A stretch of DNA of 61,757 bases, counting the filler. It is 7 parts of 7 records of this genome, joined end to end, with 100 filler letters (N's around TTAATTAATTAA, not from the genome) between each part and the next. Parts side by side here need not be neighbours in the genome. Positions count along the whole stretch, not along the records: positions 52,773 to 61,757 come from SRR31156797_4693; 6 more parts are not named here. One strand, given 5' to 3'. The notes beneath the pieces were generated by a model. The model ran no database searches. It saw only the letters and a program-made list of their open reading frames with translations, and had not been told where the DNA came from. The position numbers and the translations under genes were made by a program. This document shows positions 1 to 61,757 of this stretch, one piece after another (position 1 is the first letter of the stretch; every line of letters starts with the position of its first letter).

Positions 1-26
1 GAATGCTATAAAGTTTTGTCATGTAC

Positions 27-983
27 TTAAGAATATTGTCTTTTCTGCAGTGGAGGAAGTAATCGAATAAATGTACTCGCATTTAAAGATGATGGAAAAT
101 TTAGATAAAGATCAAGCGCATTGCCTTTGCTTATAAATTTATTGAGTTTTTTGGGCTTGGATATGAGTTTATGCAGATCTTTGTTGTAAGCTTCCAGTGC
201 ATATGCTTTTATGGTTACCTCGCTTAAACTACTAATTTCTTTGTTTTCTAACAGACTTCTTTTTACAGAGAGTTTTTTTGCCATACTATCCACAAGCAAT
301 TTAGGATTGACTGGTGTGATTTCGATTAAATCACCTGGATGAAATGTAATTGGCTTATTGAAATGGTTGATTTCAATATGATAAGTTTCCTTTTCGTAAC
401 AGTCTTCTCCCAGTTTTTCTGATGCAACAATTTCTCCTGAAAAGCTATTATTCTGTTTTAAACTATCTGCGTTTATACTTTGAGATGGACTTCTATCCGA
501 CTTTCCTTCTAATCTCCTTATGACTTCACAGATCCATTTGGCTGCGGATTCTCCAAAATCTTCATCGCAATCTTTTCGGGGTAATATAGCAGTCGCACCA
601 AGTTGAACAAATCGTTTTTCAAGCATTTTGGCGGCTTCACAAAATTTCTCATAACTAGAATCACCTAATCCACAAATAGCAAACTCTAATCCATTGAGTT
701 TGGGCATTTCAGAAGAGTGAATTTTCTTATAAAATTTGCGCGCTTTATTAGGAGGCATTCCATCATCATGCGTACTTACAACTACAATTACTTTTTTTAA
801 TTGAGGCAGTAAATGAGGATGAAAAGAAGACATGTTTTCAACCGGAAGGTGAATATTATTCGTCTTGCTGTATTTTTTGAGTTCATTGGCAACCATTTTG
901 GCATTACCTGTTTTGGAGCCATAAAGAATTAGTGTTTCATGGGCATGGTTGGTTTCTTTTTTCTTTTTAAAAAGATGAAGCAT
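27..983 (-). CDS. Flavodoxin-domain protein, CysJ-like diflavin reductase N-terminal half (apparently truncated)
   Basis: Flavodoxin motifs LYGSKTGNA, VVSTHDDG, GLGDSSY..FC, then the start of an FAD-binding region (YHIEI, PGD). Stops right after the RQYS motif; no NADPH domain. Confidence 0.75.
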   Translation of the reverse strand: MLHLFKKKKETNHAHETLILYGSKTGNAKMVANELKKYSKTNNIHLPVENMSSFHPHLLPQLKKVIVVVSTHDDGMPPNKARKFYKKIHSSEMPKLNGLEFAICGLGDSSYEKFCEAAKMLEKRFVQLGATAILPRKDCDEDFGESAAKWICEVIRRLEGKSDRSPSQSINADSLKQNNSFSGEIVASEKLGEDCYEKETYHIEINHFNKPITFHPGDLIEITPVNPKLLVDSMAKKLSVKRSLLENKEISSLSEVTIKAYALEAYNKDLHKLISKPKKLNKFISKGNALDLYLNFPSSLNASTFIRLLPPLQKRQYS

Positions 984-1185
984 AATGGTTAATGTTATAA
1001 ATTAAGTGAGGTTTTACTCCTTACCCATTGTAAAAATGACATGCAAGAAATACAACTATATTTAATAATGCAATACCAATTTGTTGTGATTTCATTTCAC
1101 AAGAATGTGCATATATTATCTTCCAACCAGTTATTTGAAAAAGGCTATATTAGACTGCAAGAACTATTACTCAAAAAAAGAGCGT

Positions 1186-2073
1186 ATGCTTAAAAAAATC
1201 ATCATATCAGCATTGGGATTAATCGTAGCCTTGTTTTTATTGTTTACGCCATCCGGTAAAATATCTTTTATCGATGTTCCCACCGACAACTATTTTAAGG
1301 AATCGATTTCAAAGGCTGGGATTGCTTATGCCAGTTGTCGTGTGGTGAATGCATCCGTGTCGGTTATACAGAATTCAACTTTAGAATTGGAGCCGGCTGG
1401 TGTTGGTGTTTCTCTTGCCGTTGGGCAAATTCTCGATCCTATTGATGATATGACAGAACGTTTGTCAGATATTCTGGTAACTGCCATAGTTTCGCTTGGT
1501 GTTCAGAAACTGGCATACGAAATGAGTATTTGGTTTGCTCCTTTTTTGTTAGCCATACTTTTGTTGACTTATATTTTATTCATTTGGTTTCGAAACAATA
1601 AAACAAAAGCAATTCAACAGCAAATTCTTCGAATGATTTTTCTGGTTATTGCACTTCGTTTGTGCCTTCCGTTTTCTTCTTTAGTGAATGATTTGGTGAA
1701 CGAGCATTTCTTTGAAGAAAGAATAGAAACTGCTAATGCAACCCTTAATACCGGTTCTGCTGAGCTGGATAAGTTAAGTGAATTCTCCATGCCGGAGGTG
1801 GATGGAATTATTGGAACGATAGAAAATAGTGCCCACTTTTTAACGCAAAAAGCCAAAGAATTTAAAAAGGCGCTTTCGAAACTATCAGAAAACATGGGCA
1901 GTTTAATTGATAATATGCTGCGCCTCACTTTTTTGTATGTGGGATTGTTTATTATTCAGGTTATTGTATTGCCTATTCTTTCGTTTTGGGCGATTACAAA
2001 ACTGGCAAATGGCTTATTTAAAAGTAATTTTCCAATGCTTATTAAGCACCGTGAATTGAATTCTAAAGAATAA
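1186..2073 (+). CDS. Hypothetical multi-pass membrane protein
   Basis: ORF 1105-2073; ATG 1186 (MLKKIIISALGLIVALFLL) gives a typical N-terminal anchor; several hydrophobic segments. Confidence 0.65.
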   Translation: MLKKIIISALGLIVALFLLFTPSGKISFIDVPTDNYFKESISKAGIAYASCRVVNASVSVIQNSTLELEPAGVGVSLAVGQILDPIDDMTERLSDILVTAIVSLGVQKLAYEMSIWFAPFLLAILLLTYILFIWFRNNKTKAIQQQILRMIFLVIALRLCLPFSSLVNDLVNEHFFEERIETANATLNTGSAELDKLSEFSMPEVDGIIGTIENSAHFLTQKAKEFKKALSKLSENMGSLIDNMLRLTFLYVGLFIIQVIVLPILSFWAITKLANGLFKSNFPMLIKHRELNSKE

Positions 2074-2084
2074 TATCTCCGAAA

Positions 2085-2771
2085 CTAAAAATGAAAGGCT
2101 GCTCCAATATTAACACCAATCCCCATTAAAGTAGGGTTGCTTGTTTCACTATGATGGTTATGAAAAAGTACGTGGTTAAACTGTGGCTCTGCAACTAAAC
2201 TGAATTTATCATTTAAAGCATAGGAAACAGGCACTGAAATGATTCCGGAGAAATTATAATCGCCAATTTCAAGTTTTGATTTGTTCTCATAGCCTTCGAA
2301 AATAGTTTTATAACTCAAATATTTATCAACGGATAATCCACATCGAATTCCAATTTGAATTTTATCTTTCTCATATAGTTGATATATTAAACTTACTGGC
2401 ACTGAAAAATATTCATATTGATGTGTAGAATATTCTGAATTTGATGAAGAAATATTAGAATAATTTCCATATGGAGATCCATATCCGTATCCACTATAGT
2501 AATTATTTTGAAATCTATCACTATAATTTTTTTTGTACTTAAATTTCGAATACAAAAAACGGGTATCTAAACTAAGTTTGTTGAATAATTGGTATGTATA
2601 AACTACACCAAACTCAATGGTGGCTCCAACATTATATCTTTTATTGTCATCTGAAAATACGATTTCAGTATGTTTGGGTTGAAATAGGATTCCAATTGAA
2701 TTGTTTTGTGCAAAGCATGCCATGACGCTACTTAGCAACAGTAATAAAACTACACTTACTTTTTTAATCAT
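2085..2771 (-). CDS. Outer-membrane beta-barrel protein (Bacteroidota PorT/OmpA-barrel-like)
   Basis: Signal peptide, alternating aromatic beta-strand pattern, C-terminal Phe (GAAFHF). Confidence 0.65.
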   Translation of the reverse strand: MIKKVSVVLLLLLSSVMACFAQNNSIGILFQPKHTEIVFSDDNKRYNVGATIEFGVVYTYQLFNKLSLDTRFLYSKFKYKKNYSDRFQNNYYSGYGYGSPYGNYSNISSSNSEYSTHQYEYFSVPVSLIYQLYEKDKIQIGIRCGLSVDKYLSYKTIFEGYENKSKLEIGDYNFSGIISVPVSYALNDKFSLVAEPQFNHVLFHNHHSETSNPTLMGIGVNIGAAFHF

Positions 2772-2785
2772 TATTCGCTTAAAAA

Positions 2786-3190
2786 TTATCCTACCAACAT
2801 TTTTCTGATTTCATCATAGCCTACAACTTCCTTGTTTTTCATGATAGAAAGCTTAATGATTTCATCTATTTTATCTTCCCGGATGCCTAGTAGTGCTCCT
2901 AACTCCTTACAAAAATCAATTTCTTCCACATCTACACTTAAATCCATTTTCATCATTTGAATAACTCTGTAAAAAAGTATAAAGCGATCTTCATCATTCG
3001 CTGGAGGAATAAAGTTATACTGATCTGTATTTTCGTATATGTCTTCAAAGTCAGACATAGAAATATTTAGTTTACGTGCCATTAGGTTCAGGAACATATT
3101 CTCCGAGCCAATTACCTTTCCATCGGCTTTGGCCATTTTAATTAATACCGCTAACTGTCCTTTCTCCGAATCAAAATAATTGTTTATCAT
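2786..3190 (-). CDS. TerB-family (tellurite resistance/DjlA N-terminal-like) protein
   Basis: Two-lobed pattern LIKMAKADGKV..E and MMKMDLSVDVEEIDFCKELG. Confidence 0.7.
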   Translation of the reverse strand: MINNYFDSEKGQLAVLIKMAKADGKVIGSENMFLNLMARKLNISMSDFEDIYENTDQYNFIPPANDEDRFILFYRVIQMMKMDLSVDVEEIDFCKELGALLGIREDKIDEIIKLSIMKNKEVVGYDEIRKMLVG

Positions 3191-3326
3191 ATTTAAAAGT
3201 TTTGTGTTTTAAATTTTTTTGGTTTCACGCAAAGTGCGCTAAGCATATCGCAAAGTTTAAAAAGTTCATTCTCCTTTCTCCATGTTCCCTGCTCCCTGTT
3301 TACTGAATACTGCTAACTGATCCCTG

Positions 3327-6300
3327 TTACGAATTCCAAATACATTTTTTTAGGGTTTGAGAAACTTGCGCTATACTTTCTGTAATGTTTTCCATGCCTT
3401 CAATAACCTGTGCTGTTTGGTTGTTTCCTCCGGCCTTTAGTTTCTGGTTCTTTTGGAAAGTCATTTTTATTTCTTCCCATCGTTTCATTTCCTCTTCGGA
3501 TAGTTTTTGAACGATTTCTTTAAACTTAAGCATGTTGGCTTCAGCTCCCGAAGTCAGGGTTTGCGATTCTCCTTCGTAATGAGACATTATCAAGGTTTCC
3601 AGCTCAGCATCGTTCATGATGGTCACGACTTTCTCCGTAATCTTATTCATATTACGATACGAACCTTGCAGTTTAAAAGCCGGTTCTGTTCTGTATTCCT
3701 CCGCTTGCGCAGCAGAAGCAATATATTGTTGATTTACTTTTGAAATCACATTTCTGATAATCATTAATTTTTGCAGGATATTCACATAATCATTGATTTG
3801 TCCCTGCGTGTGACTGGCTTCAAATTCAAGTCCGTCTTTACTTCCTGATTCAGCAAGTTTAAGCATGGGGTAAATGTCGTTGTGACTTTTGCTGGCCAGC
3901 TGATTCAATACCTTATTTGAGGTTAATGCGTTTTCGATATAACTCATATTGAAGATATCTGCTGTGTCTCCCAAAATATCCCCCAGGTTATAAATATCCG
4001 CACGGTTAGCCAACATATCCGGAATCTGAAATTTATCGCCGCTTTCGGTGTAGGGATTACCAGCCATGACTACGCAAACTTTGCGTCCTCTGAAATCGTA
4101 GGTTTTACTTTTACCTTTATATACACCTTCAATTTTACGCTGCGCATCACAAAGCGAAATGAATTTTTGCAGGAATTCAGGATTACAGTGCTGAATATCG
4201 TCCAGATAAATCATCACATTATCACCCATTTCAAAGGATAAATTCAATTTGTTTAGCTCTTCGCGAGCACTGGCATTACCTGCTTCAGCCGGATCGAGTG
4301 AAGTCACTTCATGACCAATAGCCGGACCGTTAATCTTCATAAAGATGATACCCAAACGACTGGCAATGTATTCCATTAAGGTTGTTTTACCATATCCGGG
4401 AGGCGAAATCAACAGCAACATACCCATTAGGTCAGTACGCTTGCCTTCTCCGGCAGTACCTAATTGTTTGGCCAGATTATCACCCACTAATGGTAAGTAA
4501 ACTTTATCTATCAGTTTATTTCGAACGAAAGATGAAAGTACTCTTGGTTTAAATTCTTGTAAACGAAGGTCTTCTTCGAATTGTGCAACCAACTGTTTTT
4601 TGACATCTGTAAATACCAGAAAACGTTCTGCCGTGTTTTTCTCATATTTCTTCAGTTTGGCAATAAACTGGTTGTAATCGAATAGGTATTTGCCTTCATT
4701 TAATACCGGATGTGTTCCCTGGAAATTATCCAGTTCTTTGCGCAAAGTAGCACGAACAATATTTTTACTATCAAAGCAATTGAGCATTAGCAGCACGGCC
4801 ACTTCGTCCAGATATTGCAGTTTATTCTGTAATTGTGCGGTATTGATAAAGGCACTGATCCATTTTTTAATCAGTTTAAACTGTGCTATAGGATCACTTT
4901 CCAATTCATCTACAGATTGTTGGTATTGGTTGGTAGCCGACTTATCTTTTATGAAACGATTAAAAGCTTCGTACAATTCAGAAGCTTCATAATCAATCAC
5001 AAAGTTTTCATCTTGAACCACTTCATGGAAAAAATATTCGGCTGCTTCGTCTACATGGATGGGATCAAACAATCCGGTTTCCTCAACAAAATTCCCTATC
5101 TGAAATTTAAGACCATCAATAATATATTGGAACTCTTGTGCATCGGGGAAGACTTCCAGTAATGCACCAACTCCTTTTAACTGTTTGTAATAGCTTTGTT
5201 TTATTTCCTGTGTAGCGTATTTATTCCAAAACCAAACAGCACAAGCCCGCGCTTGTGTTGAATATTTTAGCAAGCCCGCAGATTTTAGCAACTCCACCAG
5301 TTCTTTCACTATAATCAGGGTATCCATATCGTGCACCCCTTTTACATAACCTTCGTTAAAGCGTTGCCCCATGTAATCGCGAATGTAATTCAGGATATCA
5401 TCCTCTTTTAGCGCAATTAAATTGCCGTTAAAATCCTGCTGACATTTTTCAAATACATGATAGGCCAAATATTCGGCACGATATACTTCGTTATTTTCGG
5501 ATGGAATACTTTGATCCCATAAATCCTTAAATGAATTAAACTTTGCGTTGGTAACTTTTTCGTAGAAATTGGTTCCTGTTAAATGAAAATACATTTCATA
5601 GTCTTTAAAAACCATGGTCAGCTCGCAAGGTTGTGTATTGACAGAAAAATGGTGCTCGCCAAATTTGATGATGTTTGCTCCGTCGACAAATAACTCTGTT
5701 TTGTCTTTTAACTGACGAATCGCTTCTTCTTTAATGGTTTTAAGCTGACTTTGAATGGCATCTGCTTTTACAGAATCATCCAATGCGATCAACTCATCTA
5801 CTATATTCCGAAGCTTTTCGATCATAAGATCAGAAGCATAGTAACCATTGATCTCGCTAACTTCAGAAAATTTAGAAACCCGGTTTTGTATGGCTTTTAA
5901 TATACGATCTGAGGATTGAAATAGTGCATTCGCTCTTTTGTTTCGGGCTTCAACCAGACTTATTTTCTTAGATTCAAACGAGTTGTATATCTCATCGCGT
6001 TTGGTAGCAATTTTTTCGATAAACTCATCAAACTCCGAAAACTTACCTTCCAGTTCTTCAATCTGAACCATCAGTTTGGTCTGATACTCTACGCATTTTT
6101 CAGGTGAATCAGAAAGTTCCAGGTAATTGGTTAAACCCTGGCTGATGAGTTTAATTTGTGCATTAAATTCTGCCGTTCCTTCCAGACTTAATAACTCCTT
6201 TCGCTTGCGTTTTAAGGCTGCATTTACCTGGTTAAAGCTGGAATAAATGGTAGATATGTTATCTATGATTCGTGTAGTCTCTGTGGCATCTTCAATCTTT

Positions 6301-8243
6301 AAGTTGCTGACAATTTCAATCAGCATTTCCAGTTCACCGGAGGTTTGATTTAAATCTTCCTCAATATCATTGGCCTTTACTACCTTTTTAACCTCGTTGA
6401 TGGCTGTTTTTAATTCATCCACCTTTTGGCTATATGGTTCAAGCGCTTCCGGTTTCAATAAAAACTGAACGCAGTCATTAGAGATATCCTGATTAAATAC
6501 TTCCAGGTTTTCTTCTTCCTGCTGAATGGCTTCCAGATCAACATAGCGTAGCTCTTTTAGCGAAATGGTTTCGCCCCTAATGGTGCGTAGCTCAGCCAAT
6601 ACATCTACATACTGGTTTATCGAACTAAAAGAAGTCGCTTTTATTTTTTTAGTGAGTTCTTCCACCAAAGCCATTACGCGACTTACTTCCTGTGCCGAAT
6701 TTTTCTTTATGCTGACAACCTTTTCATATTCATCAATGGCATTTCCGGCTGTGTCTTTAATTTGTGTAAGCGGCTCCTGAAGATTATAGGTTTCCGGGTT
6801 GCTTATCCAATAGTAGGCATCTAGTATATCACCTGCTGTTTTTTGAATATCAAAATACAAGTTGGCATAACTATCTTCTTTTTGAATTAGTTTAAGTACC
6901 TCGTTACATTCCGACATTCCTCTAACAATGTCTTTGTTTCCTATTTTGTATAATATGGAGGTTTGATTGGCTTCTATCTCTGAATGAAAGTTATCATCCA
7001 GGTAAGGTGTTTTCCATATTTGAAGGACATGGTGTTTTTTGGGTGCACCATCGGTTTTAAAATAGCACATTTCACCATTCTCAAACAAAGAGTAACCATT
7101 ACAGATAATAGGTGTTTCTACTTGTTGCGCAATTAAGTTATAAGAAAGCAACACATACTCTCCACTGCTTTGATTGTAGAAAATATAAAGATAATCTTCA
7201 CCGTTAGGAGAGGGGATACGACGTAAATAGAGCATTTCGGAGAGCTCATTGTCGAAAATTTTCATCTCCCCGGTTTGCAAATAATAACCATTGGCAAAGA
7301 TAATACCGTGGCTGTCGGGTAGTAGCACGCATGAATCTTCTAAAGAGTCAATTCTTACGGCCTCTTGTATTTTTTTATTATAAACAATGTATCTAAACTG
7401 TTCTTCCTGGTATGGTTTTATTTTTAAAACAATTAGGTTATCGATAATAGAATAATAAAACTCCGCATCGTCCAGCGTTTGTGTTTTATGATCTACTTCT
7501 TCTGCATAAATTCCCAGACCAGAATCGGTATTGTTTTCAATTTTAATGGTTAAGTCACCTTCTGTGGTTTCCACAAATATCTGATCTTCGATAGAAATAT
7601 GAGGGAACTGTCCCTTCACATGCATATCGCGGGTTGTTTTTATCCATTTAAACTCGTGTTGATCCGGAAAAACAAATTCGTGGTCGCTTCGGTTATCCAC
7701 ATACTCGATATGATCGCCCTTAACCAAAAACTTAAAGGTTTTGATATCGAATTTTCCTTTGCCGGTTTTGAATACCAGAAAAAGAGAAGTCCCAATTCTG
7801 CCAAACTTTACAAATTGGGTGTCCTTATAATAACGATAAAGGTTTTTAAAGTCTTTTATAAACTCATCAGAAATCAGTATGTCGAGCGATTCCTGCGTAA
7901 AGTTGTGTTCATCGGCATTGTAACAATACACACTGAATACATCAGAAATGTCCACCTCTTTTTTTAAACCGATTAAAACATTATATCCAAAAATAAAGGC
8001 ATTTCCAATGGCCACCATATCTGATGGAATGCAGTTATTTTCCGTTGAAATTCTTTCGCTGCCAATTAGGGACGTTTCAATATTTCCAAAAACCTGTTTC
8101 CGCTCTTCATTTAATAGATCTAAACGTTTGCTCAGTTTCTTGCCATGTTGCGAAAGCCGGTTCTGGATAATTTCGTAGGTACCCTGTTCTAATTGCGGTT
8201 CTGTTGCTGTGTTTTCAGTTTCGTTAGGAGGAGTGGTAGCCAT
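3327..8243 (-). CDS. Giant AAA+ ATPase with beta-rich N-terminus and long coiled coil (family often labelled 'DNA repair ATPase')
   Basis: 1638 aa; Walker A SPPGYGKTT, Walker B IYLDDIQH, sensor-1 MAGNP, Arg-finger-like LANRAD; central helical/coiled-coil region. Confidence 0.8.
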   Translation of the reverse strand: MATTPPNETENTATEPQLEQGTYEIIQNRLSQHGKKLSKRLDLLNEERKQVFGNIETSLIGSERISTENNCIPSDMVAIGNAFIFGYNVLIGLKKEVDISDVFSVYCYNADEHNFTQESLDILISDEFIKDFKNLYRYYKDTQFVKFGRIGTSLFLVFKTGKGKFDIKTFKFLVKGDHIEYVDNRSDHEFVFPDQHEFKWIKTTRDMHVKGQFPHISIEDQIFVETTEGDLTIKIENNTDSGLGIYAEEVDHKTQTLDDAEFYYSIIDNLIVLKIKPYQEEQFRYIVYNKKIQEAVRIDSLEDSCVLLPDSHGIIFANGYYLQTGEMKIFDNELSEMLYLRRIPSPNGEDYLYIFYNQSSGEYVLLSYNLIAQQVETPIICNGYSLFENGEMCYFKTDGAPKKHHVLQIWKTPYLDDNFHSEIEANQTSILYKIGNKDIVRGMSECNEVLKLIQKEDSYANLYFDIQKTAGDILDAYYWISNPETYNLQEPLTQIKDTAGNAIDEYEKVVSIKKNSAQEVSRVMALVEELTKKIKATSFSSINQYVDVLAELRTIRGETISLKELRYVDLEAIQQEEENLEVFNQDISNDCVQFLLKPEALEPYSQKVDELKTAINEVKKVVKANDIEEDLNQTSGELEMLIEIVSNLKIEDATETTRIIDNISTIYSSFNQVNAALKRKRKELLSLEGTAEFNAQIKLISQGLTNYLELSDSPEKCVEYQTKLMVQIEELEGKFSEFDEFIEKIATKRDEIYNSFESKKISLVEARNKRANALFQSSDRILKAIQNRVSKFSEVSEINGYYASDLMIEKLRNIVDELIALDDSVKADAIQSQLKTIKEEAIRQLKDKTELFVDGANIIKFGEHHFSVNTQPCELTMVFKDYEMYFHLTGTNFYEKVTNAKFNSFKDLWDQSIPSENNEVYRAEYLAYHVFEKCQQDFNGNLIALKEDDILNYIRDYMGQRFNEGYVKGVHDMDTLIIVKELVELLKSAGLLKYSTQARACAVWFWNKYATQEIKQSYYKQLKGVGALLEVFPDAQEFQYIIDGLKFQIGNFVEETGLFDPIHVDEAAEYFFHEVVQDENFVIDYEASELYEAFNRFIKDKSATNQYQQSVDELESDPIAQFKLIKKWISAFINTAQLQNKLQYLDEVAVLLMLNCFDSKNIVRATLRKELDNFQGTHPVLNEGKYLFDYNQFIAKLKKYEKNTAERFLVFTDVKKQLVAQFEEDLRLQEFKPRVLSSFVRNKLIDKVYLPLVGDNLAKQLGTAGEGKRTDLMGMLLLISPPGYGKTTLMEYIASRLGIIFMKINGPAIGHEVTSLDPAEAGNASAREELNKLNLSFEMGDNVMIYLDDIQHCNPEFLQKFISLCDAQRKIEGVYKGKSKTYDFRGRKVCVVMAGNPYTESGDKFQIPDMLANRADIYNLGDILGDTADIFNMSYIENALTSNKVLNQLASKSHNDIYPMLKLAESGSKDGLEFEASHTQGQINDYVNILQKLMIIRNVISKVNQQYIASAAQAEEYRTEPAFKLQGSYRNMNKITEKVVTIMNDAELETLIMSHYEGESQTLTSGAEANMLKFKEIVQKLSEEEMKRWEEIKMTFQKNQKLKAGGNNQTAQVIEGMENITESIAQVSQTLKKCIWNS

Positions 8244-8367
8244 AGTATTTTGAATTATGGAAAAGAGATATTCGAATATTGATCAGAAGATATGAGTCTA
8301 CATCTTAAAATGCTTATTCTGTCTATCTCCGGCAATTATTTAACTGAATGTATTGAGAATATAATAT

Positions 8368-8414
8368 TCCAAAGCACAAGTTTTTATGGATTAAATAAGG
8401 ACTTGTGCTTTGGA
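8368..8414. terminator. Intergenic stem-loop between flotillin and ATPase genes
   Basis: Perfect 14-bp inverted repeat TCCAAAGCACAAGT (8368-8381) / ACTTGTGCTTTGGA (8401-8414); no strong U-tract on the minus strand. Confidence 0.5.
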
Positions 8415-8429
8415 GATGTTTTATTAAGT

Positions 8430-10538
8430 TTAAAAAGGATCTATTCCTATTTCACTTGCTGATTTATTTGAAACGCCTAAACCTTTGGCAATATCTAACA
8501 GGTTAAAAATGGAAGATTTGTCTCCTTCATCGGTAGCCAGATTACCAATTTTAAATAAAAGATTAGATAGTGTCAGGTTTTTCATGTCTTCTGAGCTCAC
8601 ACCAAACTGATCGATAAATTTGCGAACATTGTGCTTAAACGACTGACCATCTTCGCTAGAGAAGAAAGTGTCTTTTACTTGCTTTAATACATCGCTGTTA
8701 TCCACCATACGGTCTACGCTTTTACCATTCGAGATGGCATTCATAATCTGATTGAAGAACATGGTTTCTCCACCTACAATATCAATATTAGCAGCCTTAA
8801 GCGCTTCGCTTAATACTTTAGCCTGTGCAGATGCAATGTCTTTTTGAATATTGATTTTGGCCAACTGAATATCTTTGTCCTTGTTCAGGCGCAGTTTAAA
8901 CTCTTCATGCTCTTTTCCAACGCCATCCATCTTTTTCATGGCAGCTGCCTTTTCTTCAATACCTTTCGCTTCAACTGTAAACTTCTCGCTGTTTACACGG
9001 TTTTGAGCCATTCCTTCTTTTTCAGCCGCTTGTGCTTTTGCTTCAGTTACACTGGCTTCCGACAAGCCTTTTTCTTTAATCGCTTCTGCTTCAGCTTTCG
9101 ATTTTTCCAAAATTATTCTGGCCTCAGCCGTACCTTCTTTCTCTTTGGCTTCGGCTTTAGCCTCAATTACCTGCGCTTCAGAAATACCTAAGGCAGCTGC
9201 TTCGGCTGCTTTAGCTTCGGCTAAAATCTTAGTAGCATTCGCTTCTTTGTCTGCTGCCTCCTGGGCTGCTTTGGCTTCTAAAATACGTTGTTCAGTTTTA
9301 TATTCTGCCGCTTTGCGGTTCGCTTCGGCGCTTTTAATTTCAGTAACTAAGTTTGTTTCCGCTTCTTTTTCCGCTTCTTTAATAGCTACTAATTTTTGTC
9401 TGTCAGCTTCGGCTTGCGCTTGTGTATCTTTAATTTTTTCTTCCTCAATTACAACCGATTTTTGTACTTCAATACGATCGCGGATCACTTCCTGCATTTT
9501 CTTTTGCTCCGCTTCCATCAGCTTCTCTTTTTCCATACGAGCCATAGCTACAATTTTTTCACGCTCGTTTTCTTCCAGTTGCTGATCTTTTAATACGCCT
9601 TCGTTTTCAATGGCTTCAGTACGCTCTTTGTTTTTGCGCGCCACAATTACCTGACGTTCTTTATTTTCTTCTGCTACCTGAATTTCTTCTTCGGTAGCCA
9701 GACGGGCATTTTCGCTAATTAGCTTTTGTTCTTGCTCAACTTTTAAAATCTCAGCACCTTCTCGGGCTTTAATATTAGCAATTTCTCTTTTTTGTTTCTC
9801 TTCTGTTTCTGCCAATTGCTTTTGTAATTGCAATACTGTTTCCTTGGCTTCTACATCTTGCTTGGTTACGGTTTTTTCTTTGTCTCTGCGAATTTGGTTC
9901 GCCATTATTTGTTGCTCCGAAGTAATTCGGGTAATCTTTTTAATACCTTCTACATCTAAAATGTTATCCGGTGAAAGTACTTCAATAGATGTTTGCTCTA
10001 AAAAGTCAATGGCACAGTCATCCAACACATATCCGTTTAAGTCGGTACCAATTGTTCTCAAAATTTCAAGCTTAAATTTTTCGCGAGAGTTATATAATTC
10101 TACAAAGTCGAATTGTTTACCTACTGTCTTTAGTGCTTCGGAAAACTTGGCGTCGAATAAATCAACCAACGATTCTTTATCCGAGGCTCTTTTACAACCA
10201 ATGGATTGTGCTACCTGAATTACATCTTCCGAAGTTTTGTTTACACGAACAAAGAAGTTGACTTTGATGTCGGCTCTCAGGTTATCTTTACAGATCAAAC
10301 CTTCTTTACCCATACGGGAAATGGTTACTGTTTTTAAGGTGATGTCCATAATCTCCATGTGGTGTAATATGGGGATAACGAACATTCCACTGAACGATAC
10401 TTTTGCGCCTCCTGATCCGGTGCGCACTAAAGCTTGTCCCTGGGTGGCCTTACGCCAGGTTTTAATAATTAGTACAATAAAACCAAAAGCTATTATTCCA
10501 ATAACAATCAGTACAATTTGAGGAATTCCTGCTAACAT
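8430..10538 (-). CDS. Flotillin/SPFH (band 7) family protein, YqiK-like
   Basis: N-terminal TM helix, SPFH region (ALVRTG, GLICKDNLRADIKVNFFVRV), long AEA/EK-rich coiled coil. Confidence 0.85.
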   Translation of the reverse strand: MLAGIPQIVLIVIGIIAFGFIVLIIKTWRKATQGQALVRTGSGGAKVSFSGMFVIPILHHMEIMDITLKTVTISRMGKEGLICKDNLRADIKVNFFVRVNKTSEDVIQVAQSIGCKRASDKESLVDLFDAKFSEALKTVGKQFDFVELYNSREKFKLEILRTIGTDLNGYVLDDCAIDFLEQTSIEVLSPDNILDVEGIKKITRITSEQQIMANQIRRDKEKTVTKQDVEAKETVLQLQKQLAETEEKQKREIANIKAREGAEILKVEQEQKLISENARLATEEEIQVAEENKERQVIVARKNKERTEAIENEGVLKDQQLEENEREKIVAMARMEKEKLMEAEQKKMQEVIRDRIEVQKSVVIEEEKIKDTQAQAEADRQKLVAIKEAEKEAETNLVTEIKSAEANRKAAEYKTEQRILEAKAAQEAADKEANATKILAEAKAAEAAALGISEAQVIEAKAEAKEKEGTAEARIILEKSKAEAEAIKEKGLSEASVTEAKAQAAEKEGMAQNRVNSEKFTVEAKGIEEKAAAMKKMDGVGKEHEEFKLRLNKDKDIQLAKINIQKDIASAQAKVLSEALKAANIDIVGGETMFFNQIMNAISNGKSVDRMVDNSDVLKQVKDTFFSSEDGQSFKHNVRKFIDQFGVSSEDMKNLTLSNLLFKIGNLATDEGDKSSIFNLLDIAKGLGVSNKSASEIGIDPF

Positions 10539-10544
10539 GTTTTT

Positions 10545-11207
10545 CTAGTTTTTATATGGTTCAATTAAATAAATCTTTTTGTCGGAGTTATAGTCAATGA
10601 CAAGGCAAGTTTCGCCTTTGCTTAATTCATATTGTTCTTCTGTAGACATTACATTGATGATAAAGGAAGAGCCATCTATTTTAATTTCGGCCTGTCCCAT
10701 TTTATTGTAAGTAGCACTTAGCGTTACAGTACACACTTTACCAGTTAATCGTTGGTTGCTTTCAATATCGCTTTCTGCTTTGGCAAATAGTTTAACAAAA
10801 GGAGTCGTTAAAAACTTAGTTACAAAAGCACTGATCAGTATATTAGGTATCAGGTAAACTAAGGAAAGCAATGCTAAATCATTATTTAAATAATAATTCA
10901 TGAGTAAGGAGATTACCCACATCGATAAGGCCATAAAACTCATAATAAGCATAAATGGCACCTTACCCAGGTTAAAAAAGGTAAGTGCAGAGTTTACCCA
11001 CAAAACAGAATCACTTACACTCACCTCTGCATTGGCATCTACGTCCACGTCGGCATCTATATCTACATCCGCATCTGTATCAATGTCGAAAGAATCCACA
11101 TTAAAAATACCAATGATAACAGTAATCCAATAAAGTAATACAAGTATAAGCAGACCGGTAGGAATAATATTGACTATAGAAAAAGAAGCCTCTATTGTTT
11201 CTCGCAT
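10545..11207 (-). CDS. YqiJ/NfeD-like membrane protein with C-terminal OB fold
   Basis: TM helices, acidic DxDxD low-complexity loop, LGKVPFM motif, C-terminal GKVCTV...GQAEI OB-like domain; 6 bp upstream of the flotillin gene. Confidence 0.75.
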   Translation of the reverse strand: MRETIEASFSIVNIIPTGLLILVLLYWITVIIGIFNVDSFDIDTDADVDIDADVDVDANAEVSVSDSVLWVNSALTFFNLGKVPFMLIMSFMALSMWVISLLMNYYLNNDLALLSLVYLIPNILISAFVTKFLTTPFVKLFAKAESDIESNQRLTGKVCTVTLSATYNKMGQAEIKIDGSSFIINVMSTEEQYELSKGETCLVIDYNSDKKIYLIEPYKN

Positions 11208-11590
11208 AATAGGGTTAAGTTAGTTGTTTATTCAGTTCCAGGTTGTCTGCCCCAACAGCAGATCAAAAATCAAGACGGACGAATATAGAAAAAAAAATCA
11301 AAAACAGGGCGTTATTGAAAATTTAAATCAAAGGTTAAAATTGTTTTTATTTGATACCACAGAGACCCAAAGGAGTTGAGGATTTCATTAGCTATGATGT
11401 TTATCTTAAAGCCTTATGAATTAAATTTGGATGGCATTTTACACCAATACATATAAGATCAATTGTCATGATAAGCTATCACTATAGATAAAATACTATT
11501 CGAAAAAATATTGTGCGATATGATTACGAGTGGCCTCTTTTTTAAATGGCTTTCGTTTTAACTAAAACGTTAGTAAGACCGGGAAGTTGA

Positions 11591-11690
11591 NNNNNNNNNN
11601 NNNNNNNNNNNNNNNNNNNNNNNNNNNNNNNNNNTTAATTAATTAANNNNNNNNNNNNNNNNNNNNNNNNNNNNNNNNNNNNNNNNNNNN
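11591..11690. other. Artificial contig spacer
   Basis: 100-nt N run containing TTAATTAATTAA (stops in all frames). Confidence 0.97.
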
Positions 11691-11736
11691 ACTACCCCCT
11701 CAAGATAGCGTGTCTACCAGGTTCCACCACTTCGGC
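11691..11736 (-). tRNA. tRNA-Leu(GAG), 5' part (truncated at contig end)
   Basis: Minus strand GCCGAAGTGGTGGAACCTGGTAGACACGCTATC-TTGAGGG-GGTAGT: D-arm and anticodon arm with GAG; typical position after secG. Confidence 0.9.
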
Positions 11737-11749
11737 ACAATATACCCAA

Positions 11750-12082
11750 CTAATTTTTATCCTGCGTGCTGTCGTTTGCCGGCGATGCCGGGGCAGCCGG
11801 GGCTTCAGAAGTCTGCTCAACCGGATGAACATCCTGCATGATTGAAGTATTGGCGCCCTTTCCAATAAAGATAGAAAGTCCCAGAGAGGTCAACATAAAA
11901 ACAACCGCAACGGCGGTGGTAACTTTGTGCAACAAAGAGGTTGCACCGCTGCTGCCGAAAACCGTCTGGCTTGATCCCCCGAAAGCTGCGCCCATTCCGG
12001 CGCCTTTTCCTTTTTGAAGAAGGACGATCAAAATAAGCGCCACACACACACAAACATGCAATATAATCAAAATGGGGAACAT
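11750..12082 (-). CDS. secG: Preprotein translocase subunit SecG
   Basis: IVLLQKGKGAGMGAAFGGSSQTVFG motif, two TMs, downstream of tpiA. Confidence 0.95.
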   Translation of the reverse strand: MFPILIILHVCVCVALILIVLLQKGKGAGMGAAFGGSSQTVFGSSGATSLLHKVTTAVAVVFMLTSLGLSIFIGKGANTSIMQDVHPVEQTSEAPAAPASPANDSTQDKN

Positions 12083-12179
12083 CCAAAACCCTCTTTCTTT
12101 AAGAGCAATAAACGATACAACGGTTAATCAGTGAGATATAGTTCATTCCATTTCTTTTTGCAACAAAAAACTTCGTTTC

Positions 12180-12950
12180 TTATGCCTCCCTGTGGTGGAT
12201 AAGGGGAATAAAAGAGTCGCCTTTGAGGCTTGCACCCCCCACCAGAGCCCCATCGATATCCGGCTCTGCCATAAGCGCCTTAACATTTCCGGGTTTTACG
12301 CTTCCACCGTATAGAATCCTGACCTGCGCCGAAACGCCTGTGGTAAAGGTCTTCTCAATCCATAACCGAATAAACTGATGCACTTCCTCAGCCTGTTCAG
12401 GCGTAGCCGTCTTTCCGGTCCCGATAGCCCAAACCGGTTCATAGGCCAAAATGGTTGTGGTCGGCATCATCTGATCCGCCCTGAAATTATCCAGAGACAC
12501 ATTCAACTGCTCTTTAATGACCTCAAAGGTCCGATCGGTTTCCCTTTCCTCAAGGGTTTCACCCACGCAGACGATGGGAATAAGCCCAAGAAAAGAAGCC
12601 GCCCTGACCTTGAGATTGACCACTTCGCTGGTTTCACCAAAAAGGGTTCGCCGCTCCGAGTGGCCCAGAATCACATGGGTACAACCCGCCTGCTGAAGCA
12701 TCCTTCCCGAAATCTCTCCGGTATAAGCCCCGCTCATTTCCCAGTGCATGTTCTGTGCGGCAAGGAAAATCCTGGATTCGTCCACCACATTTCTAACAGC
12801 TGAGAGGTGTGTAAACGGTGGGGCCACCAAAACCTCAACGTCCGACACATTTCCCATCCCCGAACCTACGGCTTCAGCAAGCGCCACGGCTTCTTCAAGA
12901 CTCAGGTTCATTTTCCAGTTTCCGGCAATCATTGGTGTTCTTTCAAACAT
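12180..12950 (-). CDS. tpiA: Triosephosphate isomerase
   Basis: [39 protein letters not shown]; start placed at ATG 12950 after a GGGAAGGA RBS-like sequence. Confidence 0.97.
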
Positions 12951-13024
12951 TTTTGTGCATCCTTCCCTGAAATTTCTGAAAAACAACCGTTATTGTAAAC
13001 GTTTCAAGTTGGAAACGATATTCA

Positions 13025-14023
13025 TTAACAACCGGCCATGTAGACCGCCAGGTCAACCATCCGGTTTGAATATCCGAATTCGTTATCGTACCAGGACAGA
13101 ATTTTCAACATATCCCCGATAACCATGGTGGAAGGTCCATCCACTGTTGATGAGACAGCGGCGCCATTAAAGTCGATGGACACAAGGGGTTCGTGGGAAT
13201 AGGCAAGAATCCCTTTCAGCGAAGTATTGGATGCGGCTTCCATGGCCTGATTGACGGCGTCAGCGGTGGTGGGCTTTGTCAACTGGACCACCAGATCAAC
13301 AACCGAGACATTGGGTGTGGGAACACGGATGGCCATGCCGTTCAATTTACCGTCCAACTGGGGCAAAACAAGTGCAACGGCTTTTGCCGCACCGGTTGTG
13401 GTGGGTATCATGGAAAGCCCGGCGGCCCTGGCCCGCCTGAGATCCTTATGGGGGAAATCAAGCAGCCTTTGATCGCCGGTATAGGCGTGAGTGGTGGTCA
13501 TCAACCCTTTTTCGATGCCGAAATGGTCCAGTAAAACTTTGCACACGGGGGCCAGACAGTTGGTGGTGCAGGAGGCGTTGGATACGATATGGTGGCTTTT
13601 GGCATCATATTCCTGCTCGTTCACCCCCATCACCACCGTGATGTCGGGGGACTTGGCAGGTGCTGAGATAATCACCTTTTCAGCGCCGGCATCCAAATGC
13701 CCGGAAGCACTTTCCCGATCCCTGAAAAGCCCCGTACACTCAAAAACCGTTTCAACCCCCAATTCACCCCAAGGCAACCTGGAGGGATCCTTTTCGGAAT
13801 AAATCTCAATCTCTTTCCCATTAATAATCAGAGAACGCTCCGTGCTTGAGATGTCTTCCCCAAAGGCGCCGTGAACCGAATCATACTTCAACAAATGCGC
13901 CAGGGTCGCTGTATCCGTCAGATCATTAATGGCAACCAATTCAATATCCGGATTGTGAAAACCAGCTCTGAAAACCATTCTTCCAATGCGGCCGAAACCG
14001 TTAACAGCCACCTTTAAAGCCAT
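13025..14023 (-). CDS. gap: Glyceraldehyde-3-phosphate dehydrogenase (type I)
   Basis: [25 protein letters not shown]. Confidence 0.98.
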
Positions 14024-14127
14024 TGTGTTCCTCCTTAATTGTTCAATGCTTAAATACCTAAAATATTAATGATGTGTAAACAAAACGGTAATCATTTTAG
14101 AAGACACGGCGGGAACACCCAAAAGTA

Positions 14128-14529
14128 TTATTCCGACTTCAAGAGTTTCCCAGCCAGGGCAATGCTGCGCTTTCCAGCCTGTTCCGCCCTCTCGCCCAAT
14201 TCGCTCAGGGTCAAACGGTCCCGATCCCTGGCAACGGCCATAACCATAGGCAGGTTAACCCCGGTCAAAACCTCCAGCATCTCATCCTCCAGAAAAGAAA
14301 GGCTGAGGTTTGAAGGCGTCCCGCCAAACATATCCGTCAAAACCAGAACCCCCTGTCCTTGATCAAGTGCCTTTATTTTATCGGATATGGCCTGCAGTAT
14401 TTCCTTGCTTTCAGTTGTCTGGGTAACAGCAATGGCATCAGCCGTTTCAAGTTTTCCAACAATAAGTTCCGCAGCATTCAGGAATTCCCGCCCCAGATTA
14501 CAATGAGAAATGATCAGTAATCCCACCAT
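14128..14529 (-). CDS. PTS EIIA component, mannose/fructose family
   Basis: IISH phospho-His region, LTDMFGGTPSN, TGVNLPM. Confidence 0.92.
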   Translation of the reverse strand: MVGLLIISHCNLGREFLNAAELIVGKLETADAIAVTQTTESKEILQAISDKIKALDQGQGVLVLTDMFGGTPSNLSLSFLEDEMLEVLTGVNLPMVMAVARDRDRLTLSELGERAEQAGKRSIALAGKLLKSE

Positions 14530-14703
14530 GGTTATGTCAAGCCTCGCACCTTCAACGCCGAAAATCCATGGCGGTTGATGTAAACGGATGGCGGCCCAAT
14601 CTCAAATACGTCCCATCCCGTGCAAAGCACCCAAAACGCCTTATTGCAGAAAAAAAAGTAGACGGCCACCTCACAAAAAACCCTCTCCTCTGTTCAAAAG
14701 CGT

Positions 14704-15165
14704 TCAGGCATCTCCATCCGTTTGAATAATTGTCTGGTAAATCTCTTCCCGAGAATTTACTTGCATTAGCGCTTTTCTAAAAGTGCTGCTTTTCAAGATC
14801 CTTGCAATTTTGGTCAATACCTGCAAATGAACACCGGAAGAATTTTCAGGGGCCAGAAGAAGAAAAAAGAGGAAGGCCGGCTGGCCGTCCATTGAATCAA
14901 AATCGAGTCCCTTTTTGCTCCTGCCAAAGGACACAATCGGCTGTCTTACCGAACTGAGTTTTCCGTGTGGAATGGCGACCCCGTCACCGATTCCCGTGCT
15001 GCCCAAGTGTTCCCGTTCAATCAGCACTTTCACAAGCATTCCTTTATCGATATTCGTATCATACCTTGCGATCACCTCAGCAAGCTCTCCCAGAACGCCC
15101 TTCTTGTCCTTGGCCTTAAGCTCCGGAATAATGTTGTCTATGGCTAAAATCTCAGAAAGTCTCAT
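14704..15165 (-). CDS. ptsN: PTS nitrogen-regulatory EIIA(Ntr)
   Basis: EREHLGSTGIGDGVAIPHGK, FDSMDGQP; position after rpoN-hpf; start at MRLSE inferred. Confidence 0.9.
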   Translation of the reverse strand: MRLSEILAIDNIIPELKAKDKKGVLGELAEVIARYDTNIDKGMLVKVLIEREHLGSTGIGDGVAIPHGKLSSVRQPIVSFGRSKKGLDFDSMDGQPAFLFFLLLAPENSSGVHLQVLTKIARILKSSTFRKALMQVNSREEIYQTIIQTDGDA

Positions 15166-15207
15166 CACATAAACCAAAAAAAATAAACCATTCACCAAAA
15201 ATTAGGA

Positions 15208-15759
15208 TCAGCCCGCAGGCTCGATCAAACCAAGGTTTCCATCGCCTTTTCTGTAAATAACGTTAATCTCTCTCGATTTGGCGTTTCGAAACACCAGGAA
15301 ATCCTGCGGAAGCAACATGAGCTGCATGGCGGCTTCCTCGGGGTCCATGGGCTTGGCGACCATTTTTTCCACCTCAATTGAAAAATTGTCCGGAGACATC
15401 TCAACCGATTCTTCAAGCTCTTCGTCCAAAGCTTCACCCAGGGCATTCTCTTCGGTTTTAACGCTCTCCCCTCGGTGCCTTCTTATTTTACCGATGTGTT
15501 TCTTAACCTGATTTTCGACCTTATCCATGACTTGGTCTATGGCCGAATACATGTCGTCGGTCTCTTCAACCGCTTTGAGTCGAGTCCCATTCAGGCTGAG
15601 CGTCACATCGGCAATGTGCCTGAATTTCTCTACGCTCAAAACGATGTGCGCATCCAAAGGAACATCAAGATATTTTTTGATTTTTGAAATTTTCTCTTCC
15701 GCATAGTTTTTTAAACTCCCTATGGGGTCCGTGTGCCTGAATGTCACTGTTACGTCCAT
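15208..15759 (-). CDS. hpf: Ribosome hibernation promoting factor (long HPF)
   Basis: VTFRH, DMYSAIDQV, C-terminal KPMDPEEAAMQ..FLVFRN..VIYRK.DG.LGLIEP. Confidence 0.93.
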   Translation of the reverse strand: MDVTVTFRHTDPIGSLKNYAEEKISKIKKYLDVPLDAHIVLSVEKFRHIADVTLSLNGTRLKAVEETDDMYSAIDQVMDKVENQVKKHIGKIRRHRGESVKTEENALGEALDEELEESVEMSPDNFSIEVEKMVAKPMDPEEAAMQLMLLPQDFLVFRNAKSREINVIYRKGDGNLGLIEPAG

Positions 15760-15844
15760 AAAATTCCCTCCGGATATCTAGGTGTGAACAATATAATCAA
15801 CCTTTCCGGCAAACCCATAAAACGCCACATGGCGCTGCCATGGC

Positions 15845-17368
15845 TCAATTTATTCGAACCTCTTTTCTCTTCCTGGATGGTAATATTCCCATGGCCTCCC
15901 GGTATTTGGCGACTGTTCGACGTGCAACCCTTATGTTAAGATCGCGCATTTTCTTTTCAATCCCCTTGTCACTGAGGGGTTTGGTTTTATCTTCTGTTTT
16001 TATGATCTTGCGGATCTGTTCCTTGACACTTTCCGATGCCAGAGCATCCCCGTCTATCCTGCTGATGGAACTATTGAAAAAAAACTTCAACTCATAAAGC
16101 CCTTGAGGTGTGTGAACATACTTGTTGGTGGTCACCCGACTGACCGTCGACTCATGCATTTCGATGTCTTCAGCCACATCCCTCAACACCAGCGGCTTAA
16201 GATAAGCGATGCCTTTGTCAAGGAATTCCTCTTGAAACTTTACGATACTCTCGGTGACCCGGTACAAAGTTCTTTGACGCTGGTGAATGCTTTTGATCAA
16301 CCATGCCGCGGATCGCATTTTTTCCTGAATGTATGCCTTTGTTTCTTCCGATACCCGGCCTCTGTTCTTCAAGATCCGTTTGTAATAAGCATTAATCCTT
16401 AATTTCGGCAGGCCGTCTTCATTTTGGATAATTTCGTAGCCGTCGTTCATTTTGGCCACATAAATGTCAGGGGTGACATAAATGGTTTCCTCGGCCGCAT
16501 AAATCCGCCCGGGTTTAGGATCAAGCTCCTGAATTGCAGCAACGGCCTTCAATATATCCTGAATGGAAACGCCCATTTGATCGGCGATCCGGCTGTAACG
16601 TTTTTCTTCAAGATCCTTGAGGTGATCACTGATGAGATTCTCCACCAGGGTTCCGGTGAGATTCTGAAATGCGACCTGTATCAACAGGCATTCCCTTGTA
16701 TCCCGCGCCGCCACCCCCACGGGATCAAAATTTTGAACTATCCTCAAAACCGCCCTGACATCATCGATATCGCAGCCGGTTGCCCGGGATATTTCCTCCA
16801 CGGTGGTCTCTAAATATCCATCGTCATTCAGGTTACCGATGATATAGGCCCCAATTTCCTTTTTGTCATCTTCCATATTGCTCATATTCAACTGCCAGAG
16901 CAAATGTGACGACAGATCGGTCCGGGTGGCCGTAAAATTCTCAAAGGAAGGCGTATCTTTTTCTTCATAGTGCCGTTCGGAATAACCTTCGGAATAACCG
17001 CTATTATACTCCGAAAGATAGTTTTCCCAGTCCACATCATCCCTCGCCCGTTCCTCCACCGTCACTTCGGGCAATGAGGGAGAATCCGGATCCGGCCCGG
17101 AATCATCCACTGAAGGATTTTCAGATTTTCTTTCCTGGGATTCCTGTAATGCCTTCTCCTTTTCCGCCTTTTTCACTCCCGCCCCGTCATCCCCTTCAAG
17201 CTCCTCCTGACCCATCTCTTCAAGGATAGGGTTTTCCTCCATTTCCTGAGAAACGGTTTCAAGGAGCTCAAGCCTTGACAGCTGCAGAAGCTTGATGGCC
17301 TGCTGCAGTTGCGGGGTCATCACAAGTTGCTGGGTAAGACCCAAAGATTGTCGAAGTTCTAACGCCAT
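15845..17368 (-). CDS. rpoN: RNA polymerase sigma-54 factor
   Basis: Region I MTPQLQQAIKLLQL, HTH MHESTVSRVT, RpoN box ARRTVAKYRE. Confidence 0.98.
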   Translation of the reverse strand: MALELRQSLGLTQQLVMTPQLQQAIKLLQLSRLELLETVSQEMEENPILEEMGQEELEGDDGAGVKKAEKEKALQESQERKSENPSVDDSGPDPDSPSLPEVTVEERARDDVDWENYLSEYNSGYSEGYSERHYEEKDTPSFENFTATRTDLSSHLLWQLNMSNMEDDKKEIGAYIIGNLNDDGYLETTVEEISRATGCDIDDVRAVLRIVQNFDPVGVAARDTRECLLIQVAFQNLTGTLVENLISDHLKDLEEKRYSRIADQMGVSIQDILKAVAAIQELDPKPGRIYAAEETIYVTPDIYVAKMNDGYEIIQNEDGLPKLRINAYYKRILKNRGRVSEETKAYIQEKMRSAAWLIKSIHQRQRTLYRVTESIVKFQEEFLDKGIAYLKPLVLRDVAEDIEMHESTVSRVTTNKYVHTPQGLYELKFFFNSSISRIDGDALASESVKEQIRKIIKTEDKTKPLSDKGIEKKMRDLNIRVARRTVAKYREAMGILPSRKRKEVRIN

Positions 17369-17425
17369 AATAAATTCAAAGATTCCTAAAAAAACAACTT
17401 CTTAGAGATTGAAATTTTCTCCCAG

Positions 17426-17525
17426 NNNNNNNNNNNNNNNNNNNNNNNNNNNNNNNNNNNNNNNNNNNNTTAATTAATTAANNNNNNNNNNNNNNNNNNN
17501 NNNNNNNNNNNNNNNNNNNNNNNNN
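17426..17525. other. Artificial contig spacer
   Basis: N run with TTAATTAATTAA. Confidence 0.97.
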
Positions 17526-17986
17526 TGACTGCCGATATTATGGAATATATGCGTCGTCAGCATAATATTAAAGTGGGTGAGCGAACTGCAGAAGAAATTA
17601 AAATTCATGTAGGATCTGCTCTTCCTGAGTTAGAAGATGCTCCATCTGATTATATTGTGCAAGGCCCTAACCAAATGACAGCGTTACCAATTGAGGTTCC
17701 TGTTTCGTACCAGGAAATATCGCACTGTTTAGAAAAGTCAATCTCAAAAATTGAAACGGCAATTCTAAGTGCTCTGGAACAAACTCCTCCTGAGCTTTAT
17801 GCTGATATCGTTAACAATGGCATTTACCTAGCTGGTGGTGGTGCATTATTGAGAGGATTGGATAAACGATTAACGGATAAAATCAATATTCCTTTCCACA
17901 TTGCAGAAAATCCTTTGCATGCTGTAGCCAGAGGAACAGGAATAGCACTTAAAAACAGACATAAATTCTCATTCTTAATGAGATAA
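17526..17986 (+). CDS. mreB: Rod shape-determining protein MreB, 3' fragment
   Basis: GERTAEEIK, ALEQTPPELYADI, GIYLAGGGALLRGLD, AVARGTG; 5' end lost at spacer. Confidence 0.95.
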
Positions 17987-18009
17987 TATAAGTCAATAAG
18001 AATATTTAT

Positions 18010-18050
18010 AAACCCGGTTAATACTTTAGAGAAGTAACCGGGTTTTTTAT
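18010..18050 (+). terminator. Intrinsic terminator after mreB
   Basis: AAACCCGGTTA (18010-18020) / TAACCGGGTTT (18035-18045) followed by a T-run. Confidence 0.75.
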
Positions 18051-18185
18051 TTTTTAATTTGTTGTACATTTTTAAGTGGCTAATCACACCTCTTTCAACT
18101 TAAAAAACTAACTTTACCCGTGATAGTACCACAAAAGGAAAAAATTAACCATTTTCTTTAGTCTGATAACACAACAACCAATCGA

Positions 18186-19013
18186 ATGAGGAATTTTATA
18201 CGGTTTATACTCAAACATCATTTCACCTTCTTATTTATTCTCTTCGAACTTATTGCATTTATACTTATTGTCACTTATAATCAAAACCAACGCGCTATAT
18301 ATCTTAGTTCCTCCTCTAGTATTGCAGGAGGCCTTATTGAGCGTGTGAATAATATTGAACAATATTTTGCGCTAAAAAAAGTAAATGAGGAATTAGCTAC
18401 AGAAAACGCCTTTCTGCGCAGCCAACTTCCTACATCTTTTAAGCAATTAAAAGATTATTTTGCCGTAATTGGCGACAGCTCCTCTGTAAACAGATATAAA
18501 TACAGAGCCTGCAAAGTAGTTAACAATTCGGTAAAAAAACACTTTAACTACATAACGCTAAACAAAGGTTTAAGAGATGGCATTAAGCCGGATATGGGCG
18601 TATTAAACAATAGAGGCATAGTTGGAATCGTAATAAAATGTTCTGATAATTTTAGCACAGCCTTATCTATTCTTAATCCCCGATTAAAGATTTCTGCAAA
18701 ACTGAAAGACTCCGATTTTTTTGGATCAGTTAGCTGGGATACCCGAACTACACAATATGCCATTCTGGATGAAATTCCTGAACACGCATCTGTTAAGCTA
18801 GGGGATCAAATTGTAACCAGTGGTTATTCGTCTACTTTCCCTGAAGGAATTTTAATTGGAACCGTAGACGAAGTTATACACCCTAAAGGAGAAAGCTTTT
18901 ATCGAATCAAAGTTAAACTTAGCGTTGACTTCTCTAGCCTTAGCTATGTGGAAGTCGTTGAGAATATTTTACAAGAGCAACAAAAGCAACTTGAAAAAGA
19001 GAGCAAGCTATGA
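18186..19013 (+). CDS. mreC: Rod shape-determining protein MreC
   Basis: N-terminal TM, coiled coil, ITLNKG..DGIKPDMGV, IVTSGYS..FPEGILIG. Confidence 0.95.
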   Translation: MRNFIRFILKHHFTFLFILFELIAFILIVTYNQNQRAIYLSSSSSIAGGLIERVNNIEQYFALKKVNEELATENAFLRSQLPTSFKQLKDYFAVIGDSSSVNRYKYRACKVVNNSVKKHFNYITLNKGLRDGIKPDMGVLNNRGIVGIVIKCSDNFSTALSILNPRLKISAKLKDSDFFGSVSWDTRTTQYAILDEIPEHASVKLGDQIVTSGYSSTFPEGILIGTVDEVIHPKGESFYRIKVKLSVDFSSLSYVEVVENILQEQQKQLEKESKL

Positions 19014-19528
19014 TTAGTATTATACCTCGATATATTTTTAACTTTATTTTTTATGTGCTACTACAGGTAGTTATATTAAATAAAATGGAGTTTTCAGGAT
19101 ATTTAAATCCATATCTCTATGTGATTTTCATATTGATTCTTCCATTCGAAACACCAGGTTGGCTATTATTAACGCTGGCTTCTATTTTAGGTTTAAGTAT
19201 TGATATGTTTTCGAACACGACAGGTATGCATATGGCTGCAACCTTGCTTATTGCCTATTTAAGACCGTTTATTCTATCCCGATTTGCCCCTAGAGATAAT
19301 TATGAACCAGGTACCCTTCCTCTACCTTCGTACTATGGCTTTCCCTGGTTTTTTAAATATGCAGCCATTCTGGTTTTCATTCATCACTTTGTCTATTTTA
19401 TTATAGAATCATTTTCTATTGAAAATATCGTTAGCATATTGATTAAAACTATTGGTAGCACTCTCTTTACGTTGGTAATAATGGGAATTACCTTATTATT
19501 TACATTCCAAAAGAAAAGACGAATTTAA
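19010..19528 (+). CDS. mreD: Rod shape-determining protein MreD
   Basis: Hydrophobic; LGLSIDMFSNT.GMH motif; overlaps mreC stop (ATGA). Confidence 0.9.
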   Translation: MISIIPRYIFNFIFYVLLQVVILNKMEFSGYLNPYLYVIFILILPFETPGWLLLTLASILGLSIDMFSNTTGMHMAATLLIAYLRPFILSRFAPRDNYEPGTLPLPSYYGFPWFFKYAAILVFIHHFVYFIIESFSIENIVSILIKTIGSTLFTLVIMGITLLFTFQKKRRI

Positions 19529-19540
19529 ACGAATTACAGG

Positions 19541-21379
19541 GTGGAAAACTTTAATCGAAGAACCATAGTCATCAGTTTAATAATATTGTTTATTGGCATC
19601 ACCTTTGCCATTAAGCTTTTTATTCTTCAGGTTTACGATCCATCTTATAAATACTCTGCAGAAAGTAATACCAGACGTGAAATAGTAAATTTTCCGGCCA
19701 GAGGTTTAATTTACGACAGAAATGGTCAGCTCATTGTTTCAAACCAGGCAGATTATGATCTTATGGTCGTTCCAAGAGAACTTAAACCTATGGATTCGGT
19801 CACTTTTTGCAAAGCTTTAGATATTGACATGTCCGACTTGAGAGCGTTGTTTGCTAATATGAAAGCAAAGCTTAGGAACAAGAAAATATCACATATTAAA
19901 CCTTCTATCTTTTACAAGCAACTATCAGCTAAACAATATGGATATCTGCAGGAAAAACTATATAAGTTTGATGGTTTCTTCGTTCAAAGAAGAACGCTAA
20001 GAAAGTACGAATTCCCTAACGCAGCACATATTCTTGGATACATTGGTGAAGTCGGGCCTCAGGATATTAAGAGAGATGACTATTATGCAACGGGTGATTA
20101 CCATGGCATCAATGGTATAGAATCAACCTATGAAAAATTCTTAAGAGGTGAGAAAGGGTACAAATATGTTTTAGTAGATGTTCATGGTCGTGAAAAGGGC
20201 GCTTTTAGAGATGGAGAATACGACATTCCTGCTGAAGCAGGAAAAGACATCTCGCTTTCCATTGATATTGATTTGCAGCAATACGGAGAGAATCTAATGG
20301 CTAATAAAATAGGTGCAATTGTTGCACTTGAACCAAAAACGGGAGAAATACTAACAATGATATCCAGTCCAACATACAACCCTTCTTTATTAGTGGGTAA
20401 AAAGAGAGCTGGTAATTTTTCAACCTTAAGCACTGATTCCTTAAAGCCACTATTTAACAGGCCTATTATGGCCTGGTATCCACCTGGCTCTACTTTTAAA
20501 ACCATAATGGCTGCCATTGGGCAACAGGAAAAAGTATTAAAGCCAGAAACGAAATATGAATGTCATATGGGCTATACTGTTGGTAGTTTTCATCAAGGTT
20601 GTCATCATCACTTTAGCCCTCTTGATTTAAGACGTTCCATTGCCAACTCTTGCAATGCATACTATAGCCAGGTATTTAGAAGCATTATCGATAATCCTAA
20701 AAACGCCACAGTTCAGGAAGGTTTTGAACTTTGGAAAAACTACCTGGTGAATTTTGGCTTTGGCTATAAATTAGGAGTAGACTTTGCAAACGAAAACCGA
20801 GGATTTATTCCCAACAGTAAAACTTACGATAAGATTTATAACAAAAGTTGGTCCTCTCTTACGGTAGTTTCTTTAGCTATTGGCCAGGGTGAGTTGCTAA
20901 CAACCCCATTACAAATGGCTAACATGACAGCTTCCATTGCTAATAAAGGTTATTATTACACCCCTCATATTATTAAAGAAATTGAAAACGACACGATACC
21001 TTCCCGTTTCAAATCAGTTCACCAAACCGGAGTCGATTCTGTATATTTCAATCCGGTAATGGATGGCATGGAGATGGCTATTTGGAGTGATGAAGGTACT
21101 GCAGGATTGGCACGCGTTCCGGATTTAACCATCTGCGGAAAAACAGGAACGGCAGAAAATCCGCATGGCGACGACCATTCTGTTTTTATTGCTTTTGCCC
21201 CAAAAGAAGATCCCCAAATTGCCATTGCTGTTTATGTTGAGAATGGAGGATTTGGATCAACCTGGGCAGCTCCAATTGCAAGCTTAATGGTTGAAAAATA
21301 CTTAAAAAAGGAAATTCATTCATCCAGATTATGGATTGAAAAAAGAATGTTGGAAGGAGACCTGATTCATGGTAAATAA
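19541..21379 (+). CDS. mrdA: Penicillin-binding protein 2
   Basis: RGLIYDRNG, SxxK (GSTFK), SxN (SCN), KTG (KTGTAE). Confidence 0.95.
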   Translation: MENFNRRTIVISLIILFIGITFAIKLFILQVYDPSYKYSAESNTRREIVNFPARGLIYDRNGQLIVSNQADYDLMVVPRELKPMDSVTFCKALDIDMSDLRALFANMKAKLRNKKISHIKPSIFYKQLSAKQYGYLQEKLYKFDGFFVQRRTLRKYEFPNAAHILGYIGEVGPQDIKRDDYYATGDYHGINGIESTYEKFLRGEKGYKYVLVDVHGREKGAFRDGEYDIPAEAGKDISLSIDIDLQQYGENLMANKIGAIVALEPKTGEILTMISSPTYNPSLLVGKKRAGNFSTLSTDSLKPLFNRPIMAWYPPGSTFKTIMAAIGQQEKVLKPETKYECHMGYTVGSFHQGCHHHFSPLDLRRSIANSCNAYYSQVFRSIIDNPKNATVQEGFELWKNYLVNFGFGYKLGVDFANENRGFIPNSKTYDKIYNKSWSSLTVVSLAIGQGELLTTPLQMANMTASIANKGYYYTPHIIKEIENDTIPSRFKSVHQTGVDSVYFNPVMDGMEMAIWSDEGTAGLARVPDLTICGKTGTAENPHGDDHSVFIAFAPKEDPQIAIAVYVENGGFGSTWAAPIASLMVEKYLKKEIHSSRLWIEKRMLEGDLIHGK

Positions 21380-22787
21380 CAGTTACATAAAAAAAATAGA
21401 TTGGATTATCGTTGCCATCTATTCCATGCTAGTTATTTTTGGATGGTTTAATATTTACGCGGCGAATTACAATCCTGAAAATCCGGTTTTTTTCGATCCT
21501 GGAAAAGAGTATGCCAAGCAAATTATTTGGATTGCTCTTTCTCTGATCATAATCTGGGCTTTATTCATGACCGATAGTAAGTTCTATGTTGCCTTTTCGT
21601 ATTTTCTCTACGGACTATCTGTTTTCCTTTTGTTTACCGTAATATTTATTGGTAAAGAAATCAATGGAGCTAAATCCTGGTTCGAATTAGGACCTGTTAG
21701 GTTTCAACCGGCAGAGTTAGCCAAGATTGCTACAGCCTTAACACTAGCCAGACTTATGAGCCGATACGATTTTTCGTTTAAAAAATATAGTCATATTGCC
21801 AGAATAATTGGGGTTTGGGCTTTGCCTGTCCTCTGTATCCTTCTTCAAAATGATACCGGTTCAGCTTTGGTGTTTTTCGTTTTTATTCTTCCCTTCTACA
21901 GAGAAGGTTTATCCGGTAACATTTTAGTTTTTGGTTTAATTGTAGCCATTGTGTCTGTCTTGACATTAGTTTATCCAACCATCGTTATCTTTGGTATAAT
22001 TGCAGCAGGTACATCCATTTATCTGGTACTAAACATTGAGAAAAAAATAGTTGCTTACAGTATCTTACTAGGAGCTTTAACGCTAGTTATCGCTTACCTG
22101 GCATTTAAGGTCATAAAAATCCCATCAAGATGGGACTTATTTGCACTGGCAGGAATGGCTACCATGAGTGTTTTTCTTATAATAAAAGGAATTGCAAAAA
22201 AAATTAAACCTATAACTCTCGCATTAATTTTTATGTGGGGAGCTATTACCTTTGCCTTTACATCCGATTATTTTGTGAATAATGTGCTAAACGACTATCA
22301 ACGAAATAGAGTGAATGTACTATTAGGATTTAAAGATGATCCTCTAGGTGCTGGATATCATATTAATCAATCTAAAATAGCCATTGGCTCAGGAGGGTTC
22401 TCCGGGAAAGGTTATTTACAAGGAACGCAAACTAAGTTTGATTTTGTTCCAGAGCAAAGCACCGATTTTATTTTTTGCACCGTTGGTGAAGAGTGGGGGT
22501 ACATAGGCACTTTTTTCGTTATTTCACTATTCATTACCTTAATACTTAGGGTACTTTTCCTTGCTGAAAAACAACACTCTGTGTTTAGTCGTATTTATGG
22601 ATATAGTGTTGCCTGTATTTTCTTTTATCACTTTACTATTAACATCGGAATGACGATTGGTTTTGCTCCGGTAATTGGAATCCCTCTTCCTTTCTTTAGT
22701 TACGGAGGTTCTTCTCTTTGGGGGTTTACAACCTTACTTTTTATATTTATAAAATTAGATACAAACAGAAGTGAATTAATTAGGTAA
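21369..22787 (+). CDS. rodA: SEDS peptidoglycan polymerase RodA
   Basis: FQPAELAK, AIGSGG, PEQSTDFIF, GIPLPFFSYGGSS. Confidence 0.95.
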   Translation: MVNNSYIKKIDWIIVAIYSMLVIFGWFNIYAANYNPENPVFFDPGKEYAKQIIWIALSLIIIWALFMTDSKFYVAFSYFLYGLSVFLLFTVIFIGKEINGAKSWFELGPVRFQPAELAKIATALTLARLMSRYDFSFKKYSHIARIIGVWALPVLCILLQNDTGSALVFFVFILPFYREGLSGNILVFGLIVAIVSVLTLVYPTIVIFGIIAAGTSIYLVLNIEKKIVAYSILLGALTLVIAYLAFKVIKIPSRWDLFALAGMATMSVFLIIKGIAKKIKPITLALIFMWGAITFAFTSDYFVNNVLNDYQRNRVNVLLGFKDDPLGAGYHINQSKIAIGSGGFSGKGYLQGTQTKFDFVPEQSTDFIFCTVGEEWGYIGTFFVISLFITLILRVLFLAEKQHSVFSRIYGYSVACIFFYHFTINIGMTIGFAPVIGIPLPFFSYGGSSLWGFTTLLFIFIKLDTNRSELIR

Positions 22788-23079
22788 TTTCTTACATATT
22801 TTCGCTATTTTTGCCATCGTTTTGCACATTTTACCCATAACAAACTAAAACACTGAACGTTACATTTTTATTAATTAAAAGTTAATTAGTTGTAGTTCTG
22901 GCTAAAAATGACTATTTTTAATAGAATCTGTCTATTTAAGATGTAGGGGCATCAAATCTTATAAAAACTTTAGCCCTCTTTCTATTTGAAAGAGATGGGA
23001 CAGATTGCCTTCATTATTTATGGGTAATGTGCTGTTGTTGTGTTGAGAGATTAGAAACTTTTTAAACAAATGTTGGACG

Positions 23080-24387
23080 ATGAGGTATAGAACTTACGCA
23101 TTGCATAATTTTAAAACGATTCCACAAATATCAAATTTATCGGAAGAAGATTTATTAAATATTGAAGTAGTTGGAAATGTACTCCCTTTTAAAACCAATA
23201 ATTATGTGGTAGATGAATTAATAGATTGGGAAAATTATAAAGATGATCCGATGTTTATCCTTAATTTTCCACAAAAAGGGATGTTGCCAGAAGATGACTT
23301 TAATCGCATGGCAGACCTCATTCTTTCAGGAGCGGATAAAAATACGATAAAAAAAGAAGCCAATGCAATTAGGGAAAAACTAAACCCTCACCCGGCAGGA
23401 CAGCTCGAATACAATGTTCCGGAGTTAAATGGAGAAAAGCTAAATGGAGTACAACACAAGTACAGAGAAACCATGCTGTTCTTTCCAACTCAAGGTCAAA
23501 CCTGTCACGCCTATTGTACTTTCTGTTTCAGATGGCCACAGTTTACCAACATGGATGGAGATATTAAATTCTCTATGAAAGAAGCAGATTTAATTGTAGA
23601 TTATATTAAAGCTCATCCTGAGATAACAGATTTACTTATTACCGGCGGTGATCCAATGGTAATGAAAGCAAAAACTTTAGATACTTATATCTCAAGAATA
23701 CTTGATGCAAAAATTGAGCACCTAAAAACGATCCGGATCGGCTCTAAATCCCTTAGCTTTTGGCCTTATCGCTTCCTTACCGAAGACGATGCAGACGAGA
23801 TGCTTTCCATTTTTGAACGTATTACCAGTTCAGGATTATCTCTCTCATTTATGGCCCATTTTAACCATCCTCAAGAATTAAGTACAGAAGCGGTTAAAAA
23901 AGCCATTCAGAAGATAAGAAAAACAGGAGCAATTATAAGAACACAATCTCCCGTTTTAAACCATATTAATGCACATGGTTCTATTTGGGCAGAAATGTGG
24001 CGTAAACAAGTGCAATTAGGCATGGTTCCTTATTATATGTTTATTGCCCGAGACACCGGAGCACAAGAGTATTTTGGTATTCCAGTAGTAAAAGCCTGGC
24101 AAATCTTCCAAAAAGCCTACACTCAAGTTAGTGGCATTGCGAGAACGGTAAGAGGACCAAGTATGTCATGTACGCCCGGAAAAATTAGAATTGTTGGTGT
24201 AACTGAATTAAAGGGTGAAAAAATAATTGTGATGGAGTTTATTCAAGGTAGAAACAGCGATTGGGTTGCCCGACCATTTTTTGCCAAATACGACTGTCAG
24301 GCACAATGGATTGATGATTTAAAACCTGCCTTTGGCGGTGATGATTTCTTCTATGAAGAAGAACTAGCCGAAAAACTTTTAAAATAA
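23080..24387 (+). CDS. KamA-family radical SAM protein (lysine 2,3-aminomutase-like)
   Basis: CxxxCxxC (TCHAYCTFCFR), HKY, LITGGDPM, HFNHP, PYYMF. Confidence 0.85.
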   Translation: MRYRTYALHNFKTIPQISNLSEEDLLNIEVVGNVLPFKTNNYVVDELIDWENYKDDPMFILNFPQKGMLPEDDFNRMADLILSGADKNTIKKEANAIREKLNPHPAGQLEYNVPELNGEKLNGVQHKYRETMLFFPTQGQTCHAYCTFCFRWPQFTNMDGDIKFSMKEADLIVDYIKAHPEITDLLITGGDPMVMKAKTLDTYISRILDAKIEHLKTIRIGSKSLSFWPYRFLTEDDADEMLSIFERITSSGLSLSFMAHFNHPQELSTEAVKKAIQKIRKTGAIIRTQSPVLNHINAHGSIWAEMWRKQVQLGMVPYYMFIARDTGAQEYFGIPVVKAWQIFQKAYTQVSGIARTVRGPSMSCTPGKIRIVGVTELKGEKIIVMEFIQGRNSDWVARPFFAKYDCQAQWIDDLKPAFGGDDFFYEEELAEKLLK

Positions 24388-24519
24388 ATCTTTAGTCGCA
24401 AAATAAGATACTCTTATTCATTTTTACTTCATAACCTGAATTTTGAAAATTTAATCGAATTCAGGTTAATATCTTATCTTTGCTCACTCAAAAAACAAGG
24501 ATTTAATCTTTAAGTAAAA

Positions 24520-25200
24520 ATGAATAGTTACATTCCAAGATCATCAAAAATATTTATCATTTGCATGGCTGTTTTCGCCATTGTAGGAGCAATATTACTT
24601 GCCACTTTTTCAAAAGGTGATATTTTACTCGCCATAAACAGCATAGCTAATGATTCCTGGGATACTTTTTTTAAACTATATACAGATTTAGGGCTAGGTG
24701 GAACTCTTGGAATTTTAGCAGTAGTATATTTATTTAAAAGATATTATTACTCCATATTATTTGCAGCATCCTTAATTAGTGCAGGTATATTTACCTACCT
24801 TTTAAAACAAGTGATTTTTAATGGCATGCCACGCCCTGCCAGATACCTTGGAACAGATACTTTTTACCATATTATTGAAGGATTCAAATACCACCATTCA
24901 GGATCTTTTCCTTCAGGCCATACCATGACAGCTTTTGCAGGTGCATTTATCATGACGATCATCTTAAAAAACAGATATTGGGGTAGTATCTTCTTTACGC
25001 TAGCTTTATTAGTTGGTATTTCCAGAGTGTATTTATGTCAACACTTTTTTATGGACATATATGCCGGAGCGTTAATTGGAACCAGCTACACCTTTCTCCT
25101 ACATTATTTACTAGGCTACAGACTAAATCTTGCATACAAATCGAAATTTAACGGCAGTCTAATTTCATGGTATAAATCCAGAAAACAAAAGTCAAAATAA
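24520..25200 (+). CDS. PAP2-family membrane phosphatase
   Basis: K..FNGMPRP, SFPSGHT, SRVYLCQHF..D motifs. Confidence 0.9.
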   Translation: MNSYIPRSSKIFIICMAVFAIVGAILLATFSKGDILLAINSIANDSWDTFFKLYTDLGLGGTLGILAVVYLFKRYYYSILFAASLISAGIFTYLLKQVIFNGMPRPARYLGTDTFYHIIEGFKYHHSGSFPSGHTMTAFAGAFIMTIILKNRYWGSIFFTLALLVGISRVYLCQHFFMDIYAGALIGTSYTFLLHYLLGYRLNLAYKSKFNGSLISWYKSRKQKSK

Positions 25201-25266
25201 GGCACTCTTTATTAAACCAAATTAAGTATTACTTTTACAAGCATTGAAAACAAAATAAATTTAGCC

Positions 25267-26214
25267 TTGTCGTTTTTAAAAAAACATTCCAAATCCATAA
25301 AGCTTATTTTAAAAATAGTTTTATCCGCAGGTGCCTTATATTATGTTGGTAGAAAAATAGATCTACAACAAACACTAAATGCGATAACAGGTATTAATCC
25401 ATTTTTATTGGCCATATCTGTTTTAATATATGCTATATCACAAGTCACTTCAGCCTTCAGGCTCAATGCATTTTACAAATATGTGCCAGTACAAATTAGT
25501 TCCATTACCAACATTAAACTGTATTGGTTAGGTATGTTTTATAACTTATTTTTACCTGGAGGTGTAGGTGGAGATGGCTATAAAGTATTCTTAATTCACA
25601 AGTATCATAATACTTCCGTAAAAAGATTGATTGGGACTGTATTTGCGGACAGACTGAGTGGATTGGCTGTAATTTTGGTTTACTTATGTGGATTGGTTTA
25701 TTTTATTGATTATGATTTAACCAAAGCTCAAACACCTGAAAATGGCTTAAAAATCATTCACGATACACTAACCTGGATAAACCCTTACCTAAACTACTTC
25801 GTGATTTTCATACCATTTATTGCAGTAGGTTACTACATCTATTTAAAACTATTCAGCTCCCATTTAGCTAAAGCCACCTGGAAAGTTTTCTTCCTATCTG
25901 TTGTAATTCAGGGATTACAGATGCTTTCTGCTATCATCATCTTAAAATCAATGGGAACAGAATTAGCAGGAAGGCAAGATGATTACTTGTTTTTATTCCT
26001 ATTATCCAGTATTATGTCGGCCATCCCTATTTCTTTAGGAGGACTTGGCCTTAGAGAAGTTACCTTTATGTTTGGCTCACAATACCTGGGTTTAAATCAG
26101 GATCATGCCGTTGCATTAAGCTTATTGTTCTATACGATATCTTTGTTTGTTTCAATTTTTGGAGGTTATTACGCCTATAAACCAAAATCTATATTTGAAT
26201 CTGAACATCAATAG
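25267..26214 (+). CDS. Lysylphosphatidylglycerol-synthase TM domain / flippase-like (UPF0104) protein
   Basis: FYNLFLPGGVGGD, DRLSG, PISLGGLGLRE; TTG start. Confidence 0.85.
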   Translation: MSFLKKHSKSIKLILKIVLSAGALYYVGRKIDLQQTLNAITGINPFLLAISVLIYAISQVTSAFRLNAFYKYVPVQISSITNIKLYWLGMFYNLFLPGGVGGDGYKVFLIHKYHNTSVKRLIGTVFADRLSGLAVILVYLCGLVYFIDYDLTKAQTPENGLKIIHDTLTWINPYLNYFVIFIPFIAVGYYIYLKLFSSHLAKATWKVFFLSVVIQGLQMLSAIIILKSMGTELAGRQDDYLFLFLLSSIMSAIPISLGGLGLREVTFMFGSQYLGLNQDHAVALSLLFYTISLFVSIFGGYYAYKPKSIFESEHQ

Positions 26215-26248
26215 CTAAGCTATAAATTGATATTAAAACACTTTAAGA

Positions 26249-27661
26249 TTACAGATTTACCTGCTCCATTTTGGGAAAGATTTCCTGAATAATTTTCTGT
26301 TTTACCTTTTCCCTAACATTTTTAAGCGCATACTCATAACTACCTGGTTGCATACCGCGTACACCATTGAAACCATCCGCAAAAATTTCCATCCTGGAAG
26401 AATTATCGACAATAGAAATATGAAAATCGGCAAAAACAATAAAAACGGAATAGCCTTTTCCTTTACGCTCATCTCCGGCAATAAATTCGCTATCAATTTT
26501 TACTATAAAATCAGCTTCATCTTTATTTTCTGTGATATTAAAATAACTTTGAGCTAACTCGGAACGCATCATTTTACCAAAAATTCCCTGACTAGATGAT
26601 TCCCCAAATATGACTTCATTTATAACCACATAAGCACTTGACTTTTGAACTTCGATATTGAATTTAGCAGTTGGCAAATACTCTTTATGAAAGAAAGCTT
26701 TTAGCAAGACCTTATCTTCTTCACTTTCTTTTTCCAGAAATAAATCAAGATCAAACAGAGCTGTAATTTCCTGACTTCTTCTTTTTGAAATTAGTCTGAT
26801 TATATCACATCTTGCACTACCATCTCGATCTGTCGTTCCTTTGGAAGTTAACTCTCCTTCTCCTTTAGTAAATAGATATTTGAGTGGTAAATTTTGAATA
26901 GCTCTTTCCTCACCTAACGCATCAATATAATAAGCCTTTAATGTTAAAGGATATTCCATTTCTTTACTAAACTGCATTGTATAAGTTGGCTGATCTGAAA
27001 CCAATTTCACTTTTCTAAATGCCGCTTGTATGGCACTAAAAATATCTGCTCCCAGGTTTAAATTCCCTTCAATATCTTTATAAGTTAAATCTTCGCTTAC
27101 ATGAGCTTTGATTGCTTTTATAGCCTGCACATAAAAGAGTAACCCTTCATAAATATTACCCTGACCAACCGCCTTTTGACCATCATAATAATAAGTACCA
27201 CTCATTTTTTTTGCGTAATCCAACTTCATCTTTTTACGCATCGCATACTTATCTTTATTAAGGCGAACCATCACCCAATACTCTTTTTTATCTTCCCAGG
27301 TAAAAACTTCATAACCCTCCAGTGTAGCATCCACCGACTCAGATGTTTGAGATTCAAACTCTTCTTTTATCAGATAATTATTTTCAAACTGGCGCAATAT
27401 TGAATTCGCAGAAATAGTCACTTTGATTTCAGAACTCAGTTCTTTTAAAGCTTTATTTCTGGCCTCTGTTCTATAAGTAACTTCTCCTCCTTCTTTTAGG
27501 CTCATTGCTCTACCGATATAATATTCCTGATCGGAAGGTCGTTGTTTTACCCAGGATGGTTTTTTCTTAGCTTGTAATGATGAAAAGGAAAAACAACTAA
27601 AAAATGCAATCAATAATACTAATTGGAAGCAGTAGTTTAATTTTGAGTTTGCGTTAAACAT
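26249..27661 (-). CDS. Secreted LPP20-like domain protein
   Basis: Signal peptide then KKPSWV...YYIG...ARNKALKELSSEIKVTI pattern. Confidence 0.6.
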   Translation of the reverse strand: MFNANSKLNYCFQLVLLIAFFSCFSFSSLQAKKKPSWVKQRPSDQEYYIGRAMSLKEGGEVTYRTEARNKALKELSSEIKVTISANSILRQFENNYLIKEEFESQTSESVDATLEGYEVFTWEDKKEYWVMVRLNKDKYAMRKKMKLDYAKKMSGTYYYDGQKAVGQGNIYEGLLFYVQAIKAIKAHVSEDLTYKDIEGNLNLGADIFSAIQAAFRKVKLVSDQPTYTMQFSKEMEYPLTLKAYYIDALGEERAIQNLPLKYLFTKGEGELTSKGTTDRDGSARCDIIRLISKRRSQEITALFDLDLFLEKESEEDKVLLKAFFHKEYLPTAKFNIEVQKSSAYVVINEVIFGESSSQGIFGKMMRSELAQSYFNITENKDEADFIVKIDSEFIAGDERKGKGYSVFIVFADFHISIVDNSSRMEIFADGFNGVRGMQPGSYEYALKNVREKVKQKIIQEIFPKMEQVNL

Positions 27662-27671
27662 AGGTTGTGAT

Positions 27672-28139
27672 TTAAATAATTTCTTTTAATTCTTCGCTAT
27701 CGAGCAGTTGATAAATTAAATCCGGTTCAAATCCTCGCGATGATGCATATCGAATCAGTGAAGCTTTCACTTTAAATTTATCATCCTGTTTGATGCTACG
27801 ACGTTTTTGTTTCAACAATTGCGCCAAAGTATCTTTATATTCCTCTTCGTCAATATTACTCAAGGCCTCATCTACCCGGCTACCATAAATTTGTTTGGCT
27901 TTCAACTGCCATTTAATTTTAATCTTACCCCACTTATTAAACCGAAACTTATCTTTCACATAGTAAGCAATAAAGCGATCCTCATCAATGAATTTCTCTT
28001 TAATTAACTGATCAATTACCTTATTTGCATCTTCAGACTTTAGCTCCCAATCCTTTAACTTTTTCTCTATATCGAAAATGCACTTTTCTTGTCGGGCACA
28101 AATACCCGATGCTTTAACCAAGGCCTCTTGAAAAGTCAT
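27672..28139 (-). CDS. recX: Regulatory protein RecX
   Basis: CARQEKC, FIDEDRF, KWGKIKI, SRGFE. Confidence 0.9.
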   Translation of the reverse strand: MTFQEALVKASGICARQEKCIFDIEKKLKDWELKSEDANKVIDQLIKEKFIDEDRFIAYYVKDKFRFNKWGKIKIKWQLKAKQIYGSRVDEALSNIDEEEYKDTLAQLLKQKRRSIKQDDKFKVKASLIRYASSRGFEPDLIYQLLDSEELKEII

Positions 28140-28140
28140 T

Positions 28141-29511
28141 TTACTTAACGTAAACGGTTTTTAAATTTACAAATTCATGAATACCGTAAACAGATAATTC
28201 CCGGCCGTATCCACTTTCTTTTATACCTCCAAAAGGCAAGCGTGGATCAGACTTCACAAAGTCATTCACAAAGCAACAACCAGCCTCCAGTTCATTCTCA
28301 GCAATATATTTACCTTTTTCAATATCCTGGGTAAAAACGGCAGCGCCCAATCCAAACGATGTATCATTAGCTATTTCAATCGCTTCTTTTTCATTTTTTA
28401 CTTTGATAAGAGATGCTACCGGTCCAAATAGTTCTTCGGTATAGGCTGGCATACCTGATTGAACATTTGACAATACCGTTGGCGGGAAATAGAATCCATC
28501 AATATCATAATCAATTTCACCACCACAAAGAAGGTTAGCTCCCATAGATACCGACTTATTTACCTGACTTAGCAGATCCTCCCTGATATGACCTCGAGCC
28601 AAGGGGCCAAGCTGGTTAAATTCGTTAAATGGATCACCCATCGTAGATGATTTCATTTCTTTTACAAACTTACCCTCAAACTCATCATAAACTTTTTCTG
28701 TAATAATAAATCGCTTAGCAGCAATACAACTCTGACCTGTATTAATCAATCTTCCTTTAACACAGGCCTTAACAGCATCATCTATATTAGCATCATCCAA
28801 AATTACATAAGGATCACTTCCGCCCAACTCAAGCAAACTCTTTTTTAAATACTTACCTGCAGTTTCTGCAACTGCAATTCCGGCTTTCGTACTTCCGGTT
28901 AAAGTTACTGCTGCAATCTTTTTATTAGCAATCATCCGCTCTACCTTTCTGCTCGAAGTAAGAACAGACCGAAATATATCCTCTGGAAAATCAGCTTCAG
29001 AGAACAGGTCTTCAATCGCTATGGCGCATCCAGGCACATTGGACGCATGCTTTAAAACAATTGTATTACCTGCTAAAATAGAGGGTATGGCACATCTAAA
29101 AACCTGCCAAAACGGAAAATTCCAAGGCATAACAGCCAAAATAACGCCTAGAGGTTGTAGGGAGATAAATGATTCTGATGCATCCGTCTGAATATGCCTT
29201 ACCTTTAAAAAGTCTACAATATTCTCGCAATAATAATTACACAACCAGATACATTTATCAATTTCGGCTCTTGATTCCACAATTGGCTTACCCATTTCCA
29301 CAGTTATGGTAAAAGCTAAACCTTCTTTTTTAATCTCTAACAAACGAGCCAGTTTCTTAACAAGATCAACTCTTTGTGAAATCGAGGTTTTTTTCCAGCT
29401 TTTATCTGCACTGTGAACATCTCGTATAACATTATTAATTTCTTCCCATTGAGATTCCGGGTATTCCCGAACAATTTCTCCACTAGCCGGATTAATAGAT
29501 CTTAACAACAT
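28141..29511 (-). CDS. NAD(P)-dependent succinate-semialdehyde dehydrogenase-like aldehyde dehydrogenase
   Basis: MPWNFP, LELGGSDP, GQSCIAAKR, EELFGPV, PFGGIKESGYGREL. Confidence 0.9.
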   Translation of the reverse strand: MLLRSINPASGEIVREYPESQWEEINNVIRDVHSADKSWKKTSISQRVDLVKKLARLLEIKKEGLAFTITVEMGKPIVESRAEIDKCIWLCNYYCENIVDFLKVRHIQTDASESFISLQPLGVILAVMPWNFPFWQVFRCAIPSILAGNTIVLKHASNVPGCAIAIEDLFSEADFPEDIFRSVLTSSRKVERMIANKKIAAVTLTGSTKAGIAVAETAGKYLKKSLLELGGSDPYVILDDANIDDAVKACVKGRLINTGQSCIAAKRFIITEKVYDEFEGKFVKEMKSSTMGDPFNEFNQLGPLARGHIREDLLSQVNKSVSMGANLLCGGEIDYDIDGFYFPPTVLSNVQSGMPAYTEELFGPVASLIKVKNEKEAIEIANDTSFGLGAAVFTQDIEKGKYIAENELEAGCCFVNDFVKSDPRLPFGGIKESGYGRELSVYGIHEFVNLKTVYVK

Positions 29512-29637
29512 AATAGCATCTGATTTATACCCGTAAATATGAAAACTCTTACTGATAATTCAATTAAAGTTAATGTGAAATTTAAGAAGTTTGTAAAATC
29601 TTACGGTTAAATATTATAAAGTTTTCTGCTTGAGCAT

Positions 29638-29667
29638 AAAAAATCCGGTTCAGCATAATGAACCGGA
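29638..29667 (-). terminator. Intrinsic terminator after metF
   Basis: TCCGGTTCA (29644-29652) / TGAACCGGA (29659-29667) with a U-tract on the minus strand. Confidence 0.7.
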
Positions 29668-29695
29668 CATATATCAATAAAATTTCCTTAACAAA

Positions 29696-30649
29696 TTAAT
29701 AAACAGCTTCTGCCACTTTTCTAACACTTTGCGTAGCCATCATAGTATAAAAGTGAATAATCGGCACACCATTCTTTTTTAGGTCTAAAGCTTGCTGAGT
29801 ACACCACTCCACTCCTACTTGTTTAACCTGATCGTTATCTTTACAATTGCGAAGCTCTTTGGCAAAATCTTCCGGAATTTCGCAACTAAATATTTTTGGT
29901 AACACGGTTAACTGGCTTGCTGCAGTCACCGGTTTTAATCCCGGAATAATTGGCACGTTAATTCCTTTAGCACGACACTTGTCAACAAAATCATAATACT
30001 TTTGATTGTCGAAGAACATTTGTGTCATTACATATTCTGCACCTGCATCTACTTTAGCTTTTAGAAAATCTAAGTCAGATTCCATATTTGGTGCTTCTTC
30101 ATGCTTTTCTGGATAACCCGCTACACCATAAGCAAATTGAGTTTCAAATGGATCATTTTGTGTTCCATCTAGAAAAACGCCTTTGTTCAGATCATTCACT
30201 TGTTGCGCTAATTCAATGGCATATTGATTACACTGCTCCGAACGAGGTGGATACTTATCCTTATGATTATCATCTCCTCTTAACACTAAAATATCATGTA
30301 TTCCCAAGAAATTTAGGTCAATAAGAGCATACTCAGTCTCGCTGCGTGTGAATCCTCTTGAAATGATATGAGGAATCACTTTGATTCCAAATTTATTTTG
30401 AATAGAAGCCGCAACAGCTACCGTTCCCGGACGCTTACGAATCACTTTTTTTTCAACAAAACCACTATCGTTTGTTTCAAATTTATACTCCTCTCTATGC
30501 GAAGTAATATTGATAAATTGAGGATTAAACTCCTTTAATGTATCAATAGTTTTAAACACCTTATCGATATTATTACCCTTTAACGGAGGTAGTAACTCAA
30601 ATGAAAACTTGGTTTCTTTATCTTTTAAAACTAACTCTGCAGCTGTCAT
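29696..30649 (-). CDS. metF: 5,10-methylenetetrahydrofolate reductase
   Basis: FSFELLPP, LVLRGD, GVAGYPEKH, TQMFFD, IHFYT. Confidence 0.95.
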   Translation of the reverse strand: MTAAELVLKDKETKFSFELLPPLKGNNIDKVFKTIDTLKEFNPQFINITSHREEYKFETNDSGFVEKKVIRKRPGTVAVAASIQNKFGIKVIPHIISRGFTRSETEYALIDLNFLGIHDILVLRGDDNHKDKYPPRSEQCNQYAIELAQQVNDLNKGVFLDGTQNDPFETQFAYGVAGYPEKHEEAPNMESDLDFLKAKVDAGAEYVMTQMFFDNQKYYDFVDKCRAKGINVPIIPGLKPVTAASQLTVLPKIFSCEIPEDFAKELRNCKDNDQVKQVGVEWCTQQALDLKKNGVPIIHFYTMMATQSVRKVAEAVY

Positions 30650-30710
30650 TATATTCTTAGTTTTTATTTCTTCTTATTTTTTCGACTACAAATAAAGTTA
30701 TAATTATTGT

Positions 30711-32199
30711 TTACTTATAACTTAAATTGATCGGAATCCATTTTTCTACCTCTTCAGTAGCAACTCCTTTTCTGTTGGCTAAATCTTCTACCTGATCTTT
30801 ACCTATTTTACCAACGCCAAAATACATGGCTTTAGGATGACCAAAATAAAGTCCACTAACAGATGCATTTGGATACATACTAAAATGCTCAGTCAAGGTA
30901 ATGCCCACATTATCTTCCACCTTCATCAGGTCAAATAGTGATCTTTTTTCACTGTGGTCAGGACATGCAGGATAACCCAAAGCAGGACGAATTCCTCTAT
31001 AACGTTCACGAATAAAGTTTTCAGTATTAAATTCCTCATCAGGCGCATAACCCCAAAACTCTCTTCTAACTCTAAAGTGTAATAATTCAGCAAAAGCCTC
31101 AGCCAATCGATCAGCCAATGCTTTTAAAAGAATCGCATTAAAATCATCGTGATCATCTTCATACATTTTCTCCCACTTTTCAATACCGATTCCTGAAGTT
31201 ACCGCAAAACCACCGATATAATCTTTTACGCCGGTAGATGCTGGTGCAATAAAATCGGACAAAGAATGGAAAGCCTCTTTTCCTGGCTTATCTTGTTGTT
31301 CACGAATCTGATGAAACCTTACTTTCTCCTCTTTGCGCGATTCATCTGTATATACTACAATATCATCTCCAATAGAATTGGCAGGAAAAATACCAAACAC
31401 CGCTTTAGGTGTTAACATTTGATCCTTTTCAATTTTATCAAGCATCGCCTGCGCATCTCTCCAAAGTTTTAGTGCTTCTTTAGCCTTAGCTTGTGCATCT
31501 TCTGACTTATACTTTTTAAGCCATTCTATTTCCTGCTCTGTAGTCTTAACCTCCTCAATGCCATCATAATTCCCAGTCAGATTCCAAGCTTGATAGAAGA
31601 ATGTCCAGTCAATAAACTTTCTAATTTCGGCAATTGAATAATCATCAAAAACCTTTAATCCAGTCATATTTGGCGTAAAGACTTCCTCTTGTGACCAATC
31701 AATCTTGAAGCTTTTTTCTCTTGCTTTATCTATTGGAGCAATAACTACCTGACGCTTATTAGAATTTCGTTCTCTGATAGCCTCATACTCTTCTTTTGTT
31801 TTTTGAACAAAAGCTTCTTTCCCGGTTTTTGACAGTAAAGCACTAACTACCTGCGCACTCTTGGATGCATCTTTCACATGCACCACAGGTTCATCATACT
31901 CTGGCTCAATTTTAACAGCCGTATGAACCTTTGAAGTTGTAGCGCCACCCACCAATAAAGGCACTTTAAAATTAGAACGCTTCATTTCTTTGGCTACATT
32001 AACCATCTCCTCTAAGGAAGGGGTAATCAATCCGCTCAAGCCAATTATATCAACCTCTTGCTCTATCGCTTCTTTAAGTATCTTTTCTGTTGGCACCATT
32101 ACCCCAAGGTCAATCACCTCGTAGTTGTTACAACCTAAAATAACACCCACGATATTTTTACCAATATCATGAACATCACCTTTTACGGTAGCCATTAAT
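30711..32199 (-). CDS. metH: B12-dependent methionine synthase, C-terminal part
   Basis: ATVKGDVHDIGKN cobalamin motif, SGLITPSL, activation domain GIRPALGYPACPDH; 5' end lost at spacer. Confidence 0.96.
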
Positions 32200-32299
32200 N
32201 NNNNNNNNNNNNNNNNNNNNNNNNNNNNNNNNNNNNNNNNNNNTTAATTAATTAANNNNNNNNNNNNNNNNNNNNNNNNNNNNNNNNNNNNNNNNNNNN
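32200..32299. other. Artificial contig spacer
   Basis: N run with TTAATTAATTAA. Confidence 0.97.
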
Positions 32300-32424
32300 T
32301 GAAGATCGTCATCTCATCGGAGAAGGAGGTGGACGGATTGATCCGTCCCCTGGATGGGGATAGTAATCCTCTTATCCGGCTGGAAGAGAATTGACCGTTT
32401 GACTGATATCATCCTGCCGGTATT

Positions 32425-32859
32425 CTACTCTATCGGCAGGATTCTCATGCCAAGGGAAGCTGCAACTTGAAGCATCTGCTTATCGTAGCTGCAGATCAAA
32501 AGTCCTGTATCACTGACCTTATTCAGAATATAGGCCGTAGCCAGATGGATACTATCCAGGGACCGTGCTCTTTTCAGCTTATCATTATTACGAATCTCAA
32601 GACTGATTTCGTTATCCACTGTTTTTCTATTGACGCAGAGAAGAAGATGATCCAGGACACCCTCTTTGGCTTTATACTCCGAATGATCCATCCTCATTCG
32701 AGCTGAGTACTTGTATAGATTGATTCGGCATTCGATTTCCAGCAACAGGGAACTGTAACAACGATCAAGGCTGCTCCATATATCAACAGATTTCTCATAG
32801 TTCATATCTTCAAAAACCAGAGACAGAAGAAAGCTCGAATCGATGTAGCCTACCCTCAA
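32425..32859 (-). CDS. vapC: PIN-domain VapC-type toxin
   Basis: YIDSSFL, E in LLEIE, RSLDSIHLATA, CSYDKQM; 4-nt overlap with the antitoxin gene. Confidence 0.85.
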   Translation of the reverse strand: MRVGYIDSSFLLSLVFEDMNYEKSVDIWSSLDRCYSSLLLEIECRINLYKYSARMRMDHSEYKAKEGVLDHLLLCVNRKTVDNEISLEIRNNDKLKRARSLDSIHLATAYILNKVSDTGLLICSYDKQMLQVAASLGMRILPIE

Positions 32860-33149
32860 AACCGCTCCTCCCGGCTCTCTTCATAGACGGCCCTCAGCTG
32901 CTCCTCATCTGCTGCCGGGCCTTTCCGCTTCAGAGAAGGAACAAACCGTTCCCTTGCCTCAAGCATTCCACCGCTTCTGATCTGATCCTCGGTATATTCC
33001 GCAAGAGGATCGGTACTATTCGAATCGAACGGAATCAACTGGGCTACGACACGATTATGATCGGTGATCAGCACTTTCTCCCCCTCTTTTACAAGAGAAA
33101 GATAACGGCTCAGAGAGTTTCTAAGATTCCTTATTCCTACGGTTAACAT
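32856..33149 (-). CDS. Phd/YefM-family antitoxin
   Basis: VGIRNLRNSLSRYLSLVKEGEKVLITDHNRVVAQL. Confidence 0.88.
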   Translation of the reverse strand: MLTVGIRNLRNSLSRYLSLVKEGEKVLITDHNRVVAQLIPFDSNSTDPLAEYTEDQIRSGGMLEARERFVPSLKRKGPAADEEQLRAVYEESREERF

Positions 33150-33155
33150 AATACA

Positions 33156-33184
33156 ATTGTAGCCACTGTGGCTACAGATGTAAA
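33156..33184 (-). promoter_or_regulatory. Sigma70 promoter with overlapping palindromic TA operator
   Basis: Minus strand TTTACA (33184-33179), 17 nt, TACAAT (33161-33156); perfect inverted repeat TGTAGCCAC-T-GTGGCTACA at 33158-33176. Confidence 0.8.
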
Positions 33185-33488
33185 GATCACTGCAGCAGGG
33201 ATCAAAGAGAAAATGAGTCAGGTCCGCAGGGCGGCGCGGAGCAGGCCCGAGCCAGAGTCATACCGCAGGCGAAGCCGAGGAACGAGCTCGACAAAAAGCG
33301 GGCCGGCAAAACGAATTGGAACGTGTGTCCGTGCGTTTAATTCGTAAGCCGCACTATATAAAGCCCGACCCCGGCAGTCGCGGAACGGGGCTGCCGGGGT
33401 GCCGCCCCCTCCCCCACCCGATTGTAAAGAAAAGTTAATAATAAATTCCTTTCTTTTGGGAATATCCCGATGTACTATGGTGTCTATC

Positions 33489-33821
33489 ATGAGCGATGTA
33501 ATCAATCTCCTGTTCGATACGGAACAGAAGGCCCGCGATGTAGTGGAGAAGGCCCGGGAAGAAGCCGGGGGTATCCGCAGGGAGGCCGACGAGAAGGCCG
33601 AAGGGATTATCAGAGAGGCGAAGGAAGAGGCTCTGGCTCTGCAGCGGGAGGCTCTGGACAGGGTCCGCCGCGAACTGGACGACGAGAAGTCCCGGCTGAC
33701 GGCGGAACTGGAGGAGAAGCAGAGGCACCTCATGTCCGATGCGGACGCCCTTCTGGACAAAGCGGCTGACGATATATTCCGGATGCTCAGATCCGGGGAC
33801 GAGGAGCCGGACCGGTTCTGA
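33489..33821 (+). CDS. V/A-type ATPase peripheral stalk subunit G/H
   Basis: Charged helical EQKARDVVEKAREEA pattern; first gene of the operon; start MSDVINLL. Confidence 0.75.
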   Translation: MSDVINLLFDTEQKARDVVEKAREEAGGIRREADEKAEGIIREAKEEALALQREALDRVRRELDDEKSRLTAELEEKQRHLMSDADALLDKAADDIFRMLRSGDEEPDRF

Positions 33822-34909
33822 TGTCTTCCTACCTTAAGCGCTACAGTTTCATCAACGCCAAATTGAAGACCAGGACGGACTTTCTTCTGGACGAGGCTTT
33901 TTTCCGCCGCCTGGAAGACCGGCCCAACCTGAACGAAGCCATGATACTGCTGAAGGACACGGTCTACGGGGTCATGCATGCCAGCTATGAACAGACCGGC
34001 GACCTGAAGATGGCCGAGAAGGAGCTCAGGCTGAAGGAGATCGGCTTCTACAGGGAGCTGAAGCGTCACGGTGACGAGCTGCTCTCGGGTTTTCTGGATG
34101 TCCTGCTCCTCAAATTCGATGTGGAGGTCCTGAAGGAGTGGATCCGGCTCTGGTACGACAGCCGCGTCCGGGGGCGGGATGTCAGCGTCCTCAGTCCCTA
34201 TATGATAAGGGAAAAGGTGGTCGAGGATTTTGAGCACGACACCCTTCTGAACTGCTCCGACCCCCAGGCTCTCTACGAGCATCTGGCCAGGGGGGTCTAC
34301 AAAGGGCTCTTTACGGCCCTCCGGGAGAGGGCGGAACCTCTTGAGAGCCTCTACGATCTGGAAAAGTCCCTGGACAGGCTGCGCTTTGCCCGGGTGCTGG
34401 CATACGCCGATGCCTTCCCCCCCGCCGATGCGGATGTGATCCGCCGGATAACGGGAATGGAGATAGACTTTGAGAATATGCTGAGCCTGCTCCGGATGGG
34501 GGATGTCCTGCCGGCGGGAAAACTGCTGGACGACCTGATAGACGGGGGACCGCAGCTGAACCGGGACGGCCTGGGACGGACAAAAGGCGATGGCGATGAT
34601 TCCCGGAAGTCGGAGGCTGAGAAAAGCCGCGAGATAGTCGGCAGCGCCCTGGCCTCCTACGGCGGCATGGGAAGCCTCCTTTTGAAGGAGGAGAGCGGCC
34701 GTGAGGATAAGCTGGCCATGGTTGAGGCGGTTTTGCGGGAGCTGGAGAAGCGGGAGGCCGACCGTCTTATGAGGGGCTCGCCCTTCTCCATCGGCATCAT
34801 GCTCAGTTATTTTATGCGCAAGGAAAGGGAGGCCGCCAGGCTGGTACGGATACTGAACGACCTGCAGTACCGTTCGGACGGCTCCTCCGGACACAGGGGG
34901 ATGTCATGA
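33821..34909 (+). CDS. V/A-type ATPase subunit C (d)
   Basis: YSFINAKLK N-terminus, EIDFENM, PFSIGIMLSYF..KERE C-terminus. Confidence 0.85.
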   Translation: MSSYLKRYSFINAKLKTRTDFLLDEAFFRRLEDRPNLNEAMILLKDTVYGVMHASYEQTGDLKMAEKELRLKEIGFYRELKRHGDELLSGFLDVLLLKFDVEVLKEWIRLWYDSRVRGRDVSVLSPYMIREKVVEDFEHDTLLNCSDPQALYEHLARGVYKGLFTALRERAEPLESLYDLEKSLDRLRFARVLAYADAFPPADADVIRRITGMEIDFENMLSLLRMGDVLPAGKLLDDLIDGGPQLNRDGLGRTKGDGDDSRKSEAEKSREIVGSALASYGGMGSLLLKEESGREDKLAMVEAVLRELEKREADRLMRGSPFSIGIMLSYFMRKEREAARLVRILNDLQYRSDGSSGHRGMS

Positions 34910-36963
34910 TTCTCAGCTCGACGATGCAGCATCTTACGGCGGTGGTCACGCGGAGGCATATGGACTCGGTGACCCGGGCGCTATTGGAGCGGGGGGTCAT
35001 GGACTTCCTGGCCTGTTCGGAGATCCCGGCCCTCAACGATCTGAGGCTGAAGGAGCTGGATGTGAAGATCACCGGCGCCAGGCTGAAAGAGGCGCGCCTG
35101 AGGATTGAGACCCTCCTGAAATCCGCCGATCTGCGCCCCGTTCCCAACAGTGGGAATACCGAATCCGGTGAAGATTCCCTTGATAAAATTGAGAAGATGC
35201 TGGACGCCTTGAGCACGGAGCAACAGGGTTTCCGGGACAAACAGCATGCATGCCAGAACGAGATCAACCGCCTGGAGGACCTGAGGCGTCAGGTCGGGCT
35301 CTTCGGAGACGACAAAGACCTGATCACCCGGGCCGAGCAGGGTTCGTCGGGCTTCTCCTTCCTCTTTATGGAAACCGGTTCGGTCCCGTCGGAGAACACG
35401 GTGGAGATGAACAGGGAGCTGGCCTCCCTGACCACGGTGGTCCTGGAGGCCGCCGTCGCCGGCGGTCTGCGCTGGTGCATCGTCATGGGGATGAAGAAGG
35501 ATCAGAAGGAGCTGGAACGGCGCCTCGATTCGGTGGGCTGGCACAAGGGCTCCCTTCCCCCCGAGGCGGTGTCCGCCCTGGCCGGGGACAAGGGGGGCGC
35601 TCGCTTCAGCGACGACATGAGGCTCCGGGTGGAGGAGCTGAAGAAGAAGCAGCAGGTCCTGCTGGAGGAGTCCCGCAGCTATGTGGAGGGGAAGCGGGAG
35701 TGGCTTCAGTCCACCTGGTCCGATCTGAGGATCAGGGAGCTGAACCTGAAGATCCAGTCCTACTTCGCCGCCTCCGAGGCCTGCGTCCTGTTCAACGGCT
35801 GGGTCCCTTCGGATCAAAGGGAGCTCCTGGACGCGAGCATCAGGGAGGCCGCCGAGGGCCAATGCCTTCTGGAATGGCACGGCGCCGAATGGGTGCAGGA
35901 GAACACGGGAGGGAAGGTATCCGCCCCCGTCCAGATGAGGAATCCCGGTTTCCTGGGCCCCTTTGAGATGCTGGTGAGGAACTTCGGCATACCCGGCTAC
36001 GGCACGGTGGATCCCACCCTGCTGGTGGCCTTTACCTATCTGACCATGTTCGGCCTGATGTTCGGCGACGCGGGCCACGGGCTGGTGCTGCTGCTGGCCG
36101 GGCTCCTGCTTCACAGGCGGGCCCGGAAAAAGAGCAGAGAGACGGGGGCCGATGTGAATCCCCTTTTCGCCCTGATCGCCTATTGCGGCGGAGCGGCCAT
36201 GCTGGCGGGCGTCCTTTTCGGATCCTACTTCGGCTATTCCTGGCTCCCTCCCCTCTGGTTCAACTACCACGGGGTGGTAACGGGCCACGGCGGCGGCCAT
36301 CCTGTTATCAGCAGCATCTACGACATCCTTCTGATCACCATATGGTTCGGGATCATCGTCCTGGCCCTGGGCATCGTCCTCAACATCGTCAACTGCGTCC
36401 GGCAGAGGGACTGGATCCGCCTCGTCTTCAACAAGGCGGGGATCCTGGGGGGGTGGATGTACGCGGCGGGCGTTTATGCGGCCTTCGCCTTCGTCCGCAG
36501 CTCCTATAAGGTCCTGCCTCCCCCTCTTTTCCTATTCTTCGGCCTGGGCCTCCCCGCCCTGCTCCTCCTGTTCAAGGAGCCTTTGGAGCACCGCATGGAG
36601 GGGCACAGGATGCGCTGGGGCCCCCAGGCCTTGTTAAATCTTATAATGGAGTGGGTGGTGGAGCTTTTAGAGATCTTCTCCGGCTATCTGGCCAACACCC
36701 TCAGCTTTATGAGAGTCGCGGGGCTGGGAATAGCCCATGTGAGTCTGATGAGCGCCTTCTTTCAGATGGCGGAAATGGGAGGCCCCCTGGGAGCCCCCTT
36801 TATCCTGCTTCTGGGAAACGCTCTTGTTATCGCTCTGGAAGGGCTTTCGGCAGGGATTCAGTCGCTCAGGCTGAACTACTACGAGTTCTTCAGTAAATAT
36901 TTCAATGGTACGGGACGGGCCTATGCACCTGTGTCCCTGAAAACCCGTGTTGGAGGTAATTAA
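34906..36963 (+). CDS. V/A-type ATPase subunit I (a)
   Basis: GWVP, DPT, FGLMFGDAGHG, NTLSFMRV, IQSLRLNYYEFFSKYF. Confidence 0.95.
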   Translation: MILSSTMQHLTAVVTRRHMDSVTRALLERGVMDFLACSEIPALNDLRLKELDVKITGARLKEARLRIETLLKSADLRPVPNSGNTESGEDSLDKIEKMLDALSTEQQGFRDKQHACQNEINRLEDLRRQVGLFGDDKDLITRAEQGSSGFSFLFMETGSVPSENTVEMNRELASLTTVVLEAAVAGGLRWCIVMGMKKDQKELERRLDSVGWHKGSLPPEAVSALAGDKGGARFSDDMRLRVEELKKKQQVLLEESRSYVEGKREWLQSTWSDLRIRELNLKIQSYFAASEACVLFNGWVPSDQRELLDASIREAAEGQCLLEWHGAEWVQENTGGKVSAPVQMRNPGFLGPFEMLVRNFGIPGYGTVDPTLLVAFTYLTMFGLMFGDAGHGLVLLLAGLLLHRRARKKSRETGADVNPLFALIAYCGGAAMLAGVLFGSYFGYSWLPPLWFNYHGVVTGHGGGHPVISSIYDILLITIWFGIIVLALGIVLNIVNCVRQRDWIRLVFNKAGILGGWMYAAGVYAAFAFVRSSYKVLPPPLFLFFGLGLPALLLLFKEPLEHRMEGHRMRWGPQALLNLIMEWVVELLEIFSGYLANTLSFMRVAGLGIAHVSLMSAFFQMAEMGGPLGAPFILLLGNALVIALEGLSAGIQSLRLNYYEFFSKYFNGTGRAYAPVSLKTRVGGN

Positions 36964-36964
36964 A

Positions 36965-37321
36965 GTGAATCTGAAACAGAAACTGTCCCTGCATCTGTCC
37001 GTCCGGGTCGTGGTCCTCACGGCGATGATCCTGATCCTGGGCCTGGTGGCCACCGGCAACCTGACGGCCCAGGAGGCCCATGCCGAGGCGCCCGCCGTGT
37101 CCGCCCAGGTCCAGACCTTCGGTCTTATGGCCGCCGCCCTGGCCTTCGCCGCAGCGGCCATCGGCGCGGGCATAGCCATCAGCCATGTGGGCTCTGCCGC
37201 CATGGGCGCCATCGGGGAGAAGCCGGAGATCGCCGGCCAGGCCCTGATCTTCATCGCCCTGGCCGAGGGTATCGTGGTCTTCGGTTTTATCACGGCCCTG
37301 ATGATCCTGGGTAAGATCTGA
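36965..37321 (+). CDS. V/A-type ATPase proteolipid subunit K (c)
   Basis: GAGIA..VGSAAMGAIGEKPE, ALAEGIVVFG with the essential Glu; GTG start after GGAGGT. Confidence 0.93.
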   Translation: MNLKQKLSLHLSVRVVVLTAMILILGLVATGNLTAQEAHAEAPAVSAQVQTFGLMAAALAFAAAAIGAGIAISHVGSAAMGAIGEKPEIAGQALIFIALAEGIVVFGFITALMILGKI

Positions 37322-37370
37322 TCGCGGGGACACCGCGGAAGCGGCTCTCCCCGCAGGAGCATTTGAAGAA

Positions 37371-37676
37371 ATGAAGTATTTCGTTATCGGCGATGAGGAT
37401 ACGGTTCTCGGTTTCGGTCTGGTGGGCGTCACGGGACGCGTCGCCGTGACCGCCGCAGAGGCGGAACAGGCCCTGAACGAGGCCATGGAGGATGCGGATA
37501 CGGGCATCATCCTGATCACCGAACGTCTGGCGGAATTAATACGATCCCTGGTAGACCGGTTTCTGTTTACCAGGCAGTTTCCCCTGATCCTGGAGATCCC
37601 CGACCGCATGGGCCGGGTGGAGGGGAAACCATCCCTGAAAGAAATGGTGAATGATGCAATCGGAATCAAGCTCTGA
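37371..37676 (+). CDS. V/A-type ATPase subunit F
   Basis: VIGDEDTVLGFGLVG, PLILEIP. Confidence 0.93.
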   Translation: MKYFVIGDEDTVLGFGLVGVTGRVAVTAAEAEQALNEAMEDADTGIILITERLAELIRSLVDRFLFTRQFPLILEIPDRMGRVEGKPSLKEMVNDAIGIKL

Positions 37677-38313
37677 ACTGCTGGAAGGCATCCTTGCCGA
37701 TGCCCGGGCCGAAGCGGATAAGCTTGTGGAGCAGGCCCGCACACAGGCCGCCGAGACCCTGGAGAGCGCCCGCGACCGGGCGGCGAAGATCCTGAACGGC
37801 GCCGAGGACGGGGCGGCGAAGCAGGGAGCGGAACTGAAGAAGAACAGCCGCTCCGCCCTGATACTCCTGAAAAGCCGTCACGAACTGAAGAGCGGCCGGA
37901 CGCTGGCCGCCGAGGTGATGCGCCGGGTCCGGATCCGCCTGGAGGAGTTCAGGAAGGATCCCTCCTACCCCGCTCTGCTGGAGGAGCTCCTCATCGAGGC
38001 GGCCCTGGGGCTGGGCGTGTCTGAGGCCTTTGTCAACGGAGGCGAGGCGGAGCGGACGCTCATGGCCCCCGCCCTGCTGGCCCGTGTTGAACGGCGCCTG
38101 AAAGAGGAGTTCGGCGAGAGGATTGCCTTGAGTCTCTCCGGCGATTCCGCCCTGGCCGAACAGGGTGTGGAGCTGAGAGACAGGGAGGGGCGCAGGGCCT
38201 TCAGGAACAGTTTCACCGCCCGCCTGGACCGGAAGGAGCAGCAGGTGAGGGACATCATTGAGTCCCGGCTGCGGGAGGCCGATACGGCGGCATCGGGGGA
38301 GGACAAGGCATGA
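37651..38313 (+). CDS. V/A-type ATPase subunit E
   Basis: N-terminal coiled coil (ILADARAEA), C-terminal GVEL...NSFTARL. Confidence 0.85.
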   Translation: MMQSESSSELLEGILADARAEADKLVEQARTQAAETLESARDRAAKILNGAEDGAAKQGAELKKNSRSALILLKSRHELKSGRTLAAEVMRRVRIRLEEFRKDPSYPALLEELLIEAALGLGVSEAFVNGGEAERTLMAPALLARVERRLKEEFGERIALSLSGDSALAEQGVELRDREGRRAFRNSFTARLDRKEQQVRDIIESRLREADTAASGEDKA

Positions 38314-38699
38314 ACGAACGGATAGCCGGCAGGGTCAGACGGGTCAACGGCCCGGTCATAGAGGCCGCCGAAATCCCCGACGCCCTGATGATGGAGATGG
38401 TCTTCGTCGGCGAACAGAGGCTTGTGGGAGAGGTGATCAAGCTCAAGGGAGAGAGCGCGGTCATCCAGGTCTACGAGGACACCACGGGCATCGCCCCGGG
38501 GGACAGGATCTACGGATCGGGTCATCCCCTGAGCGTGCAGCTCGGCCCCGGCCTGATGGGAACCATCTACGACGGGATTCAGCGCCCCCTGGAGGCCCTC
38601 TACGGCGCTTCGGGGGAGTTTATAGACAAGGGCCTCTCCTTCTCCGCCCTGGCGGAAGAAAAGGAGTGGGAGTTCAGCCCCCTCTGCGCCGAGGGAGAG
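38310..38699 (+). CDS. V/A-type ATPase subunit A, 5' fragment
   Basis: VNGPVI, LVGEVI, QVYEDTTG, LGPGL.GTIYDGIQRPL; truncated at spacer. Confidence 0.95.
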
Positions 38700-38799
38700 N
38701 NNNNNNNNNNNNNNNNNNNNNNNNNNNNNNNNNNNNNNNNNNNTTAATTAATTAANNNNNNNNNNNNNNNNNNNNNNNNNNNNNNNNNNNNNNNNNNNN
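38700..38799. other. Artificial contig spacer
   Basis: N run with TTAATTAATTAA. Confidence 0.97.
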
Positions 38800-39522
38800 T
38801 TTCTTAAGAACCGGAATTGGAATCTCATTGTAATGGAAAATGCTGGCAGCCAGTCCGGCGTCTGCTTGTCCCTTAGTGAAGACATCAACAAAATGATCTT
38901 CGGAACCTGCTCCACCGGATGCAATGATGGGAATTTTTAACATGTTGGCCATTTTAGACAGTTCTGTATTGGCAAAACCATTCTTCGTTCCGTCGTGGTT
39001 CATCGAGGTGAACAAGATCTCTCCTGCTCCACGATCTTCGGCTTCTTTTGCCCACGAAAATAACTCTTTGTCGGTTGGGATACGCCCTCCGTTTACGGTT
39101 ACCGTCCAATGTTCGTTTTGGTCGCCACGGGCATCGATAGCCACAACCACAAACTGACTTCCAAAGTTTAAAGCCAAATCGTCGATTAATCTTGGATTTC
39201 GTACTGCTGATGAGTTGATAGAAATTTTATCAGCCCCGGCAGCCAACAGTTTTTCAGCATCGCTCAATTCACTAATTCCACCACCAACTGTAAAAGGAAT
39301 ATTGATGTGTGCTGCAATTCGTTTTACCAGTTCAACAAAAGTTTTACGACCTTCGTGTGTAGCGGTAATATCTAAAAAACAAAGCTCATCAGCTCCATCA
39401 GCAGCATATTTTGCTCCCAGTTCAACCGGATCGCCCACTTCTTTAATGTCGACAAAATTAATTCCTTTAACGGTTTGTCCGTCCCGGATATCAAGGCATG
39501 GTATTATTCGTTTTGCAAGCAT
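38800..39522 (-). CDS. hisF: Imidazole glycerol phosphate synthase cyclase subunit (3' end truncated)
   Basis: [35 protein letters not shown]. Confidence 0.96.
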
Positions 39523-39552
39523 TGCCAGAGTTCAAAGTTAAAAGTTCTGGAT

Positions 39553-40284
39553 TTAAAGAATAAATCCTTCAATCTGTTTCAAAGTTATGCGATTTTCGTA
39601 AATAGCTTTTCCGGTTATTACTCCCGGAACCTCCATTTCATCTAATTTTAATATGTCGTCCATCGACGCGATGCCGCCACTGGCTATAATCTCAATTCCC
39701 GGAAGTGTTTTCATAATTTTGGTATAAAGCTTAAAGGAAGGACCGCTTAACATACCATCGCGGCTAATATCGGTTGAAATTACTTTTGTGATTCCATGTT
39801 TCCTGAATTCTTCAATAAATTCGATAACCGGTAATTCTGTGGTTTCCAACCAACCACTCACAGCTATATTGCCATCTTTGGCATCTGCTCCCAAAATTAT
39901 TTTACCGCTGCCGTATTTTTCCAGCCAGTTCAGGAAAGTTTCTTTTTCCTTTACGGCTATGCTGCCACCGGTAACCATTGTTGCCCCTGATTCAAAAGCA
40001 ATTCTCAAATCATCGTCTGACTTTAATCCTCCGCCAAAATCGATAATTAGGTTGGTTTTGGTGGCAATGGTTTCCAGTACTTTATGATTGACAATGTGTT
40101 TGGCTTTGGCTCCATCCAGGTCTACCAAATGCAGCCGGGTGATGCCGGCATCTTCAAACATTTTTGCAACCTCCAGCGGATTTTCGTTGTATATCGTTTT
40201 CTGGTTGTAATCGCCTTGCGAGAGGCGTACGCATTTTCCGTCAATCAAGTCGATGGCAGGTATTATTTCTATTTTGTTTTTCAT
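39553..40284 (-). CDS. hisA: ProFAR isomerase
   Basis: [34 protein letters not shown]. Confidence 0.96.
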
Positions 40285-40329
40285 GATTTTTCTTTCGCTC
40301 CAGGTTGAGACGCTGAAAAGGTATAGGAA

Positions 40330-41277
40330 CTACGAGTTTTCAAGGATCATCTTTAGTACTGCTTGTGCTGTAACCTCACGATTATAAGCTTCTTCAACCA
40401 CAATTGAATTGGGGCTGTCAATTACTCCATCGGTAACAACCATATTTCTTCTAACCGGAAGACAATGCATAAATTTTGCATCGTTGGTTAAAGCCATTTT
40501 AGCTTCGTCAACCGTCCAGCTCATATCTTTCGATAGGATTTTTCCATAGTCGGTGTAAGATGCCCAGTTTTTTGCATAAATGAAATCTGCACCTTCAAAT
40601 GCTTTTTTCTGGTCGTACTCTACTTTTATATCGCCCATAAACTCTGGTGCCAGTTCGTAACCTTTTGGATGAGTAACAACAAGATCATAATCGGTTTCGC
40701 GCATCCATTCAACAAATGAATTGGCTACAGCCTGGGGTAGTGCGCGCGGATGGGGTGCCCAGGTTAGGACTACCTTTGGACGCTCTGTTTTTTTATGTTC
40801 TTCAATGGTTACCAAATCGGCAAAACTTTGAAGTGGGTGTCGTGTGGCTCCTTCCATACTTACCACGGGTACACCAGCATATTCTACAAACTGGCTCAAT
40901 ATTTTTTCAGAATAATCGTCATCACGATTCTCAAACTTGGCAAAAGCCCGTACTCCAATTACGTCGCAATAGCACCCGATTACAGGAATGGCTTCACGCA
41001 GGTGTTCTGCATTTTTTCCATCCATTACCACACCCATCTCCGACTCCAGTTGCCAGCTGTCTTCATTTACATTCATCACCATGGTGTTCATCCCCAGGTT
41101 CATTGCTGCCTTTTGGGTACTTAAACGGGTGCGCAGGCTTGAATTAAAAAATACCAGAACCATGGTTTTATTTTTACCAAGATGTTGAAATCCAAACGGA
41201 TTCTTCTTTACTTCCAAAGCAGTTACTAATGCTTTCTCAATACCGGGGATATCTTTTACTGATGTGAATTTTTTCAT
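40330..41277 (-). CDS. argF': N-acyl-L-ornithine carbamoyltransferase (ArgF'), probably N-succinyl-specific
   Basis: FFNSSLRTR, HPLQ, TWAPHPRALPQAV, HCLPVRR. Confidence 0.9.
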   Translation of the reverse strand: MKKFTSVKDIPGIEKALVTALEVKKNPFGFQHLGKNKTMVLVFFNSSLRTRLSTQKAAMNLGMNTMVMNVNEDSWQLESEMGVVMDGKNAEHLREAIPVIGCYCDVIGVRAFAKFENRDDDYSEKILSQFVEYAGVPVVSMEGATRHPLQSFADLVTIEEHKKTERPKVVLTWAPHPRALPQAVANSFVEWMRETDYDLVVTHPKGYELAPEFMGDIKVEYDQKKAFEGADFIYAKNWASYTDYGKILSKDMSWTVDEAKMALTNDAKFMHCLPVRRNMVVTDGVIDSPNSIVVEEAYNREVTAQAVLKMILENS

Positions 41278-41366
41278 AATTTAAAATTTTGTCGAAGTCA
41301 ACACTTCGGGAGTGGGCAGAAGTCTCTGCTTCCAGTATTTTATTTTTTGCCTGTTTCTCTTTTTAA

Positions 41367-42617
41367 TTATTTCGGGCGTATTTGTCCGTCTCCTTCAATA
41401 ATCCATTTATAGCTGGTTAGTTCCTCCAGGGCCATAGGGCCACGGGCATGAAGCTTTTGGGTGCTAATACCTATTTCTGCACCAAGCCCAAACTGGGCAC
41501 CATCGGTGTAAGCTGTTGAAGTGTTTGAATAAACTGCAGATGCATCCACCATTTTTCTGAATTTTTCAATACGATCTACATCTTCTGAAATAATAGCTTC
41601 GCTATGTTTCGAAGTGTAGATGTTGATATGATGGATTGCCTCATCGAAGGAAGAAACGGTTTTTACCGACATCTTCATCGACAGGAATTCTGTTCCAAAT
41701 GATTCTTTATCGGCATGAAATAATAACTCGGAAGGATACACCTCTTTTATGATCTCATGTGCTTTTTCGTCGGCATAAATTACCACATTCTCTTCTGCAA
41801 GTTTTCGAGCAAAACTTTTTAATTCGTTAAGCCTGCTTTCGTGAATAACCAAGCAATCCAAAGCATTACAAACAGAAACTCTACGTGTTTTTGCGTTAAA
41901 TATAATTTCGCAGCCTTTTTGAGCATCGCCATGTTTATCAAAATAGGTGTGGCAAATTCCGGCGCCGGTTTCAATAACCGGAATAGTAGCATTTTCGCGA
42001 ACGAAATTAATCAGCCCCTGACTACCGCGGGGAATAATTAAATCGATGTAACCATGTGCACGCAGCATCTCGTTTGTTTCTTCCCGGCCAGCAGGAAGTA
42101 AGGTTACAGTATTTTCATTAAGGTTGTAGCTTTTTAATACTTTTTGTATGATAGAAACAATGGCACGATTTGAGTCAATAGCGTCGCTGCCACCTTTTAA
42201 AACACAAGCATTTCCTGATTTTAGGCACAAGGCAAAAACATCGAAAGTAACATTTGGACGTGCTTCGTAAATGATGCCAATTACTCCAAATGGCACTGAA
42301 ACTTTACTGATCTTGAGTCCGTTAGGGCGAACAGTTTCTTTTAATACATTTCCAACCGGACTATTAAGATTAGCCACATTTTCCATATCCGAAGCAATAC
42401 CTTCGATTCGCTCGGCTGTTAACTTTAAACGGTCATATTTCGGATCAGCTTCATCCATTCTGTCCAAATCCTTCTTGTTTTCAGCCAAAATAAGTTCGGT
42501 GTTTGCTCTTGCTTCCCGGGCAAGTTCAAGCAATATCTTTTTTATTGTTGAGTCTTCAACAAGATTTAATTCTCTTGAGGCTTCGAGTGTTTTATGTAGC
42601 TGCTGTTCTGTTTTCAT
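41367..42617 (-). CDS. proA: Gamma-glutamyl phosphate reductase
   Basis: [35 protein letters not shown]. Confidence 0.96.
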
Positions 42618-42641
42618 GTCGTTTACTTTTTAAAAAAATAA

Positions 42642-42665
42642 CCCTCTCCCGGGGGAGGGAGAGGG
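42642..42665. repeat. REP-like hairpin between proB and proA
   Basis: CCCTCTCCC (42642-42650) / GGGAGAGGG (42657-42665). Confidence 0.5.
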
Positions 42666-42800
42666 AGCTCAGAATAAGTTCAAATTAAGGCATTTTAAAA
42701 AAGGGATAATGGGTAGTATGCCAAGTGAGGCATGTTACTTATAGGTTACCCTGAGCTATTTTTTCTTCAATATTTTCAGAGAGTTAACTCTCAAAGAACT

Positions 42801-43898
42801 TCAGTTTGTCTTACTTTCTAAATATAAATAATCGTAATGTATTACCGGTTTTTGTTTTTCCGAATTTTTTTCTTCCTCTAATTTTTCTGAACTGTATGAC
42901 GCTTTTCCAATACCAATTATATTGCCCTCTTCGTCGAGTATCTTTATCAGGTCGCCTTTTTTAAATTCACGTTCTACCTTCACAATACCTATGGGTAGAA
43001 GGCTAACGGCTTTTTCCGAGTTTAATGCTTTTGTAGCTCCGGTGTTGATAACAACCTGACCTTTTGTAAATCCATCGGAGTAGCCTATCCATTTTTTTAC
43101 GCCACTTGATGTTTTTTTGTTTGGTACAAAAAAGGTATGCGGTACACTTTTTTTACGATCCAGCAGGTCAATTAATACATTTTCGCGTGTCCCGTTGGCA
43201 ACGTGTACGCCAATCCCATCGTGGGCTACTTTTTTTGCAATCCTGAATTTGGTGTGCATTCCACCCCGGCCAAAACCGGATTGTTTGGAAGAAATGGCAT
43301 TTTCATGCTTTCCTTCAAATGTGTCAATACGCTCTATAAGTTCTGCTCCTTCACTGTCGGGGTGTGCAGTGTACACTCCATCAATATTACTGAGAATAAT
43401 CAATGCTTCTGAGTCTACCATCGATGCAATCAATCCGGAAAGTTCGTCGTTATCAGTAAACATCAGTTCGGTAACCGAAATGGTGTCGTTTTCGTTAACA
43501 ATTGGTATTACCTTATTCTCGAGCATCGTAGTTATGCAGTTTCTCATGTTAAGGTAATGACTCCTGCTTGAAAAATTCTCTTTAGTGGTAAGAACCTGTG
43601 CGCAGGTAAGTCCGTCTTCGTGGAAAAAATCGGAATAGCGCGAAATAAGTTTTACCTGTCCTAAAGCCGACCAAAGTTGGCGTTGCGAAACCGCATCAAG
43701 TTTTTTTGCAGGTTTCATTACCCGTCTTCCTGCTGCAACGGCACCCGACGAAACCAACACAACCTCAACTCCTTTATTATGAAGGAAGGCTATTTGATCT
43801 ACCAGGTGAGCAATACGTGACACGTTTAATGTTCCATCAGCCTTTGCCAGAACATTGCTGCCTACTTTTACTGTTATTTTTTTATAACGACTATACAT
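42801..43898 (-). CDS. proB: Glutamate 5-kinase
   Basis: VKVGSNVL, VSSGAVAAG, PIVNEND, DNDELS, C-terminal PUA domain. Confidence 0.96.
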   Translation of the reverse strand: MYSRYKKITVKVGSNVLAKADGTLNVSRIAHLVDQIAFLHNKGVEVVLVSSGAVAAGRRVMKPAKKLDAVSQRQLWSALGQVKLISRYSDFFHEDGLTCAQVLTTKENFSSRSHYLNMRNCITTMLENKVIPIVNENDTISVTELMFTDNDELSGLIASMVDSEALIILSNIDGVYTAHPDSEGAELIERIDTFEGKHENAISSKQSGFGRGGMHTKFRIAKKVAHDGIGVHVANGTRENVLIDLLDRKKSVPHTFFVPNKKTSSGVKKWIGYSDGFTKGQVVINTGATKALNSEKAVSLLPIGIVKVEREFKKGDLIKILDEEGNIIGIGKASYSSEKLEEEKNSEKQKPVIHYDYLYLESKTN

Positions 43899-43928
43899 TT
43901 TATCCCCAGATCATCAAGAGCAGATTGA

Positions 43929-44747
43929 TTATTCTGTTGGTTTTATTTTTTTATACGACGACAAAACACCCTGGATAAGAGAAGAACTAAATCCTTTATG
44001 CTCCATCTCATTTAATCCGGTAATTGTTACACCCATGGGTGTGGTTACTTTATCAATTTCGCGTTCGGGATGATTGCCCGATTGAAGAATGAGCTCAGTT
44101 GCTCCCTTAACAGTTTGTGCTGTAATTAGTTGTGCCATCTCTGCGCTGAATCCTATTTCAATTCCTCCCTGCATTGCTGCACGAATATAGCGTAGAGCAT
44201 AGGCAATACCACAGGATGAGAGCACTGTGGCAGCAGCCATCAATTCTTCCGGTATTTCAATGGTTTTGCCTAGTTTGTCGAATAATTCTATTACATAATT
44301 TTTGTAGCTATCGGTATTGCCGTTAACAGAAATGCAAGTAAGCGACTCTTGTAGTGCAATTGCAGTATTGGGCATTACCCTGAAAATAGGAATGTCGTTT
44401 CCTGCCATTTCTCCAAGTTCTACAATGCCAACTCCTGCTACAATGGAAATAAAAATCTTTTCCGGCGACAAAACAGGTTTTAATTCTTTAATAACACCTT
44501 CAATGTGATACGGTTTTACTGCTACGATGATCACATCAGCCTCTTGCGATGCTTCAATATTATCCTGAAATGTATTTACGCCCAGGTCTTGCATTTTTTT
44601 GAGCGTTTTTTCCTTTCTGTCTGAAACGTAAATATCGGAAGCCTGAACCGAACCGGATTTTATTAATCCAACGGCAATGGCACCTCCCATGTTCCCAACT
44701 CCGATAATTGCTATTTTTTTACTTTCCATATCTTTTATTTTTGCCAA
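43929..44747 (-). CDS. proC: Pyrroline-5-carboxylate reductase
   Basis: IGVGNMG, AVKP, RVMPNT, VTTPMGVT; true start may be the second Met. Confidence 0.95.
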   Translation of the reverse strand: MAKIKDMESKKIAIIGVGNMGGAIAVGLIKSGSVQASDIYVSDRKEKTLKKMQDLGVNTFQDNIEASQEADVIIVAVKPYHIEGVIKELKPVLSPEKIFISIVAGVGIVELGEMAGNDIPIFRVMPNTAIALQESLTCISVNGNTDSYKNYVIELFDKLGKTIEIPEELMAAATVLSSCGIAYALRYIRAAMQGGIEIGFSAEMAQLITAQTVKGATELILQSGNHPEREIDKVTTPMGVTITGLNEMEHKGFSSSLIQGVLSSYKKIKPTE

Positions 44748-44770
44748 AAGCAGTGAAAATCCGAAGTTCC

Positions 44771-44967
44771 TTATTTTTCTGCTAATACAGACGAAAAAGC
44801 CTTTAAAAAATCATCGGCCTGATTAATACTTAAACTTAGTGGTGGCAGAAGCCTGATGATATTTTGCCCCGATACTCCCGTGAAAATACCATGTTCGAAC
44901 AGAAGTTTCCGGCGAATTTCTTTAATGGATTGTTTGAATTCCAGACCAATCATCAGACCTTTTCCCC
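44771..44967 (-). CDS. argD: Class III aminotransferase (acetylornithine aminotransferase) C-terminal fragment
   Basis: GKGLMIGLE...IIRLLPPL motif; arg/pro context; truncated. Confidence 0.75.
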
Positions 44968-45067
44968 NNNNNNNNNNNNNNNNNNNNNNNNNNNNNNNNN
45001 NNNNNNNNNNNTTAATTAATTAANNNNNNNNNNNNNNNNNNNNNNNNNNNNNNNNNNNNNNNNNNNN
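44968..45067. other. Artificial contig spacer
   Basis: N run with TTAATTAATTAA. Confidence 0.97.
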
Positions 45068-45673
45068 TAATGGTTTATCCATTTTTTGTCTAATTTGGTT
45101 GATCGCAACCTCAATAACGTTTGGTGTTACAAGTTCTGGTTCTTCCCAGATTGCATCAAGTAATTGTTCTTTAGATACGATTTGATCTCTGTGTCGTGCT
45201 AAGTGAGTAAGTACTTCAAAAGGTTTCCCTTTAAGTTCAATCTCTGCGCCTTCATAGATGATCTTTTCTTCATCTGGATTGATTGCTAGATCTTCGATCT
45301 TGATGATGTTTGTTCCACCAAATCTTAATCTACATTCAATTCTTGCTAGTAATACATCAAAATCAAAAGGTTTTTTAATATAATCATCAGCTCCTGTTTT
45401 AAGTGCTTTGATCTCACTATCTTTATCATCTCTAGCACTTACAACAACAACTGCTGTTCTTCCACTTCTGTTTTTAACAATCTTTGTTAATTCTAATCCA
45501 TCACCATCAGGAAGCATCCAGTCTGTTAAAACTAAATCATAATTTCTAATTTCAATAAAATATTCAGCATCTTTGAAGTTTTCAGCAATATCAACTTGAT
45601 ATCCAAAATCTTGAAGTCCTTCTTGTAGTGTTCTGTTTAATGTGCTCTCATCTTCTACGATTAAAATTCTCAT
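45068..45673 (-). CDS. hsrA: OmpR-family homeostatic response regulator (3' truncated)
   Basis: Receiver (IVEDE, LTDWMLPD) plus the characteristic LKGKPFEVLTHLARHRDQIVSKEQLLDAIWEEPELVTPNVIEVAINQIRQKMDKPL. Confidence 0.88.
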
Positions 45674-45882
45674 TATCTTCTTAGTCCTTTGGTCGTGTAG
45701 TTATATTAGTTAGCTTAAAGTTAAGTTAACTCTTATTTTTGAGGATGGGATTATATCATAAAAAAAAATAAAAATAAAGGGAACTTTCAGGAAAATTGAA
45801 AATTTCGTTTTTTTTATTAACTTTCAATTAATTATCTTTGGATAAAATTGAGCCTAAATTCATTATATAAGGATATGAAAGA

Positions 45883-46701
45883 ATGTGTTATACAAGTAAA
45901 ATAGTTGCATTAATGAGTACCGTTGTAATAGCTGGTTCTACGCTCATGGCAAATGATAAAGTATATGCAACGGTAAATGGAGAAAATATTACAGATAAAG
46001 ATATCTCTATGGTTTTAAAAGATCCAAGAGTAAAATTTGAAACTTTACAAGATGCACAAAAAAAGCAGCTGCTAGATAGTTTGGTTGAGCAAAAGCTATT
46101 AGCAAATGAAGCATATAATAGTGATATTGTAAAAACAGCTGAATATAAAGAAGAGTTAGAAAAAGCGAAGAAGAACCTTGCTTTTCAAATATGGTTAAGA
46201 GATTTTTCAAAAACAATCAAATCAACAGACAAAGAGCTTAAAAAGTTTTATGACAACAATATATATAGATTAAAAGAGCCAGAGCAATTTAAAGCGAGTC
46301 ATATTTTAGTAAAAAGTGAAGATGATGCGAAAAAGATCATTAGTGATCTTCAAAAGGCTAAAAATCTAAAAGAGGAGTTTACAAAGCAAGCAAAAGAAAA
46401 GTCAATAGGTCCTTCAGGTACAAATGGTGGTGAGCTTGGTTGGTTCACAAGTGATAAGATGGTTCCAGAGTTTAGTAATGCAGCAAGTGAGTTAAAAAAA
46501 GGAACAATCACTTCAAAACCTGTAAAAACAAACTATGGATATCATGTAATCTATTTAGATGATAAAAAAGAAGCATCAACAATCCCTTTTGAAAAGATCA
46601 AAGATCAGTTAGAAAAAGAGTATTTACAAACGAAGTTTGCAAAAGAAGTTAGAGAAAAAGCAGAAGCTTTAAAGAAAAAAGCAAAAATCACATATAAATA
46701 A
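45883..46701 (+). CDS. Periplasmic parvulin PPIase (PEB4/Cbf2-like)
   Basis: Signal peptide, ATVNG, ASHILVK, GGELGWF, MVPEFS, YGYHVI; precedes fbaA. Confidence 0.88.
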   Translation: MCYTSKIVALMSTVVIAGSTLMANDKVYATVNGENITDKDISMVLKDPRVKFETLQDAQKKQLLDSLVEQKLLANEAYNSDIVKTAEYKEELEKAKKNLAFQIWLRDFSKTIKSTDKELKKFYDNNIYRLKEPEQFKASHILVKSEDDAKKIISDLQKAKNLKEEFTKQAKEKSIGPSGTNGGELGWFTSDKMVPEFSNAASELKKGTITSKPVKTNYGYHVIYLDDKKEASTIPFEKIKDQLEKEYLQTKFAKEVREKAEALKKKAKITYK

Positions 46702-46711
46702 GGAAAAGAAT

Positions 46712-47779
46712 ATGTCTGTATTGAGTCTTGTTAAACCAGGTGTTTTAAGTGGTAGTGAAGCAAAAAAACTATTTGATTATGCAAAAGAGACGGGATTTGC
46801 AATCCCAGCAGTAAATGTAGTAAACACAGAATCGATCAATGGAGTACTAGAAGCAGCAGCAACAGTAAAATCTCCAGTAATCGTACAATTTAGTAATGGT
46901 GGAGCTACCTTTTATGCAGGAAAAGGGTGTCCTGTTGATAACCCAGCAGTTTTAGGAGCAATTAGTGGAGCAAAACATGTGCATATGATGGCTGAAGCAT
47001 ATGGGGTACCTGTGATTTTACATACAGACCATGCAGCAAAAAAACTTCTTCCTTGGATAGATGGACTTTTAGAAGCAAGTAAAGAGAACTTTGAAAAGAC
47101 TGGGCGACCACTTTTTACATCTCATATGTTAGATCTTAGTGAAGAACCAATCGAAGAAAATCTTGATATAAGTACTGAATATTTAGCAAAAATGAGTGAT
47201 CTTGATATGCTTTTAGAGATCGAGCTTGGAATCACTGGTGGAGAAGAGGATGGAGTAGATAACTCTGATGTGGACAATGCACTTTTATACACTCAACCTG
47301 AAGAGGTAAGTTATGCATATGAGAGATTAAATAGCGTAAGTCCAAACTTCACTATTGCTGCATCTTTTGGAAATGTACATGGTGTATATAAACCAGGAAA
47401 TGTAGTACTTACTCCAAAGATATTAGACAATTCTCAAAAATATATTGAAGAGAAACATTCACTTCCTTCAAAACCAGTAAACTTTGTATTTCATGGTGGA
47501 AGTGGATCATCTTTAGAAGAGATCAGAGAAGCTATTGGGTATGGTGTAATTAAGATGAATATTGATACTGATACACAATGGGCTTTTTGGGATGGTATCA
47601 AAGAGTTTGAAGCAAAAAATCATGATTATCTTCAAGGACAGATTGGAAACCCAGAGGGGGAAGATAAACCAAATAAGAAATTCTATGATCCAAGAGTTTG
47701 GCTAAGAGAGGGTCAAAAGTCTATGGTAAAAAGATTAGAGAAAGCATTTAATGATCTAAACTGTATCAATACATTATAA
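46712..47779 (+). CDS. fbaA: Class II fructose-bisphosphate aldolase
   Basis: HTDH, SHMLDLS, GNVHGVY, VFHGGSG, KMNIDTD. Confidence 0.97.
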   Translation: MSVLSLVKPGVLSGSEAKKLFDYAKETGFAIPAVNVVNTESINGVLEAAATVKSPVIVQFSNGGATFYAGKGCPVDNPAVLGAISGAKHVHMMAEAYGVPVILHTDHAAKKLLPWIDGLLEASKENFEKTGRPLFTSHMLDLSEEPIEENLDISTEYLAKMSDLDMLLEIELGITGGEEDGVDNSDVDNALLYTQPEEVSYAYERLNSVSPNFTIAASFGNVHGVYKPGNVVLTPKILDNSQKYIEEKHSLPSKPVNFVFHGGSGSSLEEIREAIGYGVIKMNIDTDTQWAFWDGIKEFEAKNHDYLQGQIGNPEGEDKPNKKFYDPRVWLREGQKSMVKRLEKAFNDLNCINTL

Positions 47780-47800
47780 AATAGTATATTTTATTAAGAT

Positions 47801-47830
47801 AAAAAGGAAGCTCTAGGGCTTCCTTTTTTT
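47801..47830 (+). terminator. Intrinsic (possibly bidirectional) terminator after fbaA
   Basis: AAAAAGGAAGC-TCTAGG-GCTTCCTTTTT followed by more Ts. Confidence 0.85.
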
Positions 47831-47997
47831 AATGAATCACCTGTAAATACTTCCTTGACCTTATTCATAACAGTAAATAATATCAAAAACTGTTACTTTT
47901 TAATATTTACATTTTAAATATCTTTAAATAATATCGAAAAAAAGTAGTACTAAAGTCTTATATTTATAAAATTAATTATTATCTTTAAAGGCTTAAT

Positions 47998-49428
47998 ATG
48001 AATCAATATATTTTAAATACATTATCACAAATGGATAATTTAACATTTTTTGCTTTAGATACTAACTATAAGTATATAGGTTTTTCATCTGAGCATAAAT
48101 TAGTTATGAAAAATATTTGGAATACTGATATCGAAACGGGAATATCTATGCTTACATATATATCTAATAAAACAGATAGGCAAAAAGCAAAAGAGAACTT
48201 TGATAGGGCATTATTAGGGGAAGAATTTATTATCGATGAAGATTATGGAGATAATAGTTATTTTAGAACATTTTGGAGAAATAGTTATCGTCCTATTATA
48301 GATAGTGATAATAATATTGTAGGAGTGCTTGTTTTGGTTACTGAATTAACTGAACAAATAAAAATACAAAATAGATTTAATGAGTTAGAGATATTTGAAA
48401 ATATTATTAACCTTGTCAATGTGGGAGTGACATTAGCTGACCCAAATCAAAAAGATATGCCTTTAGTGTTTGTTAATGATGGATTTACTAAAATGACTGG
48501 CTATTCAAAGGGTGATGTTCTTGGTAAAAATTGTAGGTTTTTAAGGGGTAAAAGCAGATATCAAGAAAATTTAAAAATTGTTAGGGATAGTATCAAAAAT
48601 AAAAAATCATGTGAAGTTGAACTTATCAATTTTAAAAAAGATGGTTCAAAGTTTATTAATCTACTCAATTTATCACCTATTTGTGATAAAAACAATAATT
48701 TAATCTATTATGCAGGTATACAGTTAGATATAACAGATCGAGTAGAAAAAGATAAATTAATCGCTTTAAAAGATATAGCATCAGGATTAACCCATGAGAT
48801 AAATACTGCATTAGTAGCTTTAAAGGGAAATCTTGAAATGTTATCATATGATGTGGCAGAGATAGAGGATTCAAATTTAAAAGATTATATGAATGATTCT
48901 ATTTTAAAAATACGTGAAAGTAAACAAACAATCACAAAAATTGTGAAATCACTTCATTATTTAAATGCTTCTTCTATTAATACAACAGAGAAATTTAATC
49001 TTTTTGAATCATTAAAATATGCAGTAAGTTTATTGGAAGAAAAAGTACAATCAAAAGAGGTTCATATTATTTTTCAAAATATTGATCAAGAAAAAGAGAT
49101 TATTGCTGAAAAAGAATCTATTATACATTTATGGACAATCCTTATAGAAAATGCAATTGATGCAGTTTGTGAAGTTGATCGTAAAAAAGAGATCATAATC
49201 ACAATAAATAAACAGCAACAAGATACTGTAGTCTCAATAGAAGATAATGGTGCAGGAATAGAACCTAGCATTTTAAATGACATTTTTAAACCTCTTACCA
49301 AAGGAAAAGAGTATAGAGGAGTAGGAATAGGGTTAAGTACAACAAAAGTTATAGTTGATACTCATGGATGGGAAATAGATTTTAAAACAAGCAAGAGTGG
49401 TACGATATTTTATGTAACTTTAAAATAA
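47998..49428 (+). CDS. PAS-LOV histidine kinase
   Basis: N-terminal PAS; LOV GKNCRFLRG...NFKKDG...GIQ; H-box THEINT, N-box ENAIDA, DNGAGI, GIGL. Confidence 0.88.
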   Translation: MNQYILNTLSQMDNLTFFALDTNYKYIGFSSEHKLVMKNIWNTDIETGISMLTYISNKTDRQKAKENFDRALLGEEFIIDEDYGDNSYFRTFWRNSYRPIIDSDNNIVGVLVLVTELTEQIKIQNRFNELEIFENIINLVNVGVTLADPNQKDMPLVFVNDGFTKMTGYSKGDVLGKNCRFLRGKSRYQENLKIVRDSIKNKKSCEVELINFKKDGSKFINLLNLSPICDKNNNLIYYAGIQLDITDRVEKDKLIALKDIASGLTHEINTALVALKGNLEMLSYDVAEIEDSNLKDYMNDSILKIRESKQTITKIVKSLHYLNASSINTTEKFNLFESLKYAVSLLEEKVQSKEVHIIFQNIDQEKEIIAEKESIIHLWTILIENAIDAVCEVDRKKEIIITINKQQQDTVVSIEDNGAGIEPSILNDIFKPLTKGKEYRGVGIGLSTTKVIVDTHGWEIDFKTSKSGTIFYVTLK

Positions 49429-49697
49429 CTGACAAAATTTTATTAAATAAAAGATTATTTTATAAATTGAATAAGATGACAAATTTACACTATGAATGAT
49501 TGGAAAAATGGAATAAAATAAAATCATATATACTCAAAAGGGATATTATGAAATCTGCACTACTTAGAGATAAAAGTTTTTTAGGAACTAGAAATTCTTA
49601 TATTATTACCACTACATGTATAATAAGTTTTTTATTGATTTTATATTATTATAAGATTTAATATTTATTAAATATTTACAAAAGTGAGAAAAATATA

Positions 49698-51344
49698 GTG
49701 AAAGATAAAGATTTTAAACAAAAGTTTCAAAAACAGATCTTTAATATTTTAGAACAGCTTTCTCATGGTATAGTGATCACTGACGCTTCTAGTGACAATC
49801 TCATTTTATATGTAAATAAAGCTTTTAGTGACATTTTTGGATACTCCTCTTGTGAATGTATTGGTCAAAATTGTAGATTTTTGCAACAAGATGATAGGGA
49901 TCAAGAAAATCTTCACTCAGTACGTACTGCAATACAAAATAAAACACCTATTCAAACTGTTTTAAGAAACTACACAAAAGATGGAAAGCTCGTTTACAAT
50001 GACGTAAAAATCACACCAATTTTTAGTGCTGATACAAATGAAGTGGAATATTTTATAGGGATACAAAAAGATCTCTCCGATAGACATTTAATAAAAAGTA
50101 GTATTTTAGAAAAAACGAAAGAAAATTTTTCTTCAAAAGATTATGAAGTGTTATTACAAGAGCTTAGTATCTATCAAACGGAGATCTTGGCTCAAAATGA
50201 TGAACTTATTATCAGAGATAGAAGACTAGAGACTTTAAATCAAGAGTTTTCTTCCCTTTTTCAAGATGCTCCTATTGCCTATTTAGTAATAGATAAGAAT
50301 CTAGAGATTAAAAGATACAACAAAGTTGCGGATGAGTATTTTCATTTTTCAAGTTTTAAAACTCTTAAAACACTTTTTCCTATCATAAAAGAGCAAAATT
50401 TAGAAAAACTAATTGCATGGCTATCAACAAGTGAATATAAAAAAAGTAACTTAGAGATAGATATTTTATGTGAAAATAAAAAAATATCGAATAGATTTGA
50501 GCTTCATGCAAAAAATTATGTGATCGATCCAGAGTTTTTATTGATCTCATTAAATAATATTCAAGAGTCCTATGAGATCAAAACAATGTTGGAGAAAAAA
50601 GTTGAGGAGGAGCTCGCTAAAATCATAGAACAAGAAAAGTTTATCCTCAATCAAGCAAAATTTGCATCAATGGGTGAAATGATCGATGCTATTGCTCATC
50701 AATGGCTAAATCCACTTTCAAGTATAAAACTTTTTACACAAGTAAATAAGATGGAATTAAAGGATTTAAAAAAAGAAAAAAAGAACTTTGTATCAATGAT
50801 CTCACGACTAGAAAAAACTGAAGAGCATATTAACCATCTTGTAGATACTTTACAAGAGTTTCGTTCATTTTTTAGACCAGATGAAAGCTTTGAAGAGGTG
50901 TATATCAGTGATATTGTAGAGTCATGCTTAACTTTAATGAAAGATGAACTTATTAAAGCCACCATTGAAATAGATATTCAACAAGATGAAAACTTTAAAA
51001 TAAAAGTGATAAAAAACCAGTTTAAACATGTTTTTATAAATCTTCTTTCTAATAGTAAAGATGCATTTGAAGAGAATAGTATCAAAAAAAGAAAGGTCTC
51101 ATTTAGGTATTACAGTGATGAAAAATATTATATTGTTGAATATCAAGATAATGCAGGTGGAATACCTCAAAATGTAATTGAAAATATTTTTGAAGCAAAT
51201 TTTACAACAAAAGAAAAAGGTACTGGGATAGGATTATATTTATCGAAACAGATATTAGATAAATTTAATATCTCTATGGATGTAAAGAGTGAAAATAGTT
51301 TCTCTTATTTTACTATCAAGTATGCGAAAACACTTAATATTTAA
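49698..51344 (+). CDS. LOV-PAS histidine kinase
   Basis: GQNCRFLQ...NYTKDG...GIQ; H-box AHQWLNPL, NSKDA, DNAGGI, GTGIGL; GTG start. Confidence 0.9.
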   Translation: MKDKDFKQKFQKQIFNILEQLSHGIVITDASSDNLILYVNKAFSDIFGYSSCECIGQNCRFLQQDDRDQENLHSVRTAIQNKTPIQTVLRNYTKDGKLVYNDVKITPIFSADTNEVEYFIGIQKDLSDRHLIKSSILEKTKENFSSKDYEVLLQELSIYQTEILAQNDELIIRDRRLETLNQEFSSLFQDAPIAYLVIDKNLEIKRYNKVADEYFHFSSFKTLKTLFPIIKEQNLEKLIAWLSTSEYKKSNLEIDILCENKKISNRFELHAKNYVIDPEFLLISLNNIQESYEIKTMLEKKVEEELAKIIEQEKFILNQAKFASMGEMIDAIAHQWLNPLSSIKLFTQVNKMELKDLKKEKKNFVSMISRLEKTEEHINHLVDTLQEFRSFFRPDESFEEVYISDIVESCLTLMKDELIKATIEIDIQQDENFKIKVIKNQFKHVFINLLSNSKDAFEENSIKKRKVSFRYYSDEKYYIVEYQDNAGGIPQNVIENIFEANFTTKEKGTGIGLYLSKQILDKFNISMDVKSENSFSYFTIKYAKTLNI

Positions 51345-51382
51345 TTAGAGAAATATAAAAATTATAATATAGGAGCCCGTAT

Positions 51383-52651
51383 TTGAATTCCAAAAGAAGA
51401 TACGAACAAAATAAGCAAGAGCTTATAGAAATAATCAATGACGATACTTTAACAGCATCACAAAAGCTAGATAAATTAAACTTTTTAGAAGTGTTAAGTA
51501 ATCTAGAGGTTTATCAAACAGAACTAAGTGCACAAAATAAAGAGCTTATTGATAAAGAATACCAATTGATCGAAGCAAGAGATGAATTTCAAGAGCTTTT
51601 TAATTTTGCACCTATTGCTTATTTACAGCTTGATGAAAACTTTAAAATATTAAAATATAATACTTTTGCATATGAATTGCTAAATCAAAAGAGTATCTCT
51701 TTGAAAACAAAAGACCAGCTAAATGTTTATATTCATAGAGATGGTATGATGGAGTATATTGATTTTATTACTCAAACAAAAGAGTTACAAAAGCATGATG
51801 GAGTATTGAAGTTTATTAAAGATGATAATATATTATATGGTAGAGTAAATATAAATAGTTATAAAAAAGATGGTGTGGTTTATTATTTGTTATCAATAAT
51901 CAATATAACAAAAGAGATAGAACAAGAAGCAATAATATTAAATCAAGCAAAACAAGCTGCTATGGGTGAGATGCTGAGTATGATCACTCATCAATGGAAA
52001 CAACCTTTATCTATTCTTTCCTCTTTAAGTTCTGGTTTACAGTTACATCTTGATCTTAATCAGTACGATAAAGAGAGTTGTAATCATTTTGCAGAAGATA
52101 TGTTAGATCAAATAGAATATATGAGTGAAACAATTGATGACTTTAAAAACTTTTTTAGTAAAGAAAGAGCTAAATCAAAGATTTATATAAAAGAGTGCAT
52201 TGATAGGTCAATTAAATTTACGGTACCTGCTTTAAAAAAGCATATGATAGAGTTGAGTGTCGTTTATAAGGGTGATGACAACTATCTGATATTAGCTTAT
52301 AAGCATGATGTATGTCAAGTTTTGATGAATATTATTAATAATGCAAAAGATGAACTTATCAAAAAAGATATAGAAAGAAAAATAGAGCTTGAAATCTCTA
52401 CTGAAAATGATATGGTGATTTTAGCAGTTAAAAATAATGGTGGAATGATTTCTAATGAAATCATCAATAATATTTTCGAACAACATTTTACTACAAAAGC
52501 CGATAAAACTGGAAGTGGTTTGGGGCTTTATATCTCTAAGATGATTGTTGAAGAACATCTTGGAGGAAGTTTAAATGTTGAAAATATTCCAAGTGAAGAG
52601 AGTGTAGTATTTTCTTTAAAAATACCTTTTATTGTAGATAAGTTAGTCTAA
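51383..52651 (+). CDS. PAS histidine kinase
   Basis: H-box THQWKQPL, NNAKDE, NNGGMI, GSGLGL; TTG start after AGGAG. Confidence 0.88.
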   Translation: MNSKRRYEQNKQELIEIINDDTLTASQKLDKLNFLEVLSNLEVYQTELSAQNKELIDKEYQLIEARDEFQELFNFAPIAYLQLDENFKILKYNTFAYELLNQKSISLKTKDQLNVYIHRDGMMEYIDFITQTKELQKHDGVLKFIKDDNILYGRVNINSYKKDGVVYYLLSIINITKEIEQEAIILNQAKQAAMGEMLSMITHQWKQPLSILSSLSSGLQLHLDLNQYDKESCNHFAEDMLDQIEYMSETIDDFKNFFSKERAKSKIYIKECIDRSIKFTVPALKKHMIELSVVYKGDDNYLILAYKHDVCQVLMNIINNAKDELIKKDIERKIELEISTENDMVILAVKNNGGMISNEIINNIFEQHFTTKADKTGSGLGLYISKMIVEEHLGGSLNVENIPSEESVVFSLKIPFIVDKLV

Positions 52652-52672
52652 TCTATTAAAAACTCTTAATTA

Positions 52673-52772
52673 NNNNNNNNNNNNNNNNNNNNNNNNNNNN
52701 NNNNNNNNNNNNNNNNTTAATTAATTAANNNNNNNNNNNNNNNNNNNNNNNNNNNNNNNNNNNNNNNNNNNN
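52673..52772. other. Artificial contig spacer
   Basis: N run with TTAATTAATTAA. Confidence 0.97.
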
Positions 52773-52802
52773 CCGGGGGTTCGAATCCTCCCTGGCGCAC
52801 CA
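52773..52802 (+). tRNA. tRNA 3' end (T-arm, acceptor strand, CCA); likely attL, identity possibly Arg
   Basis: CCGGGGGTTCGAATCCTCCCTGGCGCACCA; anticodon not in the window. Confidence 0.85.
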
Positions 52803-52812
52803 CGAGAAAATC

Positions 52813-52850
52813 AAGGGATTCAAGCACAATACTTGAGTCCCTTTTCTTTT
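52813..52850 (+). terminator. Terminator after the tRNA
   Basis: AAGGGATTCAAG (52813-52824) / CTTGAGTCCCTT (52832-52843), then TTCTTTT. Confidence 0.75.
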
Positions 52851-52872
52851 TACTTTTGCGCAGACTTGCTTT

Positions 52873-52892
52873 TTTGCTCCAAATTTGCTCCA
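52873..52892 (+). repeat. Tandem direct repeat, candidate integrase arm-type sites
   Basis: TTTGCTCCA at 52873-52881 and 52884-52892, between att site and integrase start. Confidence 0.55.
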
Positions 52893-52918
52893 CTCATAGT
52901 AAGAAAGGAGCAACTACA

Positions 52919-53908
52919 ATGGCGAGCATCCGCAAGCGTGGCCCCTATCAATGGGAAGTCCGAGTCCGCAAAAAAGGCTACTCCACCCAATCAAAGACAT
53001 TCTCCAAGAAAGCTGACGCCGACGAGTGGGCGCGCGAGATCGAGTCTGAAATGACACGTAGCGTGTTCATATCCCGCAAAGAGGCTGAATCCACCACGCT
53101 CGACGACGCACTGGAACGCTTCAAAGAGGAGTTCCTCCCGAAGTATGCCCAACCAAAGCAGATGAAGAGTCGGATTAACGTTCTGCAAAAGCATGACATA
53201 TGTGAAATGACGCTAGCCGCAATACGGGGAAAGGATGTTGCCAGCTACATCAAAGACCGCGAAGACGAGGGACGCTCCTCGCAGACCATCCTGCACGAAG
53301 TCAACTTACTATCACGAATCTACGAGACCGCCCGAAAAGATTGGGGGATGGAATCTTTGAGAAATCCCACAAGGCGAGTCAACAAGCCCAAACAAAACAA
53401 AGGCCGAACTCGAAGGCTTGAAAAAGGTGAAGAGAAAAAGCTCCTCAAGAAAGCGCCAGAAGACCTGAAACCAATCATCCTCTTCGCCCTAGAGACGGCC
53501 ATGAGGCGTGGCGAGATAGCAATGATGCGCTGGGAGCATGTTGATCTGAAAAAACGCTACGTCCATCTACCCAAGACGAAAAACGGCGAAGCGCGGTCTG
53601 TTCCGCTCTCCCTTGCGGCCTTGAAAATACTCAAGGACTTGCCCCGGCAGATTAAGGGAGACGTTTTTCTTTTGATGGCCGACACCATCACCAAAAAGTT
53701 CACGACAGCCGTAAAAAACGCAGAGCTAAAAAACTTGCGCTTTCACGATCTGCGCCATGAGGCCACCAGCCGTTTGTTTGAGAACACGGACCTGGACTTT
53801 ATGGAAGTAAAAGCGATAACGGGGCATAAGAGTATGCAAATGCTGGCTAGGTATAGCCATTTGAGAGCGCATAAGTTGGCGGATAGATTAGATGGGGCAA
53901 AACGATAA
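52919..53908 (+). CDS. int: Tyrosine recombinase/integrase (Rci/HP1-like)
   Basis: MASIRKRG arm domain; TAMRRGE, TKNG, FHDLRHE, TGHKS..ML.RYSH; ATG after AAGGAG. Confidence 0.93.
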   Translation: MASIRKRGPYQWEVRVRKKGYSTQSKTFSKKADADEWAREIESEMTRSVFISRKEAESTTLDDALERFKEEFLPKYAQPKQMKSRINVLQKHDICEMTLAAIRGKDVASYIKDREDEGRSSQTILHEVNLLSRIYETARKDWGMESLRNPTRRVNKPKQNKGRTRRLEKGEEKKLLKKAPEDLKPIILFALETAMRRGEIAMMRWEHVDLKKRYVHLPKTKNGEARSVPLSLAALKILKDLPRQIKGDVFLLMADTITKKFTTAVKNAELKNLRFHDLRHEATSRLFENTDLDFMEVKAITGHKSMQMLARYSHLRAHKLADRLDGAKR

Positions 53909-54023
53909 ACCCAAGATAGACTTCTGAAAAACTCAGAGAACCAACAAAGAACACAAAAGGGCAAAACTCAAGCCTTGCCCTCAATGTAACCAGAACATTA
54001 AATCTCAGTTAACAAGAATAGCA

Positions 54024-55508
54024 TCAAAGCATTTCATCTACTATCCACTGTTTGGTGGTTTCATCGATATCAGAATATCCAAGCGCTTGGGCAAAATGTA
54101 AGTAAATAAAGATATCAAATAGACTTCTATCATTATTCTTAAAGTCGAAACCAGACAGCAAAGGCGAAAATAAATTGCTAGGGTTTTTTACAATCTCTTC
54201 AAAAGAAGATACAAATTGACGCATATCCGGAATTTTAACACTCGTATCAAAAATAAATTTTGCAAAATCAGCTACGAGAGGCCCATGTCCCGATCTAGCA
54301 AAATCAATAAATATATCTCTATCTCCCAGCAAAACATTGCCTAGGTGCAAGTCTCCATGAATAACTGTACTAGTGTATTTGATTATACTTTCTGTTGCGG
54401 GACTTTGCTCACGGTTCACTACTGATTTAACAAGATCTATCTTTTTCAAATTTTGTTTTAAGGAAACACGCAAAGAATCTGATGAAAACCAGTTGCTAAC
54501 GACATCAAATAGCAGATCCTCTTTTTGACAGAAGTTGTCAGAAACATAAAAATCGTGAAACAAATCTTGAAGCCTTGCCGATGAATCAGAAAAACTTTTT
54601 GAATTATCAATTGTTCGTGATGCGACGTCTGCACCTGAAGCAAATTGATATCCAATTGCAGCACATTCATTTACTTTGATCGCATGTGAATACATCAATG
54701 GTAAGGACCTGGCATATTCCAATCCACAACTATAAAACATATTTCTGTGCGCCTGGGATTCTTGATGCAACTTATATGGATTCGCAGACAACTTCACGAA
54801 CCAGCGATTATTAGTACTAATATCTTTATAGGTCGTTATAGCATTTACTTCCAGAGTAAACGCGCCTGAAAAACCTCCAGATATATTCTGAACACTAACA
54901 CGTTGCGCAAAATAGAATAGATAATTGAACAGGATACGCCAGGATGGAGTTTTATCGTCGAGTAAGTTTTCTAAACTCTTACAGACTACAAAATCCAACT
55001 TATGATCCTGCTTGAAGTGATAATGACCTATCGCACTTTCAAGACGTCGCAAGTGTGCTCGCTTACAAATCCCATTCCAATAATCTTGATTGAATGTGTT
55101 TGAACTAACGACATGTTTTTCCAAGTGACCATCAAACCCAAAGCCACCACCTATACCTACAAAATAGAGTTCTTCCTTATTAAAAAGTTGTGACACAGCA
55201 ACTACAGGCAACCATGGAGCTGCATCACGCAGATATGGAAGGACAGCACTACCTCCTAACAAATCATCAGCTAGATATCCGAATGCATTTTTAGGTGTGT
55301 TGGTAAGCTCAAGATCAATAAGCGCTAGGTCATAATCATTTAAATCATCCTTTTCGGGCAGGATGGACAACACGTAATCAAGATCATTGTCCTCTGGACA
55401 TATAAAATCAATTTGTGGTTTTAATCCAATAGTCTCAAGTTCACGCTTGATCATAGGCAGTACATTAGGCTGATCATCAATTAGAAGAATACGATTAGAA
55501 GATATCAT
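54024..55508 (-). CDS. Receiver domain fused to an APH/protein-kinase-like phosphotransferase
   Basis: REC: ILLIDD, ALIDL, VAVS, HLEK. Kinase: GGFSGA loop, WFVK, HGDLHLGN, IDFA. Confidence 0.75.
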   Translation of the reverse strand: MISSNRILLIDDQPNVLPMIKRELETIGLKPQIDFICPEDNDLDYVLSILPEKDDLNDYDLALIDLELTNTPKNAFGYLADDLLGGSAVLPYLRDAAPWLPVVAVSQLFNKEELYFVGIGGGFGFDGHLEKHVVSSNTFNQDYWNGICKRAHLRRLESAIGHYHFKQDHKLDFVVCKSLENLLDDKTPSWRILFNYLFYFAQRVSVQNISGGFSGAFTLEVNAITTYKDISTNNRWFVKLSANPYKLHQESQAHRNMFYSCGLEYARSLPLMYSHAIKVNECAAIGYQFASGADVASRTIDNSKSFSDSSARLQDLFHDFYVSDNFCQKEDLLFDVVSNWFSSDSLRVSLKQNLKKIDLVKSVVNREQSPATESIIKYTSTVIHGDLHLGNVLLGDRDIFIDFARSGHGPLVADFAKFIFDTSVKIPDMRQFVSSFEEIVKNPSNLFSPLLSGFDFKNNDRSLFDIFIYLHFAQALGYSDIDETTKQWIVDEML

Positions 55509-55510
55509 AA

Positions 55511-58500
55511 CTACCTCTCAGATGTGCTCTTTTGCAATTCCCCAACAATTGGGAAAGAAATCGACAATGATTTTGTGTCTGAATCAGAATCAAACCTAGT
55601 GACGCTTAAATCACACCCATACGCTGAACAAAATCTTCTTATTATCCTAAGTCCACCTTCGCTTTGTGTATCAATATCTGACTTAATATTGTCAACAACT
55701 TCGATAATTACATCAGAGGCTGTTCGTTTAAGAGTAAATGTTGCTTTGACATCATTTGTTTGAGATTCTCCGTGCCGTTGTAGGTTCGAGATAATCTCCT
55801 CACAAACATGATTAAGCTTATCAAAATCACAAATAACTAGGGGCACAGAAAAATCCCTAATCAATTCGATATTTATTGGTTTTTTATAAGAGTAGGATCT
55901 TAAATCGCTATAATCCTGACTAAAAAGAATTGACTTTGGCAAATAAACAATAAGATCTTTTAATAAATTTCTTAGAGAAGCAATTGATGTTTTAATTTTG
56001 TCTACTTGTTGCAGCAATTCTTCAACATTAACAGCGAGGCCTACGCTTATAAGCTCAGACAATGTCGCAACATGCTTCTCAAGCATGTCAACTTGCGTTT
56101 CAAATGATGGGTGGTGCTTAGAAAAAGAGCTATATAAATTGGAACCAATTATATTGTGCAAAAGCTCTGGGAAATCGTCTGCATACCAACCAGAATAAAC
56201 ATCATTAGCTTTTTTCAACAAACCATCAATATCTGAATCGTCCCTATTATAAGCATCAAAGAATTCTTGAACTGAAAATGTAAGAATACCACTCCTGACA
56301 AACCTAATATACAAATGAGCCAACGAAGTTATTGCAGCATCACTCACACTGTTACGAGTTTTACTGCTATCTGACAGTATATCATAAGTTGACTTCAATG
56401 TTTCATACGATGAGTCGCTGGCAGAATCTTTCCACTTAGTGAGACTTTCAACAAATGAAGGAGGTAGCAAATTAAGTTTTAAAAGTCCCAAACATGTTTC
56501 TTGAACATCTCTATCTGAACCAATATTTTTTGATATCAAAGATACGGCGGAATGAAAAAATTGCCGAGGATTTATTGCTATAAATGCATTTATGTATTTT
56601 CCAACAGGACAACTTTTGGAACTACGTGTCATCAACTCCAGAACACGCTCCTGCAATCTAGGATAAGCCTTATAAAGTCTTTTTTGAATATTTTTAGTGG
56701 AAAAAATAGAATTATAATATTCAAAAGAATACAACTCAAGAAATCGGTCTATCAAATTAACATCATTCAAAAGAGCTTTATTTAGAGCATTTCTATTAAC
56801 TAAAACAATATCTGATGACTCATAAAGACAGTGTAAGTATGCTCTGTCGAGGCTGTTCGCAGTCAGTTGTGGTGCATTACCAAACTTCAAAAGACTATAA
56901 TCAATGACTTCGACATTTAAAGATTTAATCTTGTTATTAAGAAACTTAACAAGACAATTATCACTAACTGAATTTTTTCGAACAAGATTTAAAATTTGTT
57001 CAAGACATTGCACTTCGGTACACAAAGGGCACCTTGAACTCTCGTAATACGACATCACTGGGAAGTCTATAAAGTATGAAGGGTGAAAATTTGCTCCTTT
57101 GTATCGGTCGATATTACTAAAAAAATTTACATGATCGTGTTCCATTCGCGAAACCAAACACAAAACAGATAAGTCCTCAGGAGCATACCTGGACACATAC
57201 TCAATTGCTCGTCTAACATAATGTCCGCTCGAAATTGCAGGTAAAACAAGGATACACCTGCTGAAAGACTGTTTCGGCGGGGGAGGTGCATTTAAATCTT
57301 TGTCACTAATTTCTTGAATACTTTTCTGTAGATCAAATTTTGCAACGCTAGACCGTATAAAATTCAGGCTCTTATCAGGGTTATAAACAAAAAATCCCCA
57401 AACATCTTCCTTGTTTGTATGAGGCTTTTTCAGCCTCAGAAATTCAATTTGCTTCTTTACCCACTGTTCAATTTCATTTTTCATCCCATAAAAGAGCTTC
57501 GGAAAATCCAAGAACATCGTGTAATGTTTGGAATTATATTCCAAATGACCATGAAGTAATGAGCCAGACTGTTTCACATACGTATATATTAACTTCTTAA
57601 TATCAACTTTTGGTTTGATCTCTCGCTTGTGAAGCGTTGGCAAATTAGTCTTAGCATCTATAAGCTTCACGGATTCATATGTTTTCTTAGTCGATTTCAA
57701 GTCGCACGGCAAATCACGTTGGGGATTAATTTGATCCTTTACCACTGAAGATAATTTTACAAACTCATTCTTTCCTTCTACACCTGTATTAAATTTCCCA
57801 GGTATATACTCGGCACGTGAATCGACAACAGCAATAATTCGGTCAATATTTGTATTAACGATGCTTTTAAGTAGTTTTTTTAACTGATCACCTCGGCATA
57901 TAACGTCTGTTATAACGACATTCTTCTTTCCAGCGTATTTGACAAGCTCAGGTATTACTTTGTGAACACTATAAGGGTACTTAAATTCACAATAACCTAC
58001 ATCTTTCCCACGATTTTTGAACTCACCGAGTACTTTAGTACAAAGAGGTTCAAGTGCTGAAGACGCTGATATTAACAACTCGATGTCTTCAGGCAGTTGT
58101 AGGTATATCCATTCAGACAATCTCTGAATGAGCATATGGCACTTCATGGCAGACGTGATTTTGTAAAATTTTTCAGTGTAATACAAGCCTTCGATCAAAA
58201 AGGGGCCATCAGTATCAAGTATCAAGTCAGATGTTATACCATCTCTAATCTGCCCCTGAGTGCCATTTAGATACTCCTCAAGCAGGCTGTTATAATAACT
58301 ATCTTTTATGCTCAGTAATCCATTATCGTTGACATCAAAATATGTATATACAGATTCAACATGTGCGCCTATTGCTACAAAATCATTATCTATAACATCA
58401 CCGACAACGACAGCCATCCCAATACTACGTAAAGACTCTCTTAAATCCGGATCTTCATATAGCGACAGAGCCCGTCTGTTTGCCCAAACAATTACCCTTT

Positions 58501-59788
58501 TCCCTTTATGCAACAGCTGCAAACCAGCTAAGCAAACAGCAAAAGCTCTAGCCGTTAAAGGACTTTTGGGTTGTAATAGCAAATCAACGCCCTCAATATC
58601 TTTTACGCTATTATAGGCGAGTTGAACTCTTCTGAGAGCGTTATCAACATCATCAACATAATCATCGCCAAAAAAAAGATACTTAAACGGGTCATATGCG
58701 CGTATATCAATATTTTTACTCACAGTAGTTGCTGGTGGTATATATTTATTCTGTGCAACCAAATTTAAGGGCAATCTAAGAATAAAATGCGTACCAGGCA
58801 ACTTCGCCAACTTTGATTTTATTAAATCTTTTTTATTAGTTGCATACATTTGCCCTTTATATCTATAGTAATCGATTCCCAAAATTGCTTCTGGTGTTCT
58901 AACAATAACTTGACCACACGCCTTTCGTGCAACTTGAAGTGAAAAATACAATCCTGAAGCAACTTGATCTAAGCTAATCTGATCTCCTTTTAACAAGGCA
59001 TTAATACGTTCTTTTCTTGCGACTTCATCGCTAGTACTAAAGGCTTCAAATGCGTAAGATAGAATCCTTTCTTCTTTTAAAAGTCCGTTTTTGGTCACCA
59101 AAAAAGACTCATAATCATCAGGGACAAACGATCTTATCTTTTCGTTAATACCAGGACCATTATCCCCAATAACAATTTCAATATATTCTGTTCCAGCTTC
59201 AAATACGGTAGTAAAGCCCTTTCTATTTGATGACTTACTAGATGAAATTGCATATGACGCAGCATAATATGGAATATTACCCTGACCGTGAATGAAAGCA
59301 TTTTCAGAAATTTCCTGAAATGCAACTCCAAAAAAATCTTTAATCTTTTCCTTATAAACACCACCGATTTCCGGAATGTTATTGAAATTCGCTAACAGGT
59401 CGGCCGAATGCGATTTTATTTCCCTTTTGGAATTAATGATTGTGATCGGGACGCCTTTTTCCGGAGCGCCTCCTAGCCTGAAATCCGACTTCACCCCTAG
59501 CGAGACCAGCTTTTCCTGAAAACCATATTTTATCCACACCTTATGGAACTGTGAAGCCATCTTTTGAATCGGAGGCATCTCAAAACGGACTCTCACATCG
59601 CGTTTCAACATACTAGCCACCCAAGAAAACAAAAGCGATGCAGGGTGAAAACCAATCCATTCAACATACTTAAAGTCTAAAACAACCGAAGCACTACCCT
59701 GACTGACTGAATAATACCTAGAGAGAATCTCCTCTACGGCACCAACTGTTAATACACTAGGAAGATTAATTTTTTTTGATTTACGCAT
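55511..59788 (-). CDS. 1425-aa multidomain protein: STAS-like / HATPase / PRTase-like x2 / helical / degenerate HATPase
   Basis: VVLDFKYVEWI; EISENAFIHG, IGDNGPGI, SGL, PGT; VVITDVICRG..IAVVDSR; LVLPAISSG..LCLVSR; CPLC; EEIISNLQRHG..VVDN..GGLRII. Confidence 0.7.
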   Translation of the reverse strand: MRKSKKINLPSVLTVGAVEEILSRYYSVSQGSASVVLDFKYVEWIGFHPASLLFSWVASMLKRDVRVRFEMPPIQKMASQFHKVWIKYGFQEKLVSLGVKSDFRLGGAPEKGVPITIINSKREIKSHSADLLANFNNIPEIGGVYKEKIKDFFGVAFQEISENAFIHGQGNIPYYAASYAISSSKSSNRKGFTTVFEAGTEYIEIVIGDNGPGINEKIRSFVPDDYESFLVTKNGLLKEERILSYAFEAFSTSDEVARKERINALLKGDQISLDQVASGLYFSLQVARKACGQVIVRTPEAILGIDYYRYKGQMYATNKKDLIKSKLAKLPGTHFILRLPLNLVAQNKYIPPATTVSKNIDIRAYDPFKYLFFGDDYVDDVDNALRRVQLAYNSVKDIEGVDLLLQPKSPLTARAFAVCLAGLQLLHKGKRVIVWANRRALSLYEDPDLRESLRSIGMAVVVGDVIDNDFVAIGAHVESVYTYFDVNDNGLLSIKDSYYNSLLEEYLNGTQGQIRDGITSDLILDTDGPFLIEGLYYTEKFYKITSAMKCHMLIQRLSEWIYLQLPEDIELLISASSALEPLCTKVLGEFKNRGKDVGYCEFKYPYSVHKVIPELVKYAGKKNVVITDVICRGDQLKKLLKSIVNTNIDRIIAVVDSRAEYIPGKFNTGVEGKNEFVKLSSVVKDQINPQRDLPCDLKSTKKTYESVKLIDAKTNLPTLHKREIKPKVDIKKLIYTYVKQSGSLLHGHLEYNSKHYTMFLDFPKLFYGMKNEIEQWVKKQIEFLRLKKPHTNKEDVWGFFVYNPDKSLNFIRSSVAKFDLQKSIQEISDKDLNAPPPPKQSFSRCILVLPAISSGHYVRRAIEYVSRYAPEDLSVLCLVSRMEHDHVNFFSNIDRYKGANFHPSYFIDFPVMSYYESSRCPLCTEVQCLEQILNLVRKNSVSDNCLVKFLNNKIKSLNVEVIDYSLLKFGNAPQLTANSLDRAYLHCLYESSDIVLVNRNALNKALLNDVNLIDRFLELYSFEYYNSIFSTKNIQKRLYKAYPRLQERVLELMTRSSKSCPVGKYINAFIAINPRQFFHSAVSLISKNIGSDRDVQETCLGLLKLNLLPPSFVESLTKWKDSASDSSYETLKSTYDILSDSSKTRNSVSDAAITSLAHLYIRFVRSGILTFSVQEFFDAYNRDDSDIDGLLKKANDVYSGWYADDFPELLHNIIGSNLYSSFSKHHPSFETQVDMLEKHVATLSELISVGLAVNVEELLQQVDKIKTSIASLRNLLKDLIVYLPKSILFSQDYSDLRSYSYKKPINIELIRDFSVPLVICDFDKLNHVCEEIISNLQRHGESQTNDVKATFTLKRTASDVIIEVVDNIKSDIDTQSEGGLRIIRRFCSAYGCDLSVTRFDSDSDTKSLSISFPIVGELQKSTSER

Positions 59789-60060
59789 ACAATCCCTAAC
59801 GCTTTAAGATTATATATTTCGTGAGGCCTACTCACTACTTTGCGGTAACTTTTAACACTCCACGCAATACGACAATCACATACTTCTTATGCGTATAATT
59901 CAACACGCAGTACATCTCTAAAATATATTTGTCAAAAAATTCGATATTTTCTATAATACTATTCTGACATATCCAAACTTAATCCAAACTTTACCTCTAC
60001 ATAGTCAAACCCTACTCATCCATTCTCTAACTTAAAGTTCTAATTTTGCACCGATATCTG

Positions 60061-60090
60061 TTGACCTTACAACTGTAGATGGTTTAAATT
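60061..60090 (+). promoter_or_regulatory. Candidate sigma70 promoter for the structured RNA/recombinase unit
   Basis: TTGACC (60061-60066), 18 nt, TAAATT (60085-60090), just before the hairpin-rich region begins. Confidence 0.4.
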
Positions 60091-60099
60091 TAGACAAAT

Positions 60100-60700
60100 T
60101 ACTCGATTCATTGAATCGTTTAAGACGACGGATGCGCTAAAGCTGACATTTTGGTCGATCAGCAACGCCGGGAGATCTCCCAGAAGCATCAGATACCCGC
60201 GATTTATCGCCGGCTCTTGGTCACTTAGCTGTCAAACCCTGTGGCCAGTCCTCTGAACGGCAAAGTCTAGCCGCGACGGGGCGGGGCTAATATTAGCCCG
60301 CCGGAGATTGACCACCTCTTTTGGACCGATGTTCCTTTTAGCGCCCCCTAGGTGTAGTGCGTCTAAAAGCCAGAACCAGCGTCCGCCAGCTTCCAATCAC
60401 ATATTACTAGATTGCAGCACACACTTTCTTTTGAGGTGTGCGTCTGTCTCTTTATCCTATGGAGAAAGAGACGGACGGCGGATCGCGTTACTACCGTTAC
60501 TCTTCCATGACGATGAGAAAACTACGGCCGAACTACGGCGGCCAAACACCTCCTCCTGGGTACGCCCAGGTTGCACGACCACCCCTAGCTCTCTGCTCGG
60601 AGACCAGTCTTACGAGGCTGGCTAGATGCTAGGGGGAGCATCCACAGATGCCGGTTACGACCCGCAAAACTGAGATGCAATGGTCATTTTCACTTAACGA
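60100..60700 (+). ncRNA. Putative large structured non-coding RNA / 5' leader of the recombinase
   Basis: More than a dozen hairpins and nested helices, three TACG-capped stems, G-T pairs on the + strand; no credible ORF. Boundaries approximate. Confidence 0.6.
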
Positions 60701-60715
60701 CCCCGGAGGTAGAAA

Positions 60716-61519
60716 ATGGATTTGCGATACCAAGCGGCAAAACTGTTGGGGAAAAACAGACGGGCTGGGGTGTTAACTCAGCAAAAAAATGCCGGGCAGG
60801 TGCGGAGACTCTGCGATATCATTCAGGACAAATACGCCCTTCAGAACATCCGCCACCTTAAGACGAAGCACATTCTGGGGGCTATTGAAGACTTGAAGTC
60901 TCAAGGCCTCGGCTCCTCAACTCTGGCTTCATACGCCACAGCTGCGCGTCGCATCGCCGAGGCTATCGATAAGCAAAATATTGTTCCCCGAACCAATAAG
61001 GAGATGGGGATAAGTCGTGCTGGCGACAGGTTGAAGCCAGTTACTGCCAACATGAACAAAATTCATGATGTGACAGCCCTGCTTTATGAAAAAGAAAAAT
61101 GGTTGGGATTAGCGGCTGAGATGCGTGAGCAATTTGGCCTTAGGGCAAAAGAATCGCTACTTTCGCATGAAGAGAAAAACGGCACATTGATTGTTAAAGG
61201 TAGCAAAGGAGGACGCCCCCGACAGGTTCCAATACGCAATGAGTCTCAACAAGAACTTGTTGAGCGAGTAAACGCCTATATTCATCGCAACGAACGAACC
61301 TCGTTAATCCCTACAAACCTGTCATTAAAACAGGCTTTAAAAAAGCAAGCGAACACGCTGCAGAGACTAGGTGCGACCAAAGATAATAAAGCTCACGCCC
61401 ATGCCGCGCGGCACGAGTATGCTCAACGTTTAGCTAGCTCTGGGAAAAGTCGGTCAGACATCTCCGAGGAATTAGGACACGGCAGGAGAGAGGTGGTTTC
61501 ACATTACGTTGCAAGCTAA
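60716..61519 (+). CDS. Compact tyrosine recombinase (SAM-like N-domain plus catalytic domain)
   Basis: FGLRAKES (R), GSKGGRPR (K), HAARHEYAQ (HxxR), ELGHGR..VVSHY (H, Y); GGAGGT RBS. Confidence 0.88.
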   Translation: MDLRYQAAKLLGKNRRAGVLTQQKNAGQVRRLCDIIQDKYALQNIRHLKTKHILGAIEDLKSQGLGSSTLASYATAARRIAEAIDKQNIVPRTNKEMGISRAGDRLKPVTANMNKIHDVTALLYEKEKWLGLAAEMREQFGLRAKESLLSHEEKNGTLIVKGSKGGRPRQVPIRNESQQELVERVNAYIHRNERTSLIPTNLSLKQALKKQANTLQRLGATKDNKAHAHAARHEYAQRLASSGKSRSDISEELGHGRREVVSHYVAS

Positions 61520-61525
61520 ACTTGA

Positions 61526-61635
61526 TCGCCACCCTCTTAAGGCGAAGTTCTCAGTAGGGCCGCATCTTACACAACCCTACTGAGATCACCGCCACAAGGG
61601 GCACCTGCCATCGTCCTTAGGACAAGCCCCCGGTG
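61526..61635 (+). other. Structured 3' flank of the recombinase gene
   Basis: TCGCC/GGCGA; TCTCAGTAGGG (61549-61559) / CCCTACTGAGA (61575-61585); nested CACCG/CGGTG, GGGGC/GCCCC, GTCC/GGAC. Confidence 0.55.
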
Positions 61636-61755
61636 CTAAGCATCATACTTTATACGCTTCACGACGTTAAACTGGGTGCATTTGCGTTTAAAAGCATCAG
61701 CAGCATCTTTTTCGCCGAAGCCAACGACAGATGTGGGTTCACTTTGTTGGACCAC
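61636..61755 (-). CDS. C-terminal fragment of a convergent hypothetical protein
   Basis: Open minus-strand frame from the window edge, VVQQSEPTSVVGFGEKDAADAFKRKCTQFNVVKRIKYDA, to TAG at 61638-61636. Confidence 0.4.
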   Translation of the reverse strand: MVQQSEPTSVVGFGEKDAADAFKRKCTQFNVVKRIKYDA

Positions 61756-61757
61756 TG

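Follow-up and report, generated by a model that had tools for sequence, protein, structure and literature searches.

A candidate mobilisation module in a bacterial genomic island: a small tyrosine-recombinase-fold protein preceded by a conserved structured region

The window, that is, the whole stretch of DNA analysed here, is 61,757 nt long, and its positions 52,773 to 61,757, which correspond to SRR31156797_4693, carry a genomic island. Within this island lies a gene for a small "recombinase" that, judging by sequence and context, is most likely a DNA-nicking enzyme serving island transfer by way of the mating machinery of other elements; the approximately 620 nt before the gene are probably a conserved structured RNA that would also hold the island's transfer origin (oriT). 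Taken as a unit, positions 60061-61635 would form a mobilisation module with a MOB_M-type relaxase and a transcribed structured leader overlapping oriT, a reading in which we place moderate confidence. Such a layout, with a structured leader ahead of a relaxase-type gene, has a precedent in Salmonella genomic island 1 (SGI1).

The 267-aa protein and its island

The gene extends from 60716 to 61519 on the + strand, is preceded by GGAGG at 60705-60709, and encodes a protein of 267 aa. This protein is a member of the tyrosine recombinase superfamily: it has the PF00589 fold (38.9 bits for a Pfam cut-off of 27.1) and the R-K-H-R-H/W-Y set, with no variation at R143, K164, H229, R232, H255, and Y264 in an alignment of 31 sequences, so that the recombinase with a full catalytic set described in the initial annotation is indeed present. 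PF12835 (Integrase_1) is matched with 37.8 bits for a gathering cut-off of 23, a cut-off also exceeded by the homologues in genomes G235, G269, G360, and G386, and is the precomputed annotation in most of the 81 homologues; PF12834 stays below its cut-off (E-value of 0.0015). Among NCBIfam models, those for XerA, XerC, XerS, and integron integrases are matched, in every case far below the cut-off. The AlphaFold2 model (pLDDT 93.0, pTM 0.73) consists of a helical domain at the N-terminus and the catalytic domain, with nothing ahead of these, and its closest PDB structures are XerA, XerH, IntI (2a3v), Tn1549 Int, and Cre. Because the model holds these two domains only, an arm-binding domain is absent, as had been noticed from the start, and a core-binding-like domain is present. 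From the ORF, the Pfam matches, the model, and the context, we propose that the protein is an MpsA-like (MOB_M) relaxase.

The island part of the window begins with the 3′ end of a tRNA gene (52773-52802, +), which ends in CCA and constitutes the core of the left attachment site; these 30 nt are identical (30/30) to positions 12038-12067 of locus L087, the right-end repeat of a homologous island at tRNA-Arg(TCT) in genome G235. The rest of the tRNA gene reads N: as 52674-52772 are N and ARAGORN found no tRNA in the window, the tRNA beside the integrase is not visible whole. The island's own tyrosine integrase (52856-53908, +; 350 aa, PF00589 E-value of 3.8e-25) is 82% identical to the integrase adjoining tRNA-Arg in L087 and lies 6.8 kb from the gene of the 267-aa protein. 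Of the integrase and tRNA gene initially reported side by side, the former is, thus, confirmed and the latter visible just as its last 30 nt. Because the island already has this integrase, the job of the 267-aa enzyme differs from island integration, as had been suspected.

Between the integrase and the structured region, a variable AT-rich cargo (54024-59788, −) encodes, according to Pfam, a TCAD9/APH-like protein of 494 aa and a HATPase_c protein of 1425 aa, for which PADLOC gave no match. Its GC content is 0.29-0.45 versus about 0.5 in the backbone, unrelated genes occupy the matching slot in L087, and its right border is exactly the left edge of the structured block described below. The whole layout can be read in G235, with a tRNA, an integrase, variable cargo, the non-coding region and gene, three backbone genes, and the repeat; G269 shows the same layout minus the ends, no tRNA or end repeat being found in its 18-kb stretch.

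On the other side of the gene, the 3′ end of a convergent ORF runs off the window (61638-61757, −; the reverse frame is open to a stop near 61638), and a terminator-like hairpin with 27-nt arms (61533-61601, +) lies between the two convergent genes. Its fold is strong (z = −4.6), and ordinary intrinsic terminators stand at its position in L087, L027, and L028 (three of five aligned relatives). The initial annotation had counted the ~115 nt downstream as a structured part of the unit; the structure is there, but its place in the system was rejected, the sequence not being conserved.

A conserved structured region ahead of the gene

The non-coding region directly before the gene (60098-60715, +) is conserved and structured; it is probably transcribed as a long leader or as the precursor of an sRNA, and it includes a candidate oriT. 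Its left edge is given by the contigs of two other studies (X2 and X3), which match from 60098 and diverge before, placing the start of the conserved block at 60098 instead of 60100-60116. Compared with shuffled sequences, the 616 nt fold with z = −4.9 on the + strand and −3.2 on the − strand. Six sequences align into 126 pairs that make up 21 helices, and 94.2% of the cells are paired. Of the 126 pairs, 53 are changed on both sides, whereas shuffling gives 21.3 ± 3.3 (0/500) and sliding gives 8-13; the shuffle counts overstate significance because the six close sequences are related. These figures sustain both the early description of ~600 nt of almost continuously base-pairable sequence and the expectation that homologues would keep the flanking structure; the large folded element with which the recombinase had been associated is conserved, covarying, and tied to the gene. 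The DNA sequence of the region is also kept in the relatives. No open frame is common to the six close relatives in this upstream region, on which ground a hidden small protein such as MpsB upstream of the gene was rejected. A search of Rfam with 59000-61757, on both strands and at E-values up to 10, matched no known family and returned just a chance microRNA match (25.3 bits versus a gathering cut-off of 100).

We favour the leader as an RNA because of a wobble bias on the sense strand, YNMG tetraloops, and a promoter-like site upstream, and the large RNA put forward initially gains from the same evidence, the fold being kept on the sense strand of the gene. In helices common to both strands, G·T cells number 21 versus 5 A·C cells (binomial p = 0.0025, with cells that are not independent); G·T accounts for about 4% of paired cells and is tolerated by folded single-stranded DNA too. 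YNMG tetraloops, a feature of RNA stability, close three covarying hairpins in the alignment, at 60555-60570, 60604-60621, and 60649-60666 (+). As aligned, 17 of 18 loops fit YNMG in the window's subfamily, and 30 of 35 do in the other subfamily, the loop letters varying while the pattern stays; doubly changed pairs number 3, 6, and 6 in helices 16, 19, and 21. The promoter-like site, a pattern match of the sigma-70 type (TTGACC-18-TAAATT; 60061-60090, +), faces the structured region and would start transcription near 60097. A TTGAC-type −35 box and a −10-like hexamer stand at a like place in four of seven relatives by scan criteria, and in a fifth (L091) by eye; the site stands in poorly conserved DNA, and the sequence just ahead of the block holds no promoter conserved among the relatives.

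Inside the leader, a long hairpin (60441-60477, +; 239-275 bp upstream of the gene) with the invariant arms GTCTCTTT and AAAGAGAC, recognised by pattern and by model R1, is a family-wide inverted repeat and a candidate oriT core. The pattern occurs at 17 of 89 loci, amounting to 13 distinct places, and model R1 detects the hairpin in 21 of 77 sources, where it precedes the start of the gene by 240-480 nt. Both the sequence and the pairing of the arms are kept. Since the stem is maintained through compensatory variants while its loop ranges from 2 to ~35 nt among relatives, the hairpin fits an extruded or single-stranded structure and not a core with a fixed 6-8-bp spacer. Beside it are two direct AACTAC repeats 11 nt apart (60520-60536, +), invariant in the 7-sequence alignment A4, with copies 22-24 nt apart in L002 and L030. 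At the level of sequence, the inverted repeat and the adjoining direct repeats are candidate oriT features. A natural orphan copy of the element exists without the gene.

Closer to the start codon (18-25 nt before it), CACTTAAC (60691-60698, +) is, from the alignments, the window's form of a family motif, ACACTYAAC, that is flanked by covarying hairpins and may be a protein-binding site or a nick site. Within the Geobacter-type subfamily, all 35 sequences share C-T-CACTCAAC, and the full CCTACACTCAAC is found in most of them. Among the locus and its relatives, two motifs persist at protein identities as low as about 33%. A sigma-70 promoter at TACACT was rejected, with no conserved −35 box ahead. 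The motif also fits the integron-type consensus, RYYYAAC, but the partner motif, order, and size do not fit an attC site, and the resemblance is probably a coincidence.

Relationship to known relaxases

The closest known system, likened by its layout, is mobSGI1, which comprises oriT, sgm-sRNA, mpsA, and mpsB (Kiss et al. 2019, Nagy et al. 2021). SGI1 MpsA is described as a tyrosine-recombinase-like relaxase whose oriT falls within the ~700 bp ahead of its gene and which requires sgm-sRNA (PMC6414798, PMC9299015); this sRNA is cut from a 650-700-nt transcript of the region before mpsA (PMC9299015), with oriT ~290-410 bp upstream of mpsA and the sense transcript running to the gene start. Since the SGI1 module consists of a promoter, this RNA with oriT, and mpsA, a large RNA partner for this type of enzyme is already published, contrary to the early view that none was known. 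The window shares with SGI1 a tyrosine-recombinase-fold protein apart from the island integrase, in what would be an integrative mobilisable island, and about 600-750 nt of non-protein-coding DNA with inverted-repeat structures directly before the gene. It differs in several respects: MpsA has about 320 aa (Y319) and is described as needing a separate 98-aa protein, MpsB, whereas the window's protein, at 267 aa, includes a helical domain of its own at the N-terminus; the island lacks traG, traN, and sgaC in the part seen; the element occurs here in Desulfovibrionaceae and in an AT-rich marine bacterium, and not, like SGI1, in Gammaproteobacteria; and the RNA structure of SGI1 is a single-sequence prediction, whereas that of the window is supported by covariation. 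No mpsB-like gene lies 3′ of the candidate relaxase gene in the window's subfamily, and no same-strand ORF follows it in the window; in relatives, the gene is followed by a terminator.

Two other systems can be set beside the window. MobK of the Klebsiella plasmid pIGRK, compared by its description, is a tyrosine-recombinase-like relaxase preceded by a 456-bp intergenic region with oriT1 and inverted and direct repeats, and its nicking depends on the catalytic tyrosine (Nowak et al. 2021); a core-binding domain is reportedly absent from MobK, and no RNA is reported for it. Like MobK, homologues of the window's protein are also found on very small plasmids. TcpM of Clostridium perfringens pCW3, the MOB_M archetype, is a 266-aa protein with a tyrosine-recombinase fold annotated as "MobM family relaxase", whose gene is directly followed by FtsK/coupling-type genes. 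As a bridge from the window's family to MOB_M, TcpM was rejected: it does not match PF12835 in profile comparison, and its hhalign probability of 7.9% against the window's family corresponds to generic tyrosine-recombinase likeness, without specific similarity. MOB_M as now defined may, for its part, include several independent lineages.

The assignment draws on PF12835, which one paper uses as the "INT_DTR_like" relaxase signature, naming SGI1 mpsA as a class member (PMC10484663, 2023); the link from PF12835 to MpsA rests on usage in this one paper. Tyrosine-recombinase-like relaxases have been recognised only recently and, by the accounts at hand, just three have been studied so far, with no nick site stated in the accessible parts of the publications. 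A 2026 preprint gives a cut-off of 84 for the MOB_M profile of CONJscan and reports that MOB_M relaxases are the commonest in chromosomes, with an integrase near 96% of them. For the window's family, a genetic link to conjugation is provided by coupling-protein neighbours and by the position of the gene as a second recombinase-like gene beside an integrase. A type IV coupling protein gene is found 3′ of the homologue in L048, in L067, and on the 4.9-kb plasmid pSIO1, keeping in mind that the first two are mutually related and are the only such cases among the 42 loci with at least 1500 nt downstream. Viral contigs held just two weak relatives of the 267-aa protein (25% identity), and there is, therefore, no phage link.

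Proposed mechanism and competing explanations

The mechanism that we favour would run as follows. The island at the tRNA gene (52773 onward) would be an integrative mobilisable element with its own integrase and variable cargo, and its MpsA/PF12835-type relaxase of 267 aa would nick the island's oriT, after which the coupling protein and type IV secretion system of a helper element would transfer one strand. About 620 nt would be transcribed on the sense strand from the promoter just upstream as a highly structured leader overlapping the DNA-level oriT, as does the SGI1 transcript that yields sgm-sRNA; oriT itself may lie at the hairpin and AACTAC repeats described above, and the RNA could either control relaxase translation or help relaxosome assembly. 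An oriT unrelated to the recombinase had been envisaged as a reason to abandon the initial proposal; the candidate oriT would, on the contrary, be the enzyme's own substrate.

The same relaxase could act on an element that works solely as single-stranded DNA: the strand being transferred would hold oriT together with a priming region or one resembling a single-strand origin, and any transcript would be incidental. We regard this as unlikely, although the helices are nearly all Watson-Crick (546 of the 592 non-gap cells in helices common to both strands), the hairpin arms are kept in sequence as well as pairing, conservation does not extend to any promoter ahead of the block, and the oriTs of SGI1, pIGRK, and pCW3 are built of inverted repeats upstream of the gene. 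Weighing against it are the YNMG pattern retained while loop letters change and both the size of the oriTs known in the group (125-186 bp, not 600) and the direct precedent of SGI1, with a functional RNA over the corresponding stretch. An explanation that we consider decidedly improbable is a genuine site-specific recombinase (an island multimer resolvase, invertase, or cargo exchanger) with an unusually long regulatory 5′ leader. The full catalytic set, the Xer/Cre-like two-domain fold, the NCBIfam matches below cut-off, the cargo border coinciding exactly with that of the block, and the integron-like fit of the conserved motif would all suit such an enzyme, and integron integrases on folded attC, like XerCD on CTX phage, do offer a likeness, the substrate of these tyrosine recombinases being a folded single strand. 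But attC sites measure 57-141 nt and come in arrays, unlike the single ~600-nt element beside the gene here, and a classical Xer/Cre/Int core site has two inverted binding arms around a 6-8-bp crossover region, with two copies per reaction. Neither this fixed spacer (here 2 to ~35 nt) nor a second copy was found: model R1 detected no second hairpin in 52774-61757, and a second recombination site was rejected, the repeat scan giving chance-size matches only and the cargo borders sharing no repeat beyond the weak, chance-size I8 (18 nt at 83%). As the window's island part holds the hairpin just once, there is no second site for inversion or excision, which tells against the self-contained recombination module initially imagined. 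The type IV coupling proteins beside relatives also weigh against a genuine recombinase.

Least probable to us, and very doubtful, is a ribonucleoprotein whose RNA, acting as a guide or in the manner of a bridge RNA, chooses the DNA site. Throughout the family, the gene is strictly accompanied by a large conserved structure that resembles RNA and, like the bridge RNA of IS110/IS1111, this would be a structured non-coding RNA whose gene adjoins that of a recombinase on a mobile element. For SGI1, the part played by sgm-sRNA is left unexplained, its authors suggesting a possible action in the conjugation complex. However, the IS110/IS1111 enzyme is unrelated (DEDD/RuvC-like) and its bridge RNAs have variable target and donor loops, whereas the unpaired motifs are invariant here, the opposite of a programmable loop. 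The longest matches between the block and the att regions of the window and L087 (7-10 nt) were equalled in 116, 17, and 67 of 200 shuffles, and the guide suggestion was rejected, complementarity to these regions being no greater than that of shuffles. In SGI1, moreover, the core sRNA is reported as being without oriT, and pairing with oriT as not needed.

Going beyond the mobilisation reading, the ~600-nt RNA could be an obligatory partner in a ribonucleoprotein relaxosome, in which the leader or a processed piece would place the protein on oriT or hand the complex to the foreign coupling protein, with the invariant ACACUYAAC and the GUCUCUUU hairpin as RNA/DNA recognition elements; we hold this further step to be rather unlikely. 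If true, RNA-dependent DNA processing would be general to PF12835/MpsA-type relaxases from Gammaproteobacteria to Desulfobacterota, and not an SGI1 oddity. Among the relaxases of this kind studied so far, SGI1 with its sgm-sRNA is the one case with a required RNA. As SGI1 relatives are nearly identical to one another, the locus studied here and its relatives supply what SGI1 lacks: a diverse set with a covariation-supported structure, two motifs, and an orphan copy, all of them concrete targets for mutagenesis and binding experiments.

As for its distribution, the module is absent from 61 relatives of the nearest genome, save one 31-nt chance match, and a DNA search of the plasmid collection with the module gave no match. 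At the protein level, homologues are found in 198 plasmid records, many of 4-20 kb among the matches listed, and some are on small plasmids without an annotated relaxase. "Site-specific integrase" genes in island hot spots can, in this respect, mark mobilisable elements that current tools type as non-mobilisable, as are 120 of the 198 plasmid records with a homologue.

Family and gene contexts of the 267-aa protein

The gene at 60716-61519 (+) encodes a tyrosine-recombinase-fold protein of 267 aa, as judged from its ORF, its Pfam matches and a structural model. It matches both PF00589 (Phage_integrase, 38.9 bits) and PF12835 (Integrase_1, 37.8 bits) over the Pfam cut-off, and the N-terminal family PF12834 weakly, under the cut-off (E 0.0015). 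When aligned with 30 homologues of 28-88% identity, residues R143, K164, H229, R232, H255, and Y264 are invariant, which bears out the full catalytic set described in the initial annotation. The same alignment was the input of an AlphaFold2 model, which is confident (pLDDT 93.0, pTM 0.73) and comprises an N-terminal helical domain and a catalytic domain; its top Foldseek matches are XerA, XerH, IntI, Tn1549 Int, and Cre (E about 1e-6, TM 0.44-0.59). Given these domains and this ranking, the modelled protein is a compact two-domain enzyme of the Xer/Cre type without an arm-binding domain, as had been proposed.

PF12835 is used as the signature of "DTR-like" integrase-fold relaxases in a classification of genomic islands, with mpsA of SGI1 as an example (PMC10484663), and enzymes of this kind that have been studied include MpsA itself (PMC6414798) and MobK of pIGRK (PMC8152469). 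The group has been named MOB_M in a 2026 preprint, which describes its members as the commonest relaxases in chromosomes, 96% of them near an integrase (10.64898/2026.01.13.699239).

The gene contexts of relatives support a relaxase reading for this family. A type IV coupling protein (PF12696, PF02534, PF10412) is the next gene in two relatives' loci, L048 and L067, and adjoins the gene in only 2 of the 42 loci with enough downstream sequence; in other relatives, AlpA-type excisionase-like genes lie 3' of the homologue. On pSIO1, a 4.9-kb Vibrio plasmid (NC_006860.1), positions 1934-4819 carry a homologue of the PF12835 type, followed by a 73-aa ORF and then by a type IV coupling protein; the plasmid is typed non-mobilisable, none of its four listed genes is annotated as a relaxase, and it is probably a mobilisable plasmid overlooked by typing tools. 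Homologues occur in 198 plasmid records, 120 of which are typed non-mobilisable, and many of the records among the rows listed are 4-20 kb long. TcpM of pCW3, the third enzyme of this kind to have been studied, has no specific similarity to the family. We lean towards an MpsA-like mobilisation module, tied to MpsA through the PF12835 signature; the suspicion that the enzyme has a job other than integration agrees with the island carrying its own integrase, and MpsA-like mobilisation is the best reading of that job.

The folded block and its likeness to SGI1

The non-coding block directly 5' of the gene (60098-60715, +) is present in four close loci (BLASTN), with a mean column identity of 71% in a six-sequence alignment; the six aligned sequences share no open reading frame, and the search for a known Rfam family gave no match. 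Contigs from metagenome runs of two other studies (X2 and X3, marine and seawater) match the window from exactly 60098, up to 61422 in one and 61182 in the other, with a likeness of 90-95% (one also with pieces under 90%). Upstream of 60098, their sequence is the same in both and different from the window, and the left edge of the block is therefore fixed at this position; since the two modules share one different left flank, the module, judging from these contigs, travels with other cargo in marine samples.

RNAalifold folds the block into 126 pairs and 21 helices. The cells are paired at 94.2%, versus 84.9% in shuffles and 35-45% when partners are slid by 1-3 columns, and 53 pairs are changed on both sides, versus 21.3±3.3 in shuffles (0 of 500 reach 53) and 8-13 when slid; as the structure comes from these same six sequences, which are related to one another, the figures overstate the significance, while the margin over shuffles is large and spread across 17 of the 21 helices. 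The upstream region is, thus, conserved and covarying in homologues, and the observation is sound, indeed stronger than a reading of the sequence alone could tell.

Structures were also predicted on both strands, keeping the helices common to both: among these, 21 wobble pairs work on the + strand and 5 on the - strand. The tetraloops of helices 16, 19, and 21, all covarying hairpins, vary in sequence and, as aligned, fit YNMG in 17 of 18 instances (the chance of a fit is 1 in 16); the corresponding hairpin of the Geobacter-type subfamily has YNCG in 28 and YNMG in 30 of 35 sequences. Loops of the YNMG/UNCG kind are known for their special stability in RNA. A sigma-70-like site at 60061-60090 (TTGACC-18-TAAATT) is directed into the block, and its predicted start falls at ~60097; scan criteria find a TTGAC-type -35 and a -10-like hexamer 26-45 nt 5' of the first conserved helix in 4 of 7 relatives, and such a site is visible by eye in the related locus L091. 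We infer that the block is transcribed on the sense strand.

In SGI1, the 2.2-kb mob region reads, along the direction of its transcription, promoter P5, primary RNA, mpsA, mpsB; the primary RNA (650-700 nt) includes the three inverted repeats of the 125-bp oriT, and the functional sgm-sRNA is a ~280-nt core directly before mpsA. Deleting the RNA abolishes transfer (PMC9299015). The window shares this order, with nearly equal sizes: after a promoter-like site comes a structured sense block of 618 nt, whose middle holds a conserved inverted repeat, and ~240 nt of other helices separate this repeat from the gene. It differs in that the protein is shorter and has its own N-terminal domain, mpsB is missing from the window, the hosts are others, and the RNA is predicted where that of SGI1 is demonstrated. 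The folded nucleic acid does belong to the enzyme and is probably RNA, as the initial annotation had it, but it is not unprecedented, given sgm-sRNA; its value is that of a diverse, covariation-rich counterpart to this unexplained RNA.

Conserved motifs and rival readings

A hairpin with arms GTCTCTTT / AAAGAGAC lies at 60441-60477. Its arm pattern recurs in 17 of 89 loci (13 distinct places), and a covariance model places it 240-480 nt 5' of the gene's start codon in 21 of 77 sources, down to ~34% protein identity. Variants keep the stem (GTCACTTT/AAAGTGAC, ATCTCTTT/AAAGAGAT, GTCTCTTG/CAAGAGAC) around a loop of 2 to ~35 nt that often lengthens it. Two AACTAC repeats follow 3' of the hairpin (60520-60536), and CACTTAAC stands directly before the ribosome-binding site. 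In the Geobacter-type set (35 loci among L005-L079), a motif located 30-60 nt 5' of the start codon keeps C-T-CACTCAAC in 35/35 sequences and the complete CCTACACTCAAC in most; it adjoins the ribosome-binding site on its 5' side and is flanked by two freely covarying hairpins, in which both partners have changed in 13 of 16 pairs (75 cells versus 22.0±3.6 in shuffles), and is a candidate site of binding or nicking across the protein family.

A role as DNA only, the block being an oriT and priming region on the transferred strand, would suit helices that are almost all Watson-Crick, and we regard it as unlikely. That the protein is a true recombinase, as its catalytic set would allow, seems distinctly improbable because the site is present singly, its spacer is variable, and relatives have a conjugation context. 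The proposed guide role, in which the RNA would choose the DNA site, gained no positive evidence and is very doubtful: the block matches the att regions over no longer stretches than shuffled sequences do, and its unpaired motifs do not vary. The structured sequence noticed downstream is a real hairpin (61533-61601, between convergent genes, z = -4.6) outside any shared system, with unrelated classical terminators at the same place in 3 of 5 aligned relatives (L087, L027, and L028).

An orphan copy of the block was found in L106 (G375:C55) at 1385-1667, scoring 105.8 bits with R1, the block hairpin model, and 72.9 bits with a second model, R2. In place of a relaxase gene, a 134-aa ORF follows 3', whose translation resembles the C-terminal part of a transposase of the IS3 type; this copy represents either an island in decay or a hitcher with oriT alone.

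The island and its cargo

GC content rises from ~0.35 to ~0.52 at 60100 and stays high up to the window end; another GC-rich patch, 52750-53950, carries the 350-aa integrase. Positions 52674-52772 read as two N runs with TTAATTAATTAA between them, directly before a visible tRNA 3' end, the next 30 nt ending in CCA. Because of these N runs, which probably hide one or two tRNA genes, ARAGORN reports no tRNA in the window. The arrangement recurs in locus L087 of Pseudodesulfovibrio genome G235, with a tRNA-Arg(TCT) (638-714), an integrase sharing 82% identity with that of the window, 6.3 kb of unrelated minus-strand cargo, ~550 nt of non-coding DNA, a homologue 72% identical to the 267-aa protein, three more genes, and a 30-nt repeat (12038-12067) identical to window 52773-52802. 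Genome G269 has the same backbone genes, and its 18-kb stretch gave neither a tRNA nor an end repeat. From this shared layout and backbone, the proposed mob module sits within a tRNA-integrated island that has a conserved backbone and, from the integrase to the non-coding block, a slot of variable cargo; the window stops short of the right end.

In the Pseudodesulfovibrio islands (L087 9720-11892; reverse strand in L089), the three backbone genes 3' of the relaxase gene occupy a part that the window does not reach; their products are 237 aa (weakly PIN-like), 89 aa (a weak excisionase/regulator hit, phrog_66), and 341 aa (unmatched) in length. The slot (window 54024-59788; L087 1854-8142) is filled differently in each island and looks like a defence-cargo hot spot. 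The AT-rich cargo of the window encodes a REC-like/TCAD9/APH-kinase protein and a 1425-aa HATPase_c protein, neither matched by PADLOC; that of G235 encodes a pentapeptide-repeat protein and an AAA protein of 1507 aa with a weak likeness to PDC-M54A, a candidate defence protein. Elsewhere in the window, GC is raised over the ~0.35 background at 12000-17000 (0.45-0.52) and 33000-39000 (0.55-0.64), which are probably other acquired DNA.

Follow-up and report, generated by a model that had tools for sequence, protein, structure and literature searches.

The window analysed here is a stretch of 61,757 nucleotides, and at positions 60097-60715 (+) it carries a large structured RNA directly 5' of the gene for a 267-aa tyrosine recombinase. 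This RNA is evolutionarily conserved and probably controls the recombinase or works with it. The RNA-recombinase module sits in a genomic island, with the following features:

52773-52802, + strand: left boundary of the island; these 30 nt match, without a difference, the terminal portion of the 47-nt tRNA-Arg repeat flanking the related island of G238 (from sequence)
52856-53908, + strand: IntA, a larger integrase and the second one on this island backbone (PF00589, 89 bits; 82% identical to the G238 integrase)
60061-60090, + strand: promoter candidate, sigma-70-like, TTGACC-18-TAAATT (consensus scan, 9/12)
60097-60375, + strand: 5' domain of the RNA, a multi-branch fold restricted to the clade of the window (model R2; A3 helices 2-11 covary)
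60376-60435, + strand: variable insert, present in the window and L024 only (gaps in L089, L090 and L091)
60436-60700, + strand: 3' half of the RNA, family-wide, about 265 nt (model R1, 288 bits in the window)
60705-60709, + strand: Shine-Dalgarno (SD) sequence GGAGG of the recombinase gene (from sequence; predicted pairing with 60549-53)
60716-61519, + strand: simple tyrosine recombinase, 267 aa (PF00589, 38.9 bits; PF12835, 37.8 bits)

The tRNA at the left end of the island is invisible in the window because the bases just upstream are N. In G238, the IntA-like integrase adjoins tRNA-Arg(TCT), and a 47-nt direct repeat (L092, 668-714 and 12021-12067) bounds an 11.3-kb island that contains the RNA-recombinase module. 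The same backbone is found in G272, and the cargo between the two recombinases is entirely different in the window and in G238. Window positions 47.8-61.7 kb are absent from the nearest genome, from which no empty site could be derived, and a DNA search in 61 relatives of that genome returned only a 31-nt hit at chance level. Some distant members of the family follow tRNA-Arg and precede primase-helicase genes, others precede a second integrase and a tRNA, and the rest are carried by small Rep3 plasmids. From these island, integrative-element and plasmid settings, the recombinase is therefore taken to serve many mobile elements as a second or accessory enzyme.

The protein was assigned to the tyrosine recombinases by its PF00589 score, which lies above the cut-off of 27.1 bits. 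Residues R143, K164, H229, R232, H255 and Y264 are invariant in 34 sequences. The AlphaFold model (pLDDT 92.5) describes a two-domain protein without an arm-binding domain; its best fold match is XerH (5jjv), and the best matches from Foldseek were XerH, IntI4, XerA, Tn1549 Int and Cre. The NCBIfam equivalogs were missed: XerA/integron integrase scored 31 bits where 220 is required, and XerC 25.3 where the cut-off is 335.

Homologues of the recombinase fall into 81 clusters in the protein collection. Pattern scans yielded 22 genome loci and 59 metagenome loci, and a genus search added more; scanning of genome contigs with a single protein gave nothing, and scanning with an alignment gave loci. 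The closest relatives (L024, L089/L092, L090/L093 and L091/L094) have 66-76% protein identity, and DNA similarity among them spans 60100-61520 only, which is the RNA plus the gene. Two metagenome contigs share the window from 60098 rightwards to ~61182 and ~61422, at ~93-94% identity, and have a left flank unlike that of the window. Among public runs, none from RNA was listed as containing the sequence. GC content steps up at ~60050, from 0.31 to 0.50. In L024, a comparable TTGACT..ATTATT is aligned to the promoter candidate, which can alternatively be read as TTGACC-17-TTAAAT. No terminator-like site was found on the + strand from 60090 to 60716.

Three covariance models were used to follow the RNA across the family. 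Model R1 (60436-60700, 64 pairs) gave full-length + strand matches before recombinase homologues in the window and 10 further loci (11 sources); on the minus strand, a palindromic hairpin alone matched. Within one genus, R1 was found in 6 of 42 genomes, with one copy each. The gene follows in five of these, and the sixth copy (L105) has its 3' end cut off beside an IS3-like fragment and is without the gene. Relatives with 33-38% identity, most of them Geobacter-like, resemble one another upstream of the gene over 500-1060 nt, and their consensus fold has compensatory changes in 28 of 79 pairs. Model R3, built from the last 223 positions of the alignment of these distant relatives, hit 45 of 74 sources, all on the + strand, with hits that end at the start codon. 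R1-type and R3 hits together place the RNA in 56 of 74 sources, always on the strand of the gene, and these are not independent counts because several loci are copies of one contig. The 18 sources without a model hit comprise four with <135 nt of contig upstream, three gene fragments, eight homologues of 25-31% identity, and three (L003, L029 and L033) in which the hairpin or the ACACTCAAC motif can be recognised by eye. Model R2, for the 5' domain, hit the window and six other members of its clade only among 46 sources searched, with no hits outside that clade.

Plasmids pSIO1 and pHS-Rec carry homologues of 27-29% identity with gene-free stretches of 568 and 749 nt upstream, respectively; R1 gave no hit below E 0.09 on them, and blastn of 60050-61757 against plasmids gave no match. 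Cultured carriers include Geomonas propionica Red259, Geotalea sp. SG265 and Pseudodesulfovibrio profundus. Overall, the recombinase family linked to the RNA occurs on genomic islands, integrative elements and plasmids in several phyla.

The RNA itself was resolved into the helices and motifs listed below. All helices proposed in an earlier sequence-only reading of the window were found in place when the sequence was checked.

60131-35 with 60186-90, + strand: helix GATGC/GCATC (from sequence)
60199-210, + strand: hairpin GCGAT..ATCGC (from sequence)
60284-99, + strand: palindrome GGGCTAATATTAGCCC (from sequence)
60336-60368, + strand: hairpin TTTTAGCGC/GCGTCTAAAA with a CUAGGUG loop, complementary to CACCU at 60547-51 (stem from sequence; re-forms in 4/5, loop YAGGYG conserved)
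60441-60477, + strand: family-wide hairpin with a near-invariant GUCUCUUU/AAAGAGAC core (pattern search, compensatory variants), seen in the sequence as a 13-bp stem, 60441-53/60465-77
60512-60538, + strand: two A-rich repeats, AAACUACGG and GAACUACGG (single-stranded in the consensus; conserved in A3)
60547-60556, + strand: CACCUCCUCC, the anti-Shine-Dalgarno (anti-SD) stretch (invariant in A3)
60555-60570, + strand: YNMG hairpin 1 with a UACG loop, CCTGGG-TACG-CCCAGG in the sequence (3/6 pairs covary, A3 helix 17; loop YNMG in 8/10)
60577-81 with 60681-85, + strand: helix GACCA/TGGTC (from sequence)
60604-60621, + strand: YNMG hairpin 2 with a UACG loop, CCAGTCT-TACG-AGGCTGG in the sequence (6/7 pairs covary, A3 helix 20; loop YNMG in 8/10)
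60647-60668, + strand: YNMG hairpin 3 with a UACG loop at 60656-59 (5/7 pairs covary, A3 helix 22; YNMG in 7/10), including GGT-TACG-ACC at 60653-62 (from sequence)
60687-60700, + strand: UUUUCACUUAACGA, containing the family-wide ACACUYAAC-type motif (motif search)

Two parts of this architecture need qualification. The middle-domain helices GTCCGCC/GGCGGAT, CAATC/GATTG and GCACAC/GTGTGC lie inside the insert common to the window and L024 only. The letters of the GACCA/TGGTC helix, which had been read as enclosing hairpins of the 3' domain, are present; a long-range helix between A3 columns 292-300 and 653-661 competes with this closure.

Folding energy was compared with that of shuffled sequences on both strands. 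The + strand reached -216.4 kcal/mol against -185.4 +/- 6.9 for the shuffles (z -4.5, 0/100 as good). The fold is better than chance; strand choice is not decidable from folding energy alone because the minus strand also reaches z -3.9.

Covariation was assessed in alignment A3, which comprises five sequences with an RNAalifold consensus of 130 pairs, and in 29 R3 hits of the distant subfamily. In A3, 93.6% of cells are paired, and both sides have changed with pairing kept in 51 of the 130 pairs, against 21.9 +/- 3.2 in column shuffles (0/500 as high); with partners slid, only 6-11 pairs change on both sides. Most helices are backed by covariation in A3. Hairpin 60336-68 is absent from the RNAalifold consensus and re-forms with different stem letters in four of the five sequences. 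In the distant subfamily, for which the alignment of the 29 members was fitted to the model, all 53 of 53 pairs change on both sides, and paired cells amount to 92.0% against 58.3% when shuffled and 32-40% when slid. Across A3 and the 29 R3 hits, none of 500 shuffles reached any of five measures, and slid partners left 32-45% of cells paired against 92-94% for the actual structure. The fold is under selection.

The three terminal loops of the 3' domain follow the same pattern, in that a Y-N-(A/C)-G loop is kept and the stem letters are free to vary. For hairpins 1, 2 and 3, the YNMG loop is kept in 8, 8 and 7 of the 10 members of the window type and, in the distant type, in 25, 20 and 21 of 29, against a chance expectation of ~6% among random tetraloops. 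YNMG is a named RNA loop motif (PMC2346598).

The strand had previously been chosen from wobble pairs, which are G-U on the + strand and A-C on the minus strand. Inside helices with Watson-Crick covariation, G-U pairs number 36 against 8 A-C, and at positions flanking those helices the count is 6 against 20; the argument is weak because the flanking count is what folding-program bias produces. The minus-strand consensus fold has an energy similar to that of the + strand. The + strand was called because of the YNMG loops, which read CKNR on the other strand, and the constant orientation with the gene. The broader proposal, that the + strand is selected to fold as RNA, is borne out by compensatory changes above shuffles in both alignments, by YNMG tetraloops on three hairpins, and by a fixed position and orientation before one recombinase family. 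The small ORFs within the region (105 aa, 64 aa and less), named at the outset as the competing reading, are unconserved; their coding potential was rejected on frame-breaking indels and 1-4 stops in relatives.

Folding of the + strand as single-stranded DNA during transfer or replication, as in integron attC sites, is extremely improbable. Single-stranded DNA can also form hairpins and G-T pairs, and the fold of the recombinase resembles that of the integron integrase IntI4, among others. However, the stability of YNMG/UNCG loops is a property of RNA, the SD and anti-SD sequences are part of the structure, and the score of the Xer/integron-integrase model was 31 bits against a cut-off of 220.

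Several segments are conserved in sequence as well as in pairing. The exact GUCUCUUU/AAAGAGAC pattern of hairpin 60441-77 was found at 16 of 100 loci, among them several copies of one and the same place. Its variants, such as GUCACUUGC/GCAAGUGAC, carry compensatory changes, its outer stem covaries, and its loop is 3-40 nt long across relatives. The A-rich repeats AAACUACGG and GAACUACGG recur in L002, L025 and L030. When the 130 nt upstream of the recombinase match were searched at 50 loci, 47 had the ACACUYAAC-type motif, which stands 25-115 nt ahead of the start codon; the motif occurs once in the window at 0 mismatches.

Such conservation could also be expected if these elements were mainly DNA sites, for recombinase binding, crossover or operator function as in plasmid resolution, with folding secondary. 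The near-invariant core of the 60441-77 inverted repeat fits this explanation, as does an 11-nt TTTTCACTTAA that a plasmid homologue of 27% identity carries, in reversed orientation, immediately ahead of its start codon; homologues are found on small plasmids, for which resolvase activity is plausible. Core sites of tyrosine recombinases have a fixed spacer of 6-8 bp, and the spacing between the arms of this repeat varies from 3 to about 40 nt. Even the core shows compensatory changes, and neither the >50 other covarying pairs nor the kept YNMG loops would be required of DNA sites. We regard this explanation as very unlikely.

Known RNA families were searched for with Rfam 15. The whole window gave 0 matches at the gathering threshold (introns, ribozymes, riboswitches, OLE, GOLLD, ROOL and HEARO included), a search of 59900-61757 at E<=10 produced nothing beyond a spurious mir-1276 match 3' of the gene, and the upstream regions of 10 related loci gave no match. 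No description of the RNA was found in the literature, where supplements may list it among unnamed candidates. The sequence-only reading had likened the RNA to a large bacterial ncRNA or ribozyme. Nothing found in this analysis points to a ribozyme or intron, and no Rfam family was matched. The RNA is at least a leader, because it is contiguous with the recombinase mRNA, has no + strand terminator between it and the gene, and contains a conserved anti-SD stretch.

That the RNA functions on its own, as a ribozyme or by regulating the host or the element in trans, and is linked to the gene by shared transcription only, is distinctly unlikely. Such a role would account for the large multi-branch fold, the conserved single-stranded motifs and the failure to match a known family. 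On the other hand, only one truncated remnant of the RNA was found apart from the gene, the RNA is single-copy, the intron and ribozyme families gave no hits, and the 3' end of the RNA abuts the SD in all R3 hits. The DNA-site, single-stranded DNA and independent-RNA explanations are less likely because of the points against each.

The position of the RNA is that of a 5' UTR, without a terminator before the gene and with R3 hits that run to the start codon. At the 5' edge of the 3' domain lies a pyrimidine stretch, which reads CACCUCCUCC in the window and CCCUCC among distant members; CACCUCCUCC and CCUCCUCC presumably resemble the 16S rRNA 3' terminus. In four of six full-length clade leaders, the minimum free energy structure or the ensemble pairs the SD with CCUCCUCC. 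Of the others, L090 has no recognisable SD and no occlusion, and the SD of L104 pairs elsewhere. In the consensus fold of the distant subfamily, CCCUCC-GGAGG pairing closes the 3' domain. Pairing of each SD-to-AUG stretch with its own upstream window averaged -14.0 kcal/mol, against -12.7 kcal/mol with the windows of 26 others. The own window had a mean rank of 9.9 against 14 expected, and 3 of 5000 permutations were as good, a comparison that ignores relatedness and shared GC. The unconstrained best partner of the SD was no better than with shuffled upstream sequence in most loci (z -3.8 to +1.3).

The absence of a terminator, the predicted SD/anti-SD pairing and the preference for pairing with the own window therefore favour a cis-acting translational gate. 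We tentatively hold, at close to an even chance, that the RNA is a cis-acting leader that gates translation of the recombinase and may be bound by the recombinase itself; the 5' end, the co-transcription and any processing of the leader are as we infer them. Positions 60097-60715 would be transcribed with the recombinase gene as a single long structured 5' leader that sets the level of recombinase synthesis. The SD would pair with the conserved CCUCCUCC, which lies where the 3' domain begins on its 5' side, and the folded 3' domain, with its three YNMG-capped hairpins, would hold the two together and keep translation off by default. The ribosome site could then be freed by a competing pairing, for which the candidate in the clade of the window is the CUAGGUG loop of the 5' domain. 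RNAalifold pairs this loop with A3 columns 520-526 (helix 13). Alternatively, the site could be opened by a bound factor. The recombinase is the most economical candidate because no other protein accompanies the RNA; it may read the GUCNCUU hairpin and the ACACUYAAC motif, which would amount to autogenous control. Other possible factors are a small ligand and a host component of universal occurrence.

The RNA, whole or processed, could instead be a partner of the recombinase, serving as scaffold, directionality factor or guide in site choice or assembly, which we consider somewhat unlikely. Across islands, integrative elements and Rep3 plasmids, nothing is conserved but the unit of RNA and recombinase; the RNA is of great size and complexity, and its GUCNCUU hairpin and ACACUYAAC motif are near-invariant down to 33-38% protein identity. 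The recombinase is a simple two-domain protein that lacks an arm-binding domain, and the RNA lies in the 5' non-coding part beside the recombinase gene, as in IS110 (PMC11208160, PMC11208158). Against a guide function, complementarity of the RNA to the 47-nt att repeat of the G238 island was no better than for shuffles, and comparison with the adjacent tRNA-Arg at six loci gave no consistent match of >=9 nt, with one 10-mer in one locus. The larger integrase beside the tRNA in those islands can account for integration, and the predicted anti-SD/SD pairing speaks for a role in cis. The specific form of this proposal, in which the leader is processed to a stable RNA of ~300-600 nt that is bound via the GUCNCUU hairpin and ACACUYAAC and directs recombination, would make this the first tyrosine recombinase to work as a ribonucleoprotein and is unlikely. 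In such a ribonucleoprotein, variable parts, for example the clade-specific 5' domain, would set site choice or directionality.

Whichever applies, the RNA accompanies one family of small tyrosine recombinases and has no entry in Rfam 15. As a switch, it would represent unusually elaborate gating of a recombinase by mobile elements, and it would be worthwhile to identify its signal. As a cofactor, it would make the enzyme the first RNA-dependent tyrosine recombinase, of clear interest for genome engineering, and RNA-assisted recombination as a ribonucleoprotein would reach past IS110 into the largest recombinase superfamily. The unit of RNA and gene is just 1.4 kb, and the question is testable now.

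Among known proteins, XerH, XerA, IntI4 and Cre share the two-domain fold with the recombinase (Foldseek probability 1.00; TM normalised to the query, 0.60 for XerH 5jjv) and its full R, K, H, R, H, Y set. Their identity to it is just 13-21%, and unlike them it is found on islands and plasmids beside other integrases. A 2026 review treats tyrosine recombinases, in its passages on these enzymes, as RNA-independent (PMC13604230). In IS110/IS1111 elements, a structured bridge or seek RNA occupies the 5' non-coding stretch upstream of the recombinase gene (PMC11208160, PMC11208158). The window shares with them a structured RNA directly upstream of, and conserved together with, the recombinase gene of a mobile element. 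It differs in that the enzyme is a tyrosine recombinase and not a DEDD/Tnp enzyme, with PF00589 and PF12835 the only matches and none to the IS110 pair PF01548 and PF02371. The RNA is moreover 3-4 times longer than a bridge RNA and showed no guide-like complementarity to the G238 att repeat or the adjacent tRNA-Arg.

Few large bacterial RNAs have complex, strongly covarying folds, and several of those that do are ribozymes or parts of RNA-protein machines. OLE, GOLLD, ROOL and HEARO/omega RNA are likewise multi-branch and linked to mobile elements, and the family of the window, at 400-650 nt, is strongly covarying. None of the Rfam models for OLE, GOLLD, ROOL and HEARO matches the window or the ten related loci, and unlike these RNAs, that of the window is joined to a particular gene at its ribosome-binding site. 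Leaders that occlude a ribosome site, and riboswitch platforms, include transposase mRNA leaders such as that of IS200; compared with riboswitches, the downstream gene here is a recombinase and not a metabolic gene. The RNA resembles occluding leaders in its cis position, its conserved pyrimidine stretch that is predicted to pair with the SD, and its candidate alternative partner in the 5' domain. It differs in being an order of magnitude larger and in having three conserved YNMG hairpins and invariant motifs, known occluding leaders being in general far less elaborate than 400-650 nt with >10 helices and invariant motifs. The complexity of the leader fits an RNA-protein machine at least as well as it fits an occluding leader.

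The island that carries the RNA-recombinase module begins in the window at 52773-53908, where a 30-nt stretch that matches the 3' end of a tRNA-Arg att repeat without mismatch is followed by an integrase gene, the product of which (350 aa) shares 82% identity with an integrase of a Pseudodesulfovibrio-type genome. Because the host DNA around this left end is ~26-38% GC, the island backbone has crossed distant hosts. Immediately before the island lie three PAS/HisKA/HATPase histidine-kinase genes in a row (47998-52651, + strand, 26-29% GC). Elsewhere in the window, a block of ~62% GC at ~33200-39500 is probably another foreign insert; the rest of the window is 26-40% GC.

Between backbone parts of ~50% GC, the island holds cargo of ~35% GC at 54024-59788 on the minus strand, consisting of two large genes:

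Cargo genes of the island in the window
Cargo gene 1: within 54024-59788, minus strand, protein of 494 aa, matches to TCAD9 and APH kinase-like
Cargo gene 2: within 54024-59788, minus strand, 1425-aa protein with HATPase_c at its C-terminus

Together, the two proteins resemble a conflict or defence pair; PADLOC returned 0 matches for the cargo genes at 54024-59788. The same place in the island of G238, a genome sharing the backbone, is occupied by different cargo, namely an AAA protein of 1507 aa, with weak matches to PDC-M54A/LmuA, and a pentapeptide-repeat protein.

Downstream of the recombinase stop codon, a 10-bp hairpin (CTCAGTAGGG..CCCTACTGAG, 61548-61583) is present without a T-run, followed by a convergent ORF that continues beyond the window edge and of which the window shows only the 3' end (61639-61757, - strand). 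In three genomes (G238, G272 and G363) the convergent neighbour of the recombinase gene encodes an NYN-domain (RNase-like) protein, to which the 39 visible residues of the window ORF gave no match. The NYN-like gene downstream of the G272 recombinase matches as two pieces (L094 6451-8398) separated by ~1.2 kb, and this spacer contains an ORF of 376 aa that matches no Pfam family. At another related locus, a decayed copy (L105 1172-1712) has an RNA that ends short of its last ~50 positions and is followed by an IS3-type transposase fragment, the recombinase gene being absent.

Loci of the Geobacter type carry an intrinsic-terminator-like hairpin, complete with T-run, just upstream of the family-wide conserved hairpin (alignment A6 of distant-subfamily upstream regions, columns 114-151; e.g. 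L014 ~2575-2610), which suggests that the RNA of these loci begins there, ~400 nt before the gene. One Geobacter-type locus also contains group II intron domains (RF02001 and RF01998; L003 1476-1764) ~1.2 kb upstream of its recombinase gene.

The module also occurs in two ~3.2-kb contigs (L026, ~38-200, and L027) together with three ~52-nt direct repeats (iteron-like) and a Rep3 initiator; these are probably complete small plasmids carrying little else. More distant plasmid homologues (27-29% identity), on pSIO1 (L099) and pHS-Rec (L100), are preceded by gene-free stretches of 568 and 749 nt, respectively. In pSIO1, TTTTCACTTAA lies directly before the start codon in the opposite orientation (L099 1920-1936), and in pHS-Rec, ACACTTACC lies ~25 nt before it (L100 2465-2473). 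This motif may thus be read at the DNA level as well.
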